In this document: piece after piece, positions 1 through 64,000 of the stretch
Numbering within the stretch: position 1 is the stretch's first letter
Layout of the letters: each line of letters opens with the position of its first letter
DNA from: Balanoglossus misakiensis
Taxonomy: Eukaryota > Animalia > Hemichordata
Direction: 5' to 3'
Assembly: GCA_040954595.2 (NCBI GenBank)
Contig: CM082578.2
Coordinates: 525,740-589,739, forward strand
Length of the DNA stretch: 64,000 nucleotides
Translations under genes and position numbers: made by a program
The notes under the pieces: generated by a model
What the model saw: the letters and a program-made list of their open reading frames with translations, nothing else
Told to the model about the DNA's origin: nothing
Databases searched by the model: none

Positions 1-2
1 CT

Positions 3-1505
3 GCCCCGGCTATTTTTACACGGGTAGTAGGGGCGTTGATGGCTTTTCTTCATTCCCGAGCAGTACAAGCCAATCCATACCTGGACGACTGGTTGCTACA
101 CAATTCCAGTTTCCAGTTGACACTGGCAGACACACAAACCACACTACGGGAGACCGTTCGTGTGGGGTTCATTCCGAGCACAGATAAGTCTTGTCTAATC
201 CCCTCACAGAGGATCCAGTTCATTGGCATGGTCATGGATCTGTCCAAGGGTTTAGTTTTCCCTACGGAGGAAAACTTGTTGAAATTAGAACAACAAGTGC
301 ATCGGATCAGTTCAGAGTCCATGGTCCAAGCACGCACATTGCTCAGCATCCTGGGTCGCATGAACTTTCTAGCCGAGGCAATACCTTTAGGCAGACTACA
401 TATGAGGCCAATTCAACTGTTCCTGTTGGCTCATTGGAGGCCGGTATCCGGTCAGTTGACAGACCTTATTCAGGTAAAGCCACCTCTAGTTTCACACCTG
501 CAATGGTGGCTAGACAGGGGGAATACTCTCGAGGGAAATCCCCTAGTATCCCCGTTGGCGACGGTGTCACTGTTTGTGGACGCATCTCTCCAAGGGTGGG
601 GTGCACACTTGGGAGACAGGACAATTTCAGGGATATGGTCAGTCGACCAGTCAGTGCGGCACATAAATTGGTTGGAAATGAAGGCAGTACAGTATGCACT
701 TCTCCACTTTCACCAAGACATTTGCGGCAAGGTGATTCTGATCAGGTCAGACAACACCACAGTAGTCGCATTTATAAATCACCAGGGCGGCACCAGATCA
801 CCCAGCCTGTGTTATCTGGTATGGGACATGCTGAATTGGTGCCAGGCGAACAGCATCACGCTGAAAGCACTCCACGTTCAGGGCACAAGCAACATTCTGG
901 CAGATGCTCTATCACGGGACAAGTTATATCCACTAGAGTGCGCTCTACGGCAACCGCTAGTAGAGCAGATTTGTCTGATTTGGGACAGGCCCCACGTAGA
1001 CCTATTTGCGACAGCCAAGAATCGCAAGTTCCCGATTTACGCGTCACTAAGGTCGGAACCACAAGCACTAGCATGCGACGCTCTGTCAATCAGCTGGAAG
1101 GGAATGTTGGCATATGCATTTCCCCCACTACCGTTGATCTCCAGGGTAATTTCCAAGGTAGCACACGAAGAATGCGAAATACTTCTAGTTGCACCACTAT
1201 GGCCAACACGTCCTTGGTTTCCAAGACTACTCCAGTTACTGGTGGACTGTCCACTGACATTACCACACAATTGCATGGAGGAGACTGTTCGGCTGCCTCC
1301 GGTAGCACAACACCTTCACCTCCACGCTTGGAGACTATCAAGCTCAGTTTGCAGGCAAGAGGCTTTTCTGCAGAAGCTGCCTCGCGCATCGCACAACGCC
1401 GACGAGCATCCACCACGGCAGCATATGATTCAAAGTGGTGTTCCTTTCGTCATTGGTGTGAGAAAAGGTCGATTGATTTTCTCAGACCCACGCCTCCTCA
1501 GCTAG
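3..1505 (+). CDS. DIRS pol: reverse transcriptase (C-terminal part), RNase H and Dam-like N6-adenine methyltransferase domain
   Basis: Frame is open from base 3 (APAIFTR). Motifs: RT YLDDW; RNase H FVDAS, HINWLE, RSDN, NILADALSR; MTase VDLFAT and YAFPP. Confidence 0.92.
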   Translation, partial: APAIFTRVVGALMAFLHSRAVQANPYLDDWLLHNSSFQLTLADTQTTLRETVRVGFIPSTDKSCLIPSQRIQFIGMVMDLSKGLVFPTEENLLKLEQQVHRISSESMVQARTLLSILGRMNFLAEAIPLGRLHMRPIQLFLLAHWRPVSGQLTDLIQVKPPLVSHLQWWLDRGNTLEGNPLVSPLATVSLFVDASLQGWGAHLGDRTISGIWSVDQSVRHINWLEMKAVQYALLHFHQDICGKVILIRSDNTTVVAFINHQGGTRSPSLCYLVWDMLNWCQANSITLKALHVQGTSNILADALSRDKLYPLECALRQPLVEQICLIWDRPHVDLFATAKNRKFPIYASLRSEPQALACDALSISWKGMLAYAFPPLPLISRVISKVAHEECEILLVAPLWPTRPWFPRLLQLLVDCPLTLPHNCMEETVRLPPVAQHLHLHAWRLSSSVCRQEAFLQKLPRASHNADEHPPRQHMIQSGVPFVIGVRKGRLIFSDPRLLS

Positions 1506-2395
1506 CAGATTTTTTCCTCTACTTGTTTAGGGAGAAAAAGACAGCAGTGAGCACTATTAAGGCGTACCGTTCAGCTATAGGTAACACACTTCGATTGTTG
1601 GGTGAGGAAGTTACTACCCTGGACGGGTCTATTTCTGCTTTGATTAGTAATTTCTCTTTGGCGCGACCAGTTGTAAAGTCACTGGTTCCCCAGTGGAGTT
1701 TATCTTTGGTTCTACATGCTTTATTAGGAGCTCCATTTGAACCTTTGCAAACAGCAGAGATGAAGTTCTTGACGTACAAGACTGTTTTTCTTTTGGCATT
1801 AGCTACGGCAGGTCGCCGTAGTGAGCTTCATGCCCTGTCTATGGCTTCAGCTCATATTCGTTGGTCAGCAGACAGTGTCACTTTGCTTACTGACCCAGCT
1901 TTCTTGGCAAAGAATCGGATTGCGGATCTGCCACAATCGCCTCTGGTTATTCCGAAACTGACGAAGTTAGTCGGTCAGCGTTCAGAGGATAGGTTGCTCT
2001 GTCCTATCAGAGCACTGAAGTATTATTTGCAGAGAACAAAAGACAGGAGGGGAGAGCAGACAAGACTGTTTATCTCCATTAGGGTTACACCCAGTATGTC
2101 TATTTCACAGTCGACTATTTCCAGATGGATCGTCGAGACTATTAAGTTTGCTTATTCTAGCCCTTCAGAAGAAGCAATTAGCTGGGCTAAGGTGTCAGCT
2201 CATGAAGTCAGAGCTCTTGCTGCTTCATGGTCACTTTTTTCAGGGACTTCCATGGCTGATTTATTGTCTGCAGTCCAGTGGAGATCACAGACTACTTTTT
2301 CCTCTGCTTATCTGCGAGATATGGCAGCGGAAGCAGATGGCTTATTTTCCTTGGGTCCTATCTGTGTAGCTCAAAGGGTAGCTCACAGTAAGTAA
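191..2395 (+). CDS. DIRS tyrosine recombinase (long ORF overlapping pol; the recognisable YR part starts at ~1330)
   Basis: N-terminal binding domain (RRASTTAAYDSKW...STIKAYRSAI); catalytic residues GRRSEL, AHEVR, QWRS, SAYLRD all present. Confidence 0.92.
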   Translation: MSNPLTEDPVHWHGHGSVQGFSFPYGGKLVEIRTTSASDQFRVHGPSTHIAQHPGSHELSSRGNTFRQTTYEANSTVPVGSLEAGIRSVDRPYSGKATSSFTPAMVARQGEYSRGKSPSIPVGDGVTVCGRISPRVGCTLGRQDNFRDMVSRPVSAAHKLVGNEGSTVCTSPLSPRHLRQGDSDQVRQHHSSRIYKSPGRHQITQPVLSGMGHAELVPGEQHHAESTPRSGHKQHSGRCSITGQVISTRVRSTATASRADLSDLGQAPRRPICDSQESQVPDLRVTKVGTTSTSMRRSVNQLEGNVGICISPTTVDLQGNFQGSTRRMRNTSSCTTMANTSLVSKTTPVTGGLSTDITTQLHGGDCSAASGSTTPSPPRLETIKLSLQARGFSAEAASRIAQRRRASTTAAYDSKWCSFRHWCEKRSIDFLRPTPPQLADFFLYLFREKKTAVSTIKAYRSAIGNTLRLLGEEVTTLDGSISALISNFSLARPVVKSLVPQWSLSLVLHALLGAPFEPLQTAEMKFLTYKTVFLLALATAGRRSELHALSMASAHIRWSADSVTLLTDPAFLAKNRIADLPQSPLVIPKLTKLVGQRSEDRLLCPIRALKYYLQRTKDRRGEQTRLFISIRVTPSMSISQSTISRWIVETIKFAYSSPSEEAISWAKVSAHEVRALAASWSLFSGTSMADLLSAVQWRSQTTFSSAYLRDMAAEADGLFSLGPICVAQRVAHSK

Positions 2396-2468
2396 TAGCC
2401 TGGTTCTTTCTGTTGGAATTTTGTTTTTTCGGTTCAAGTCCCACCGCCAGTTGTTCCTTGGGACTCTG

Positions 2469-2864
2469 TAGGCTATAGGTTGGATCAAAGGTATGGTATT
2501 TATGCCATAGAAACAAAAAAATTTCTATTTTCGTTTCTGTTAGTAAATACTTACCTTTGATCCAACCAGGTACCCACCCGCCTCCCCACACTTGACCTGT
2601 GACTGTTTTTCCATTATTCATACATTTTGGATGGGTCCTCAGTGCGTGGGCAGCATAGTTTCGGCCTGAGCAGTTATTTCTCGTGCTGAGCAATACTGAA
2701 TATTCACGGCTGGACAGGTGGTATATGTACTCGGTGAGTATGACGTAATCAGGGGAAAGTTTTTTTATCTCAGCGGTCGTTAGAGGGCGAGATATATTAG
2801 GCTATAGGTTGGATCAAAGGTAAGTATTTACTAACAGAAACGAAAATAGAAAATTTTTTGTTTC
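2469..2864 (+). repeat. DIRS internal complementary region (ICR) and right terminal repeat
   Basis: TAGGCTATAGGTTGGATCAAAGGTA occurs at 2469-2493 and 2798-2822; 2510-2567 is the near-exact reverse complement of 2807-2864. Confidence 0.88.
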
Positions 2865-2872
2865 CTTCACAG

Positions 2873-5742
2873 AATGACAAAGATATTGAAACAATCCTAA
2901 ATCTTGCAAGACTGGGTCCGGATATTGCCAGCACGCTTGATGATATCTTTGATGCATATGAGACGGGGACTCTAAAAGGACAAAAATTCACCAAGAAAAC
3001 TTTGATGGCTAAACCTGATATACCTGTATATCTATTTAGCAACCTTGTTCTCCTAAATGAAGATACAGTCAGTGATTTTCTCCAAAATGTCAGAGAGGGG
3101 GAGATGAGCCTGCAGGAGATGAATAGAGAAGCAAAAGATGTAAAAAAGATGAAGGTTATACAACAGAATATGATGAAAGAACTTCAGATGCCATGGCAGA
3201 TATTTTCAAAAAAATTACCTGAGTATGCCGGCAGAGAGTATCTTAGCCGGTTCAAGGACTTGTCATTCAGCAGAGGAATACCAGCAGAAATGGTGACTGA
3301 ATGTAAGAAGATCAGGGGGATCCTTGATGCGCAAGACAGTGTTCAAGAATCTGATGCCACAAACATTTTCACTGGACAAGATGGTACCCGAGGTTGTGTA
3401 CTAAACACTGATGTTACTTCCTTAAATGCAAAGGAAATCAAGGCCTGTTGTCCAGACTTTACAGGGGCTGAACTCACTCTCATTAATATGGATGAGGTAT
3501 AATTAAGAGAGAGATTGATTTTATAAAATTACATGCACAGAATTTTTTAATGTAAAGGCTTGAACTGTACACCAGTGCATGTGAGCTCCACTTGTTATGT
3601 AATTTTGGATATTTGTACACATGCTTCAAGTTATATTTAATTCTAAATCATTTTTGTTGTAATATTTGTTTCCATGTCAAATCCCTGAAGCATAATGAAA
3701 TACCCATGATATAGTTTATCTGCATGACATGTGTACAGTTGACATTGTTATTGTTGTGAACTGAAGTCAAGTTCAGACTGCAATATACCTCACGGTATCA
3801 ATGTTATATTATCTTTCATGACATGACAGTGGTGCTGATTAAAGTTTAACATTGCATTGAAATTCTATATCTCAACAGATTGTTGGTGATGAAAATATTT
3901 GAAAAGTGATGGCAACTGTAAAAGCTGTAAATCTGGATTGTGGTGTCCCGTACTACAATGTTGTGGTATTCTGCGAGACAGATGAAATCCGTGGGGTCAG
4001 GAGCATCCTGAAACAAACTTGTCTTCAAACAGAGGAGGCATTCTACTTTGTGAAAAATAACAAATCATGTAAGTATTATAATTTCAGCTAGATGTCATCT
4101 GTTTTTGGCTGTTGAGTTTCAAATACCAGTAAAATTAAGCCCCATGATAGGATAATTATGGCACATTTTGGAGGTGTCAATTCACCTTCCTCAAATAGCC
4201 TTTGTTGTTTATTTTAAGGGTTTTATATCTTTTGACATGACGTACCATCATTTAGTGGGTCAAATTCAGAGAATACCAGAGTAAAATGATCAACACGTAA
4301 CACATTGAAGATCAAAAGGCTTAGAAAATTGTTAATATTTTTTTATTTCAATAACTTAAATGAGCTTGATATTGTTTTCTGCTGAGAGTATTTTAATCAT
4401 TTTAACATGGAAGGTTCAGTATGTATCTGTTGTACGCACATTAAGATTTATGCTTGGCTTCTCTTTATCTGATTTTTCTCATTGAACTGGGAATCTCACA
4501 CATTAAATCATTTAATTAAAGGTTTGAGATCTATATTAATATTTCTATGTTTTATTGCTGCAGCCAAGAAGACCCTATGGAAATCTGTGTATGGTATAGT
4601 GGTTGGATACTGGGCTGAAGACGGACAGGTGAATGCTACCCAAGTAAATTTTGGGGAGGAAGCACACCATAATATGTGGATTATAGATGACAAGAAAGAC
4701 AAAACACAGATGTATAAACACATCATAAATGTGTTTTCCAGTCAAAAGCGATGGGTATTGGACATTACAAGAAGTATAGGTAAGATTCACAACGAATACA
4801 CTTTTCATCATTGACCATTTTTATAAAAAAATGCAATACATTTCAGGCAAAGATATTTTTGTGATTGTCTGTCACTCACGTGTACATTTTATCATCCATC
4901 AGTCCAATTCAAACCAAAGAAAATTTTGCCAGTTGTTGGCCTCTGTCACTTTAAATTAAAGCAGTGGTATTATAGTAAAATGGAAGACAATACCTAGTCA
5001 TATTAGTAGAATGAATGGGGAAAAAAGTTGTGATCAGGACACAGACAATTATTGTAAAGTCAAAGCAAAAGTAATATTATTAAATTCCTTTTGACAGTGT
5101 AAATGCTTCCACATAGTTACACAAAATGCATTATATGGGGAGAGTCAACAAACATTTGATTTTCGCATTATCATGTTCTCTGGTTCAATACTTACAGTGA
5201 CTGATTTAATTGATGAATGGGCAAGGTTATCTAATAGTAAACATGATTAGGAGATTTTTTTCATGTCATAATATGGTTAGTTGAGAAGTTGTTTCATTTC
5301 ATATGTAATTTTTTAAGCACATTCAAAAAACAGGCTTCATTTTGATGTATTGAAGATGAGTCGTATTATCTGCCAGGAAAAATAGTTACTGCTGAATATG
5401 TTTGAAACCACAAGTAGTTAAAGGGTTCCACAACAATCAATGGATAAACAGGATAAATTTTATCAAATATACTGGGTTTCTCAAATTACCAATCAAAGCA
5501 AGCTGTATATTATATAAACAATGACATAGGAATGGATGCCAGTTTGTATTTTAATTTTTACTATAAATAGTACTTGTGTGTTTTTATTTCCAGGCTCTGT
5601 ATTCACAACGGCGGTGAATCTTGGAAGACCAAGTATATGTGTTGAGACGGACAGCAGTGAGTTGGAGGCAGTCTATTCGCAAGCAACGCAACAACTCCAC
5701 TGGAATGGAGCTGGATATTTAAGCGAAGAAGATTTTAATTAG
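2873..5742 (+). pseudogene. 3' four exons of a spliced gene (2873-3496, 3879-4068, 4564-4779, 5594-5742) encoding a degenerate N6/N4 (beta-class) DNA methyltransferase-like protein; in-frame TGA at 3900-3902
   Basis: All junctions are GT-AG with matching phases (0,1,1); AATAAA at ~6544. Spliced C-terminus YKHIINVFSSQKRWVLDITRSIGSVFTTAVNLGRPSICVETD follows the N6_N4_Mtase pattern (lI...S..gd.VLDpF.GsGtt..aA..lgR..igiE.d). Confidence 0.7.
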
Positions 5743-5799
5743 GTGACAGGGGTTTTGCAATAGGCCACTTCCATTTACCCTGAGTGACCTTTTTTGTCC

Positions 5800-6080
5800 A
5801 TGGGACCTTATGGGATCGGTTGCGTATGTATGTATGTATGTATGTATGGATGGATGGATGTATGTCTGTATGTCCGTCCACATCAAAAACATGAAAACCG
5901 CTGCGTGTATCACCTTGATATCTGGTGTGCTGATGCAGGCTGGGCTGTAGATGGGAGTTTGTTCAAATGAAGTTGCCATTTCCAAAAATATGCAAATTAG
6001 CTGAAAAAATGTGAATTTGGCCAAACTCAGTAACTCAAGAACTACTGGTCAGATTGCTTAGCAAAGTGGTGTGTGTATTT
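5800..6080. repeat. Interspersed repeat fragment with a (TGTA)n/(TGGA)n microsatellite, possibly HINE/DINE-like
   Basis: Tetranucleotide run at 5824-5880 inside non-coding sequence. Family assignment is by resemblance only. Confidence 0.35.
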
Positions 6081-6593
6081 ACTTTATTGAGTTGTTTTAA
6101 TTAGGCAGGAACTCCCCTCCTGTGTTTCATATAAACACAACAAATTCCTGAATGATTACATAACTGGCTAAGTTTTAAAGAGGCCAGCTGTTCTATTTAA
6201 TGTATGTACAGTACATATGCCATTGGCAGCTTATGGGTCAGTCAGTGTTTGCCCATTGATCCTTGCTATGTGTGTGTCTGTCTGTCTGTCGGTATATGGC
6301 CATGTACTCCAGTGTAGACTTTTTCTTGTATAATAACTCAATGGGACCACAGTGTCCTTGAAGAGATTTTTTTCAATTGTTGTCTGCTTGATTGATCTTT
6401 TTTTTTAACGAAATCTTTGAAATATTTTCCAGCTTAAGAATTTTATTTGCCCAATTTATATCATACATGAAATAATCTCCAAGGGATTTTACAAGGTCAT
6501 TCGTAAGAGTTCACATTAAGTTTGCTGTGTGTCATGTATGCTAAATAAATAAGAGAAATCTAATTGTTACTTGTGAGAGTCTATTATTTTTCC

Positions 6594-8673
6594 CCAGGGG
6601 TACTTATTCTCTGCCCTAGCAAGGTCCAGGGGTACTTATTCTCTGCCCTAGCAAGGTCCAGGGGTACCAATTCTCTGCCCTAGCATGGTCCAGGGGTACT
6701 TATTCTCTGCCCTAGCAAGGTCCAGGGGTACCAATTCTCTGCCCTAGCATGGTCCAGGGGTACTTATTCTCTGCCCTAGCAAGGTCCAGGGGTACCAATT
6801 CTCTGCCCTAGCAAGGTCCAGGGGCACTTATTCACTGGCCTAGCAAGGTCCAGGGGTACTTATTCTCTGCCCTAGCAAGGTCCAGGGGTACCAATTTTCT
6901 GCCCTAGCAAGGTCCAGGGGTACCAATTCTCTGCCCTAGCAAGGTCCAGGGGTACCAATTCTCTGCCCTAGCAAGGTCCAGGGGCACTTATTCACTGGCC
7001 TAGCAAGGTCCAGGGGTACTTATTCTCTGCCCTAGCAAGGTCCAGGGGTACCAATTCTCTGCCCTAGCAAGGTCCAGGGGCACTTATTCACTGGCCTAGC
7101 AAGGTCCAGGGGTACTTATTCTCTGCCCTAGCATGGTCCATGGGTTCTTATTCTCTGCCCTAGCAAGGTCCAGGGGTACTTATTCACTGGCCTAGCAAGG
7201 TCCAGGGGTACCAATTCTCTGCCCTAGCAAGGTCCAGGGGCACTTATTCACTGGCCTAGCAAGGTCCAGGGGTACTTATTCTCTGCCCTAGCATGGTCCA
7301 TGGGTTCTTATTCTCTGCCCTAGCAAGGTCCAGGGGTACTTATTCTCTGCCCTAGCAAGGTCCAGGGGTACCAATTCTCTGCCCTAGCAAGGTCCAGGGG
7401 TACCAATTCTCTGCCCTAGCAAGGTCCAGGGGCACTTATTCACTGGCCTAGCAAGGTCCAGGGGTACTTATTCACTGGCCTAGCAAGGTCCAGGGGTACC
7501 AATTCTCTGCCCTAGCATGGTCCAGGGGTACTTATTCTCTGCCCTCGCAAGGTCCAGGGGTACCAATTCTCTGCCCTAGCAAGGTCCAGGGGCACTTATT
7601 CACTGGCCTAGCAAGGTCCAGGGGTACTTATTCTCTGCCCTAGCAAGGTCCAGGGGTACCAATTTTCTGCCCTAGCAAGGTCCAGGGGTACCAATTCTCT
7701 GCCCTAGCAAGGTCCAGGGGTACCAATTCTCTGCCCTAGCAAGGTCCAGGGGCACTTATTCACTGGCCTAGCAAGGTCCAGGGGTACTTATTCTCTGCCC
7801 TAGCAAGGTCCAGGGGTACCAATTCTCTGCCCTAGCAAGGTCCAGGGGCACTTATTCACTGGCCTAGCAAGGTCCAGGGGTACTTATTCTCTGCCCTAGC
7901 ATGGTCCATGGGTTCTTATTCTCTGCCCTAGCAAGGTCCAGGGGTACTTATTCACTGGCCTAGCAAGGTCCAGGGGTACCAATTCTCTGCCCTAGCAAGG
8001 TCCAGGGGCACTTATTCACTGGCCTAGCAAGGTCCAGGGGTACTTATTCTCTGCCCTAGCATGGTCCATGGGTTCTTATTCTCTGCCCTAGCAAGGTCCA
8101 GGGGTACTTATTCTCTGCCCTAGCAAGGTCCAGGGGTACCAATTCTCTGCCCTAGCAAGGTCCAGGGGCACTTATTCACTGGCCTAGCAAGGTCCAGGGG
8201 TACTTATTCTCTGCCCTAGCAAGGTCCAGGGGTACCAATTCTCTGCCCTAGCAAGGTCCAGGGGCACTTATTCACTGGCCTAGCAAGGTCCAGGGGTACT
8301 TATTCTCTGCCCTAGCATGGTCCATGGGTTCTTATTCTCTGCCCTAGCAAGGTCCAGGGGTACTTATTCACTGGCCTAGCAAGGTCCAGGGGTACCAATT
8401 CTCTGCCCTAGCAAGGTCCAGGGGCACTTATTCACTGGCTTAGCAAGGTCCAGGGGTACTTATTCTCTGCCCTAGCAAGGTCCAGGGGTACTTATTCTCT
8501 GCCCTAGCAAGGTCCAGGGGTACCAATTCTCTGCCCTAGCATGGTCCAGGGGTACTTATTCTCTGCCCTAGCAAGGTCCAGGGGTACCAATTCTCTGCCC
8601 TAGCAAGGTCCAGGGGCACTTATTCACTGGCCTAGCAAGGTCCAGGGGTACTTATTCTCTGCCCTAGCAAGGT
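6594..8673. repeat. 32-bp minisatellite, ~65 copies (CCAGGGGTACTTATTCTCTGCCCTAGCAAGGT and variants)
   Basis: Period 32 read directly (6601, 6633, ...); about four recurring variants. Confidence 0.98.
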
Positions 8674-9007
8674 GGTAGAGTCGTAGCACCATAGTTTCTT
8701 ATTCTCAGAGCTACTGGCCATCTCACCTTTTATAAAAAAAAAAATCAAAATCCAACAGAAGAAACAAAAATAAACCTAGGTGAATTGTCTGAAAAAATAT
8801 TTGGTTACCCATGATCATTTGCAAACTCTAATTTTTATAGCAGGAAAAAACATATTTTAGATCATTCTTGTATCAAAGAAGATTTTTTAAAAATTAGGAG
8901 AGGTAAATATTCAAAATATGTTGATAGCAAATATTATTTTGGTTTTTCATTGGAAAACATAAAAATTCAGGATATCTCATTTTACAAAAATATTTCTCAT
9001 GGTGTTC

Positions 9008-12000
9008 CTGACACTCTACAGCAGAAACAGTTGCACACTGGTAACGTTGAACAAGTCGATTTTTCTACGGCCTGGCTCGGCTAAATCTCCGTCACAATAT
9101 GACAGACACTAGCGTACGTTAGCAACGGTGATCAAGTCAGATTTTCTACGGCATGGCTTGGATAAAGTCCCGCCACTCTAGAGCAGAAACACGCGTACAG
9201 TGACCACGTTGATCAAGTCTGTACTCCTACGGCTTGGCTCGACTAAAACCCCGGCACACTATGACAGACACTAGCGTTCGTTAGCGACGTTGATCAAGTC
9301 AGATTTCCTACGGCGTGACCCGGCTGGTGCACTGGCTCTATATGACACAGACTGGCCTAAGTTATGAACGGTGATTACGTCGGATTTCCTACGGCCTGGT
9401 TTAGCTGAAGCCCCGGCACTTTAGAGCGGAAACACGCGTACATTGACCACGATGATCAAGTCAGATCTCCTACGGCCTGGCTCGACTAAAACCCCGGCAC
9501 ACCATGACAGACACAAGCGTTCGTTAGCAACGTTGATCAAGTCAGATTTCCTACGGCATGGCTTGGCTAAAGCCCTGGCAGTCTAGAGCAGAAACACGCG
9601 TACAGAGACCACGTTGATCTACTCACATTTCCTTCGGCCTGGCACGGCTGATGCCCCGGCACTATATATAGGACACAGACTGGCGTAAGTTATCAACGGT
9701 GATTACGTCGGATTTCCTACGGCCTGGTTTAGCTGAAGCCCCGGCACTTTAGAGCGGAAACACGCGTACATTGACCACGATTATCAAGTCAGATCTCTTA
9801 CGGCTTGGCTCGACTAAAACCCCGGCACACCATGACAGACACTAGCGTTCGTTAGCAACGGTGATCAAGTCGGATTTCCTTCGGCCTGGCTCTGCAAAAG
9901 ACCCGACACTCTAGTACAAAGACGTTGGCTAAAAAACCTTTGTTCTTCGAATTTGGTGCCCTGATCATATATGACATGTTGATTGTATGTTTAAACTTTC
10001 GACCACTCCAAAAATGCAGAGATATTGACGGAATTCAAGAAAAAATAGCCATTTTGGCCATATTTTGACAAAAAATGGTAAATTTAAAAAAAAAATCATA
10101 AAAAATTAACTCTTTTCTTCATTTTCGGAAATATTATGGAGCATGAAGTGTCGTTCTCTTGTAAAAAGTGCTGCAAATTCCAGAAAAGGCGGTATAATTT
10201 GAATCACCCAAGACAAAATTACCATTTTCGACCTTTTTTCGAAAAAATTGTCTTTTTTACAAAATAAATAAGAATAAATTCTTTTCTTAGTTTCAAACGG
10301 GTAGAGATACTTTCCCAACGGGTTTTCTAACATTGTATTCCCGTTCATCAACTCAGATTTCCTACAGCATAAGTCGGCTAAAACCCTGACACTCTACAGC
10401 AGAAACAGTTGCACACTGGTAACGTTGAACAAGTCGATTTTTCTACGGCCTGGCTCGGCTAAATCTCCGTCACAATATGACAGACACTAGCGTACGTTAG
10501 CAACGGTGATCAAGTCAGATTTTCTATGGCATGGCTTGGATAAAGCCCCGCCACTCTAGAGCAGAAACACGCGTACAGAGACAACGTTGATCAAGTCTGA
10601 TCTCCTACGGCTTGGCTCGACTAAAACCCCGGCACACTATGACAGACACTAGCGTTCGTTAGCAACGTTGATCAAGTCAGATTTCCTACGGCGTGACCCG
10701 GCTGGTGCACTGGCTCTATATGACACAGACTGGCCTAAGTTATGAACGGTGATTACGTCGGATTTCCTACGGCCTGGTTTAGCTGAAGCCCCGGCACTTT
10801 AGAGCGGAAACACGCGTACATTGACCACGATGATCAAGTCAGATCTCCTACGGCCTGGCTCGACTAAAACCCCGGCACACCATGACAGACACAAGCGTTC
10901 GTTAGCAACGTTGATCAAGTCAGATTTCTTACGGCATGGCTTGGCTAAAGCCCTGGCAGTCTAGAGCAGAAACACGCGTACAGAGACCACGTTGATCTAC
11001 TCACATTTCCTTCGGCCTGGCACGGCTGATGCCCCGGCACTATATATAGGACACAGACTGGCGTAAGTTATCAACGGTGATTACGTCGGATTTCCTACGG
11101 CCTGGTTTAGCTGAAGCCCCGGCACTTTAGAGCGGAAACACGCGTACATTGACCACGATTATCAAGTCAGATCTCCTACGGCTTGGCTCGACTAAAACCC
11201 CGGCACACCATGACAGACACTAGCGTTCGTTAGCAACGGTGATCAAGTCGGATTTCCTTCGGCCTGGCTCTGCAAAAGACCCGACACTCTAGTACAAAGA
11301 CGTTGGCTAAAAAACCTTTGTTCTTCGAATTTGGTGCCCTGATCATATATGACATGTTGATTGTATGTTTAAACTTTCGACCACTCCAAAAATGCAGAGA
11401 TATTGACGGAATTCAAGAAAAAATAGCCATTTTGGCCATATTTTGACAAAAAATGGTAAATTAAAAAAAAAAATCATAAAAAATTAACTCTTTTCTTCAT
11501 TTTCGGAAATATTATGGAGCATGAAGTGTCGTTCTCTTGTAAAAAGTGCTGCAAATTCCAGAAAAGGCGGTATAATTTGAATCACCCAAGACAAAATTAC
11601 CATTTTCGACCTTTTTTCGAAAAAATTGTCTTTTTTACAAAATAAATAAGAATAAATTCTTTTCTTAGTTTCAAACGGGTAGAGATACTTTCCCAACGGG
11701 TTTTCTAACATTGTATTCCCGTTCATCAACTCAGATTTCCTACAGCATAAGTCGGCTAAAACCCTGACACTCTACAGCAGAAAGAGTTGCACACTGGTAA
11801 CGTTGAACAAGTCGATTTTTCTACGGCCTGGCTCGGCTAAATCTCCGTCACAATATGACAGACACTAGCGTACGTTAGCAACGGTGATCAAGTCAGATTT
11901 TCTATGGCATGGCTTGGATAAAGCCCCGCCACTCTAGAGCAGAAACACGCGTACAGAGACAACGTTGATCAAGTCTGATCTCCTACGGCTTGGCTCGACT

Positions 12001-15000
12001 AAAACCCCGGCACACTATGACAGACACTAGCGTTCGTTAGCAACGTTGATCAAGTCAGATTTCCTACGGCGTGACTCGGCTGGTGCACCGGCTCTATATG
12101 ACACAGACTGGCCTAAGTTATCTACGGTGATTACGTCGGATTTCCTACGGCCTGGTTTAGCTGAAGCCCCGGCACTTTAGAGCGGAAACACGCGTACATT
12201 GACCACGATGATCAAGTCAGATCTCCTACGGCCTGGCTCGACTAAAACCCCGGCACACCATGACAGACACAAGCGTTCGTTAGCAACGTTGATCAAGTCA
12301 CATTTCCTACGGCATGGCTTGGCTAAAGCCCTGGCACTCTAGAGCAGAAACACGCGTACAGAGACCACGTTGATCTACTCACATTTCCTTCGGCCTGGCA
12401 CGGCTGATGCCCCGGCACTATATATAGGACACAGACTGGCGTAAATTATCAACGGTGATTACGTCGGATTTCCTACGGCCTGGTTTAGCTGAAGCCCCGG
12501 CACTTTAGAGCGGAAACACGCGTACATTGACCACGATGATCAAGTCAGATCTCCTACGGCCTGGCTCGACTAAATCTCCGTCACAATATGACAGACACTA
12601 GCGTACGTTAGCAACGGTGATCAAGTCAGATTTTCTACGGCATGGCTTGGATAAAGCCCCGGCACACTAGAGCAGAAACACGGGTACAGAGACCACGTTG
12701 ATCAAGTCTGATCTCCTACGGCTTGGCTCGACTAAAACCCCGGCACACTATGACAGACACTAGCGTTCGTTAGCAACGTTGATCAAGTCAGATTTCCCAC
12801 GGCATGGCTTGGCTAAAGCCCTGGCACTCTAGAGCAGAAACACGCGTACAGAGACCACGTTGATCTACTCACATTTCCTTCGGCCTGGCACGGCTGATGC
12901 CCCGGCACTATATATAGGACACAGACTGGCGTAAGTTAACAACGGTAATCACGTCGGGTTTTCATACGGCCTGGCTCAGCTGAAGCCCCGGCACTCTAGA
13001 GCAGAAACAGGCGTACATTGACCACGTTGATCAAGTCAGATTTCCTACGGCGCGACTCGGCTGGTGCACCGGCTCTATATGACACAGACTGGCGAAAGTT
13101 ATCAACGGTGATTACGTCGGATTTCCTACGGCCTGGTTTAGCTGAAGCCCCGGCACTTTAGAGCGGAAACACGCGTACATTGACCACGATGATCAAGTCA
13201 GATCTCCTACGGCCTGGGTCGACTAAAACCCCGGCACACCATGACAGACACTAGCGTTCGTTAGCAACGGTGATCAAGTCGGATTTCCTTCGGCCTGGCT
13301 CTGCAAAAGACCCGACACTCTAGTACAAAGACGTTGGCTAAGTCGGGCAAACCGAAGAGGGAAAGTCACAGCGGGTCAACACTCGACATTTGTTCGGGTA
13401 GGACTGCATTATTGCCTGTCAATTTATAGAGAAAGCCCGAATTTAACCAGGGCGCTTCAAACACCGACGTTAGTTGGGGGCACGGCCTGCAGTACTGCCG
13501 GGTAAGCTGACATCGGCGTACGGCATATAATGTAGGGGGGGGGGGGGGACAGAACGGTTCAATACTACATTTATTAGATATCAGCTAATTTTGGACAATC
13601 ATCTAAAATCTAAATCATTTTTTCATATTTGGATATCTGATGATGTATGAAATTTCCATTATATGTAAAAATGGTGCTTATTATAAAAAATGCACTCTGA
13701 ATGAGCTGATTTAATACAAGATTCCGTTTTATTCGTTTTTGCACCAAAAAGGTCATTTTTAGGCAAAACATTCTTTATTTTTTTAATTCGGTGACCTGAT
13801 CATATATAAACAATTGCTTGTATGTTAAAAGTTTTTATGACTTTTAAAAGCAGTGACACTGGCGGCATTCAACACGAAAATAACAATTTTAGCCACAATT
13901 TGGTCAACATGGTAAATTTTTGAAAATTACAAAAAATACCTGTTTTCTACATTTTCGGAAATCTGATGGAGTATAGAATGCTCTTCGTATGTATACATCG
14001 ATACAAATTCCACAAATGACCGTCTAATTTTGGCTCACTGCAGACAAAATTGCTATTTACCAAATTTTCCTTGACAATGTCATTTTACAAAAAAAAATAA
14101 AAAACCTTTGTTCTTCGAATTTGGTGCCTGATCATATATGACATTTTGATTGTATGTTAAAACTTTCGACCACTCCAAAAATGCTGAGATATTGACGGAA
14201 TTTAAGAAAAAATAGCCATTTTGGCCATATTTTGACAAAAATGGTAAATTTTTAAAAAATCTTAAAAAAATAACTCTTTTCTTCATTTTCGGAAATATTA
14301 TGGAGCATGAAGTGTCGTTCTCTTGTAAAAAGTGCTGCAAATTCTAGAAAAGGCGGTATAATTTGAATCACCCAAGACAAAATTACCATTTTCGACTTTT
14401 TTTCGAAAAATTGTCTTTTTTACAAAATAAATAAGAATAAATTCTTTTCTTAGCTTCAAACGGGTAGAGATACTTTCCACACGGGTTTTCTAACATTGAA
14501 TTCCCGTTCATCAACTCAGATTTCCTACAGCATAAGTCGGCTAAAACCCTGACACTCTAGAGCAGAAACAGTTGCACACTGGTAACGTTGAACAAGTCGA
14601 ATTTTCTACGGCCTGGCTCGGCTAAATCTCCGTCACAATATGACAGACACTAGCGTACGTTAGCAACGGTGATCAAGTCAGATTTTCTACGGCATGGCTT
14701 GGATAAAGCCCCGGCACTCTAGAGCAGAAACACGCGTACAGAGACCACGTTGATCAAGTCTGATCTCCTACGGCTTGGCTCGACTAAAACCCCGGCACAC
14801 TATGACAGACACTAGCGTTCGTTAGCAACGTTGATCAAGTCAGATTTCCTACGGCATGGCTTGGCTAAAGCTCTGGCACTCTAGAGCAGAAACACGCGTA
14901 CAGTGACCACGTTGATCTACTCACATTTCCTTCGGCCTGGCACGGCTGATGCCCTGGCACTATATATAGGACACAGACTGGCGTAAGTTAACAACGGTAA

Positions 15001-18000
15001 TCACGTCGGGTTTCCTACGGCCAGGTTTAACTGAAGCCCCGGCACTTTAGAGCGGAAACACGCGTACATTGACCACGATGATCATGTCAGATCTCCTACG
15101 GCCTGGCTCGACTAAAACCCCGGCACACCATGACAGACACTAGCGTTCGTTAGCAACGGTGATCAAGTCGGATTTCCTTCGGCCTGGCTCTGGAAAAGAC
15201 CTGACACTCTCGTACAAAGACATTGGCTAAGTCGGGCAAACCGAAGAGGGAAAGTCACAGCGGGTCAACACTCGACATTTGTTCGGGTAGGACTGCATTA
15301 TTGCCTGTCAATTTATAGAGAAAGCCCGAATTAAACCAGGGCGTTTCAAACACCGACGTTAGTTGGGGGCACGGCCTGCAGTACTGCCGGGTAAGCTGAC
15401 ATCGGCGTACCGCATGTAATGTAGGGGGGGGGGGGGGAACAGAACGGTTCAATACTACATTTATTAGATATCAGTTAATTTTGGACAATCATCTAAAATC
15501 TAAATAATTTTTTCATATTTGGATATCTGATGATGTATGAAATTTCCATTATATGTAAAAATGGTGCTGATTATAAAAAATATACTCTGAATGAGCTGAT
15601 TTAATACAAGATTGCGTTTTATTCGTTTTTGCACCAAAAAGGTCATTTTTAGGCAAAACATTCTTTATTTTTTTAATTCGGTGACCTGATCATATATAAA
15701 CAATTGCTTGTATGTTAAAAGTTTTTATGACTTTTAAAAGCAGTGACACTGGCGGCATTCATCACGAAAATAACAATTTTAGCCACAATTTGGTCAAAAA
15801 TGGTAAATTTTTGAAAATTACGAAAAATACCTGTTTTCTACATTTTCGGAAATCTGATGGAGTATAGAATGCTCTTCGTATATATATATCGATACAAATT
15901 CCACAAAAGACCGTCTAATTTTGCTCACTGCAGACAAAATTGCGTTTTACCAAATTTTCCTTGAAAATGTCATTTTAGAAAAAAAAATAAAAAACCTTTG
16001 TTCTTCGAATTTGATGCCCTGATCATATATGACATGTTGATTGTATGTTAAAACTTTCGACCACTCCAAAAATGCTGAGATATTGACGGAATTCAAGAAT
16101 AAATAGCCATTTTGGCCATATTTTGGCAAAAATGGTAAATTTTAAAAAAATCTTAAAAAATTAACTCTTTTCTTCATTTTCAGAAATATTATGGAGCATG
16201 AAGTGTCGTTCTCTTGTAAAAAGTGCTGCAAATTCCAGAAAAGGCGGTATAATTTGAATCACCCAAGACAAAATTACCATTTTCGACTTTTTTTTCGAAA
16301 AATTGTCTTTTTTACAAAATAAATAAGAATAAATTCTTTTCTTAGTTTGAAACGGGTAGAGATACTTTCCACACAGGTTTTCTAACATTGAATTCCCGTT
16401 CATCAACTCAGATTTCCTACAGCATCAGTCGGCTAAAACCCTGACACTCTAGAGCAGAAACAGTTGCACACTGGTAACGTTGAACAAGTCGATTTTTCTA
16501 CGGCCTGGCTCGGCTAAATCTCCGTCACAATATGACAGACACTAGCGTACGTTAGCAACGGGGATCAAGTCAGATTTTCTACGGCATGGCTTGGATAAAG
16601 CCCCGGCACTCTAGAGCAGAAACACGCGTACAGAGACCACGTTGATCTACTCATATTTTCCTCGGCCTGGCACGGCTGATGCCCCGGCACTATATATAGG
16701 ACACAGACTGGCGTAAGTTAACAACGGTAATCACGTCGGGTTTCCTACGGCCTGGCTCAGCTGAAGCCCCGGCACTCTAGAGCAGAAACAGGCGTACATT
16801 GACCACGTTGATCAAGTCAGATTTCCTACGGCGTGACTCGGCTGGTGCACCGGCTCTATATGACACAGACTGGCGTACGTTATCAACGGTGATTACGTCG
16901 GATTTCCTACGGCCTGGTTTAGCTGAAGCCCCGGCACTTTAGAGCGGAAACACGCGTACATTGACCACGATGATCAAGTCAGATCTCCTACGGCCTGGCT
17001 CGACTAAAACCCCGGCACACCATGACAGACACTAGCGTTCGTTAGCAACGGTGATCAAGTCGGATTTCCTTCGGCCTGGCTCTGCAAAAGACCCGACACT
17101 CTAGTACAAAGACGTTGGCTAAGTCGGGCAAACCGAAGAGGGAAAGTCACAGCGGGTCAACACTCGACATTTGTTCGGGTAGGACTGCATTATTGCCTGT
17201 CAATTTATAGAGAAAGCCCGAATTTAACCAGGGCGCTGCAAACACCGACGTTAGTTGTGGGCACGGCCTGCAGTACTGACGGGTAAGCTGACATCGGCGT
17301 ACCGCATATAATGTAGGGGGGGGGGAACAAAACGGTTCAATACTACATTTATTAGATATCAGCTAATTTTGGACAATCATCTAAAATCGAAATCATTTTT
17401 TCATATTTGGATATCTGATGATGTATGAAATTTCCATTATATGTAAAAATTGTGCTGATTGTTAAAAAATGCACTCTGAATGAGCTGATTTAATACAAAA
17501 TTGCGTTTTATTCGTTTTTGCACCAAAAATATCATTTTTAGGGAAAACATTCTTTATTCTTTAAATTCGGTGACCTGATCATATATAAACAATTGCTTGT
17601 ATGTTAAAAGTTTTAATGACTTTTAAAAGCAGTGACACTGGCGGCATTCAACACGAAAATAACAATTTTAGCCACAATTTGGTCAAAATGGTAAATTTTT
17701 GAAAATTACAAAAAATACCTGTTTTCTACATTTTCGGAAATCTGATGGAGTATAGAATGCTCTTCGTATGTATATATCGATACAAATTCCACAAAAGACC
17801 GTCAAATTTGGCTCACTGCAGACAAAATTGCGTTTTACCAAATTTTCCTTGAAAATGTCATTTTAGAAAAAAAAATAAAAAACCTTTGTTCTTCGAATTT
17901 GATGCCCTGATCATATATGACATGTTGATTGTATGTTAAAACTTTCGACCACTCCAAAAATGCTGAGATATTGACGGAATTCAAGAATAAATAGCCATTT

Positions 18001-21000
18001 TGGCCATATTTTGGCAAAAATGGTAAATTTTAAAAAAATCTTAGAAAATTAACTCTTTTCTTCATTTTCAGAAATATTATGGAGCATGAAGTGTCGTTCT
18101 CTTGTAAAAAGTGCTGCAAATTCCAGAAAAGGCGGTATAATTTGAATCACCCAAGACAAAATTACCATTTTCGACTTTTTTTTCGAAAAATTGTCTTTTT
18201 TACAAAATAAATAAGAATAAATTCTTTTCTTAGTTTCAAACGGGTAGAGATACTTTCCACACAGGTTTTCTAACATTGAATTCCCGTTCATCAACTCAGA
18301 TTTCCTACAGCATCAGTCGGCTAAAACCCTGACACTCTAGAGCAGAAACAGTTGCACACTGGTAACGTTGAACAAGTCGATTTTTCTACGGCCTGGCTCG
18401 GCTAAATCTCCGTCACAATATGACAGACACTAGCGTACGCTAGCAACGGGGACCAAGTCAGATTTTCTACGTCATGGCTTGGATAAAGCCCCGGCACTCT
18501 AGAGCAGAAACACGCGTACAGAGACCACGTTGATCTACTCATATTTTCCTCGGCCTGGCACGGCTGATGCCCCGGCACTATATATAGGACACAGACTGGC
18601 GTAAGTTAACAACGGTAATCACGTCGGGTTTCCTACGGCCAGGTTTAACTGAAGCCCCGGCACTTTAGAGCGGAAACACGCGTACATTGACCACGATGAT
18701 CAAGTCAGATCTCCTACGGCCTGGCTCGACTAAAACCCCGGCACACCATGACAGACACTAGCGTTCGTTAGCAACGGTGATCAAGTCGGATTTCCTTCGG
18801 CCTGGCTCTGCAAAAGACCTGACACTCTCGTATAAAGACATTGGCTAAGTCGGGCAAACCGAAGAGGGAAAGTCACAGCGGGTCAACACTCGACATTTGT
18901 TCGGGTAGGACTGCATTATTGCCTGTCAATTTATAGAGAAAGCCCGAATTAAACCAGGGCGTTTCAAACACCGACGTTAGTTGGGGGCACGGCCTGCAGT
19001 AATGCCGGGTAAGCTGACATCGGCGTACCGCATGTAATGTAGGGGGGGGGGGAACAGAACGGTTCAATACTACATTTATTAGATATCAGCTAATTTTGGA
19101 CAATCATCTAAAATCTAAATAATTTTTTCATATTTGGATATCTGATGATGTATGAAATTTCCATTATATGTAAAAATGGTGCTGATTATAAAAAATATAC
19201 TCTGAATGAGCTGATTTAATACAAGATTGCGTTTTATTCGTTTTTGCACCAAAAAGGTCATTTTTAGGCAAAACATTCTTTATTTTTTTAATTCGGTGAC
19301 CTGATCATATATAAACAATTGCTTGTATGTTAAAAGTTTTTATGACTTTTAAAAGCAGTGACACTGGCGGCATTCATCACGAAAATAACAATTTTAGCCA
19401 CAATTTGGTCAAAAATGGTAAATTTTTGAAAATTACGAAAAATACCTGTTTTCTACATTTTCGGAAATCTGATGGAGTATAGAATGCTCTTCGTATATAT
19501 ATATCGATACAAATTCCACAAAAGACCGTCTAATTTTGCTCACTGCAGACAAAATTGCGTTTTACCAAATTTTCCTTGAAAATGTCATTTTAGAAAAAAA
19601 AATAAAAAACCTTTGTTCTTCGAATTTGATGCCCTGATCATATATGACATGTTGATTGTATGTTAAAACTTTCGACCACTCCAAAAATGCTGAGATATTG
19701 ACGGAATTCAAGAATAAATAGCCATTTTGGCCATATTTTGGCAAAAATGGTAAATTTTAAAAAAATCTTAAAAAATTAACTCTTTTCTTCATTTTCAGAA
19801 ATATTATGGAGCATGAAGTGTCGTTCTCTTGTAAAAAGTGCTGCAAATTCCAGAAAAGGCGGTATAATTTGAATCACCCAAGACAAAATTACCATTTTCG
19901 ACTTTTTTTTCGAAAAATTGTCTTTTTTACAAAATAAATAAGAATAAATTCTTTTCTTAGTTTGAAACGGGTAGAGATACTTTCCACACAGGTTTTCTAA
20001 CATTGAATTCCCGTTCATCAACTCAGATTTCCTACAGCATCAGTCGGCTAAAACCCTGACACTCTAGAGCAGAAACAGTTGCACACTGGTAACGTTGAAC
20101 AAGTCGATTTTTCTACGGCCTGGCTCGGCTAAATCTCCGTCACAATATGACAGACACTAGCGTACGTTAGCAACGGGGATCAAGTCAGATTTTCTACGGC
20201 ATGGCTTGGATAAAGCCCCGGCACTCTAGAGCAGAAACACGCGTACAGAGACCACGTTGATCTACTCATATTTTCCTCGGCCTGGCACGGCTGATGCCCC
20301 GGCACTATATATAGGACACAGACTGGCGTAAGTTAACAACGGTAATCACGTCGGGTTTCCTACGGCCTGGCTCAGCTGAAGCCCCGGCACTCTAGAGCAG
20401 AAACAGGCGTACATTGACCACGTTGATCAAGTCAGATTTCCTACGGCGTGACTCGGCTGGTGCACCGGCTCTATATGACACAGACTGGCGTACGTTATCA
20501 ACGGTGATTACGTCGGATTTCCTACGGCCTGGTTTAGCTGAAGCCCCGGCACTTTAGAGCGGAAACACGCGTACATTGACCACGATGATCAAGTCAGATC
20601 TCCTACGGCCTGGCTCGACTAAAACCCCGGCACACCATGACAGACACTAGCGTTCGTTAGCAACGGTGATCAAGTCGGATTTCCTTCGGCCTGGCTCTGC
20701 AAAAGACCCGACACTCTAGTACAAAGACGTTGGCTAAGTCGGGCAAACCGAAGAGGGAAAGTCACAGCGGGTCAACACTCGACATTTGTTCGGGTAGGAC
20801 TGCATTATTGCCTGTCAATTTATAGAGAAAGCCCGAATTTAACCAGGGCGCTGCAAACACCGACGTTAGTTGTGGGCACGGCCTGCAGTACTGACGGGTA
20901 AGCTGACATCGGCGTACCGCATATAATGTAGGGGGGGGGAACAAAACGGTTCAATACTACATTTATTAGATATCAGCTAATTTTGGACAATCATCTAAAA

Positions 21001-24000
21001 TCGAAATCATTTTTTCATATTTGGATATCTGATGATGTATGAAATTTCCATTATATGTAAAAATTGTGCTGATTGTTAAAAAATGCACTCTGAATGAGCT
21101 GATTTAATACAAAATTGCGTTTTATTCGTTTTTGCACCAAAAATATCATTTTTAGGGAAAACATTCTTTATTCTTTAAATTCGGTGACCTGATCATATAT
21201 AAACAATTGCTTGTATGTTAAAAGTTTTAATGACTTTTAAAAGCAGTGACACTGGCGGCATTCAACACGAAAATAACAATTTTAGCCACAATTTGGTCAA
21301 AATGGTAAATTTTTGAAAATTACAAAAAATACCTGTTTTCTACATTTTCGGAAATCTGATGGAGTATAGAATGCTCTTCGTATGTATATATCGATACAAA
21401 TTCCACAAAAGACCGTCAAATTTGGCTCACTGCAGACAAAATTGCGTTTTACCAAATTTTCCTTGAAAATGTCATTTTAGAAAAAAAAATAAAAAACCTT
21501 TGTTCTTCGAATTTGATGCCCTGATCATATATGACATGTTGATTGTATGTTAAAACTTTCGACCACTCCAAAAATGCTGAGATATTGACGGAATTCAAGA
21601 ATAAATAGCCATTTTGGCCATATTTTGGCAAAAATGGTAAATTTTAAAAAAATCTTAGAAAATTAACTCTTTTCTTCATTTTCAGAAATATTATGGAGCA
21701 TGAAGTGTCGTTCTCTTGTAAAAAGTGCTGCAAATTCCAGAAAAGGCGGTATAATTTGAATCACCCAAGACAAAATTACCATTTTCGACTTTTTTTTCGA
21801 AAAATTGTCTTTTTTACAAAATAAATAAGAATAAATTCTTTTCTTAGTTTCAAACGGGTAGAGATACTTTCCACACAGGTTTTCTAACATTGAATTCCCG
21901 TTCATCAACTCAGATTTCCTACAGCATCAGTCGGCTAAAACCCTGACACTCTAGAGCAGAAACAGTTGCACACTGGTAACGTTGAACAAGTCGATTTTTC
22001 TACGGCCTGGCTCGGCTAAATCTCCGTCACAATATGACAGACACTAGCGTACGCTAGCAACGGGGACCAAGTCAGATTTTCTACGTCATGGCTTGGATAA
22101 AGCCCCGGCACTCTAGAGCAGAAACACGCGTACAGAGACCACGTTGATCTACTCATATTTTCCTCGGCCTGGCACGGCTGATGCCCCGGCACTATATATA
22201 GGACACAGACTGGCGTAAGTTAACAACGGTAATCACGTCGGGTTTCCTACGGCCAGGTTTAACTGAAGCCCCGGCACTTTAGAGCGGAAACACGCGTACA
22301 TTGACCACGATGATCAAGTCAGATCTCCTACGGCCTGGCTCGACTAAAACCCCGGCACACCATGACAGACACTAGCGTTCGTTAGCAACGGTGATCAAGT
22401 CGGATTTCCTTCGGCCTGGCTCTGCAAAAGACCTGACACTCTCGTATAAAGACATTGGCTAAGTCGGGCAAACCGAAGAGGGAAAGTCACAGCGGGTCAA
22501 CACTCGACATTTGTTCGGGTAGGACTGCATTATTGCCTGTCAATTTATAGAGAAAGCCCGAATTAAACCAGGGCGTTTCAAACACCGACGTTAGTTGGGG
22601 GCACGGCCTGCAGTAATGCCGGGTAAGCTGACATCGGCGTACCGCATGTAATGTAGGGGGGGGGGGAACAGAACGGTTCAATACTACATTTATTAGATAT
22701 CAGCTAATTTTGGACAATCATCTAAAATCTAAATAATTTTTTCATATTTGGATATCTGATGATGTATGACATTTCCATTATATGTAAAAATGGTGCTGAT
22801 TATAAAAAATGCACTCTGAATGAGCTGATTTAATACAAGATTGCGTTTTATTCGTTTTTGCACCAAAAAGGTCATTTTTAGGCAAAACATTCTTTATTTT
22901 TTTAATTCGGTGACCTGATCATATATAAACAATTGCTTGTATGTTAAAAGTTTTTATGACTTTTAAAAGCAGTGACACTGGCGGCATTCATCACGAAAAT
23001 AACAATTTTAGCCACAATTTGGTCAAAAATGGTAAATTTTTGAAAATTACGAAAAATACCTGTTTTCTACATTTTCGGAAATCTGATGGAGTATAGAATG
23101 CTCTTCGTATGTATATATCGATACAAATTCCACAAAAGACCGTCTAATTTTGCTCACTGCAGACAAAATTGCGTTTTACCAAATTTTCCTTGAAAATATC
23201 ATTTTAGAAAAAAAAATAAAAAACCTTTGTTCTTCGAATTTGATGCCCTGATCATATATGACATGTTGATTGTATGTTAAAACTTCCGACCACTCCAAAA
23301 ATGCTGAGATATTGACGGAATTCAAGAATAAATAGCCATTTTGGCCATATTTTGGCAAAAATGGTAAATTTTAAAAAAATCTTAAAAAATTAACTCTTTT
23401 CTTCATTTTCAGAAATATTATGGAGCATGAAGTGTCGTTCTCTTGTAAAAAGTGCTGCAAATTCCAGAAAAGGCGGTATAATTTGAATCACCCAAGACAA
23501 AATTACCATTTTCGACTTTTTTTTCGAAAAATTGTGTTTTTTACAAAATAAATAAGAATAAATTCTTTTCTTAGTTTGAAACGGGTAGAGATACTTTCCA
23601 CACAGGTTTTCTAACATTGAATTCCCGTTCATCAACTCAGATTTCCTACAGCATCAGTCGGCTAAAACCCTGACACTCTAGAGCAGAAACAGTTGCACAC
23701 TGGTAACGTTGAACAAGTCGATTTTTCTACGGCCTGGCTCGGCTAAATCTCCGTCACAATATGACAGACACTAGCGTACGTTAGCAACGGGGATCAAGTC
23801 AGATTTTCTACGTCATGGCTTGGATAAAGCCCCGGCACTCTAGAGCAGAAACACGCGTACAGAGACCGCGTTGATCTACTCATATTTTCCTCGGCCTGGC
23901 ACGGCTGATGCCCCGGCACTATATATAGGACACAGACTGGCGTAAGTTAACAACGGTAATCACGTCGGGTTTCCTACGGCCTGGCTCAGCTGAAGCCCCG

Positions 24001-25166
24001 GCACTCTAGAGCAGAAACAGGCGTACATTGACCACGTTGATCAAGTCAGATTTCCTACGGCGTGACTCGGCTGGTGCACCGGCTCTATATGACACAGACT
24101 GGCGTACGTTATCAACGGTGATTACGTCGGATTTCCTACGGCCTGGTTTAGCTGAAGCCCCGGCACTTTAGAGCGGAAACACGCGTACATTGACCACGAT
24201 GATCAAGTCAGATCTCCTACGGCCTGGCTCGACTAAAACCCCGGCACACCATGACAGACACTAGCGTTCGTTAGCAACGGTGATCAAGTCGGATTTCCTT
24301 CGGCCTGGCTCTGCAAAAGACCCGACACTCTAGTACAAAGACGTTGGCTAAGTCGGGCAAACCGAAGAGGGAAAGTCACAGCGGGTCAACACTCGACATT
24401 TGTTCGGGTAGGACTTCATTATTGCCTGTCAATTTATAGAGAAAGCCCGAATTTAACCAGGGCGCTGCAAACACCGACGTTAGTTGTGGGCACGGCCTGC
24501 AGTACTGACGGGTAAGCTGACATCGGCGTACCGCATATAATGTAGGGGGGGGGGGAACAAAACGGTTCAATACTACATTTATTAGATATCAGCTAATTTT
24601 GGACAATCATCTAAAATCGAAATCATTTTTTCATATTTGGATATCTGATGATGTATGAAATTTCCATTATATGTAAAAATGGTGCTGATTGTTAAAAAAT
24701 GCACTCTGAATGAGCTGATTTAATACAAAATTGCGTTTTATTCGTTTTTGCACCAAAAAGGTCATTTTTAGGGAAAACATTCTTTATTCTTTAAATTCGG
24801 TGACCTGATCATATATAAACAATTGCTTGTATGTTAAAAGTTTTAATGACTTTTAAAAGCAGTGACACTGGCGGCATTCAACACGAAAATAACAATTTTA
24901 GCCACAATTTGGTCAAAATGGTAAATTTTTGAAAATTACAAAAAATACCTGTTTTCTACATTTTCGGAAATCTGATGGAGTATAGAATGCTCTTCGTATA
25001 TATATATCGATACAAATTCCACAAAAAACGACCAATTTGGCTCACTGCAGACAAAATTGCGTTTTACCAAATTTTCCTTGAAAATGTCATTTTTAGAAAA
25101 ATAAAATAAAAAAACCTTTGTTCTTCGAATTTGGTGCCCTGATCATATATGACATGTCGATTGTAT
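9008..25166 (+). repeat. Macrosatellite: array of 81-bp GC/CpG-rich subunits + ~200-bp unique segment ending in a G run + about three degenerate ~330-bp AT-rich subunits
   Basis: CAAGTC motif at 9052, 9133, 9214, 9295 (period 81). Spurious ORFs recur at 1378-bp and at alternating 1888/1727-bp spacing. Confidence 0.97.
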
Positions 25167-25707
25167 TGTTACAGTCGCTCCCCACTGGATCGGAGAACTG
25201 CTAAGTTTTTCTCTCAGATTAACGAATAATTGGGTTCGTGTCGCACTATGAGAGAGAGTGGTACTATCCGTGGGCTTAACGACCCACAGTCCACAAGAAC
25301 ATCAACCTCGATACAACGAAATACTTTTAGAACTACAACAGTTCAACTTTATTACGAAGATATCGTATAAGCGCACATCAAAAGGGCTGCTTACCACACG
25401 GTCTGTCTCCAACGAAGTCTTGGGCCACACTGACTGAAAACCCTCAAAACTAGGCTAACTACCAACTTTTGATTTGCATATTTCGCGCCGTTTCTGGTAG
25501 TAATTAAAATAATAATAGCTGACACGAAATGTGGGTCCTTGTCGTCTAGAACATGACGTAATGTCGCATGTCGAGACCTATTTCGAATATAATGTGTTCG
25601 ACCTACAAATGCTGAGTTTATCAAAGAGATGTATGTCTACCACGTGGAGGTAGACGGCTCTGTCAATCAAAAGTTATATCACCATGGTGACCGACCGTTC
25701 CGTCACA
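25167..25707 (-). repeat. Gypsy 3' LTR
   Basis: Matches 34108-34648 with about 9 substitutions counted by eye; purine tract (TAGTGGGGGGCTA on the minus strand) adjoins at 25708-25720. Confidence 0.97.
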
Positions 25708-25941
25708 TAGCCCCCCACTAGGACTTTGAAGTTCCATCCAAAGTCAAAGCGAATTCAAAATTTCAGAATATCAAAAATCGTAATGCAGCCATACAGGAAA
25801 ATACAAAACTACAATAACTTCACACACAAAATGTCAAAAGTCCGTTTCTAACGAATATTTGCGTTTTCTTGCAATATCCAAAAACTAAGTCCAACATAAA
25901 ATACGTTCGCACCGCGATCGTTTCTGTTCTGTGTTCAAAGT

Positions 25942-26793
25942 TCAATAAACTATACCGTCAAAGTCTAATTTTCTTTTGGCAGTCTTCAGGTTCACCTCTG
26001 CTGGTTTTCCTGGGGCACCTTCAGTCGGGTCTGCTCTCGCTCTTGCTGGACATGGTCTCGTTCTCCCTTGGTCAGGCACGACCTCTCCGTTGATGAACTC
26101 GTTTCCACGCATGTAGTAGACTCGCTGGGTGACCACCTCGGTCGTCGGCTGGTCTCCGTTGAACCAACGAGTGGAGTAGGTTTCTACCACTCGATCGACG
26201 ACCTCGGCCGACAGGGTCAGAAGAGACCCTGACGGGAACCGCACGAGCCCACCAATTCGGCCATGGACTGTCAACTTTGGGTCGTATCGGCGCTGACCCT
26301 CTAGTGGAATGAGTCGCCATTCCTTCCGCAGGTGCGATTTACCTGTGGCGTCCACTTTTTCGCCAGTGAACAGGGGGCAATCTGTCGAATACAGATCGGC
26401 CAAAGGATCGACCCCCTCCATCCCGATTTCATCTTCTAAACAGCAAGGAGACGTTATACCCACGTCTGCAGTGCTGTTTCCGTCGCCAGCCCGTTGACGC
26501 TCTTTGGCATCGCCCACCTGCTTCATGGCATCCTCCGCCGGCTTCAATGTATTCCCCTCTTCACGGAGCGTCGGTACAGGGGGCTTTTTATCACCCGCCG
26601 TTTTCTTTAGTTTCTTGCCTCGCTGGCGCATTAAGTTGTCGGCCGTGCATACATGTCGAAAGACTTCGTAGGTGTGCTTGAATTTTCGATGGCAACCAGT
26701 GCACACCCTCCGCTGTTCCTCGTCAATTTCGTAGTCTCGCAAGGTCGGCACCGGTTTCGTGGTGATGCTTGAAGCTTTTCTTTGGCGAGGCAT
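25942..26793 (-). CDS. Extra Gypsy ORF3 (~283 aa from the ATG at 26793) with a zinc-finger-like motif; function unknown, not env-like
   Basis: Uninterrupted ORF between integrase and PPT; CTGCHRKFKHTYEVFRHVC motif; basic NLS-like ends; no evident signal peptide or TM segment. Confidence 0.65.
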   Translation of the reverse strand: MPRQRKASSITTKPVPTLRDYEIDEEQRRVCTGCHRKFKHTYEVFRHVCTADNLMRQRGKKLKKTAGDKKPPVPTLREEGNTLKPAEDAMKQVGDAKERQRAGDGNSTADVGITSPCCLEDEIGMEGVDPLADLYSTDCPLFTGEKVDATGKSHLRKEWRLIPLEGQRRYDPKLTVHGRIGGLVRFPSGSLLTLSAEVVDRVVETYSTRWFNGDQPTTEVVTQRVYYMRGNEFINGEVVPDQGRTRPCPARARADPTEGAPGKPAEVNLKTAKRKLDFDGIVY

Positions 26794-27239
26794 ACTGTAG
26801 AGATGTTGTCCTTCTGTTGGACGTGGACGCACTGCGGTAAAAACCACAGAGTACCCAGGGGTGACAAACGCGGCCAAAACTGCAACATTTTATCCTTTCG
26901 ATCACCAAAATTCGGCTCCGACTCGTGCCAATTAGCTAGACACACGTGGCTGCTAGCTTAATTACCCTGGCACAAGTTCGTCGCGTGGCAACAGGAAAAG
27001 TTGACGTCAGTTGACCTTGTTTCGGGATAGGAGCCGGCCTGGAGAAAGTACTTGAAGACTTTGAACAGCAAACAGACAAATGAAACACCGAAAGAGTGTG
27101 ATATGTATATATAATTTCTTTTTCATTTCTTTTTTTTTTATCTTTTTGGAAACTAATCAAATTGAAATTCATTCTGGTATATGCAAGCACAAGTGTGTCC
27201 CACACAGTACTAGCACCAGTAGTAGCAGTCACTGTCGTC

Positions 27240-30200
27240 TCACAGGTATATGTATCCACCAAGTCGTTCTGGCGGTTGTCGCTGTCGTCTTGGATACCGC
27301 TGACTCTGTGGGGATGACAGTGGGACGGACGTTTTTGGCACGTCTTCTTGATGTATATCGTCATATTTTGTAGCAGGCGAGAGGTCACCAACCTCAGGAT
27401 CGCCTTCATCGTAAGTCAAGTAACTATCAGCTGGGCCTTGTTTTGTGCAATCACTGGTGGCCGCCTCCAGTTGGCCTAGGTCACCTTCAATTTTGTCTTT
27501 GACTGTCTCACGCCAGTCAGTCGCTTGGGTGCCCTCGTAGGGTTTCAACCTGTCATAGTGTACAACTTTCGGTTTGGAGTATTGGCTGCGTTGTATGCGA
27601 AACGTAACTTCGCCCAATTTGTTGATTATGAGGTAGGGACCGTCCCATTGTCGGAGTGTGATCTTTTTCGACTTTCCTCGCTTGAATGCCTGGACTTTCA
27701 ACCAGACAAATTGGCCGGGCTGTAACTGGCCGCCATGCACATTGACTTCGTAATGACGTTCCTGGGAGATGGCACTTTTCTGAAGTTTGTCTCGTGCGTG
27801 CTCTTGGGCACATTGCAGTCTTTCCCGAAGTTTGAGTGCGTAGTCTGTATTTATATCCGCCTGCTCCGGCAACGGTTCGTGTGTCAAGTCGAGTGGCAGT
27901 TGTAACTCGCGACCCAACATGAGCATGTTCGGGGTCTCACCTGTACTTTCTTGCGTTGAGCTTCTATACGCCATCATAGCGTAGGGGATGACGAGGTCCC
28001 AGTCTTCTTGGCTTGGATCAACTAAAACTGATACTGTCTGTACGAGTGTCTTGTTAAAACGCTCTATGTAACCGTCGGACTTTGGGTTGTTTGGGGTCGT
28101 TCTCGTCTTGTTTATACCTAGCAGCTTGCACGTCTCGGTTACCACGGCTGACTCAAAGTTGCGCCCTTGATCAGAATGAAGGTGTCGGGGGATGCCGAAC
28201 CTGCAGATGAACTCGTCCACCAGTTGTTCTGCTACTGTTGTCGCCTCTTGGTTTGGAATGGGGTAGCATTCGATCCATTTAGTGAAATAGTCTCCCACTA
28301 CTAGTATCCAACGACTTTTTCGTTCCGTAACAGGGAGAGGTCAAAGGATGTCAAACGCGACTCTTTCCATGGGGGCACCTACTATATATTGCTGAATCGG
28401 CGCACGCCTTTTGCGACCACCGCCTTCCGGGATGCGCATGTGTCGCACTGTCGGACCATGGATCTGAGGTCGGCAGATAGTCCATACCAATAGTATCGCT
28501 GGCGAACTTTCTCACGGGTTTTGAAGACACCAAAGTGGCCTGCAGTTTTCGAAGAGTGAAGCTCTTCAAGAACATCCGGCTTTAGTGATGTGGGAAGTAT
28601 GAGCAGTAGGTGACTATCACTGATGCTTGTAGACTCCCAATTACGATACAAAACACCATTGCGTAGCCGCAGCTGATCCCACATATTCCAATATGCTTTA
28701 GTGGCTGGAGACCAAGATGACACTGTCTTCCAATCTGGTTTACCACCGTCTTGTTCGAGTGTTGTCAAGACGGGGCGGATGTTAGGATCGTGGAGTTGTT
28801 CTTGTCTAAGGAAGGCAGAGTCCCAGCACAGTTTGAAAGTCACCGTTTTGATCAGATGCTCAGTTGTTCTTTGCCTGGTGACCATCGCATTACCTCGTGT
28901 CGATGCTTGTGTGGAATCTGCTGTTTCATCGAGTGATTTTGGTAAAGTCATGTCGTCTGCATAGGTCTGGGTTCCTGCATCAATGGTTGTTTCCATCTGA
29001 CGACTTGTCGATGTACTGTTGGGGGTTTCGGTAGATGCACAGCTATTCAAGTAGGCACTTGCACCAGTCTGTGAACCATGCTTCAGTCCACACTGCTGAC
29101 AAGGGCGTCTGGATAGGCTGTCTGCATTCGTATGCTACTTTCCTGGACGGTGCTCAATTGTGAAGTCGTATTCACCGAGCACTTGCATCCACCGAGCGAG
29201 CTGTCCCTCCGGTTCCTTGAAGTTTAAAAGCCACCTCAAAGAACTGTGGTCTGTCCTGAGGGTGAAGTGCTGACCATACAGGTACGGCTTAAAGTGTTTG
29301 ACAAAGTGGACAACAGCCAGTAACTCTTTGCGTGTTACACAATAATTCCGTTCTGGCTTTGAGAGGCTTTTACTGGCATAGCACATCACTCGCTCCATAC
29401 CATCTTGGATCTGTGATAAAACTGCACCTATACCATAAAAAACTGGCGTCTGTATCAAGTATCATGGGTGCTCCGGGTAAAGGGTAGGCTAGTATAGGGG
29501 CGTTAGTCAAATTCTGTTTCAAGGTCTCAAAAGCCAAGTCACACTCGCTGTCCCACTCGAAATGTCTGCCCTTCGCTGTCAACTGAGTCAGTGGTTTGGA
29601 CACTGTGGAGAAGTTGGGCACAAAACGGCGATAGTAGGATGCTAAGCCGAGAAATCCACGCACTTCATGCACGTTGGTTGGGGGAGGCCAGTCACTGACG
29701 GCTTTTATCTTGTCTGGGCTGGTTTCGACGCCTTGTTCCGACACTGTATGTCCCAAGTATTCAACTTGGTGCTGAAAGAGGTGACATTTGCTGGGCTTGA
29801 GCTTCAGACCTGCACAACGTAGGCGATGAAAGACCGTCTCTAATCGTTGTAGCATCTGGTCTACTGTACAGGAATACACAATTATGTCGTCCAAATAGAG
29901 AAGCAGGATGTCCCACTGAAGTCCGGACAGCACATGTTCCATAAGTCGTTGGAATGTCGCTGGTGCATTGTACAGGCCAAAAGGCATGACCTTCCATTGG
30001 AAGAGCCCACCCCAGGTAGTGAAGGCTGACTTTTCAACCTGCCAGTATCCGCTCGTCAAGTCTAACGTGCTGAACCATCTTGCACCAGAAAGAGCATTGA
30101 TGCTGTCCTCTATCCGTGGAATGGCATAGGCATCTTTCCTGTTTATGTCATTCAGCCGGCGGTAGTCCACACAGAACCTGGTACTGTTGTCTCTCTTTTT

Positions 30201-31661
30201 CACAAGAACCACTGGTGCAGCCCAGGGACACTCCGTTGGTTCAATCACCCCCTTTTCCAACATCTCGTCGACGAGCTTCGCCGTTTCATTACGGGCCCAT
30301 GTCGACTGGCGTCTAGGTTGCTGTCGGATCGGTGGGTGATCTCCTGTGTAGATGCTATGCTGGGTTACGTTGGTGCGACCAACATCATTTTTGTCACAGG
30401 AAAATACGTCTTGCCATCGGTTAAGAAAATCAGACAACTTCTTGACATGGTCTCTGCCAACAGAAGCAATACTCTCGTCTAGCAAGGGTTGCAGATGTGT
30501 AGGCACCGCACTGACGGGTTCATCTGTTGCTTGATATTTGGAAGGGCAGAGGTTGTTGACATTTCGTGGTGGTTCGCTTAAGTCGACCATGGTGGCTAAA
30601 GCAATCGCTGTTCCCCTCAGAATGATTTGAGCATTCGGGCCAACATTCATAATGCGGACTGGCACATGTTTGTGGCGGACATCAATTAGTACTCTGCCAA
30701 CCATGACCCCTACAGTTGAAAGTTTACTTTGTGTGGTTGGTTCCACCTGTCCGAGCCGAGCTGGACCAAGTGGCCTGGACAATTTGCAAGTGACGAGCAG
30801 TTCATGGCCAGCCGGCACTGCGGTGTCTCTTGTTGCAATCACCCGAGCGCACAAGTGGCCACCTCTTCTGTCGATCAGTGGAACGCTTCCCTCGTGGAAC
30901 CCTAATGTCAATGAGTGAGTACGGATTTCGGCCGGGGCTGTAAGGATGTAATCATTGCCTAGCAATACATCCTCCTTAATGTCGGCAACAATCGCTCTTA
31001 TAGTAGTACTATTTGGGCCGACTCTGATGACGAAGTCGGCTTCTCCTCTGGCTGTGAGTGGTGTGACCCCGTCCGCCTGTACAGCGTCTATCGTGATGGG
31101 AAGTAGCTGAGGGCGGCTGCGTGGAGCCATAGCTTTGTAGACCCGATCGGAGATTATGGTTATTTCTGAACCACAGTCAATGAAAGAGACCACTGGTTTC
31201 TCATGAATCACTGCCGAGACATAGAAGGCTGATTTCGCTGGTTGCAATGTTGTATCATCAGCTGCAGTGTGTGTTGATAGTAAATCGGCATTAACCTGAT
31301 GTGGTGGGTCGGTTTTGTCAAAGTCTGATTTCATGTTACAATCAGGCTTCGGCGTCACAGTCCTGCCAGCGGGCAATGGCCCTTGGTTGACCACGCGTGC
31401 AGGGTAGAAGGCGTTCGCATTGTCCCGTACCTTACCCAAATCGGCCGGTTTCCCTTGCTGTTGGTTAGGTGGGAAAGGAACACGGGGTGCCTCCCCTGTC
31501 TGACATTTGCTGTTCACTGGCTGTATTTGGTCCCACCATTGCTTGGTGGTGGTTGTGTCACTCGTGGGTTGTGCTAGTTGGTGATGGCGGATGGGTTGTT
31601 GGACCCTTGGTTGTTCGTAGACTGGGAATTGGCCCACATGCCCAGTCTGTTGTCGTTTCCC
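27240..31661 (-). pseudogene. Gypsy pol (protease, RT, RNase H, integrase), disrupted
   Basis: FIDCGS protease; YLDD RT; DTDAS and TDHSSL RNase H; HHCC (H..GHFG..CDTC) and DDE integrase (DYFTKW, SDQGRNFES, IERFN). Frameshifts near 29440 and 28400, stop at 29135, short in-frame deletion at GYWQVE^KSAF. Confidence 0.93.
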
Positions 31662-33972
31662 GACGATTGGTTATGAGGGCAATGTCGGCGGATGTGGCCG
31701 GGTTGGCCGCATCCAAAGCATCTCGCTTGTCTGCTCCTTTCTTCTCGCTTTTTCTGTTCTCCACCCATTTGTAGCTGTAGCTTTTGCATAGCAGCTATGA
31801 GGGTTGGTATTGTAGTTAAGTCTTGGGGTGTTTCCATGCCAGTCAACCAAGCGTCGTTTTCATTATCTTCAAACTCGATGTGGCGTGTATATTGTCGCTT
31901 TTGACCAGACTTTTCTGCTTCTGCTTGGATGTAGGCTTCGATGGAGACTGCCGTCTGTATAGCTTCATCCATGCTTCGAGGCCGCTCTCGGTGCAAATCC
32001 ATCCGAATATCCGGATCAGGGATGGCTTCAGTAAAATACTGACGAGCCAGTCGATCTACAGCTTCTGCTGGTAGTTCCGGATACGCTAGCTCAGTAAGTT
32101 CCTGTATTACCTGCCCCAAGTCAGGTATGGATTCGTCTCTTCGTTTCTTACGACACCGTAATTGCCATAGATACTTTTCAGCTTGACCTGACGTCCCATA
32201 TCGCTGGTCTAATAACTTGACCAAAGTGCTATACTCAACTGCGGTGATGTTAGGGACCCGTGTTAGAACTTTCTGGGCTGATCCTAGTAGCGATGCTGCC
32301 AGAAACTGTGCCTTTTGATTGTCCTCCCACCTGTTGATTGTTGCACATGACTCAAAATGCTTCAAGTAATCTCTCCATTGCGTACGACCATCAAATCGAT
32401 CGGGCGTAATCGATGGTTTTGTAGGAAAGGTAAAACCCCTTTCTTCAAATTGCCTCCTGCCTACAAGGCGGGACTCCCGTTTCAAGGTCGGACGAGGTCG
32501 GTCTACTTGCCAGTATTCGGTGTGTTGACCTGGTCCCTTTTCGTCATAGAAGGTGCCGGCCAATTGTTGACTTTCTTCTCGTGGTCGCGTTTGTGATGTG
32601 CCTTTTCTATTTGCTTCAGTCGGTCGGACATCACCGTTGTCTGGAGGATGATGAAGGGAGTTGATAGCCCCGTTCATATGATGTTCCTGCCAGTTCTGAG
32701 GTTGACGTCCAATATGCTGTGATGGGAGGTACCTTGGAGGTGTGTTGGTTGGGCTGCAGTCTCTGTTTGGCGCGGTGACTCCCTGTCGCTGACCAGGTTG
32801 TAGCTGTCCACGTCTGTAGCCCGCGAAATCGTCCTCCCAAGAGTTCTCGGCGAAATGGGATGAATGGCCTGCCAACATTGTATGAGGTCGTCGTTCATCC
32901 GGTTGTAAAGAGGGGATATTTTTTTCCGTTCTTTCGTTTACAGGCAGGCGGCAACTACCTGTTGTTGGCCGTTCAAGGCGGCGTTTTTGCCCCCCGCTAA
33001 GAGCATACATTGGCTCCGTCGACCCTGTGTGGCGTTGTGGTTGGACGTCCACCACCTGGGACATATAGTATTTCTTGATGCGGCCGGACTGTTCCAACCA
33101 CGATCTGCTGTCCGACCATTTGTTGGTAATGCAGGTGTACGTGCAACATTGGCTGGTAGAGGGTATCGTTGTTCGGAAGGAAGACAGATTAAATTGGGGC
33201 CAAACAACTGTTGGTCAGAGTTTTCGTATGGTGTACTCTGAGTCCAAAGCTGTTCATGCCTACCTACATAGTGGTCTGCTTCTTCAAGAGAAAAGTGGGC
33301 GTTGTCGGCTTTTCTCTTTGGTCTGGCTCCCTGTTGAATTTGTCTATCACTCGCCGTTGGGATGTATAAGGCGTCGCGAACTGTTCCCCTTTGTTGCGCT
33401 GCAACTTGTTGATGATGAGTTCCGTCGTCCTCATAAAGTTGTTGCTCACTGAACGTTGCTTCCGAAACTGCGTGTCGAGTACGAGTTTGACTGCTTGTTT
33501 GATGTACGGGCATGTCGTCGCCCGTCGGCTGTGCAGCTTTTTCGGTTTCGTCTGTGTGAGACGTAGTTTCTTCGTGCGTCGGCGCCCTTGCGTCGTGGCT
33601 GACAACAGCACCCGTTGATTCTGTTCCAATAGGGACGTGACAATCAATGTCGGTCTCTATTTTAGGAGGTTGAATATCTCTGTCAAAGTCTGTTGCGTCG
33701 TTCTGCTGGCCCAGGCCTTTACGAATGCTGCCCTTGACCGCATCGAAAACCCACCTCAAGGTTCCCAACGGTCGGCGCCCTGGTGTGGAGAAATTGCCGG
33801 AGTCGTACCCGCTTTCTCGGTGTGGACTCTGGTCTGAGGCGGTCGGGGTTGCAGGTTGTTCCCGCGACGATTGTAACCTCGGTTGGAAGGAGATGACATC
33901 GTCGGTACTGTCGGTTGGAGGCTCGATGTCGGCCAACGTCTCTCCGGTCGCAATCTCCGTTGCCATTTCCAA
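31574..33972 (-). CDS. Gypsy gag with long low-complexity N-terminus, split into two overlapping frames near 33000
   Basis: PDRFDGRTQWRDYLKHFE...W capsid-like motif and CFGCGQPGHIRRHC zinc knuckle. Confidence 0.85.
31600..31661 (-). promoter_or_regulatory. -1 ribosomal frameshift signal (G GGA AAC) with downstream H-type pseudoknot
   Basis: Heptamer at 31661-31655 is in the gag frame and a -1 shift enters the pol frame. Stem AGACUGGG/CCCAGUCU; loop UGGGCC can pair with downstream GGUCCA. Confidence 0.8.
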
Positions 33973-34088
33973 TAAATCACGGTGTGGTAAACCGCAATGT
34001 GCGATGCGTTGTCCTACCAGACAACGAAATCTAGTTGCGTCTCTGTAATTACCTGAAGGAGGTTGAGGTTTCTCTCAGCACGACAATC

Positions 34089-34106
34089 ATCCCACCGCTG
34101 CCACCA
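34089..34106 (-). promoter_or_regulatory. Primer-binding site for tRNA-Leu
   Basis: Plus strand ATCCCACCGCTGCCACCA equals the 3' 18 nt (including CCA) of animal tRNA-Leu(AAG/TAG type), 1 nt from the 5' LTR. Confidence 0.88.
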
Positions 34107-34107
34107 A

Positions 34108-34648
34108 TGTAACAGTCGCTCCTCACTGGATCGGAGAACTGCTAAGTTTTTCTCTCAGATTAACGAATAATTGGGTTCGTGTCACACTATGAGAGAGAGT
34201 GGTACTATCCGTGGGCTTAACGACCCACAGTCCACAAGAACATCAACATCGATACAACGAAATACTTTTAGAACTACAACAGTTCAACTTTATTACGAAG
34301 ATATCGTATAAGCGCACATCAAAAGGGCTGCTTACCACACGGTCTGTCTCTAACGAAGTCTTGGGCCACACTGACTGAAAACCCTCAAAACTAGGCTAAC
34401 TACCAACTTTTGATTTGCATATTTCGCGCCGTTTCTGGTAGTAATTAAAATAATAATAGCTGACACGAAATGCGGGTCCTTGTCGTCTAGAACATGACTT
34501 AATATCGCATGTCGAGACCTATTTCGAATATAATGTGTTCGACCTACAAATGCTGAGTATATCAAAGAGATGTATGTCTACCACGTGGAGGTAGACGGCT
34601 CTGTCAATCAAAAGTTATATCACCATGGTGACCGACCGTTCCGTCACA
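34108..34648 (-). repeat. Gypsy 5' LTR
   Basis: 541 bp, TG...CA ends, near-identical to 25167-25707. Confidence 0.97.
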
Positions 34649-37600
34649 GTATGTTAAAACTTTCGACCACTCCAAAAATGTAGAGATATTGACGGAATTC
34701 AAGAAAAAATAGCCATTTTGGCCATATTTTGACAAAAATGGTAAATTTTTAAAAAATCATAAAAAATTAACTCTTTTCTTCATTTTCGGAAATATTATGG
34801 AGCATAAAGTGTCGTTCTCTTGTAAAAAGTGCTGCAAATTCCAGAAAAGGCGGTATAATTTGAATCACCCAAGACAAAATTACCATTTTCGACTTTTTTT
34901 CGAAAAATTGTCTTTTTTACAAAATAAATAAGAATAAATTCTTTTCTTAGTTTCAAACGGGTAGAGATACTTTCCACACGGGTTTTCTAACATTAAATTC
35001 CCGTTCATCAACTCAGATTTCCTACAGCATAAGTCGGCTAAAACCCTGACACTCTAGAGCAGAAACAGTTGCACACTGGTAACGTTGAACAAGTCGATTT
35101 TTCTACGGCCTGGCTCGGCTAAATCTCCGTCACAATATGACAGACACTAGCGTACGTTAGCAACGGTGATCAAGTCAGATTTTCTACGGCATGGCTTGGA
35201 TAAAGCCCCGGCACTCTAGAGCAGAAACACGCGTACAGAGACCACGCTGATCAAGTCTGATCTCCTAAGGCTTGGCTCGACTAAAACCCCGGCACACTAT
35301 GACAGACACTAGCGTTCGTTAGCAACGTTGATCAAGTCAGATTTCCTACGGCATGGCTTGGCTAAATCCCTGGCACTCTAGAGCAGAAACACGCGTACAG
35401 AGACCACGTTGATCTACTCACATTTCCTTCGGCCTGGCACGGCTGATGCCCCGGCACTATATATAGGACACAGACTGGCGTAAGTTAACAACGGTAATCA
35501 CGTCGGGTTTCCTACGGCCTGGCTCAGCTGAAGCCCCGGCACTCTAGAGCAGAAACAGGCGTACATTGGCCACGTTGATCAAGTCAGATTTCCTACGGCG
35601 TGACTCAGCTGGTGCACCGGCCCTATATGACACAGACTGGCGTAAGTTATCAACGGTGATTACGTCGGATTTCCTACGGCCTGGTTTAGCTGAAGCCCCG
35701 GCAATTTAGAGCGGAAACACGCGTACATTGACCACGATGATCAAGTCAGATCTCCTACGGCCTGGCTCGACTAAAACCCCGGCACACCATGACAGACACT
35801 AGCGTTCGTTAGCAACGGGGATCAAGTCGGATTTCCTTCGGCCTGGCACGGCTGACGCCCCGGTACTATATATAGGACACAGACTGGCGTAAGTTAACAA
35901 CGGTAATCACGTCGGGTTTCCTACGGCCTGGCTCAGCTGAAGCCCCAGCACTCTAGAGCAGAAACAGGCGTACATTGACCACGTTGATCAAGTCAGATCT
36001 CCTACGGCCTGGCTCGACTAAAACCCCGGCACACCATGACAGACACTAGCGTTCGTTAGCAACGGTGATCAAGTCGGATTTCCTTCGGCCTGGCTTCGCA
36101 AAAGACACGACACTCTAGTACAAAGACGTTGGCTAAGTCGGGCAAACCGAAGAGGGAAAGTCACAGCGGGTCAACAATCGACATTTGTTCGGGTAGGACT
36201 GCATTATTGCCTATCAATTTATAGAAAAAGCCCGAATTTAACCAGGGCGTTTCAAACACCGACGTTAGTTGGGGGCACGGCCTGCAGTACTGTCGGGTAA
36301 GCTGACATCGGCGTACCGCATATAATGTAGGGGGGACAGAACGGTTCAATACTACATTTATTAGATATCAGCTAATTTTGGACAATCATCTAAAATCTAA
36401 ATCATGTTTTCATATTTGGATATCTGATGATGTATGAAATGTCCATTACATGTAAAAATGGTGCTGATTATAAAAAATGCACTCTGAATGAGCTGATTTA
36501 ATACAAAATTGCGTTTATTGAATTCCCGTTTATCAACTCAGATTTCCTACAGCATAAGTCGGCTAAAACCCTGACACTCTAGAGCAGAAACAGTTGCACA
36601 CTGGTAACGTTGAACAAGTCGATTTTTCTACGGCCTGGCTCAGCTAAATCTCCGTCACAATATGACAGACACTAGCGTACGTTAGCAACGGTGATCAAGT
36701 CAGATTTTCTACGGCATTGCTTAGATAAAGCCCCGGCACTCTAGAGCAGAAACACGCGTACAGAGACCACGTTGATCAAGTCTGATCTCCTACGGCTTGG
36801 CTCGACTAAAACCCCGGTACACTATGACAGACACTAGCGTTCGTTAGCAAAGTTGATCAAGTCAGATTTCCTACGGCATGGCTTGGCTAAAGCCCTGGCA
36901 CTCTAGAGCAGAAACACGCGTACAGAGACCACGTTGATCTACTCACATTTCCTTCGGCCTGGCACGGCTGATGCCCCGGCACTATATATAGGACACAGAC
37001 TGGCGTAAGTTAACAACGGTAATCACGTCGGGTTTCCTACGGCCTGGCTCAGCTGAAGCCCCGGCACTCTAGAGCAGAAACAGGCGTAAATTGACCACGT
37101 TGATCAAGTCAGATTTCCTACGGCGTGACTCGGCTGGTGCACCGGCTCTATATATAGGACACAGACTGGTGTAAGTTAACACGGTAATCACGTCGGGTTT
37201 CCTACGGCCTGGCTCAGCTGAAGCCCCGGCACTCTAGAGCAGAAACAAGCGTACATTGACGACGTTGATCAAGTCAGATTTCCTACGGCGTGACTCGGCT
37301 GGTGCACCGGCTCTATATGACACAGACTGGCGTAAGTTATCAACGGTGATTACGTCGGATTTCCTACGGCCTGGTTTAGCTGAAGCCCCGGCACTTTAGA
37401 GCGGAAACACGCGTACATTGACCACGATGATCAAGTCTGATCTCCTACGGCCTGGCTCGACTAAAACCCCGGCACACCATGACAGACACTGGCGTTCGTT
37501 AGCAACGGTGATCAAGTCGGATTTCCTTCGGCCTGGCTCTGCAAAGGACCCGACACTCTAGTACAAAGACGTTGGCTAAGTCGGGCAAACCGAAGAGGGA

Positions 37601-38962
37601 AAGTCACAGCGGGTTGTTCGGGTAGGACTGCATTATTGCCTGTCAATTTATAGAGAAAGCCCGAATTTAAACAGGGCGTTTCAAACACCGACGTTAGTTG
37701 GGGGCACGGCCTGCAGTACTGTCGGGTAAGCTGACATCGGCGTACCGCATATAATGTAAGGGGGGGGGGCAAACAGAACGGTTCAATACTACATTTATTA
37801 GATATCAGATAATTTTGGACAATCATCTAAAATCTAAATCATTTTTTCATATTTGGATATCTGATGATGTATGAAATGTCCATAAAATGGTGCTGATTCT
37901 AAAAAATGCACTCTGAATGAGCTGATTTAATACAAAATTGCGTTTTATTCATTTTTGCACAAAAAAGGTTATTTATAGGCAAAACTTCATTATTTTTTTA
38001 ATTCGGTGACCTGATCATATATAAACAATTGCCTGTATGTTAAACGTTTTTATGACTCTTAAAAGCAGTGACACTGGCGGCATTCAAGACAAAATAACCA
38101 TTTTAGCCACATTTTGGTCAAAAATGGTAAATTTTTGAAAATTACGAAAAATAACTGTTTTCTACATTTTCGGTAATCTGATGGAGTACAGAATGCCCTT
38201 ATGTATATATCGATACAAATTCCACAAAAGACAGTCTAATTTGGCTCACTGCAGACAAAATTGCATGTTATGAAATTTTGCTTGAAAATGTCATTTTTAG
38301 AAAAAAAAATAAAAAAAGCTTTAACTGTTCTTCGAATTCGGTGCCCTGATTATATATGACATGTTGATTGTATGTTAAAACTTTCGACCACTCCAAAAAT
38401 GCAGAGATATTTACGGAATTCAAGAAAAAAAGGTCATTTTGGCCATATTTTGACAAAAATGGTAAATTTTTAAAAAATCATAAAAAATTAACTCTTTTCT
38501 TCATTTTCGGAAATATTATGGAGCATGAAGTGTCGTTCTCTTGTAAAAAGAGCTGCAAATTCCGGCAAAGGCGGTATAATTTGAATCACCCAAGACAAAA
38601 TTACCATTTTTGACTTTTTTTCAAAAAATTGTCTTTTTTACAAAATAAATAAGAATACATTCTTTTCTTAGTTTCAAACGAGTTGAGATACTTTCCACAC
38701 GGGTTTTCTAACATTGAATTCCGGCTCATCAACTCAGATTTCCTACAGCATAAGTCGGCTAAAACCCTGACACTCTAGAGCAGAAACAGTTGCACACTGG
38801 TAACGTTGAACAAGTCGATTTTTCTCAGCCTGGCTCGGCTAACTCTCCGTCACAATATGACAGACACTAGCGTACGTTAGCAACGGTGATCAAGTCAGAT
38901 TTTCTATGGCTTGGCTCGACTAAAACCCCGGCACACTATGACAGACACTAGCGTTCGTTAGC
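34649..38962 (+). repeat. Continuation of the macrosatellite with more diverged and rearranged units
   Basis: Resumes exactly at GTATGTTAAAAC; internal deletions at ~36518 and ~37613. Confidence 0.96.
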
Positions 38963-40103
38963 TGCATCACCCCAATATGTAATAATTAACCCAATATGTA
39001 ATACTAACCCAATATGTAATAACACTTAACCCAATATGTAACACTAACCCTATATGTAATAAACGTTAACCCAATATGTAATAACACCTTAACCCAATAT
39101 GTAATAACACTGCCCTAATGTATTTTAATGCTAAGCTAAATGAAATACACCAAATCAATATGAAATTATATCTGTATATGAATTGGAATCCTTACTAAAC
39201 ATTTTTGAAACTAAAATCAGTGTTTTTCATTAACCCAATATGTAATAATGGTGGCTTGTATTTTTTATACGAAGAAAGGGGGGGGGGGGGGTATATTTGT
39301 CTTTCTGGGAAAAGACCATAATATTATTTCATCAATTTTCAATAGAGGTGGTGATAGAGGGGGAAACCCTATTGATTAACATACTTCCCGCTTAACTCAA
39401 CGAATTACTTGCAAGTTCCGGTAGCATTTGATAGTCCTCGTAAAGTTAACATAGTGATACACATGCGTACACAACTTGATTTCACTACTTTTATAAAGAC
39501 TTGAGTTTTACTTCAACTCTATTGGGTTAATATAATTCAAACACATTAGGGCAGTGTTATTACATATTGGGTTAAAGTGTTATTACATATAGGGTTAGCA
39601 TTACATATTGGGTTAAGGTGTTCTTACATATTGGGTTAGTATTACATATTGGGTTAAAGTGTTATTACATATTGAGTTAGTGTTACATATTGGTTTAAGT
39701 GGTATTACATATTGGGTTAGTGTTACATATTGTGTTAAAGTTTATTACATACAGGGTTAAAGTTTATTACATATAGGGTTAACTAATAACGTTTTTTTCA
39801 TGTAGAATTAACGTTATTTCATGTAGAAATAAAGTTTATTAGATATAGGGTTAACTAATAACGTATTTTTTCATGTAGAATTAACGTTATTTCATGTAAA
39901 ATTCAAGTCTATAACATATAGGGTTAACGCTTATTACATATGCAGCTAGCTGATAACGTTTATTACATGTAGAATTAAAGTTTATTACATATTGGGTTAA
40001 GTGTTATTACAAATTGGGTTAGTATTACATATTGGGTTAAGTGTTATTACATATTGGGTTTGTATTACACATTGGGTTAATTATTACATATTGGGGTGAT
40101 ACA
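38963..40103. mobile_element. Non-autonomous foldback/MITE with long repeat-built TIRs and TG(T)...ACA ends (Ginger-like termini)
   Basis: TGCATCACCCCAATATGTAATAATTAACCC... mirrored by ...GGGTTAATTATTACATATTGGGGTGATACA; ~19-24 bp AACCCAATATGTAATA subrepeats; no TSD. Superfamily is tentative. Confidence 0.8.
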
Positions 40104-41783
40104 GACGCAGAGGTCGAGGAAAGGCAATTTCTTATCTGATTCTGGTTCTATGGTGAATTGAATATGAGGATCTATACTGTTTATATGTTGTGTCAGTGAG
40201 TCTACCGCCTGTTCATCTGTATTCACAAAGGTGTCATCCACGTATCGCAGCCACAATGATGGTGGGTAGGGGGCTGTGGAGATAGCACGGTCTTCAAAGT
40301 ACTCCATGTATAAGTTCGCTACAATGGGTGACACTGGTGACCCCATTGCAGCTCCATGGGTTTGTTGGTAGAATGTCCCATCATACACAAAATACGTGGT
40401 TTTCAGACAGAACTCCAATAACTTGGTTATTTGTTCTACAGTGAGTTCTGATCGGTTGCTGAGGGTGTCATCTGTCTTGAGTTTGTTTTGAGTGACTTCT
40501 AGTGCTTGGTCTACTGGGACACTAGTGAACAAGGCTGTGACATCATAGGAGACCAGTTTTTGGCCAGGTGAAATTCGCAGATCTTTCAGCTTGTCTACCA
40601 GTTCTTTACTGTTTTTAATACTGTGTACTGTGTTACTGACAAGTGGTGTAAGGACTTCAGCTAGATGGCGCGCAACGTTGTAAGTGATGCTGCCACAGGT
40701 AGACACAATGGGTCGAAGTGGTGCGACTGGTTAGTGTATTTTTGGTGTTCCGTACAGTTTGGGTGCTTCTTCAGAGTTGGGGTACAGTTTCCAGTATAGT
40801 TTGTCACTAATGTTGCCTTCTTTCCTGATATCTCTCAACATGTTAACTAATTTGGTCTTGTATCTGGAAGTGGGATCTTTCTTTAGTGTCTTATAGGTGT
40901 TGTTGTCAGACAATAGAGTGTTAATTTTCTTTTTATAGTCAGCCATGTTCATCAACACTGTTGCCCTGCCTTTGTCAGCTGGTAGTACAATGATGGACTC
41001 GTCTTTACGTAATATTTGTAGGGCATGTCGCTCTTCCTTCGTTATGTTGGATTTGGATATTTTGGCCCGCTTTACTACTCGTACCACTTCACTTCTCAAC
41101 TCAGCTGCTTTGGTTTCTTAGAGCTTACTGCATACTGTCTCTGTACCAGCGATGATCTCAGCAACTGGTACCTCGGTTGGTGTTATCGCAAAGTTCAGTC
41201 CCTTTTTCAGAATGGAGATTTCATTAGCATTTAGCTGTCTGTTGCTCAGATTGACTACCCATCTATCTGTGTTTACACTGGTGTTACTCACTGTGTGCTT
41301 CTCTTGTTTCTTTTTCCTCAGGTTTTCAAACTTGACCATTTGCCTAGCTTTAGTGTCTTCATAGGTGTTACGATGCACCGAGTCTAAGAGTCCCCACACC
41401 TACACTTGTTCGTTGGAATTCAGGATGGCGTCAAGTTGCTTTTGATGTTCATCTAGTTTGTCCCCCAGTTTTATGATGGTATATGTGCACTGGCGAATGC
41501 GGACATTAATGAGTTGTTTCTCAGCTTTGGCCACGATCTTGTCAGCTTGTTTTCCGGTAACGTTAGAGTTGAGCTTTATGCTGGTCGGCGTGATGTTTTG
41601 CCGAAAACAACGGACGTTGAACTTCTTGTGGTTTTCCCATCGTACGATCTTTCCGCCTGTTGCTGAGACATCAACGCTGAATAATTAACACCATTGCGTG
41701 ATCAAGCTCCGTTGTAGTCGGATCGAAACGTCGCACTGTTTCAAAAATACTGTTCCAAAGTGACTATATTTCACTATCTACTT
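40104..41783 (-). mobile_element. Penelope-like element (Poseidon-type): decayed RT, 3' truncated, with an inverted pLTR at its 5' end
   Basis: WVVNLS...LKKGLNF, LPADKGRATV, LYGTPKIH, SYDVTALFTSVP, QQTHGAAMGSPVSP, RYVDD motifs; several stops; GIY-YIG endonuclease missing. Confidence 0.92.
41692..41738 (+). ncRNA. Minimal type I hammerhead ribozyme in the Penelope pLTR, G3:C8 core variant
   Basis: CATTGC-GTGATCA-A-GCTCCG-loop-CGGATC-GAAAC-GTC-GCACTG: stems I and II, palindromic ACGT stem III, predicted cleavage after C41732. Confidence 0.72.
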
Positions 41784-43189
41784 CGATTCTTGGAACCATG
41801 AACAATATATTTTCCATGAAGAGTACACAGTGGACAAATCCATTATGGATGAAAGACGAACAGAATCTAACGCCTTTTGACGTAATTCAACTGTAGACTG
41901 TGAAGAAACAGAACCAGACGCATATGAGGTCACTGAACAATCAGAGTCGGCTTCGCTATCAACAGCAACAGCAACTCGCTTGGAATCCTCCTCAGATTCA
42001 TTGGAGGACACTGGACGCTTAGCAGAAAAAGTGGAAATCATTTCCAAAGATGAAAAGGATGACCTTGGACTAAAAAAAATCCGAATTCTGTTGCTGCCCT
42101 TCCTCGACCTCCATCGCAACACTTTGTACACTACCTGAAGTCTGTACCTGGTCACCCTGACCAGGCGTAATTTCGTCTGAAAAAACAGAACACTCAGCAC
42201 CTGGGACAGAATCTTCACAAACGTGCTCTGCAGACGACTTCCCCAGAGCCGTATTGACCGCCGCCGCCACAATATCATCAACTATTTTATTTACCACTTC
42301 CACGCTAGGGGACAGAGCGGCTTCCGACGTCGGTAGCCAAGACTTCGTCAGGGACACTCTATTGGCAAATGAAATTTCTAAACACATGGCCCTCCCCCCA
42401 CAAACGGAACACTTCACATCAAAGGTACATTTATTCACATGGTGGCCCAACTGACCACACCGGAAGCAATTAATGTTACTACATTCCTTGGCCAGGTGCC
42501 CCACCTAGCCACATCTAACACAGGTACGTGGCTGTCCAGGATAGGACAGCCACACGTTGCGCGTACCAATCCTGATCGTCGAAGGGATGTTTTTTTTCAA
42601 CCGCACACGCTACTGCCTCGTACCATTGTACACCGAAGGCTCCTCCCTGAAAACACACTTCCTGCCTGCCAGGACCGTCCCGTACCCAGACAAAATCCGC
42701 TGGACAAAATTGTCGTCTAACTCATTATCAATATACAAGGCAGTCAGCGTAACAACATCAGAACTATAAGTCTGAGTTTCGAACTCTTTCGCACCCCTCA
42801 AGACGTCTTCAAACTGACGTCTAAAAGACAATGTCCTAAACGTTACATCTACACATCGACCCGGCAATCTTTGGACCGCCTGCAGATGGGTCTCTGCACA
42901 CACACCCGCCTCACGCAATAACTCAAAAATCCTACCCGACCCACTCACACCCTCCCGAAACTTCAACAACAAGGTGCGGTCTTTACGCACCATACTGAAG
43001 CGAAAATCAAAAAATCAAAAACGACAAAGAAAAATGAGAAGCTAAAAAAGAAGCAACTCACGCTCGCGTCCACCTGGCTGATACCAAAAGAAAAGAAGAA
43101 ACGAAGCTCCACGAGGACGTCGAACGATGAAAAAACCACCTGTAGAAATACTCTTCTTGGATTGGATATAACACACCAGTAACAACCAA
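41784..43189 (-). mobile_element. Tx1-clade (Keno-like) non-LTR retrotransposon: 5' UTR and decayed ORF1, truncated by the Penelope element
   Basis: ORF1 from the ATG at 42993 with RRM-like VDVTF, LSGYG, YNGTR, YPGQPRTC and tandem CCHC knuckles (CFRCGQLGHHVNKC); stops and frameshifts; 5' end joined to U2 sequence. Confidence 0.82.
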
Positions 43190-43218
43190 TGATCTTAGCC
43201 AAAAGGCCGAGAAGCGAT
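43190..43218 (-). ncRNA. RNU2: U2 snRNA 5' fragment (nt 1-29), gene disrupted by the retrotransposon
   Basis: Minus strand ATCGCTTCTCGGCCTTTTGGCTAAGATCA is the conserved metazoan U2 5' end. Confidence 0.93.
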
Positions 43219-43263
43219 ACTGGCCGTCGGGCCGGAACTCTGGACGGTATCAAGCTCAACAAA

Positions 43264-43281
43264 ACTTTATGTATGGTTTGG
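43264..43281 (-). promoter_or_regulatory. Candidate snRNA proximal sequence element (PSE)
   Basis: CCAAACCATACATAAAGT at about -46 to -63 from U2 +1, the usual PSE position; loose match to consensus. Confidence 0.4.
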
Positions 43282-43325
43282 TCGATAGGTTGCTCATTAA
43301 TCAAGGTCGCATGTTTTATATTTTT

Positions 43326-43439
43326 ACTATCTACACTGCGTAGTGATTGGTTGAGTGAATATGAATATTCATAGGATACCTATATATAATTGGAGTGCGC
43401 ATACACCCAGCTGTCACATCACATCGAACGGTGCATGGA
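43326..43439. repeat. 114-bp dispersed direct repeat (second copy 45573-45686)
   Basis: Near-identical ACTATCTACACTGCGTAGTGATTGG...GGTGCATGGA at both positions. Confidence 0.9.
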
Positions 43440-43964
43440 TAACTAGAGAGCAGACCCTACTCCTCGCGGTACAGCATGCAGTCTACTTCACAACCTGTAG
43501 TGCAGGGTACTTCACAACTACAAGCACAGTAGCCAAAACCTCTGCAAAAGGGTGGTAACCAACTACCAAGACGTGTGAGTGTACCAAGCGGTGTAATGGG
43601 TTCTGTGTCGGGTTCTACCTCTCAGGCAACTTGGCCTACCCAGGCTGCTGAGTTGAGACCGCCACCTCAAAACAAGGCGGTAAGTTGTTTTTCTGTGTTT
43701 GCAGTGCGATATTTATTCATATGAATTTTGTCATAGTGTACTTCAAGTTGAGTATGAAGATTTGAAAAAAGCGGTTTGGTTAGCTTTTGTACATGTGTGT
43801 TGGTACAAAAATTATGCGATAATTTATGGTAAGTATTTGAAAGGAAATCTGTGACGAGTTTATGACTTGTGAATAGGTGATTACACAGGTGTGTACGTTT
43901 TCTGTATTGAAGTGGTTTGTCCTGTTGAGAGACATGAAGTATATAAGTTTTTGATATAATTAGT

Positions 43965-44365
43965 TTTGGGGTGTCCAGTGGGAGACACGCGTACGTATGC
44001 TTCATGATGAAAGTTGACACGTGTTTTGAATACTGAAATAGGGTGTCCAGTGGAAGACACGTAAGTTTTTGTGATATAATATGACACGTGTCTTGAATAC
44101 TGAAATTGCGTGTCCAGTGGGAGACACGTAAGTGTTTGTGATAAAATTTGACACGTGTTTTGAATACTGAAATTGGGTGTCCAGTGGGGAGACACGTAAG
44201 TTTTTTGTGATAAAATTTGACACGTGTTTTGAATACTGAAATTGGGTGTCCAGTGGGAGACACGTAAGTTTTTTGTGATAAAATTTGACACGTGTTTTGA
44301 ATACTTAATTTAGGTGTCCAGTGGGAGACACGTAATTTTTTTTGTGTCCCATGAGAGACATGTGA
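43965..44365. repeat. ~68-bp tandem repeat, 6-7 copies, each with a GTGTC-N8-GACAC inverted motif
   Basis: GTGTCCAG at 43971, 44043, 44110, 44177, 44246, 44314. Confidence 0.92.
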
Positions 44366-46593
44366 TTGGCCGATTACATAGGTATGCATATTGAAGTAGG
44401 ATGTGTCCTGTTGAGAGACATGTAAATTTTTATGCGTGGATTTTGTTTGAGTATTTATGTGATTCACATAGTGATTGGCTGATTATACAGGTGTGCGTAG
44501 TTGTATGGGATTGTCCTATTGAGAGACATGTAATATTTGACGAGTGATGAATTATGTATGAATACTGGGCAAAGGTGTTTCAATGGGAAACATGTGATAT
44601 AGTAATGATTATTTGATTATGCAGTTGTGCATGTGTGAAATTTGTTTTCTTTCCGGATGTTTATTTGATGTTATTATTTCGATAGCCCTTAGGTATAGTC
44701 AGCTCACTAAATGCTGGCTTGCCTTAAAAAAAGGGCCTTGGGCCAGAGAGGAAAAAAATCTTGTTCATCAGATTTTTTGGACCAAGGTCCAGGAGCGGCG
44801 AGCGAATATTTTTATTTTTATTTATTTTTTAGGCTGAAAGTAAATGCGGTTCTCTGGCATATTTGCACAGATGCAGAAAAGGCGAGATAATTGTTTCCCT
44901 TTTTACCAGAAATATCTCAGACAAAATACACTGATACATGTACTTGTAACTGAATTCAATACTATATTTCCCAACAATAACATAGGCAATTAACTTTACA
45001 GTTGGTGTTTGCACAACATATTCTGGCCACCAGCGGCAGTGACTAAGGATGTTGTAACACGGAAATAGAATATTTGCCGAGATCCCCCCCCCCAAAAAAA
45101 AAAATTCCAAATCATCCAAAGTAGAAGCGGCGATTCCGATGAACAATTTATTTTTTCTTCCTGGCCTTGGGGGTTTAATTATAACCCCCTGGTTGTGTGT
45201 CTTATGCTACTGTTATTTTCTTTATCGACAAAATTATTGATAGTATTTTCTCCCGTGGTTTTTCTTCTTAGTCTCTTAACCCGATGTCTGGTATGAGTGC
45301 ATGGGAACGTAATGTGATTTTTGATCCAAGAGAGGCAATGAAAGACAGATTGCTTAGACAAGTTCGATGGACGGGATGGAAAGCCGGGCTCGAGTCTCCT
45401 CCCGTGCTGATATATGGCTGTGGGGTTGTTTTGTGTTGATGAGGTTTGGAGAGAAGGCATGAGAGAAGGGGTGATTATGAATCTAAAGAAGTATTATTTG
45501 GGGGGACCAGGGAGTCCTTGACCACTCCACTACTAAATCATACGAAAACATACTATGCATTGGGGATAAGGAACTATCTACACTGCGTAGTGATTGGTTG
45601 ATTGAATATGAATATTCATAAGATACCTATATATAATTGGAGTGCGCATACACCCAGGTGTCACATCACATCGAATGGTGCATGGAAAACTCCCGCCCAC
45701 CCACCCAAAATCACTGTACCGCGAGAAGTGGCAACCTGTTTTTCTTCCTCTCTGCGTAACACAAGGGTCCCCAACCAGGGGGTCCTTGACCTCTCCACTA
45801 CTAAATATATAATATTTAAAGCCTTATTACTTAGCTCAATGATATAGCCTATTCTTATAAGGAATGGGTAAGGGTATCTTTTTAATAGGCTAAACCATGC
45901 GCAAAATAGCGTTAACAAGCTTTAGGGAGGGAGGGAGGGTCAGGCTAAATAAAGTACCTCCACAACCCCACGCCTACCCCCAAATGTACGCGCTTCTACC
46001 GTTGTCTCTGAGTCTCCTCCGTTATCGAGTGACAAACTAAGTGTACCAATTATGTTGCCCTATTTATACTCATGCCTTATAAATATTTATGAGATGCGTA
46101 AAGATATCGCTGCGTAATGAGGCTTTGAATAATATAATATTTAAAGCCTTATTACTTAGCTCAATGATATAGCCTATTGTTATAAGGAATGGGTAAGGGT
46201 ATCTTTTTACCGTCCACATACTGCCTAAAGCGTAATAATTCTACCTAAACCATAAAACACACAACCCATACCTAAATCAATCAAAAACCTTTATTCAAAA
46301 TAATTCCCCCATTCCTCATAACAATAGAAACATTCCCAGCAATTAACATATGAGAACATCATTACATCCAAGGAATAAAAGTGGTAACCATACACATTCA
46401 AACTGAAAAATGGAGCAGATTCATCTCTAAAATAATCACATTGATATTTAATGAAACTAATAGAAATTCATAGCAGTCTCCAGACACAAAATATCAGATG
46501 AACAAACAAGTGGCAAATATTCACCCTATACTACAGGTACATTGTACAGTCAAATTACAAATCCAAATGTAACAGTTTTCACAGAAGAACCAG

Positions 46594-47892
46594 CTACTGA
46601 TAAAAGGCTGGTCTACAAGAAGTTACAATATTCTCCAAATTTTCATATTTAAGAGTAATATCATCACGAGTATCAATAGCATCTATTAACCTAGAAGCAG
46701 GAGCCTCTGCTTTTCCAACCTTATGGAGCTGCATATAGTGGTTTGCAGTCTTTTCTGATCTCCAACCAACATGGTCCATGAGATCTGAGATCTGTGAACC
46801 TGCCAATGCTAAAATTATTGCACATGCACTCCTAAAGCTGTGAGGAGTTTCACCTTGGTCAATATTTAACACTTGCAAATATGTTTTCAGACGTTGGTAA
46901 ATAGCTTGCGAGGATATGGGTTTTTGCACAACTTGACCACATGGGGTTGTTGGACGAAAAAGATAACCAAACCGTAAATCTATATCAAAACTTCTCGCTA
47001 ACTTAATGTATTCCTCTATCGTACTCACGGCGCATAACGTCTTGTCATTACAACGCTTTATTGTGAATAAATTACTCTGTTCACCTCTTAAAGATTTACC
47101 AAAAGTATGATTAAATATGAAACCAGAATTATCTGGCAACCTTAAGATTTCCTGAGTTTTGATCTGGCCAAGATCTCCTGCCCTATCTCCGGACATCATT
47201 AATACCTTAAATATGGTAATATCTTTAGCATAGACGTATGCTTCAACACGTGAAGTGCTAGACACTAGTTTACTTAAAATGTAATCTAGAAGGATCCTTA
47301 TCTTATTAGTAAAAATCGGCTTGGCCTGTTTAGGAGTTATATGTGCTTTGGCCTGCTCTTCACCGGATTTCTTAATATATCTGTCAACCAAGGTAGAAGC
47401 GATTGGGTTTGTCTTACATAAACCCAGATTTAGCATCACCCCATAAAAGGACTTTAATTTAGCAGCTATATTTTTTAAGGTGCCTAAACGTAGACGTTTA
47501 GGACATTCACACTGATCAAACTTTCTGGTAACACTACCCAGGAACGGACATGTATTTATATGAACCTGAGTTCGAGCATGTTTGTCTTTATGGATAAGAA
47601 ATCTGACAATATCTACTGGCATCGCTTGAGTAAGGTCTTTAGGCTGAGGGAGTCCACTTAAGAAAGATTCCAAATTTTGTACCAATTTGTCTTTCTGGAT
47701 TTCATAAGCTGATTTTGAACCCAGTAGATCATTCATTCGAGCATCGACGATATCAAGATCAACCTGAGTGCGCCCCCTCTCGGACGGATAAGGAACTGAG
47801 CTGACTACTTTGGCTGAGCAAATATGGCACTGTTTTTTGTCCTCTTGACCAGGAGAATTGCAGAGTAACTGAGTACCACATAACCAACATTC
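46594..47892 (-). CDS. Zn-ribbon + tyrosine recombinase exon
   Basis: Frame opens right after ttcattAG at 47893: ECWLCG...QCHIC, then YR with GDRAGDL, TPHSFR, HVGW, NHY. First Met (47736) lies downstream of the Cys motif. Confidence 0.9.
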   Translation of the reverse strand, partial: ECWLCGTQLLCNSPGQEDKKQCHICSAKVVSSVPYPSERGRTQVDLDIVDARMNDLLGSKSAYEIQKDKLVQNLESFLSGLPQPKDLTQAMPVDIVRFLIHKDKHARTQVHINTCPFLGSVTRKFDQCECPKRLRLGTLKNIAAKLKSFYGVMLNLGLCKTNPIASTLVDRYIKKSGEEQAKAHITPKQAKPIFTNKIRILLDYILSKLVSSTSRVEAYVYAKDITIFKVLMMSGDRAGDLGQIKTQEILRLPDNSGFIFNHTFGKSLRGEQSNLFTIKRCNDKTLCAVSTIEEYIKLARSFDIDLRFGYLFRPTTPCGQVVQKPISSQAIYQRLKTYLQVLNIDQGETPHSFRSACAIILALAGSQISDLMDHVGWRSEKTANHYMQLHKVGKAEAPASRLIDAIDTRDDITLKYENLENIVTSCRPAFYQ

Positions 47893-47979
47893 CTAATGAA
47901 ATATAAAATGTAGAAGTACACAACTTTAATCTTGAAACAGCTGTATTATTCAATAGATGAAGCTTTTAATAGTAATTGC

Positions 47980-50900
47980 CTAACTGCCAAAAGTTGCTGC
48001 AAATAACTTTCCTTTAGTTTTCGCGTGAACATAGCCATTTTTTGATGGGACAAGAATGAAATTATCCTCTCCTTTAGACGCAACTTGCACACAGACTGAT
48101 CCATGTTTCTTAACTAATGGCCACCATAAAGGCGTAAAATTGTGGACTTCTAATAGAACAGTGGCTGATAAACCTTCCGAAATTACATGTCTCACCACTG
48201 GCAATTGCAAGCATACAGGGGGAAATATGAACAACCTATCGGCTTCTTGAAACGTATGTGCAAAGAAATTGACCCCTTCACAATTAGGTTGGGGATAAGG
48301 AGCTACGAAACGAGACAATTTTGCGTTGGAACATATGGCCATCGCATCTACATCATATGGACCAAACTGATCATTTATTCTCTGCCAAGCCGTACTAGTA
48401 AGGGTGGTGTCATTTTCGTTTACATTTCTCGATACATAGTCAGCAAGATTGGCTGCTGATCTAACATGGGATAAATTCAACCATACATTTCGTTCTACAG
48501 CTACGTGAAATATATTCTTGAGGATCTGATTGAGTTTTAATGACTTTGAACCAGGAGAACCATTATTCCACGCTTGTACTAATACAAGTGAATCTACAGC
48601 CACATCTAATCGTAGATTATCTATTTTATCTCCAAGAGCTAACAAAGTGCGGTGTTATTACGGCCGCCCGTCGTCCTCCGGACGTTCACCTCCTTCGGAC
48701 GCTTCTGTGGGGAATCAGCCACGTCCGAAGGCTGACGGCGTACATTCTCTCCATCTCCTTCTCCACCCAACATATTCATAAAGTCCGAGAGAGGTACCCG
48801 GCAGATCGTAAACCTTTCGTAGACAGAGACTTACAACAAGTTCTCCGAGTAACACAAAGTTCTGGTTTATTACTGGTCACACGTAAGAATTACACGACTC
48901 GATCCATGCTCGTTGACTCCCATCACGGATCTCCCGTTATAATAGTGTGATCTCAAATTTCACCACACCTTATTAATACGTTAGTCAAGTATTAAGTCAT
49001 AAAAGGAACACGTCATCTTAATATTTCTTAAACATGAACTTAGCGCGTGATATCTCTATCTCGTTCTGACATGTATCAATTACACAATCTTGTTTACTCT
49101 GGGTCAAGTACCTATGTCAATACTGGACTAAAACCATACAAGTGAATGACTTCTTACTTAATCATAAACAAGATCTATGATCGTTAAAACTCAATCGTGA
49201 CACTTCCCACTTTTCCAATAATCGAACTTCCACGTTCGATCAAAGAAAGAATGAAAACGAAAACCAGGTCTGCGCAATCGGTTTTAAATAAACTACGTCA
49301 AAATCAAACTCAATAATCACCTTTAAAATATCACAGCCTGTTCAAACAAATTGAAGAAAATCTCATAAAACGTTTTCAATGTCAAAATTCAAAACGACTT
49401 CACTGTTCTGACTTCTCGTCAAAGAGTGTCTCTTTTCCAGTGCAAAATTCAACAGTCAATAACCGCGTAAAAAAATCAAGTCTGATAGTTCTTGTGTACA
49501 AACATAATACACTTCATCATACTGTCACCTCCAAAAATAACCACGACAATGGAAACGAATTCTTATGTGAAAGGATGCGTAAAACTACAATAAAATCAAC
49601 TACACTCTGGGACTTCTCTCTTGTCCCTCGTATGAACTCACATGCCAACTCAAGGGGCCATTTTCATACGCCAGACCGTCTCCCTTGCGGTCATCAAAAC
49701 ATCACGACTTCATCACCAGACCGTCTCTCTTGCGGTCATCACAAAAACTTCAACAACTCCTCAAAAACCTATAAAACTTCACTACACTTCACGGCATCAC
49801 TTCAACAAAAGAATACACATTTACAATGTCGAAAACAAGGCAAAAACTTGGTGGAAAACAATATCAAATCAAAAGCGGTTAAATAACGGTCAGTCAACTC
49901 ACGTCTACTAACTCACGTCAGAGTAGACAAAGAAAATACGATCACGCAATATTTCAATGATCAAATCTCCCAAACTATAGATTAAAAAGGCTGATTATTC
50001 AGTTCAATATCATTCTATCACAGTTCTTTTGCGATAGCAGACGATTCAAGAGTCTTCCCTTCTTCATTCCACGAGACCTCTTTTCTTCGTCGCCCGAACT
50101 GCTTCAACTACATGCTTCTGGATACGACGCCCCTCTGATCAAACAACAGATCCATCGTTGAAAACCCGTCCACGCATTCCATGCAGTCAACAGTCAGCAC
50201 CAACCTTTTTTCTGTTCTCGTTTCCTTCTGAAGCAGACCATTGGATCGTCAGTTTCGCCAGCTTTTTCTCTTCTTATTTCTTTCTCGGTTCAGGAATCAG
50301 TTGCAACATCTCTGCCTACCCGGAATCTAACACCATGTTGTTACGGCCGACCGTCCTCCCTCGGACGTTCACCTCCTTCGGACGCTTCTGCGGGAAATCA
50401 GCCATGTCCGAAGGTTGACGGCGTAACTTCTCTCCATCTCCTTCTCCACCCAACATATTCATAAAGTCCGAGAGAGGTACCCGGCAGATCGTAAACCTTT
50501 CGTAGACAGAGACTTACAACAAGTTCTCCGAGTAACACAAAGTTCTGGTTTATTACTGGTCACACGTAAGAATTACACGACTCGATCCATGCTCGTTGAC
50601 TCCCATCACGGATCTCCCGTTATAATAGTGTGATCTCAAATTTCACCACACCTTATTAATACGTTAGTCAAGTATTAAGTCATAAAAGGAACACGTCATC
50701 TTAATATTTCTTAAACATGAACTTAGCGCGTGATATCTCTATCTCGTTCTGACATGTATCAATTACACAATCTTGTTTACTCTGGGTCAAGTAGCTATGT
50801 CAATACTGGACTAAAACCATACAAGTGAATGACTTCTTACTTAATCATAAACAAGATCTATGATCGTTAAAACTCAATCGTGACAGCGGTGTAGAGCTTC

Positions 50901-52396
50901 TGCTTCTTTTACGTTTATAGACTCATTCCGGAATGAATCCTCCCAGAAATCGCTTATTTCAACTGACATACTCTCGTTAACGGTGGTATCGGGATGTAAA
51001 ACAGCCCCCCATTTATAAGCGCTAGCATCTGTAAACAATTTAAGAGCATAGTGTCTTTCTTTAAGCCATTTGAACGGACCTGCATTAACAATTATGTTTT
51101 GCCATTCCCTTAGCTCCTCTGCTAACTCTTGCCTTATTGGGACAAGAAATGTTGCTTTTCCCTGAGCTTTTGACACCGATAGAGCCATTTGACGAATGTA
51201 TAATCTTGCAGATGGAATTGCAAGCGCGAAAGACATACACTTCCCCATAACTTTTTGAATCAGAGGGAGAGGGACTGCCCGTTTACTAAGAATATCATTC
51301 GTTAATTCCAAAAATCTATCAATCTTAATCTGTGGAACAATGAACGCCTCTAAAGGCGAGTCGACCTGCATACCTAACATAACTAAAGACTTAACGGGTG
51401 TTAGGATACTTTTCTGTAACGCTAAGAAATAACCCGCCAGTACACAAATAGAGGCTAATATAAAAGCTGAAGCTTCTGCGCGTTCAAAAGGAGACAATTT
51501 CCTTTCTAACCGGTCGTGACATACCAGTAAAGGTCCCACATGGCGATCGTCAATATATTGGATACATGGAACCCCAAGCTTTCTAGCATAACTAGTGACG
51601 GCGTAACCAACAGTATGATAAACATAAGCTGAAAGCTTCCACCCAAACGGCAAAGTATTACACACAAACCAAACTCCCCCCATTGAAAACCAAAGTATGT
51701 TCTATCCGGTTCATATACAAGAATGTGGTCATAACCACTTTTATCATCACACTTGACTTGATAGTCATCTTTGTGCAGGTAACGACTAACATCAACCGAC
51801 TTGTCGAGCTTGAACGGAATATCTTGAATCCATAGATTTAAGTACCTCATGTCTATACACATCCTTGGCTTCTTGGGCTCAACAACGATTGGCATCACAA
51901 CATGAGGAGGAGGATCACGACCGACAATACCCCAAACCGAAACAGCACCTGTTTTTAATCGGTCAGCTATCGTCTTTGCTATAAATGGAGCAAAATCCTT
52001 GTTGCTAGGGGGATTGTTAAACTGTCTAGGAGGAGGCAGATCATGGAAAAACTGTTGTCCTTTAAAACCTCCTGAGAAATGGCGTAGATATGGAGACACT
52101 TTCACACCATTCGAAATCCAAGACATGATTTCATGTTTATTTACCAGATCCATCGTAAGCTCATTCCATGCATCTGGGTATTTGTGCAGCTCGCCAGCAA
52201 TAAACTGATCTGGGTTTCTGAATGACATTTCACTAAGAGATACTTTTCTCAAACCATTGGAGACCAAAGATAACACTTCGAACATGTTACCATCAGGAGC
52301 CTGTCCGGGGGTGCCCCCAAGCGTTGTCCAATCATACGAAGTTTTTGGAAGTAGCTTGATATTGACAGGATTCTTTAACTCCCAAACTTGAACAAT
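47980..52396 (-). pseudogene. pol exon: RT, RNase H and Dam-like MTase; frameshift at ~51680 and interrupted by an LTR element at 48653-50885
   Basis: KPRMCID, DDKSGYDH, LPFGW, YIDD, FTDAS, INVKEAEAL; removing the insertion and one TSD restores EALHRTLLALG; MTase VDAMA and FIFPP. Confidence 0.9.
48653..50885 (-). mobile_element. Non-autonomous LTR retrotransposon (two 550-bp LTRs, 1.13-kb non-coding interior)
   Basis: LTRs 48653-49202 and 50336-50885, TG...CA ends, TSD GCGG; PPT GGAAAAGTGGGAAG next to 49203; TGGTGTTAGA PBS-like start at 50335. Confidence 0.93.
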
Positions 52397-52675
52397 CTAA
52401 TGAGGAACAAACAGAAACTAGGGCTATAATATAAACCAACAGTGCATTCTAGATAACATAAGGGGACACCCCCGGACAGGACCATGCGAAAGGCCGGCCT
52501 GCAAAATGCAGAGGGCACAGAGAGTGGCCCCCCTATCCGGGAGTTTATTGAACTATGAAAAATGGACTACTTTAAAGGTGAGCACATTATAAGCAAGAAT
52601 ACCCAAGACAAAACAAACACATTCATCATGCTAAACCCTTGTTTTATTATGCAAACATCAAACGTTATGAGACAA

Positions 52676-52717
<42 letters not shown>

Positions 52718-52832
52718 TAGGCAAATTATCTTTTACACACTCATAACAATGACACTCTAAGTGAGAATCAAATACATCTGAACTGGCCAATTCACAATTC
52801 TGTACAAGTCAGTCATTCCATCATAATTCAGA

Positions 52833-54614
52833 CTACTTCTTATCTGGACAATTTCTGGCTATATGACCTTTGTTTCCACAAACGTAACACTTAATGTCTC
52901 TTCCTCTGCCTTGAGGGCATTGAAATTGATAAGGACGAGAATAACTGCGCGTGTTCTTTAGAAATTTGCCCACTTTTGACGCGATTTCTTCTTCCTCTTT
53001 GTTGCCAAGTAGAAGGAGGACTAACTTTCCCGCGTCACTCCCAAAATCATTACTCTCAAATTGTGCTAGCACAGCTCTGAAACGTTGAAGTTTCGAGTGA
53101 TTCACCAAGGTAGCCCTGTCTACCAACACTCTCAGGGCATTGATGATAGCGTATCTCGATGCGCCAGAATGTGCCATATCCATAACTTTTTGCAGAGCTT
53201 CATCGACATTCGCAGAGTCTGCCGCTTTCTGTAGCTTTTCCACTTTTTCTTCCAATTGTTTCAAAGCACACGCCACTGGCATCTGAAAAATAGTGCATAA
53301 ATTATTTCAACACGTGAGCAAGCATAACACTTCTTTTCATTTTAAAGTTATGCAATTACCCTTCTTAGCACCATTTTCACTAAACAAGACCACTTGTTGC
53401 ATACCTCAGCGTATGCAAATTTTACAAAGCAAGACCACTTGTTGCATACCTCAACGTATGCAAAATTTTACAAAGCGAGACTACTTGTTGCATACCTCAA
53501 CGTATGCAAAATTTTACAAAGCAAGACCACTTGTTGCATACCTCAGCGTATGCAAATTTTACACGGCAAGACCACATGTTGCATACCTCAGCGTATGCAA
53601 ATTTTCACAAAGCAAGACCACTTGTTGCATGCCTCAGCGTATGCAAATTTTCACAAAACAAGACCACTTGTTGCATACCTCGGCGTATGCAAATTTTCAC
53701 AGAGCAAGATCACCTGTTGCATACCTCAACGTATGCAAATTTTACAAAGCAAGACCGCTAGTTGCGTCCCTCAACGTAAGCAAAATTACAGTTTAAAAAA
53801 AAAGTAAAAATAGAGGGAAATAAAGATGGTGTCCCTGTAACGCTGAGCAAAAACCGTAACTTCGCACAGGTGAACAAAGACATAACTAAGGAAAGGAAAA
53901 AACTACTAACAAAAAGTATAAAACGCTAATCTACAACACCTAAAAGCACATGTAACAAGCCGCTATATAACAACCACATGTATACAAAAAACAAAAGAGA
54001 AAACTGAATGAAAAGGAAAAGGAAAAAATAAGAATACGACAAGACAGAATACAAAGGTATGCTACAAAATAATTACTAACAAGAAAATAAAATAAAACAG
54101 GCGCTAAGGAGAATTGCAAAATCGAAAAATTTTCAAACTTATCGCACACACCAATGGAACAAAGAGAGAGAAAAAAAAATGAAACAACGTACACAGAACG
54201 ACTACGATCGAATTAAAAAACCAAAAAGTTCAAAAACTGAAAACTCATGTTCTCAACGAAGATAACAAATAACCGTGTCTCAACGTAACCCCAGAAACAT
54301 TGAAACTTGGCCGACCGCATATGCACGATAAAAAGGGGTAACTCGACAATCAGGCAATGTAAAACTTGAACAGAATGAAAGAAACACATGATATTGAGTC
54401 TCACCTGAGATTCAGATTCTTTAGAGGTTGTTTCAGTAACTACTACAGGTGTAGGAACTTGTGCGCTGGTAGAAGGGTTTTGAGCCGGAGTCCTCACAGC
54501 ACCAGGATTGTCTTGAGTCGATACCTGAGTAGCAGCATTACCAGAAATTGAAGGACGGGACAAAGCCGAAGCAAAAGACCTGGTTGCATCTGCTACAGTG
54601 TTAGGACGATCCAT
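52833..54614 (-). CDS. Spliced gag: leader exon 54614-54405 (70 aa) + exon 53282-52833 (149 aa, CCHC knuckle)
   Basis: Donor CAG|GTGAGA at 54405/54404, acceptor TTTTTCAG|ATG at 53283/53282, phase 0; CYVCGNKGHIARNC. Confidence 0.78.
53385..53790. repeat. ~45-bp tandem repeat, ~9 copies, inside the retrotransposon intron
   Basis: CAAGACCACTTGTTGCATACCTCAGCGTATGCAAATTTTACAAAG units at 53385, 53430, ... Confidence 0.95.
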
Positions 54615-54653
54615 TCTGTCGTGTTACTGTTTCTCCTCCGTTATCGAGTGACA

Positions 54654-54687
54654 AACTAAGTGTACCAATTATGTTGCCCTATTTATA
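54654..54687 (-). promoter_or_regulatory. TATA box and initiator in repeat A1
   Basis: TATAAATAG (54687-54679) and TTAGTT (54659-54654) about 28 nt apart, ~40 nt upstream of the leader ATG. Confidence 0.6.
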
Positions 54688-55676
54688 CTCATGCCTTATA
54701 AATATTTATGAGATGCGTAAAGATATCGCTGCGTAATGAGGCTTTGAATACATACGAAAACATACTACGCAGTGGGGATAAGGAACCAATTATCTTTGTC
54801 TGTGGTATTACTGGCATTTTTTAGGGCCCAAGCGCACGCTAATTACACTTCGCACCGTAAATGATTTCGTCTGAGGTGACAACCCATTTATGCAGCCGGT
54901 CTCCACAGCCCAATTAGCCAGGGACATTTTGGGACATATGCGATAGATTTGTCCTTTTTCAACTGTTCCGGCAGAGATTATTGGGAATTCTCCCTTGATG
55001 TGCCGAATAATTTTCTCAATTGGCCAAAAATTTGGAAGGTCAACATAACAACAGCCTTCCTCATTGCTTCAAACTCTGGCTTCAGGTTGTAAAGCCGAAA
55101 CATAGCATTGCTATGCGAATTTCGTAAATATAGTTAGCTCTATAATACAATGAGAGGACCATTGCATCCACCGGTAGCACAAACATAATTGACATCTTGT
55201 CCTGAAAATAGTGCTGTCTGACGATTTCCCTTTCCAGCGTACCAGTCAGACCAAGTTAGCACTGGCCGGACTGGCTTACCTTTTTGTATTTTTATTTACT
55301 GTTGGGTTCAATAGAGAGAACAATCACGAGAATTAGTTTAATGAGGACAAACCAGGATTTCACATGTATTTTAGATTTTATTTTATTTGAAATACTATTG
55401 CTTCACCCTTATCTCGTCCCCCATTTAATTTTTAATGTACTTACCATTATTTTGTTAACTTAAATGATTTTGATCTGAGAAAGGGACGTATACGTAATTA
55501 CCATACATTATGTATTGCTACGCTCTCTGACATTGGGGCAAGAAGCAGATGTGTGTGCTGTATTCAACTGCAGACATCCTGGAAGCAAAACTCTGTGAAC
55601 CCGTGGTGTTTACGAAAATAACATGTATTTACATCAAGGCTTGATAAGAAAGATGACATTAAAATATGTAATAGAC

Positions 55677-56672
55677 AAATAAGTTACCATGGACGATTAC
55701 GATTACCCAAAAAACTAAGCACGTGCCTAACTCGCCTTTGACAAATACAAACAAGTCATCCGCGAACGAGACTGGAAATGCAAATTTATGCAGATACAAA
55801 TGGCTCCTCGATATCGAAGACTCGTGGAAAGACTCCTCCGACTTGAATAGCTTTTTTATATTTACAGTAAAGGACAGTTTTGGTGTGATAGTCGTGACAG
55901 ACACTAGTATTAGCGCTGTGTCTTCATTCGCCTAGTCGACGGTAGCAACACCATCGTCCGTTCGCACGTGCTCGCTCAACTACATGCAGTCTCCTATTTT
56001 CCGGAGAGCAATGGCGACCTTGGCGGGTGAAGCGCGAAGATGTAGCAACATTTGGCATTTCTTTACTAGGACACGTGTACTCTGGGCACCGTACTCCTCA
56101 CGGGATCTGATTCACTCAGATCAGTACACGTCCTCTAGTGTTTAATGCCACATCATTTTTGAGTGCATATGTCTAGAAATGTACCAAATAAGTTAACATG
56201 GACGATTACATTGACACCCAACAAACTAAGCACATGACTAACTCGCCTTTGACAATTACAAACGAGTCACCCGCGAACGAGGCTGGAAGGCGTGGCTTTC
56301 TGGTATGCAAATGCAGATACAAATGGTCCTCGAGAACGAAGACACGTCGAAACACTTCTCCGACGTAGTCTGTTTTTATATTTACTGTAAATGAGTTTTG
56401 GTGTGATAGTCGTTACAGACACTATTATTAGCGCTGTGTCTTAATTCGCCTCACCGACGGTCGCAACACGACTTTCCGCTCGCACCAGTTCGCTCGACCA
56501 CACTCCTATTTTCCGGAGAGCAATGGCTGGCGAAGCGCGAAGATGTAGCAACACCTGGCATTTCTCTACTAGTACACGTGTACTCTGGGCACCGTACTCC
56601 TCACGGGATCTGATTCACTCAGATCAGTACACGTCTTCTAGTGTTTAATGCCACGTCATTTTTTGAGTGCAT
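55677..56672. repeat. Two diverged tandem copies of a ~510-bp unit
   Basis: AAATAAGTTA(C/A)CATGGACGATTAC at 55677 and 56186; collinear similarity throughout. Confidence 0.88.
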
Positions 56673-57987
56673 AGCTGGGATGAAATGACAGTTTATTATC
56701 AGTCGGTACACATGACATTTTCGGCCAATTTGGAGTGTGCACAAGTTTTATAAGCTTTATAGGACCATCTAAGCTCTAAGTCACAATACAGAACTAGGTT
56801 TCGGAATGGCATACGATCAACTTAAGAGCTAGGGGTGGCCAGATAATGCGTTTTATTGACCCCTACAGTACGGAACTAGGGGAGGGCATGGCATTTTATT
56901 ATGAGTTGTAGAACTACGCAAGACATTGGCAGACATTTAACTAAACCGAGTACATGAGCATTACAGTTGATTAGCCTAAACGTTTCAGTTCATAACTAGG
57001 AACATGGGCATGGTATTTTACTAACAGTTCAAGTACCAGTACAACCCTTGGGGTGGGAGTAACAGTTTATTAACAACTATAGAGAAGCAGGGAGGGCATG
57101 ACATTTTTATTATTGGTAACTTATAGTACAAAGTGAGTGTTGCACATGACATTTGACTAACAGTTATAGTACAGAACTAGAGGAAGGCATGGCATTTTAC
57201 TAAAAAGCAAGGGATGTGCATGATATTGTACCTACCGTTAAGTATTACATGTAGTACAATGAGGGATTGTCATAACATTTTATTAACAGCAAAAGTACAG
57301 AACAAGGGGAAGGCATGTCATTTTACTAAAAAGCAAGGGATGTGCATGATATTGTACTTACACTTAAGTATTACATGTAGTACAATGAGGGATTGTCATA
57401 ACATTTTATTAACAGCAACAGTACAGAACAAGGGCAGGGTACGACATTTTATTATCAATTAACACAGCAAGGGGATGGGCATGGCGACCTTGGCGGGCGA
57501 AGCGCGAAGATGTAGCAACACTTGGCATTTCTCTACTAGTACACGTGTACTCTGGGCACCGTACTCCTCACGGGATCTGATTCACTCAGATCAGTACACG
57601 TCCTCTAGTGTTAATGCCACGTCATTTTTTTGAGTGCATAGCTGGTATGAAATGACAGTTTATTATCAGTCGGTACACATGACATTTTCGGCCTATTTGA
57701 AGTGTGCACAAGTTTAATAAGCTTTATAGGACCATCTAAGCTCTAAGTCACAATGCAGAACTAGGTTTCGGCATGGCATACGATCAACTTAAGAGCTAGG
57801 GTGGCCAGATAATGCGTTTTATTGACCCCTACAGTACGGAACTAGGGGAGGGCATGGCATTTTATTATGAGTTGTAGAACTACGCAAGACATTGGCAGAC
57901 ATTTTACTAAACCAAGTACATGACCATTACAGTTGATTAGCCTAAACGTTTCAGTTCATAACTAGGAACATGGGCATGATATTTTAC

Positions 57988-60349
57988 GTATATATATCGT
58001 ATGACTAACGAGGCGACATCCATAATATCAACCGAGGACGAAGTCCGAGGTTGATATTATGGATGACGCCGAAGTAGTCATACGATATTTAACATACACA
58101 ACGAGTGAAAGGTGCAGGCCCCTCTACAAGTAAACACCCCTCAACCGACAATACAGTGTTTAAAAATCTTTTGTATGGACCCTAAGCGGTTGATATCAGC
58201 CTAACTTTCAAAATGGTATGGTCCTACTTACGGAAAGTATTTAATTATTCAGCGTTTTGCACCTGGGATGCATATATTGCCTAGTTCAACCAATTATTGT
58301 TTAGTAATAAGCTCACATGCAATGTTTCTTCCAATTGTATTGGCTGTGCATGTTTTACACATGCACAATGGCATATCTTATAATATAAATGCACGGCCAC
58401 GAGGCACAATTTCTTTCTACCTGAACGTGTCATAGTGGCAGCATGGCGCATGAGGTGTATCCCGATTTTTCTGATATCTCTGATGAAGAGTTAATTGAAG
58501 CCTCACAAGCAGCAGAATATTTGAACGAGCTTGGCTTCGAAAATATCGATATAGCAGTCAGGAGCATTCCTTCGGTGAGTCACGAATTCTTTTATTCATT
58601 CCGCCATTTTCACCTTTTTATCGTGTACGTTGTCGTTGAACATGCAAGTAAGAATGTATATTGAATCATTTTTTATTTCGTTAAAGGACATTCCCAGAGG
58701 GCGGTTTGCTGACCCAGTGTCGGATTCCTGCGTACAGGGGGTTGCAAAAAATTCCATTCCCAAGAATACTCAACGCCGTAATATGTGGGCGCTACGGACT
58801 TTCAACGAATGGGCCATGGCCCGAAATAATACTCGCGTCGAGTCGTCAACTGATGAGAAAGTGAAGATAACTCGTAGTATAGAAACGATGTCCACAGACG
58901 ATTTGCAGTATTGGCTTAGCAAGTTTGTACTGGAGGCGAGGAAAGTCGACGGACACCCCTACCCACCAAAAACTGTACTCTCATTGATAATGGGCTTGCA
59001 AAGTTATGTATGTTTCGAAAGACAAACCCGGACAAACTTTCTTGCCGACCAAGAATTTGTTGGTTTCCGTCAGGTTCTTGATGCAGAGATGAAGAGACTG
59101 TCTAGCATTGGTATCGGAACAAACAAGAAACAGGCTGAGGCAATATCTACTGAGCAAATCGATTTACTGTGGAAAATGAAACTACCAGGCGACCATTCCC
59201 CCAGGGTTCTTGTCCGCACAATGGTATTCTTGAATGGGAAACATTTTGCCCTCAGAAGTGGACAGGAACACCGTGCGCTTCGCTTTGACCCACCTCAGAT
59301 TACTTTGCGTGAACCTGATGGCGACACTCCGTATCTGCTATACGTGGAAGACGTGTCAAAAAGCAACCAAGGTGGACTAAAACACATGAAAGTTCGTCGA
59401 AAGGAAGTGAAACATTATGCAAATACTGATAATCCAGCGAGATGTCATGTTCGGCTATATAAAAAATACGTTTCGCTGTGTCCACCAAATGCGAACAAGA
59501 GTACGTTCTACTTGCAACCCTTGCGAAAATACGAAGAATCGTCGAAGGTGTGGTTCAGCAAACAGGCTATGGGCCACAACTCCCTGCAACCTGTGGTACC
59601 TGAACTATTTAGAGCAGCTGGGATAAATGGTCACTTTACCAATCACGGCCTGAGAGCTACAGCTGCTACGAGCCTTTTCCAAAACGGAGTTGATGAACAG
59701 TAAATTATGGAACGCACAGGACATCGTTCTGTAGAAGGCGAGTACATGTATCTCCTTTTTTCAAAACAGTTTTAAAAAGTAAATGCACTTTATGATCTCT
59801 TGATTTACTGATTTATTGTTTACATTTCAAGGTGTTCGTAATTACAAGCGTTCGAGTCAGGAACAACAGAAGAGGGTGATTGACATCTTAAATGGTCCAG
59901 CTGCAACCAAAAGCCATCGCGAAACCCCAATTAAAAGTGATAATACCGACGTCAAACAACATGAAATCTCCAGCAACGTCAAGTCCAATGTGGTTTACAA
60001 CAACTGTATATTCCATATTCAAAAATAGAAATTGAATGTAATTGAATAAATATTAAGATGTTTAAATGTTACATTTTGTAGTTTTGTCTGCATTTTTATT
60101 TGGAGATAGGTCGTGATATTGTCTCGAGGCGTAGCCGAGAGTCAATATCACGACCGTACCGCCAAATATTCATTTTCGAGGCATGATGGCTGAAATATCA
60201 CGAGACGAAGTCGAGTGAAATTTCTGCTATCATGCCGAGAGTTCAATAGGTTGATATCACCCCACCCCAAAAATATCACCTCAAAATGAGGTTGCTCTCT
60301 AAAATTTCAACCGCTAAATCTATTGTACTATCTGTGACGAGTTGTGTAT
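57988..60349 (+). mobile_element. Crypton DNA transposon (DUF3504/KCTD1-ZMYM-QRICH1-like YR) with terminal hairpins
   Basis: Absent from the paralogous empty site ATTTTAC|TAACAGTTC at ~57015-57030; GTAT at both ends; long hairpins at 57994-58088 and 60109-60240. Confidence 0.88.
58443..60028 (+). pseudogene. Crypton tyrosine recombinase, three exons (58443-58574, 58687-59737, 59832-60028), premature TAA at 59701
   Basis: IPKNT...WA...F..W, FVLEARKVDG.PYPP, FALRSGQEH, SKSNQGG, FTNHGLRAT, GHRSVEG|VRNYKR. Exon phases are compatible; second donor is GC. Confidence 0.87.
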
Positions 60350-60632
60350 TAACAGTTCAAGTACCATTACTACCCTTGGGGTGGGAGTAACATTTTATTA
60401 ACAACTATCGAGAAGCAGGGAGGGCATGACATTTTTATTATTGGTAACTTATAGTACAAAGTGAGTGTTGGACATGACATTTGACTAACAGTTATAGTAC
60501 AGAACTAGGGGAAGGCATGTCATTTTACTAAAAAGCAAGGGATGTGCATGATATTGTACTTACCGTTAAGTATTACATGTAGTACAATGAGGGATTGTCA
60601 TAACATTTTATTAACAGCAACAGTACAGAACA

Positions 60633-62119
60633 ACAACGGTAATCACGTCGGGTTTCCTACGGCCTGGCTCAGCTGAAGCCCCGGCACTCTAGAGTAGAAA
60701 CAGGCGAACATTGACCACGTTGATCAAGTCAGATTTCCTACGGCGTGACTCGACTAAAACCCCGGCACACTATGACAGTCACTAGCGTTCGTTAGCAACG
60801 TTGATCAAGTCAGATTTCCTACGGCATGGCTTGGCTAAAGCCCCGGCACTCTAGAGCAGAAACACGCGTACAGAGACCACGTTGATCAAGTCTGATCTCC
60901 TACGGCTTGGCTCGACTAAAACCCCGGCACACTACGACAGTCACTAGCGTTCGTTAGCAACGTTGATCAAGTCAGATTTCCTACGGCATGGCTTGGCTAA
61001 AGCCCTGGCACTCTAGAGCAGAAACACGCGTACAGAGACCACGTTGATCTACTCACATGTCCTTCGGCCTGGCACGGCTGATGCCCCGGCACTATATATA
61101 GGACACAGACTGGCGTAAGTTATCAACGGTGATTACGTCGGATTTCCTACGGCCTGGTTTAGCTGAAGCCCCGGCACTTTAGAGCGGAAACACGCGTACA
61201 TTGACCACGATTATCAAGTCAGATCTCCTACGGCTTGGCTCGACTAAAACCTCGGCACACCATGACAGACACTAGCGTTCGTTAGCAACGGTGATCAAGT
61301 CGGATTTCATTCGGCCGGGCTCTGCAAAAGACCCGACACTCTAGTACAAAGACGTTGGCTAAGTCGGGCAAACCGAAGAGGGAAAGTCACAGCGGGTCAT
61401 CACTCGACATTTGTTCGGGTATTACTGCATTATTGCCTCTCAATTTATAGAGAAAGCCCGAATTTAACCAGGGCGTTTCAAACACCGACGTTAGTTGGGG
61501 GCACGGCCTTCAGTACTGCCGGGTAAGCTGACATCGGCGTACCACATATAATGTAGGGGGGGGGGGGTGGAAACAGAACGGTTCAATACTACATTTATTA
61601 GATATCAGCTAATTTTGGACAATCACCTAAAATCTAAATCATTTTTTCATATTTGGATATCTGATGATGTATGAAATTTCCATTATATGTAAAAATGGTG
61701 CTGATTATAAAAAATGCACTCTGAATGAGCTGATTTAATACAAAATTGCGTTTTATTCGTTTTTGCACCAAATATGTCATTTTTAGGCAAAACATTCTTT
61801 ATTTTTTTAATTCGGTGACCTGATCACATATAAACAATTGCTTGTATGTTAAAAGTTTTTATGACTCTTAAAAGCAGTGACACTGGCGGCATTCAAGACG
61901 AAAATAACCATTTTAGCCACATTTTGGTCAAAAATGGTAAATTTTTGAAAATTACGAAAAATAACTGTTTTCTACATTTTCGGATATCTGATGGGGTATA
62001 GAATGCTCTTCGTATGTATATATCGATACAAATTGCACAAAAGACAGTCTAATTTGGCTCACTGCAGACAAAATTGCGTTTTACCAAATTTTCCTTGAAA
62101 ATGTCATTTTTAGAAAAAC
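60633..62119 (+). repeat. Partial macrosatellite unit
   Basis: Same 81-bp subunits, unique segment and AT-rich subunits as 9-39 kb. Confidence 0.95.
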
Positions 62120-62390
62120 AATTTTGCTGTTTGAACCTCTAGCTTTATGCTATATTTCGCAAAACTATTACTATCGGCTGTTAGTATACGGATCCACCCA
62201 GTAGGGGACTGCAACCACCGGGCTAATTCGCCACATTTGTCCCGTATCACCCGAGGTGGGGAGGCCCCGGGGGTACGCTGGGGATTAGAAAATTTTGTAA
62301 AATAAAGGGTGCGAAACTGCATTTTGTGGACTCAAAAGCACAAGTTTTGTGGCATAAGTATGTGAACCCAGTTTCGCACCCTTTATTTAC

Positions 62391-63633
62391 AAAATAATAT
62401 TATGGTCTTTTCCCAGAAAGACAAATGTACCCCCCCCCTCGTATAAAAATACAAGCCACCGTTATTACATATTGAGTTTAGTTTTAAAACATGTTTAGTA
62501 AGGTTTCTAATACATATACAGATATAATTTCATATTGATTTGGTGTATTTCATTTAGCTTAGCATTAAAATACATTAGGGCAGCGTTATTACATATTGGG
62601 TTAAGGTGTTATTACATATTGGGTTAACGTTTATTACATATAGGGTTAGTGTTACATCTTGGGTTAAGTGTTATTACATATTGGGTTAGTATTACATATT
62701 GAGTTAATTATTACATATTGGGGTGATACAGCTAACGAACGCTAGTGTCTGTCATAGTGTGCCGGGGTTTTAGTCGAGCCAAGCCGTAGGAGATTAGACT
62801 TGATCAACGTGGTCTCTGTACGCGTTTGTCTGCTCTAGAGTGCCGGGGCTTTATCCAAGCCATGCCGTAGAAAATCTGACATGATCACCGTTGCTAACGT
62901 ACGCTAGTGTCTGTCATATTGTGACGGAGATTTAGCCGAGCCAGGCCGTAGAAAAATCGACTTGTTCAACGTTACCAGTGTGCAACTGTTTCTGCTCTAG
63001 AGTGTCAGGGTTTTAGCCGACTTATGCTGTAGGAAATCTGAGTTGATGAACGGGAATTCAATGTTAGAAAACCCGTGTGGAAAGTATCTCTACCCGTTTG
63101 AAACTAAGAAAAGAATGTATTCTTATTTATTTTGTAAAAAAGACAATTTTTCGAAAAAAAGTCGAAAATGGTAATTTTGTCTTGGGTGATTCAAATTATA
63201 CCGCCTTTTCTGGAATTTGCAGCATTTTTTACAAGAGAACGACACTTCATGCTCCATAATATTTCCGAAAATGAAGAAAAGAGTTATTTTTTTATGATTT
63301 TTTTAAAAATTTACCATTTTTGTCATAATATGGCCAAAATGGCTATTTTTTCTTGAATTCCGTCTATATCTCTGCATTTTTGGAGTGGTCGAAACTTTTA
63401 ACATACAATCAACATGTCATATATAATCAGGGCACCGAATTCGAAGAACAATTAAAGCTTGTTTTAATTGTTTTTCTAAAAATGACATTTTCAAGGAAAA
63501 TTTGGTAAAACGCAATTTTGTCTGCAGTGAGCCAAATTAGACTGTCTTTTGTGCAATTTGTATCGATATATACATACGAAGAGCATTCTATACTCCATCA
63601 GATATCCGAAAATGTAGAAAACAGGTATTTTTT
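62391..63633 (-). repeat. Inverted copy of ~38147-39329 (satellite plus left arm of the MITE)
   Basis: Same junction GGGGTGATACA|GCTAACGAACGCTAG and the shared diagnostic AAGCTTTAA variant. Confidence 0.92.
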
Positions 63634-64000
63634 GTGTCACAAAGTGTCTATAGGGTTGTGTGTTGTCTTGTGTGTCCAGTGTTGTTTTTGTGTGGTGGTT
63701 AAAGGTTAGTTAGGATTTGCTGCACGTCTACTTGTCTGAGGTGGTTAGACAGTCAGTTACACATATTACCATCGGACGGCTTTGACAAAATGAACTCTGC
63801 TATGACACACCACCAGTGTGAATAACTGCGCATGGACAATTCACCAGCCCTGGATTACATAATCTCTGCACTGATTTGGTTTGCATGAATAATTCGGAGG
63901 TGATAATTCGGGGAGAAACGAAAACAATAGACAGTGGAGAACAGTGGACAATCATTCTGAATAAATTATTGTAGAAAATATGTACAGCAATGCACCTGGA

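What the first reader, a model, noticed from the sequence alone, without database searches (positions are those of the whole stretch)
2873..5742. Intron-containing animal gene resembling a catalytically degenerate bacterial-type N4/N6 DNA methyltransferase
Seen: four phase-compatible exons that the ORF track leaves unconnected. The C-terminus matches beta-class MTase motifs X-I-II (HIINVFS...WVLDITRSIGSVFTTAVNLGRPSICVETD), and VLNTDVTSL...PDFTGAELTLINMD sits where 'GD...l.d.svDli.tDPPY' would be, but DPPY and FxGxG are eroded. A helical domain precedes it. Known: this family is mainly prokaryotic/phage; bdelloid rotifer N4CMT is a horizontally acquired animal example. Inference: a horizontally derived pseudo-methyltransferase, possibly cargo of a large DNA element, which may act as a nucleic-acid-binding protein. 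This copy has a TGA at 3900 and a DIRS insertion, so it is probably dead.
Basis: partly seen in the sequence, partly recalled or inferred. Interest (0 to 1): 0.72.

Follow-up and report, generated by a model that had tools for sequence, protein, structure and literature searches.

The report
Animal ParB–dead-methylase gene, broken copy
These four exons are the broken tail of an unnamed gene family found from sponges to acorn worms, which joins a domain predicted to be ParB-like to a bacterial-type DNA methylase fold lacking its catalytic motif, and which likely travels as an accessory gene of transposons.

Summary
Four AG..GT exons give 392 codons with one TGA and align without gaps to Ptychodera flava proteins (54% over 388 aa; about 80% to a second copy). 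A model built from family sequences alone (pLDDT 87) matches beta-class amino-methyltransferases (CcrM, M1.HpyAVI, N4CMT). Relatives fill 294 clusters. Of 20 looked up, 15 are animals (sponge, cnidarians, nemertean, mussels, sea cucumber, acorn worms), 3 are Chara/Riccia and 2 are unnamed. Complete relatives add an N-terminal domain predicted to be ParB/sulfiredoxin-like, off-window here. Decay looks stepwise: Chara keeps D-x-P-Y; no non-plant member read keeps that aromatic; about half keep the SAM motif; this subfamily lost both. So this is an old intron-sharing family, not a recent transfer like rotifer N4CMT. Near-identical dispersed copies and algal precedents suggest a transposon accessory gene, but no transposase is seen here. 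This copy is a pseudogene: the stop is also in DNA contigs, and a DIRS sits at the upstream acceptor. The scan noted this kind of gene before, in another genome.

The parts
2873..3496 (+). Exon A (first exon in the window): helical domain (about residues 1-172) plus the MTase motif III strand and eroded motif IV (N-M-D-E); ends in a phase-0 intron shared across the family
3879..4068 (+). Exon B: helix after motif IV and core strands; carries the premature stop
3900..3902 (+). In-frame TGA (codon 216), 166 nt before the next exon junction; faces Glu or Thr in relatives; unchanged in the DNA contigs
4564..4779 (+). Exon C: central strands, motif X region (QKP lost), start of motif I (D-I-T-R-S-I-G instead of D-x-x-S-G-T-G)
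5594..5742 (+). Exon D: end of motif I, motif II strand (acidic residue kept), last helix, TAG stop
1..2864 (+). 3' half of a DIRS-type retrotransposon (RT/RNase H ORF 3-1505, tyrosine-recombinase ORF 188-2395, internal complementary region about 2510-2567 matching the end about 2806-2864), sitting in the polypyrimidine tract of the intron before exon A; the ParB-coding exons would lie beyond it, off-window
6544..6549 (+). Only AATAAA/ATTAAA hexamer between the stop and 7000; possible poly(A) signal (untested)

Best explanation
The window holds the last four exons of a stop-broken copy of an intron-containing gene whose relatives join a predicted ParB/sulfiredoxin-fold domain, a helical domain and a beta-class DNA-methyltransferase fold lacking the catalytic motif; the family is likely a non-enzymatic accessory protein of DNA transposons that would bind its own element. 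Shown: the exon chain, the stop, and the spread of the family across animals and streptophytes. Also shown: the shared intron and the motif states (aromatic of motif IV and the following ~12-residue loop missing in the non-plant members; SAM motif kept in about half, lost here). Predicted: the MTase fold (confident model) and the ParB fold (weaker). Inferred mechanism: the ancestor resembled phage and algal ParB-MTase fusions that bind and methylate their own element. In animals catalysis was lost but the fold was kept under selection, most likely as the dimer-forming and DNA-contacting end of a ParB-like clamp (beta-class MTases are dimers; that ParB needs a C-terminal dimer domain is recalled knowledge), marking or protecting element DNA. 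This copy would give a truncated message prone to nonsense-mediated decay.
For: Fold: AlphaFold2 on a 106-row family-only alignment gave pLDDT 86.7. Foldseek best hits were CcrM (E 9e-9), M1.HpyAVI (TM by target 0.74-0.77 over ~205 columns) and N4CMT (E 3e-7). The family profile hits DpnA, RsrI, CcrM and MboIIA. PF01555 is above its cutoff in 9 of 32 relatives scanned. Catalysis lost: 0 of 22 non-plant domains covering motif IV, and 0 of 37 anchored exon fragments, have Y/F/W at position 4, against DFPY/DLPY in 3 of 3 Chara domains; 13 of 27 keep D-x-x-[SCA]-G-x-G. Fold kept: no gap in 388 aa between subfamilies that are 54% identical and both lack the motifs. ParB part: Atlas models of ParB_N(+HTH) match P0003 residues 265-600 at TM 0.50-0.57, one of them a phage ParB-MTase cluster; feature score 0.96 to DUF3723, a Starship accessory family; profile score 19.9 against phage ParB parts, reached by 0 of 60 shuffles. 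Mobility signs: four sponge gene models 98-100% identical on three chromosome-sized contigs; at least four P. flava subfamilies at 26-55% identity, three of them with 93-99% identical copies on different contigs and several copies truncated or frameshifted. Precedent: the ParB + N4/N6-MTase gene in Ectocarpus Sola1-1 (PMC12477816, passages).
Against: There is no transposase, terminal repeat or target-site duplication for a carrier element in the window; downstream is satellite DNA and upstream is off-window. No transposase fusion was found among 106 + 49 + 32 relatives scanned (one DDE hit at E 0.027 only). The contigs laid show no second copy at 80% or more in this organism (contigs drop variants). 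Near-identical P. flava copies on unplaced scaffolds could be haplotigs. Introns conserved across many clusters also fit an old host gene. The ParB match is weak by sequence (hhalign probability 3%; sulfiredoxin E 0.08; no Pfam ParB hit in 49 members), and the box-II arginine is present in only 7 of 67 motif matches, so CTP-driven clamping may be lost. No enriched palindrome that could serve as a binding site lies in or near the gene (13 rows, some duplicated, against a shuffle mean of 7 and a maximum of 14).
Confidence: 0.58

Rival explanations
1. The family is an old, domesticated host gene family (a chromatin or nucleic-acid-binding pseudo-enzyme, like METTL14), and this copy is a dead paralogue.
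For: The intron at motif IV is shared: 39 of 125 short hits end at the same place, and 26 of 37 anchored ones are followed by the Val of a GT donor. The family is present from sponge to deuterostomes. Conservation is gapless. No carrier element was seen, and only one copy was laid in this sample.
Against: There are several deep subfamilies per genome, each with near-identical dispersed copies, and many are broken. The P. flava sequences fall in three separate places of the tree (deep forks unresolved). The same architecture rides in algal transposons (PMC12477816).
Confidence: 0.25
2. Intact members are still active amino-methyltransferases with a rebuilt active site (D-x-P-x-x-W), writing 6mA/4mC on DNA or RNA; only some lineages, including this one, are dead.
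For: 13 of 27 non-plant domains keep the SAM motif, mostly with QKP and the motif II acid. 17 of 22 keep [DNS]-x-P, and five fragments read D-P-P. Chara members keep D-x-P-Y.
Against: The base-stacking aromatic and the loop after motif IV are missing in every non-plant member read. In N4CMT, changing SPPY to APPA abolishes activity (PMC8885841, passages). The conserved Trp aligns with the Phe before the next helix in Chara, not with the motif Tyr. A sponge subfamily without the SAM motif has still multiplied recently.
Confidence: 0.12
3. This locus still works: read-through, exon skipping or DIRS-driven splicing yields a useful ParB-helical or full-length product.
For: All splice sites are intact, and the reads carry an even stronger donor after exon A. 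Only one lesion lies in 392 codons. The DIRS end offers a branch-point-like TACTAAC. Mussel relatives carry the ParB part without the MTase.
Against: The TGA faces Glu/Thr, not Cys. Skipping exon B, or exons B and C, shifts the frame. The in-frame AGs after the stop (3977, 4034, 4037) would remove 33 or more core residues. The stop lies 166 nt before a junction.
Confidence: 0.05

Closest known systems
ParB-like + N4/N6 DNA methyltransferase accessory gene of Ectocarpus Sola1-1_Ec32 and similar algal transposon genes (PMC12477816); Bostrychia Plavaka PAG2/PAG3 (bioRxiv 2025.02.11.637652)
   Same: Same two prokaryote-type domains in a eukaryotic gene; PAG2 carries PF01555 and PAG3 carries a ParB-like domain.
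   Different: Here the host is an animal, catalysis is lost, and no carrier element is shown.
Phage ParB_N + N6_N4_Mtase fusion proteins (beta class, PF01555)
   Same: Domain order ParB - helical - beta MTase. A group of 11 phage domains, 7 of them with a long N-terminus, is sister to the animal+Chara clade (support 0.79 only).
   Different: The phage proteins keep DPPY/SPPY and F-x-G-S-G-T and have no introns; the helical part here is about twice as long.
Bdelloid rotifer N4CMT (PMC8885841, PMC10406627)
   Same: Beta-class fold in an intron-containing animal gene (Foldseek E 3e-7).
   Different: N4CMT is active (SPPY), chromodomain-fused and bdelloid-only. This family is ParB-fused, lacks the motif and spans several phyla; the paper states N4CMT has no eukaryotic homologues, and this is a separate lineage.
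DUF3723 (PF12520) accessory genes of fungal Starships
   Same: Language-model feature score 0.96 to the ParB-helical part of a relative; mobile-element cargo of unknown function.
   Different: No Pfam DUF3723 hit for any relative scanned, so this is a lead only.
METTL14-type pseudo-methyltransferases
   Same: Related permuted fold (Foldseek E ~1e-5) and described as inactive versions (PMC4738411, section 8).
   Different: A different clade; no active partner is known here.

Membership tests
Beta-class N4/N6 DNA methyltransferases (PF01555) | Permuted Rossmann fold with motif IV before motifs X-I-II | tested here: met
   Model of the 54%-identical relative P0002 matches CcrM/M1.HpyAVI; hhalign 98.8% over ~190 columns
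Beta-class N4/N6 DNA methyltransferases (PF01555) | Catalytic motif IV (D/N/S)-P-P-(Y/F/W) | tested here: not met
   N-M-D-E here; 0 of 22 non-plant domains have the aromatic
Beta-class N4/N6 DNA methyltransferases (PF01555) | SAM-binding motif I (F-x-G-x-G) and motif X | tested here: not met
   D-I-T-R-S-I-G and no QKP in this subfamily; kept in 13 of 27 non-plant domains
Beta-class N4/N6 DNA methyltransferases (PF01555) | Methyl transfer to DNA; homodimer | not testable with these tools
   Needs assays; the complex predictor was not available
ParB/sulfiredoxin-fold proteins | ParB_N fold followed by a helical (HTH) domain | tested here: inconclusive
   In relatives only: Atlas TM 0.50-0.57 on a pLDDT-0.52 model; weak profile matches; no Pfam ParB hit
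ParB/sulfiredoxin-fold proteins | Nucleotide-binding box G-x-x-R / G-G-x-H-R | tested here: inconclusive
   The census pattern itself required G-x-H; Arg follows in 7 of 67 matches; the consensus motifs are recalled
ParB-MTase transposon accessory genes (algal Sola/Plavaka type) | ParB-like and N4/N6-MTase domains in one gene | tested here: met
   Complete relatives such as P0158, P0010, P0011 and P0023; ParB exons are off-window for this copy
ParB-MTase transposon accessory genes (algal Sola/Plavaka type) | Location inside an element with transposase, terminal repeats and target-site duplication | tested here: inconclusive
ParB-MTase transposon accessory genes (algal Sola/Plavaka type) | Dispersed near-identical copies | tested here: inconclusive
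   Seen in sponge and P. flava; no second close copy laid in this organism
N4CMT-like horizontally acquired epigenetic writers | SPPY motif, chromodomain, lineage-restricted recent gain | tested here: not met
   No SPPY, no chromodomain among the Pfam hits, spread over several phyla

The most novel reading that the evidence does not exclude
Animal DNA transposons carry a so far undescribed ParB-type DNA clamp, kin to algal ParB-MTase accessory genes and to the Starship DUF3723 genes. In it a bacterial methylase fold has been turned step by step into a dimer- or SAM-sensing module that lets the element recognise and shield its own DNA. Members that keep the SAM pocket might even still write 6mA/4mC, which would supply a missing writer for these marks in animals.
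Probability: 0.28. Interest if true: 0.82.

Novelty: new variant of a known kind. Interest (0 to 1): 0.56.

Why it matters
Beta-class amino-methyltransferases were reported in animals for bdelloid rotifers, with no eukaryotic homologues. This shows a separate, wide animal family of the fold, fused to a ParB-like domain and caught in stages of losing catalysis. If it is transposon cargo, it links algal, fungal (DUF3723) and animal mobile elements through one shared, unexplained accessory machine, and it gives concrete proteins to test: Chara (motif nearly intact), Holothuria/Saccoglossus (SAM site only) and sponge/this subfamily (neither). The copy in this window is itself a pseudogene and matters only as a pointer.

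Tried and rejected
Pfam on single exons gave nothing relevant, and neither did Pfam or NCBIfam on the P. flava proteins; PHROGs gave weak MTase hits (E 0.01-0.05). Three word-index searches found P. flava proteins only; the HMMER search showed that this was a sensitivity limit. The first fold, on a 5-row alignment, was poor (pLDDT 43), and its structure search returned only generic helical bundles; both were discarded. An early 3-sequence hhalign put 'VPYYNV' of exon B on the DPPY position; this register was rejected because the deep profile and the Chara rows place motif IV at the end of exon A. A single-sequence ParB comparison with phage fusions was not significant (7 of 100 shuffles). No relatives were found in viral or metagenome contigs. 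No RNA holder was listed. An assembly error as the cause of the TGA was rejected. parS-like palindromes were not enriched. No whole genome is held, so the upstream exons were out of reach. The homodimer prediction and the VIA re-alignment of the good model were not available, which leaves dimer formation untested. One IQ-TREE run with phage rows gave no answer; FastTree was used instead. A 56-aa bacterial member of one cluster (P0162) was left out of all analyses. The 2011 Iyer review cited by the Ectocarpus paper is not held.

Full report
Observation. The four exons are in the sequence: 2873-3496, 3879-4068, 4564-4779 and 5594-5742, with AG acceptors, GT donors and intron phases 0, 1, 1. They give 392 codons with one internal TGA at 3900-3902. 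The product aligns without gaps to Ptychodera flava XP_070550520.1 (54% over 388 aa) and XP_070550177.1 (78-88% per segment over 296 aa; the TGA faces Glu). One DNA contig covers 2844-5810 with 4 substitutions and none at the stop; two of them make the first donor GTAAGA. These runs are one sample and may be the source. No whole genome is held. The host is likely an acorn worm, judged only from the closest proteins.

Fold. Single exons hit nothing. The Atlas feature search put PF01555 clusters in all ten best rows, but at 0.86-0.88, a lead only. A HMMER search with a two-sequence profile found 294 clusters at E up to 0.001 and 65 up to 1e-10 (best 150 listed). With 106 family rows and no bacterial sequence, AlphaFold2 gave pLDDT 86.7 for the 54%-identical relative P0002; the window's own spliced protein was not folded. 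Foldseek ranked beta-class enzymes first: CcrM E 9e-9, M1.HpyAVI TM 0.74-0.77 by target, N4CMT E 3e-7, with METTL3/14 lower. The family profile also hits these enzymes by sequence and aligns to 54 phage beta-class domains at 98.8% probability.

Spread. I looked up 20 of the 150 listed hits, chosen as the longer ones. Fifteen are animals (Halichondria, Exaiptasia, Actinia, Actinostola, Desmophyllum, Lineus, Mytilus, Holothuria, Saccoglossus, Ptychodera), 3 are streptophytes (Chara, Riccia) and 2 are unnamed. The mussel proteins match by the N-terminal part only. The taxa of the remaining hits are unknown. Of 125 short hits placed on the profile, 39 end where exon A ends; in 26 of the 37 that could be anchored (about three anchors are visibly off), a Val from a GT donor follows motif IV position 4. 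The intron is therefore shared, which supports the exon border and an old intron-bearing ancestor. In a quick tree of 15 family and 54 phage domains, animals plus Chara form one clade (0.999, long stem). Its sister holds 7 long-N-terminus phage proteins among 11, at only 0.79. The phage set was picked by a motif pattern, so no donor is claimed.

Decay. Among 35 aligned MTase domains (near-duplicates included), the 3 Chara domains read DFPY/DLPY. Of 22 non-plant domains covering motif IV, 17 keep [DNS]-x-P, none keeps the aromatic, and the loop after the motif is about 12 residues shorter. Of 27 covering motif I, 13 keep D-x-x-[SCA]-G-x-G. The window's subfamily (window, P0003, P0005; support 99/97) has N-M-D-E, no QKP and D-I-T-R-S-I-G. 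Sponge and anemone members lack the SAM motif too; the deep forks are unresolved, so whether these losses were independent is not shown. Gapless 54% identity between two motif-less subfamilies implies that the fold stayed under selection after catalysis went (inference).

Upstream domain. Complete relatives carry, before the helical part, a domain with a G-G-x-H box. Atlas models match it to ParB_N plus HTH (TM 0.50-0.57), and features match it to DUF3723 (0.96) and an unnamed, mostly sponge cluster (0.94). Sequence support is weak, and the box arginine is rare (7 of 67). For this copy the exons would lie beyond the DIRS, off-window.

Mobility. Four sponge gene models are 98-100% identical on three chromosome-sized contigs. 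P. flava has at least four subfamilies at 26-55% identity, three of them with 93-99% identical copies; one copy is frameshifted and two end early. Against: no transposase or element end in the window, no transposase fusion, and no second close copy laid in this sample.

State of this copy. The stop lies 166 nt before a junction, which by the recalled 50-55-nt rule predicts decay; exon skips shift the frame. The DIRS ends in the polypyrimidine tract and leaves the acceptor intact, so it need not block splicing by itself.

Literature. PMC12477816 (passages, and a supplement search without ParB hits) reports a ParB + N4/N6-MTase gene in Ectocarpus Sola1-1 and calls such proteins a possible new class of transposon accessory proteins. 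bioRxiv 2025.02.11.637652 (passages) describes Plavaka PAG2/PAG3. PMC4738411 (passages and section 8) lists no animal ParB-fused beta clade; its supplement was not seen. PMC8885841 and PMC10406627 (passages) cover N4CMT, SPPY and beta-class dimers. bioRxiv 2021.12.13.472469 and 2025.02.28.640899 (passages) describe DUF3723 as Starship cargo of unknown function. Ten searches (listings read) showed no paper on an animal family of this kind and none holding both DUF3723 and ParB. Subscription papers, Repbase notes and bioRxiv supplements were not searchable and may bear on this. Databases already auto-label some members as N-4/N-6 methylase domain proteins. Earlier scan notes describe a similar animal gene beside a transposase-like gene, and ParB-like DUF3723 genes in fungal elements; they are unchecked leads.

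Verdict. Real gene remnant, beta-class MTase fold, catalytically dead subfamily, pseudogene copy: high confidence. Transposon accessory role about 0.6; the clamp/dimer mechanism is inferred and untested. New variant of a known kind; interest 0.56.

Noticed in passing
window 2806-2872: The DIRS right end carries a strong donor-like AAG|GTAAGT (GT at 2820-2821) and a TACTAAC branch-like motif about 40 nt before the host acceptor. It may rebuild the branch point it displaced, or splice DIRS transcripts onto exon A through a 53-nt intron.
   Followed up: partly
window 1-2864: DIRS contigs run about six times deeper than the gene in one run, with only 9 differences in 2.5 kb: likely a young, low-copy family.
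   Followed up: partly
window 6594-8673: 32-bp minisatellite, about 65 copies, 850 nt after the gene's stop; no palindrome in the unit.
   Followed up: partly
window 9006-25700, 34100-39300, 60600-63600: 81-bp satellite arranged in higher-order units (about 1.38 kb, then 1.7-1.9 and 3.6 kb), CpG observed/expected about 1.1 against 0.2 in introns; one block is inverted. Possibly pericentromeric or part of a large element.
   Followed up: no
window 25700-34100 (-): Gypsy-type LTR retrotransposon (gag, protease, RT, integrase) with frame breaks, inserted in the satellite; it carries an extra 315-aa ORF of unknown family at 25942-26889.
   Followed up: no
window 46594-53306 (-): Second tyrosine-recombinase retroelement remnant with an ALOG domain (Ngaro/DIRS-like), plus RT and zinc-knuckle pieces.
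   Followed up: no
window 58579-59703 (+): Crypton-like ORF (DUF3504, QRICH1 and integrase hits).
   Followed up: no
window 40077-43014 (-): Penelope/LINE-like RT fragment and a zinc-knuckle ORF1-like fragment.
   Followed up: no
proteins P0023, P0128 (Chara), P0110 (Riccia): Streptophyte ParB-MTase proteins; the Chara ones keep D-x-P-Y and G-G-G-H-x-R, so they are the best candidates for an active enzyme.
   Followed up: partly
proteins P0121, P0141 (Mytilus), P0068 (Desmophyllum): The ParB-like part occurs without the MTase in mussels, and with a weak Death-domain hit (below cutoff) in a coral.
   Followed up: no

Follow-up and report, generated by a model that had tools for sequence, protein, structure and literature searches.

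Probable alternative splicing of gag, pol and recombinase RNAs from one coding leader in a tyrosine-recombinase retrotransposon of Balanoglossus misakiensis

Introduction

ALOG-containing DIRS1-type retroposons were described by Iyer and Aravind (2012; PMC3537659), in the available text of which metazoan copies are disrupted and the 5' ORFs of the Ectocarpus elements are fast-diverging. The element studied here has in common with them a Zn-knuckle Gag, an RT-RNase H, what is likely a degenerate adenine methylase, a Zn ribbon with ALOG and tyrosine recombinase (YR) domains, direct repeats and an occurrence in marine invertebrates. The terms "splic", "intron" and "exon" are absent from the main text of that paper; here, in contrast, the 5' region is a leader exon and an intron, and the ORF-bounding stops are splice acceptors. 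With PAT-like (echinoderm-form Pat1) elements it has in common, on the available text of PMC4157794, PMC3266345 and PMC6681497, the A1...B1-A2-B2 repeats, a likely methyltransferase (MT) domain after RNase H, a Gag Zn knuckle and internal repeats downstream of YR. According to the same text, the ORFs of YR elements frequently overlap, and no splicing programme is described there for PAT-like elements. Our literature search found no splicing of the kind proposed below for DIRS-order elements. The priming of DIRS reverse transcription is stated as unknown in the accessible part of PMC7192593.

Splicing is described for other retroelements. Foamy viruses, as presented in the available sections of PMC7828637, share with the proposed programme a Pol that has its own spliced RNA instead of being made as Gag-Pol, a single promoter for singly and doubly spliced RNAs, and an unspliced RNA genome. 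They differ in that the element has no env, LTR, protease or DDE integrase, its Gag RNA would also be spliced, its first exon is coding and its recombinase would have its own doubly spliced RNA. The plant Ty1/Copia element EVD shares alternative splicing with early termination to give a gag-only RNA; in the text seen of PMC5580714 its Pol comes from unspliced RNA, whereas the three proteins of the present element could hardly be made from unspliced RNA. Penelope-like elements (PMC8557442, in part) share introns kept after retrotransposition; unlike the element, they have a single ORF, a 5'-UTR intron and a GIY-YIG nuclease and lack alternative terminal exons.

Results

Identity and layout of the element

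The window is a 64,000-nucleotide stretch of contig CM082578.2 of B. misakiensis. The element at 45807..54750 on its minus strand belongs to the split-direct-repeat, ALOG-type YR retrotransposons; the copy is damaged and is 98% identical to Ptychodera flava RefSeq proteins. Its repeats and a later insertion are as follows.

54622..54750, minus strand: split direct repeat A1, 97% identical to A2
46003..46209, minus strand: B1 (46132-46209) followed by A2 (46003-46131), from repeat comparison
45807..45884, minus strand: terminal repeat B2, 99% identical to B1
48649..50885, minus strand: nested non-coding LTR-type element, seen in the sequence and as a 2237-nt skip in contigs

The split direct repeats follow the PAT-like order A1...B1 A2 B2, a layout also found in relative L080. 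The termini are direct repeats, not the inverted terminal repeats with an internal complementary region of DIRS1-like elements, and no terminal inverted pair occurred among the 25 longest of 45 repeats. As in the DIRS order, a tyrosine recombinase (PF00589, E=1.4e-11), with its R, HxxR and Y positions kept in alignment with relatives, takes the place of a DDE integrase; no rve match was found in the element proteins. The gag and RT-RNase H ORFs are present (zf-CCHC, E=1.3e-6), RVT_1 being weak in the broken copy of the window (0.014) compared with 1e-7 and 4e-6 in the intact relatives L001 and L080. A region after RNase H matches Dam under the Pfam cut-off (E=0.0018), and the C-terminal part of pol is 23% identical (E=3e-4) to the same part of the DIRS1 copy in the window. 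By sequence, pol likely carries a methyltransferase-like domain in degenerate form; Ngaro elements, with split direct repeats and no MT domain, would differ in this respect. An ALOG domain (PF04852, E=1.6e-17) lies N-terminal to YR. The CxxC...CxxC of the YR protein aligns with the FCxxC (FCS-type) ribbon of the relatives, the F being missing in the window's copy. The Spumaretrovirinae features LTRs, env and DDE integrase were not found in the element, and the likeness to that group concerns its working only.

Two lesions interrupt the pol of this copy, a frameshift near 51675 and the 2237-nt LTR-type insertion, both unremarked in the original prediction. The insertion carries direct repeats that start with TG and are about 550 nt long. 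A PBS-like TGGTG follows the first of them, a short target duplication is present, and the insertion is missing from contigs of other copies (skipped in 5 of 6 contig runs). The ORFs of the element do not overlap, as had been claimed, unlike those of the window's DIRS1 copy (3-1505 and 188-2395).

Promoter, exons and splice signals

54405..54614, minus strand: coding part of leader exon 1 from ATG 54614, 210 nt, 70 codons, ending at phase-0 donor D1
53283..54404, minus strand: intron 1, GT..AG, T-rich, 1122 nt, joint 53282|54405 in run X10
52833..53282, minus strand: gag exon, 149 codons, CCHC knuckle (zf-CCHC, E=1.3e-6)
52145..52396, minus strand: exon 2, with the pol acceptor, 84 codons and internal phase-0 donor D2, from RefSeq proteins, the X4 joint and contig ends
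47980..52396, minus strand: pol (RT, RNase H, weak Dam-like MT), broken, from domain searches, contigs and relatives
46594..47892, minus strand: YR exon, with CxxC...CxxC ribbon, ALOG domain (E=1.6e-17) and tyrosine recombinase (Phage_integrase, E=1.4e-11)

The signals named in the original prediction were recovered on the minus strand. A1 contains TATAAATA at 54687-54680 and the Inr-like TTAGTT at 54659-54654, with a predicted +1 at 54657. The leader is S/T/P/A/Q-rich, has an F-[AV]-x-[AE] motif and ends its last codon at the phase-0 donor CAG|GTGAGA after 54405, which ranked joint first among 659 GT sites by a crude score. All three acceptors stand in phase 0 where an ORF opens: TTTTTCAG|ATG at 53282 (gag), CTCATTAG|ATT at 52396 (pol) and TTCATTAG|GAA at 47892 (YR). 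They ranked 10, 8 and 22, respectively, among 244 YAG sites, with scores of 2.8 for pol, 3.7 for YR and only 1.9 for gag. The acceptor TAG of pol and YR is itself the in-frame stop bounding each ORF, as proposed. Among 198 other window ORFs of at least 60 aa, 6 open at a TAG with an acceptor score of at least 2.5, a threshold fixed only after the pol, YR and gag scores were known.

The YR ribbon (residues 2-25) does lie 5' of the first Met (residue 53), and unspliced RNA has 23, 47 and 157 ATGs ahead of the first Met of gag, pol and YR, respectively. Two features had been overlooked: an in-frame Met in pol at residue 38 (52285), upstream of RT, and a second phase-0 donor, D2 (CTG|GTAAAT), after 52145. 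Since exon 2 has in-frame Mets, YR needs splicing but does not strictly need the leader ATG. The leader+gag product would have 219 aa, and the three-exon YR product (leader, 84 pol codons and YR) 586 aa.

In run X9 one contig has its end at 54657, a weak hint of an RNA start, as contigs cannot show RNA starts.

Splice joints in contigs, reads and RefSeq models

The predicted leader-to-gag junction was found as a GT-AG joint, 53282|54405, in one contig of run X10 (study P4). One contig of run X4 (study P2) carries a GT..AG joint, 47892|52145, which skips 4252 nt and connects D2 to YR. Splice joints were thus present in only 2 of 8 runs examined, one contig each; the short side of each joint was 26-28 letters, under the 31-letter bridging rule, and the contig runs, none of which is on record as RNA, were counted as RNA by guess only. 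Contigs also end at places predicted from branching, at 53286 in X10 and at 47893 and 52144 in X4; another X4 contig end in the exon-2 region falls at 52173, and an X9 contig end at 52398 fits a leader-to-pol branch. No leader-to-pol joint was listed in the contigs, those of X4 being unbroken through 54405 and 52396, and contigs of X12 and X18 showed no splice joint. X17, flagged as probably DNA, is unbroken across 54405, 53282, 52396 and 47892. Raw reads of X23 and X24, which are on record as RNA, gave no joint at a 3-read threshold, with 48 and 18 reads from the 6% that was read, which is too thin.

The predicted leader-to-pol junction (54405>52396) was instead recovered in RefSeq, whose junctions are introns of gene models: it occurs in 7 of 10 proteins of sister copies. 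The models with introns include XP_070570167.1, XP_070551185.1 and XP_070541433.1. All eight YR-bearing RefSeq proteins have the D2-to-YR junction; three of them lack the leader and begin at exon-2 Mets. In sister families (51-71% identical), 13 of 13 RefSeq Gag proteins open with a comparable low-complexity leader, and nine aligned leaders have the F motif in common. A leader+gag protein of the window's own family was not found in RefSeq.

Conservation in distant relatives

The original prediction called for conservation of donor, acceptors and phase in related elements, and the leader, acceptors and phase are conserved in distant ones. In relatives at 35-45% identity, the top-scoring acceptor before the Zn ribbon was in phase 0 in 34 of 37 loci, exactly 14 codons away in 30. 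The start codon upstream of the ribbon that would have counted against splicing is rare: Met precedes the first Cys in only 4 of the 34 phase-0 loci. Database YR proteins begin with a Met ("MARLF..."), which was considered as a refutation and rejected, since only those 4 of 34 DNA loci have a Met there; the remaining database Mets are likely alternative starts picked by bacterial gene callers.

Both strands of 83 sequences were scanned for leaders, with thresholds set after three leaders had been seen; this gave 14 leader-like exons, all in sense orientation and all in phase 0. A stricter first scan, requiring a TATA box and a strong donor, gave only 2 matches. Tandem arrays, mutually unrelated, occupy the intron-1 position in 8 of 8 loci tested, including the window, where a 46-nt unit is repeated 9.1 times at 53373-53787 (TRF). 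The pol and gag acceptors agreed less fully. The top-scoring pol acceptor was in frame and open in 9 of 18 loci; 4 more fit if frameshifts are allowed, and 5 do not fit, among them the window, where an AG at 52498 scores higher and runs into a stop. In many relatives a polypyrimidine-AG acceptor stands in phase at the start of pol, mostly without an early Met. For gag, the top-scoring acceptor fits in 5 of 17 loci, plus 9 of the other 12. A leader-like N-terminus was present in only 2 of 149 further Pol relatives, mostly unspliced gene calls and hence uninformative. No conserved second donor equivalent to D2 was found in the pol of relatives, and no relatives were found in viral contigs.

Candidate signals between gag and pol

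52544..52714, minus strand: region 3' of gag with an A36 tract and AATAAA, candidate internal poly(A) site for the gag mRNA
52468..52544, minus strand: predicted branched stem-loop (z -3.3), candidate packaging or priming signal

The A36 tract lies at 52679-52714, and AATAAA occurs at about 52648 and 52549. All 9 families have AATAAA or ATTAAA downstream of gag, against 2.3 expected; for the window alone the signal is not significant (shuffle P 0.73). The stem-loop had the best z of 197 windows across the element, and a similar fold stands at the equivalent place in several relatives. Its covariation is thin (3 of 15 pairs); 2 of 9 segments fold no better than shuffles, and a third is marginal. 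An Rfam search gave no match, and a profile built on the hairpins of five relatives matched only those and two close copies, missing the window's hairpin.

Discussion

Alternative splicing probably allows the family to make Gag, Pol and YR with a single promoter and a single coding leader. The leader exon would be spliced to gag (54405>53282) or to pol (54405>52396), and YR would come from a doubly spliced RNA in which the leader is joined to exon 2 (54405>52396) and D2 then to YR (52145>47892). The one-leader idea of the original prediction is upheld by the contig joints, the RefSeq models and the relatives; its direct leader-to-YR junction is not supported in this family, in which YR is likely reached through exon 2.

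That direct route, one donor with three acceptors giving a 502-aa YR protein by 54405>47892 and leaving D2 minor or cryptic, is unlikely for this family. The junction would be in phase, and the relatives, with no second donor found and their own 14-codon preamble in the YR exon, fit it. In the window's family, however, it is absent from the contigs and from all 10 RefSeq proteins, the X4 joint and 8 of 8 RefSeq YR proteins using 52145 instead; the YR exon has only one codon ahead of the first Cys, and the X4 YR contig ends at 47893, as D2 predicts, and not at the 47894 expected for direct joining. An internal promoter in the gag-pol gap for YR and perhaps pol, with translation from an exon-2 Met, splicing only from D2 to the YR acceptor, and the leader serving gag alone, would account for the X4 contigs, which have the D2 joint yet no branch at 52396 or 54405, and for the three RefSeq YR proteins that start at exon-2 Mets. 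We consider it very unlikely in view of the leader joined to pol in seven RefSeq proteins, the X9 contig end at 52398 and the in-phase pol acceptors of many relatives, most of them without an early Met.

The chance is close to negligible that the joints reflect host-side, aberrant or silencing-related splicing of dead copies, or gene-model artefacts, while the proteins come from unspliced RNA through reinitiation, readthrough or internal entry. The window's copy is dead, the introns are unspliced in most contigs and joints are rare. Fixed 14-codon phase-0 acceptors (30/37), phase-0 leader donors (14/14) and the lack of a Met before the ribbon (30/34) are nevertheless incompatible with accidental splicing.

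Under alternative splicing from the common leader, each spliced RNA would be translated, and the gag mRNA would end at the internal poly(A) signal. The unspliced RNA may be the only template copied, because it alone would carry the intron-1 array and the gag-pol stem-loop, and the introns would be kept in the element DNA. The shared leader might tag Gag, Pol and YR for co-assembly, replacing a Gag-Pol fusion. Since no second donor was found in distant relatives, direct leader-to-YR splicing is likely the ancestral arrangement.

More tentatively, a whole clade of marine-animal ALOG-YR retrotransposons may run a complex-retrovirus-like RNA programme in a non-virus, a possibility that we would put somewhat short of even. 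The leader would serve all three proteins as an assembly tag, gag and often pol RNAs would end at internal poly(A) sites, the packaging or priming signals (intron-1 array and gag-pol stem-loop) would be confined to unspliced RNA, so that a retroelement could keep three introns, and the hemichordate family would have added the doubly spliced YR route. That route would tie YR output to the pol acceptor.

The proposed splicing gives a concrete and testable account of how a YR retrotransposon could produce Gag, Pol and recombinase separately, with neither frameshift nor overlap. It would mean that the annotated consensus ORFs of the clade lack their true N-termini, and that a stop taken for inactivation can be a splice acceptor. 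It would also add a conserved case of intron-keeping retroelements, with candidate signals for selecting the unspliced RNA, and indicate that a set of P. flava RefSeq genes labelled "uncharacterized" represent spliced transposon products.

A further joint in X4, 54632>46014 (back 8619), was considered as a circular intermediate and not counted, its simplest explanation being collapse of the 118-nt A repeat. The leaders found downstream of YR in L001, L009, L013, L028, L055 and L059 may reflect the same collapse.

Structure of the element

The feature described, a very probable splicing plan of this tyrosine recombinase (YR) retrotransposon, is real and conserved. Three nonoverlapping ORFs, in the order gag, pol, YR, lie between split direct repeats.

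54750 to 45807, minus strand, element, bounded by split direct repeats
54622-54750 and 46003-46131, minus strand, repeat pair A1 and A2, 97% match
46132-46209 and 45807-45884, minus strand, repeat pair B1 and B2, 99% match

The domain scan placed a CCHC knuckle in gag; RT, RNase H and a weak Dam-like domain in pol; and, in YR, an ALOG domain (E=1.6e-17) as well as a phage-integrase domain (E=1.4e-11). The predicted TATA/Inr-type promoter letters are present in repeat A1, as TATAAATA followed about 30 nt downstream by an Inr-like TTAGTT.

The present copy is dead: its pol carries a 2237-nt LTR-type insertion as well as a frameshift near 51675. The insertion (48649-50885) is non-coding, contains direct repeats of about 550 nt together with a PBS-like sequence, and has a short target duplication. 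It was skipped by contigs in five of six contig runs and covered by none of the eight runs examined, indicating that it is likely rare or private to the assembly. The element itself is inserted in one unit of a local duplication of about 268 nt (45506-45806 and 54751-54786); the adjoining unit approximates an empty site, and it has a short TATT/ATT core in common with the B1-A2 junction.

Splice signals and predicted products

The 70-codon leader, its donor CAG/GTGAGA after 54405 and the phase-0 acceptors of gag (53282), pol (52396) and YR (47892) are all as originally described. On crude letter-frequency scores, used for splice sites here and throughout, the donor tied for first among 659 GT sites, and the acceptors ranked 8, 10 and 22 among 244 sites. 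Among the window's 198 other ORFs, just 6 are opened by an acceptor-like TAG, at a threshold set post hoc. On unspliced RNA, 23, 47 and 157 ATGs precede the first Met of gag, pol and YR, respectively. Another phase-0 donor, CTG/GTAAAT, lies within pol after 52145.

At 52498, which is 102 nt 5' of the pol acceptor, an AG (TTTTGCAG/GCC) outscores that acceptor, and its use is predicted to lead to a stop. The branched stem-loop predicted before the pol acceptor encloses this AG and may mask it. This stem-loop is the best fold among 197 windows of the element and outperforms shuffled sequence in 6 of 9 segments; covariation is thin, and an Rfam search with it gave no match. Intron 1 (53283 to 54404) holds a tandem array in all eight loci tested, the arrays being unrelated in sequence. 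AATAAA or ATTAAA occurs in the gag-pol gap of 12/12 loci (9/9 without three near-duplicates, versus 2.3 expected) and in the pol-YR gap of 19/32.

Expression by splicing is very probable. A single promoter likely lies in repeat A1. Joining of the leader to the gag acceptor would yield a leader-Gag protein of 219 aa, from an RNA that likely ends at the internal poly(A) site. Joining to the pol acceptor would give leader-Pol when the donor after 52145 is unused, and a 586-aa leader-exon 2-YR protein when that donor is joined to the YR acceptor. The unspliced RNA, which would code for little beyond the leader, would serve as template; because it alone would carry both the intron 1 array and the stem-loop, these are candidate signals for its selection. 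The common leader could draw Pol and YR into Gag particles.

Annotated proteins of sister copies

The best database match of YR was a Ptychodera flava RefSeq protein (98%), whose cluster comprises eight RefSeq proteins (10 accessions) on at least five scaffolds; the match makes an acorn-worm host almost certain. All eight gene models contain ...ELTMDL/ECWLC..., the donor after 52145 joined to the YR acceptor. In five the leader comes first, spliced to the pol acceptor, and two are full 586-aa products; the other three lack the leader. Two further RefSeq proteins carry the leader-pol junction and then read through past 52145. The predicted leader-pol splice (54405 to 52396) is represented among these models. 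The direct leader-YR splice (54405 to 47892) proposed in the original prediction occurs in none of these 10 proteins and is not supported for the window's family.

No leader-gag protein of the window's family was found among RefSeq proteins. In sister families, all 13 RefSeq Gag proteins (51-71% identical) have a low-complexity leader of similar length at the N terminus. The F-[VA]-x-[AE] motif of the window's leader is common to the nine of these that were aligned and absent from the three ENA gene calls.

Transcript-like data

Eight of 24 listed runs were examined: two recorded as RNA, and six contig runs whose RNA status is a guess. One contig of run X10 joins 54405 to 53282, skipping 1122 nt, and one contig of run X4 joins 52145 to 47892, skipping 4252 nt, both with GT..AG. 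The short side of these joints is 26 or 28 letters, below the 31-letter rule. Contig ends at 53286, 47893 and 52144 fall exactly at the branch points predicted from shared letters, which counts in favour of both joints. Contigs of run X9, which listed no splice joints, end at the predicted leader-pol branch (52398) and the predicted start (54657). Also in favour, X17, flagged as probably DNA, crosses four of the sites unbroken.

The joined forms may instead be retro-copies in DNA. X4 crosses 54405 and 52396 unbroken, which counts against splicing there, and no splice joint was found in the X12 and X18 contigs. The predicted leader-gag junction was recovered in a single contig. The runs recorded as RNA, with only 48 and 18 reads, contained no splice joints. 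Contig depth in X12 was 67 at 54250-54750 versus 14-20 over gag and pol, an excess for which open promoter chromatin and additional short copies are possible reasons.

Conservation in distant relatives

Eighty-two loci with about 35-45% YR identity were taken from contigs of metagenomes and MAGs and are likely animal host DNA. The order gag, pol, YR without overlap is kept. The ribbon motif is intact in 37 loci. Over the 75 nt upstream of the ribbon, the best acceptor is in phase 0 in 34 of them (35/38 including the window), and in 30 its distance to the first Cys is exactly 14 codons; all 25 clusters, counting the window, contain a member with a phase-0 YR acceptor. As originally described, the Zn ribbon of the window's YR lies ahead of the first Met of its ORF; in the relatives, only 4 of the 34 phase-0 loci have a Met between acceptor and first Cys.

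Both strands of 83 sequences were scanned for an ATG-opened P/Q/A/V/N/E-rich stretch leading to G/GT before T-rich DNA, with strand and phase unfiltered and thresholds picked after three leaders had been seen. All 14 matches (about 11 distinct families) were on the sense strand and in phase 0. At pol, 9 of 18 loci have a top acceptor that is both in frame and open, four more fit with frameshifts allowed, and five do not fit; at gag, the corresponding numbers are 5 of 17 and a further 9 among the remaining 12.

No conserved equivalent of the donor after 52145 was found in the relatives' pol. Direct leader-YR splicing is accordingly the likely general scheme, with the exon 2 route likely peculiar to the window's family, in whose YR exon the 14-codon preamble has been lost.

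Loci L080, L081 and L082 are animal-type spliced retrotransposons within bacterial MAG contigs, likely host contamination; protein P0038 is similarly labelled Gammaproteobacteria. P0204, a Pol relative with a T/V/S-rich N terminus, is possibly a leader-Pol model from another organism.

Comparison with known elements

Introns have been reported in a few DIRS-order elements. The element is of a known kind, and its expression strategy is absent from the literature searched. It agrees with the ALOG-YR class described by Iyer and Aravind (PMC3537659), in whose searchable text 'splic', 'intron' and 'exon' do not occur. In repeats and weak MT it resembles PAT-like elements, as far as the available text describes them (PMC4157794, PMC3266345, PMC6681497). 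In the portions of the sources compared, its mode of working is closest to that of foamy viruses (PMC7828637), its gag expression is likened to that of the plant Copia element EVD (PMC5580714), and Penelope-like elements are described as keeping introns (PMC8557442). A native splicing programme for DIRS-order elements was absent from the literature search results and from the passages matched in PMC7192593, PMC3783388, PMC12477816, PMC9341512, PMC13465315, PMC9940879 and PMC8547959; this negative is qualified by two occurrences of 'splic' in PMC4157794 outside the text compared, and an earlier mention is possible.

Other elements in the window

The DIRS1-like element at 1-2400 is 5'-truncated and gave no ALOG match; its pol and YR ORFs overlap, so the contrast originally drawn with the nonoverlapping ORFs is correct on both sides. 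Nearly intact ORFs of a Gypsy-like LTR retrotransposon (gag, protease, RT, integrase) lie at 27240-34074 on the minus strand. A 374-aa ORF at 58579-59703 presumably resembles a Crypton/DUF3504-type tyrosine recombinase, and 40077-40730 holds what we take to resemble a Penelope-like RT fragment.

Follow-up and report, generated by a model that had tools for sequence, protein, structure and literature searches.

The tyrosine-recombinase retrotransposon and its predicted mRNAs

Judged by its sequence, the element on the minus strand of the window (the whole 64-kb stretch of DNA analysed here) is an ALOG-type split-direct-repeat tyrosine-recombinase (YR) retrotransposon; the features of this element described below lie on that strand. 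Repeat comparison placed its termini in the order A1 ... B1 A2 B2, with A1 at 54622–54750 and, within 45807–46209, B1 (46209–46132), A2 (46131–46003) and B2 (45884–45807). Exon 1, which runs from the ATG to a shared phase-0 donor (54405–54614), was taken from RefSeq protein models. The gag exon with its zinc knuckle (52833–53282; Pfam and reading frame) follows a phase-0 acceptor, as does the exon of the ALOG-domain tyrosine recombinase (46594–47892; Pfam and gene models), and pol (47980–52396) encodes RT, RNase H and a Dam-like methylase. The gene order is gag, RT-RNase H, methylase, then ALOG plus tyrosine recombinase. Pfam matches were obtained for ALOG (E 1.6e-17), Phage_integrase (E 1.4e-11) and zf-CCHC (E 1.4e-6), while those for RVT_1, RNase H and Dam in pol were weak and under the curated cut-offs. 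The nearest annotated proteins are Ptychodera flava RefSeq models with 96–100% identity, which makes an acorn-worm host likely, and an ALOG-like match was found in 47 of the 85 related loci. The pol of this copy is broken by a frameshift near 51680 and by a 2.2-kb LTR-element insertion at 48653–50885. The inserted element has 550-nt LTRs that are 97.8% alike, TG...CA ends and a 4-bp target duplication, and it splits the RNase H region.

Several repeats accompany the element. An 18-bp imperfect inverted repeat with a 6-nt spacer (46114–46155) spans the B1/A2 junction; we take its layout to be like that of tyrosine-recombinase crossover sites, and it may be the recombination site of the element. 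A second long sense-strand stem of 21 bp, with two G-U pairs and a loop of 114, is formed by minus-strand 46328–46308 with 46193–46173. It joins sequence downstream of YR to B1, from which B2 differs by one base within the pairing. Intron 1 holds a 46-bp tandem array at 53373–53787, and several relatives (L059 at 1–300, L072, L025 and L031) have tandem arrays of unrelated sequence ahead of gag. Repeats of 33–36 nt (45506–45574, 45774–45806 and 54751–54786) connect the sequence immediately outside both element ends and, on their sequence, may record the insertion target.

The same gag zinc knuckle, RT-RNase H, methylase and zinc ribbon-ALOG-YR, together with direct terminal repeats and marine invertebrate hosts, characterize the ALOG-containing DIRS1-type retroposons of Iyer and Aravind 2012, as given in excerpts of PMC3537659. 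The letters "splic" are absent from the main text, RNA structure is unmentioned in the excerpts, and neither the splicing from one leader nor the module reported below is described there. Taking the definition of PAT-like elements (split direct repeats) from an excerpt of PMC9210276, the split repeats and the weak methylase match point to a PAT-like element, the tree made here being one without reference elements.

The splice joints of the element come from eight RefSeq gene models of its family and not from reads. The Gag, Pol and YR mRNAs are predicted to be spliced from one leader exon to three phase-0 acceptors. Exon 1 (54614–54405) is joined to 52396 in five of the eight protein models, and in seven of the eight a longer stretch of the same exon leads from 52145 to the YR acceptor at 47892. 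The exon 52145–52396 would therefore be common to pol and, through the donor after 52145, to the modelled YR mRNAs (P0057, P0062–P0065, P0067 and P0068). Since this donor inside pol (52144–52145) is used by the YR models of the family, 84 residues from the Pol N-terminus would be part of YR. The donor is not conserved in the other families examined, and a conserved internal pol donor was rejected on that account. Four runs of presumed RNA, assembled as contigs, yielded no splice joint; these runs may be DNA and hence give no evidence on splicing. Between the gag stop and the region of the stem are two AATAAA signals (52648–52643 and 52549–52544, within 52544–52648), at which the gag mRNA is predicted to end. 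A 36-nt sense-strand A run (52679–52714) lies between the gag stop and these signals.

A conserved stem around the pol acceptor

The first-pass annotation had described a sense-strand stem enclosing the pol splice acceptor, and its description of arms, loop and AG holds. Arm X (52462–52480, intronic) pairs with arm Y (52300–52318, in the pol exon) at 19 of 19 positions, of which 15 are G-C and one is G-U, around a loop of 143 nt. The perfect run of the plus-strand version ends at 14 bp because the G-U wobble is a mismatch there, as had also been pointed out. Folding, which had been suggested as a check, gave a z of −3.2 for the 291-nt stem region, and none of 200 shuffles was equally stable. 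The pyrimidine tract and AG of the pol acceptor (52397–52420, with the AG at 52398–52397) are in frame with pol, whose exon starts at 52396 in phase 0; they lie in the X:Y loop, outside the stem, and it is this AG that is joined to exon 1 in the five gene models. Protein comparison extended the Pol homology to 52384–52411, so that the 3′ arm Y is coding; it lies inside the codons for L-G-G-T-P-G-Q. As the window has other repeat-borne inverted repeats of 17–46 bp, some of which match or exceed the stem in length, the case against chance is built on conservation and not on length.

Of 85 related loci fetched, 69 were anchored and 59 had 330 nt upstream; these formed 38 clusters, or 39 with the window. 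Absence from the relatives, which the first-pass annotation had named as contrary to its reading, was not what we found. A stem of different sequence at the equivalent place scored at least 32, a threshold chosen after the scores were seen, in 35 of the 39 clusters (34 of 38 without the window), with a median of 46. The same score was reached by 2 of 111 slid windows, 5 of 195 other-exon windows and 109 of 1482 cross-family pairs, whose medians were 21–24. The stem at pol was absent from four of the 39 clusters, and these were excluded from the junction, acceptor and energy counts (n = 35). In the relatives arm Y mostly ends 63–97 nt short of a conserved arginine codon, with X situated ahead of the acceptor. 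The sense strand outscored its reverse complement in 29 clusters and lost in 7, with 3 ties, which points to RNA.

Covariation across the family copies, the other check that had been proposed, was scored on a sequence-only alignment of 16 rows (A3). Two-sided, compensatory change was found in 20 of the 28 X:Y pairs, and none of 500 shuffles was as high; slid controls on the same alignment were 38–46% paired. The cross-clade MAFFT junction alignments had lost register and did not enter the pair counts. Another alignment (A5) was dropped for two misplaced rows, a third (A4) had register slips between families and was unscored, and a fourth (A8), which was fitted to a model and includes two reverse-strand rows, leans towards structure. 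The covariation on A3 and the excess of sense-strand scores support selection on the stem as sense-strand RNA.

In contigs of genomic runs, a core of about 40 nt (52460–52499) that holds X is common to other repeat families of the same genome. One contig of another family has both arms, with two differences in each and 139 unlike letters between them. Same-family contigs showed no substitution in 52280–52560, but they are too close to inform, with 16 positions substituted over 1776 nt. Viral contigs contained no relatives and no copy of the motif. Five of the related loci (L081–L085) place a eukaryotic, apparently spliced retrotransposon inside bacterial metagenome-assembled genomes; these are likely host DNA that was assigned to the bacterial bins.

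In 25 of the 35 clusters pol comes after a phase-0 YAG with at least 14 pyrimidines in 20, and YR comes after a phase-0 YAG in 23 of 25 hits in relatives. In most families the stem is tied to one of the three acceptors, that of pol. In the window the gag and YR acceptors had stem scores of 20 and 21, against 54 at pol. No stem was found at the YR acceptors of those 25 hits (scores 18–27) or at 11 other gag acceptors (scores 20–30), the latter excluding the two loci described below.

A predicted junction that shares the intronic arm, and its likely relocation

The stem is half of a larger module. X also has an upstream partner, with which it closes a compact junction; the helices with both partners are conserved and covary, and two mutually exclusive folds are predicted. 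The partner in the upstream pairing is a third arm, X′ (52544–52532), which competes for X and which the first-pass annotation had overlooked. It is a degenerate copy of Y. In fold A the first 13 nt of X pair with X′ in helix P1 and close the junction, and in fold B all 19 nt of X pair with Y. The junction is predicted to contain hairpins H1 (52512–52531) and H2 (52499–52511) and, as an extra branch of the window's lineage, H3 (52481–52498), which makes it four-way instead of three-way. The H3 sequence is common to several families in the same genome, and loose ends from other families have an H2 with a different stem sequence and a U-rich loop. The predicted probability of P1 in the window was 0.99 until Y is made and 0 thereafter, when that of X:Y was 0.99.

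With a fixed one-fold test the compact junction was found in 29 of the 35 clusters, compared with 62 of 700 shuffles, 11 of 167 slid windows and 11 of 35 reverse complements. X:Y was present in the lowest-energy fold of 33 of the 35. On the sequence-only alignment P1 had two-sided change in 8 of 11 pairs, and H1 and H2 had weak covariation. A CUNA motif lay at the apex of H1 in 20 of the 29 junctions; shuffles gave 6.1, and H2 had the motif in 2 of 29. It is missing from the H1 loop of the window and of eight other junctions. A covariance model of the junction of one clade matched 31 sense-strand places in 31 different loci, at most one per locus, and gave no hit in the window. No Rfam match was found at the module in the window or in 12 loci. 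There was no invariant junction column across clades, in cross-clade alignments that were out of register. X′ and Y are alike as partners of X, and this pair of similar arms likely arose when one of them was duplicated.

A poly(A) signal lies ahead of the junction, mostly 70–145 nt upstream of it, in 22 of 31 cases where 3.6 were expected by shuffle; the opposite strand also has hexamers in 14 of the 31. The gag mRNA would thus likely end just upstream of the module.

We tried several identities for the junction. Loop-loop kissing was rejected, as no complementarity was found (p 0.51). A scanning or distal branch point at the CUNA loop was also rejected, since there was no exclusion of AG downstream (70 seen, 81 expected); a proximal yUnAy was present in 18 of 23. 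HDV-like ribozymes have a catalytic core with a nested pseudoknot and hammerheads a CUGANGA/GAAA core. Neither identity fitted, as the module had no Rfam hit and these cores were absent by eye from the aligned junctions. One feature of riboswitches, a P1 strand that serves both an upstream junction and a downstream alternative helix, was found, computationally only.

In two loci (L059 and L067) the junction, X, an acceptor-free loop and Y all lie inside intron 1 before gag. About 40 nt separate the end of the module from the gag AG downstream, and the intron in whose 3′ end it sits is longer than 1 kb. The pol acceptors of these loci have no stem (scores 21–22). Between the two loci both arms are identical at 23 of 23 positions, while the loop agrees at 64 of 100 and gag at 239 of 309. 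Other stems upstream in the loci were tandem arrays or weak, and all were without a junction. In a midpoint-rooted tree of moderate support, from which L036 was left out as too short, the two form a clade (support 100/100) whose sister group (91/92, short of the starred level) consists of families that have the module at pol. This position suggests that the move to the gag intron is likely derived; it concerns one family on two metagenome contigs, one of them with a broken gag. Arm Y of these loci has a non-ATG triplet where the relatives with the module at pol have ATG, despite a mismatch in the stem, which possibly reflects selection against an upstream start codon.

Possible functions of the predicted two-fold module

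The reading that we favour, tentatively and a little short of an even call, is that the conserved module, with its two predicted folds, marks unspliced full-length retrotransposon RNA for a genome fate. Folding predicts that fold A would form first, with P1 closing H1, H2 and, in the window, H3. Once transcribed, Y would displace X′ through a short toehold and fold B would take over, leaving X′ free beside H1 and H2. With Gag, Pol and YR mRNAs probably spliced from one leader exon, and the gag mRNA likely ending at the upstream poly(A) signal, only unspliced read-through RNA would carry the module; this predicted restriction to intron-containing genomic RNA follows from the gene models and from position. 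Fold B or the H1 loop would then bind a protein of the element or a host factor, and the bound factor would putatively hold the RNA back from splicing and route it to export, packaging or Pol loading.

What leads us to a genome mark is the relocated module. A device that sets how much Pol is made would not be expected to outlast a transfer to the gag acceptor in which pol loses its stem, whereas a signal needed once per genome can do so. The first-pass annotation had proposed that the stem tunes use of the pol acceptor and so sets the Gag:Pol:YR ratios. The tie to pol in most families, and the absence of the stem at YR and gag, agree with that proposal, but in L059 and L067 the module encloses no acceptor and pol is stemless. 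These two loci weaken a role in the Gag:Pol ratio and favour a once-per-element signal limited to unspliced read-through RNA. As to the two outcomes offered earlier, control of Pol in the manner of frameshifting or protection of unspliced genomic RNA, the pair appears to fit the second better. Against a genome mark, the relocated module still ends about 40 nt before an acceptor, which is also compatible with local splice control.

Such local control would make the module a splice timer. The neighbouring acceptor would be usable in fold A and damped in fold B, with a purine-rich exonic enhancer in Y masked and Pol kept low. We consider this somewhat unlikely, and yet it stays a strong rival because the module always adjoins an acceptor and Y is purine-rich (0.61 against 0.49 in the remaining exon, in 20 of 25, p 3e-4). 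The phase-0 YAG, where present, was within the loop in 25 of 25 clusters, although this is partly forced by the search ranges, and the lack of a stem at the YR and the other gag acceptors is as a timer would have it. Human exons looped out by long-range pairs are less included, according to an excerpt of PMC8052449. However, the AG and tract are never within the stem, and their predicted unpaired fraction in the window falls from 0.63 to 0.49 and then to 0.40, mostly before Y is made. In L059 and L067, moreover, Y is intronic and made before the AG, and the loss of the pol stem would invert the Gag:Pol setting. A rather unlikely alternative is a riboswitch-like switch, in which the junction binds Gag, Pol or some other ligand and the balance between P1 and X:Y shifts accordingly, so that the element senses the level of its own protein and passes from spliced mRNA to genome. 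Riboswitches, such as the eukaryotic TPP riboswitches that control splicing, likewise have a junction closed by a P1 whose 3′ strand can also enter an alternative helix further downstream, close to a splice site, but the junction nucleotides here are poorly conserved and match nothing in Rfam. It is quite improbable, in our view, that the branch-point-like CUNA loop of H1 serves as a decoy that traps the shared donor in a dead-end complex and blocks all three splices, like the negative regulator of splicing of RSV. The enrichment of CUNA at the H1 apex and the finding that it is not a scanning branch point would suit a decoy, which would also function from either position of the module; only four letters are in common, however, nine junctions including that of the window are without them, and two partners for X would be left unexplained.

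Other readings fared worse. Control of the 3′ end, in which a junction downstream of the gag poly(A) site would resist nucleases or cleave itself and so govern read-through into pol, would agree with the poly(A) signals found ahead of the junction. It seems very unlikely, given that the window and the 12 loci had no Rfam ribozyme or xrRNA match, that the HDV-like and hammerhead cores do not fit by eye and loop-loop complementarity is lacking, and that the relocated module sits before gag and not after its poly(A) site. We give still less credence to an editing substrate, with X causing the Pol N-terminus to be recoded by A-to-I editing, or the RNA to be kept in the nucleus once edited. Intron-exon duplexes of 30–40 bp do occur in several families, and editing is enriched in conserved long-range pairs of human genes (excerpt of PMC8052449). 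But an exonic A is opposite C in just 5 of 59 mismatches, U-U being the commonest (18), with no A:C excess to suggest an ADAR signature; non-Watson-Crick positions are spread evenly over codon positions, and Y is noncoding in L059 and L067. The idea that the arms match by chance, or that they are the end repeats of a small DNA element that had inserted here, is largely refuted and has next to no probability left. The other inverted repeats of the window speak for it; against it stands position-fixed covariation across families far above the controls. No target duplication was found at the flanks of the arms, and Y lies inside conserved pol coding sequence with its frame conserved through the arm, on which grounds a MITE identity was also discarded.

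By analogy, the module would work like known retroviral RNA elements and be built like known RNA switches, while being a member of none on the tests run. According to excerpts of PMC9143442, the negative regulator of splicing of RSV and the constitutive transport element of MPMV are likewise cis-acting RNAs, needed once per genome, through which intron-containing RNA escapes splicing or is exported. The former is a decoy 5′ splice site and the latter a hairpin binding NXF1, whereas the module here is a junction whose closing strand has a second partner. It would work in a manner like that of retroviral packaging elements (PMC3082916). In the foamy virus Pol encapsidation sequences and HBV epsilon (PMC3705302, in part), a Pol made, as it would be here, from its own mRNA and not as Gag-Pol is loaded via an element of the genome RNA. 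The foamy virus sequences lie inside pol coding sequence, while the present module is largely intronic, and a leader peptide common to all three proteins here might act in assembly instead. The docking site and selector pairings of mutually exclusive exons (PMC6071210, in part) have the same design of one strand (X) with two similar competing partners (X′ and Y). They differ in that the module has no array of alternative exons, and that one partner closes a local junction while the other is usually exonic. For Ty1/Copia, splicing and an internal 3′ end of a Gag-only RNA likewise replace frameshifting and give an excess of Gag (PMC5580714, in part); these are LTR elements with one intron, and the abstract names no competing structure. 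No description of the module was found in the literature covered, including passages of PMC7192593 and PMC12477816; subscription papers, Repbase notes and the supplement of PMC3537659 could bear on this.

The literature examined does not explain how tyrosine-recombinase retrotransposons set a genome copy aside, or how they load a Pol made separately from Gag. A compact, strongly covarying and movable module of about 100 nt plus a helix of 20–40 bp offers a direct handle, which can be broken and restored. Although the proteins have diverged deeply and the paired sequence itself has been replaced, the intron-exon pairing has persisted, and it has shaped the Pol N-terminus. Should the switch indeed respond to a protein or to a ligand, it would rank as a rare case of riboswitch-like regulation among animals.

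The window contains other mobile elements. A second YR retroelement lies on the plus strand at 188–2852, with a perfect 46-bp inverted repeat (2522–2567 and 2807–2852) after its YR frame, which presumably represents a DIRS1-like end. We take 25942–34074 to be an LTR-retrotransposon-like gag-pol region, and 58579–59703 to be a solo tyrosine-recombinase-like frame that resembles Crypton genes.
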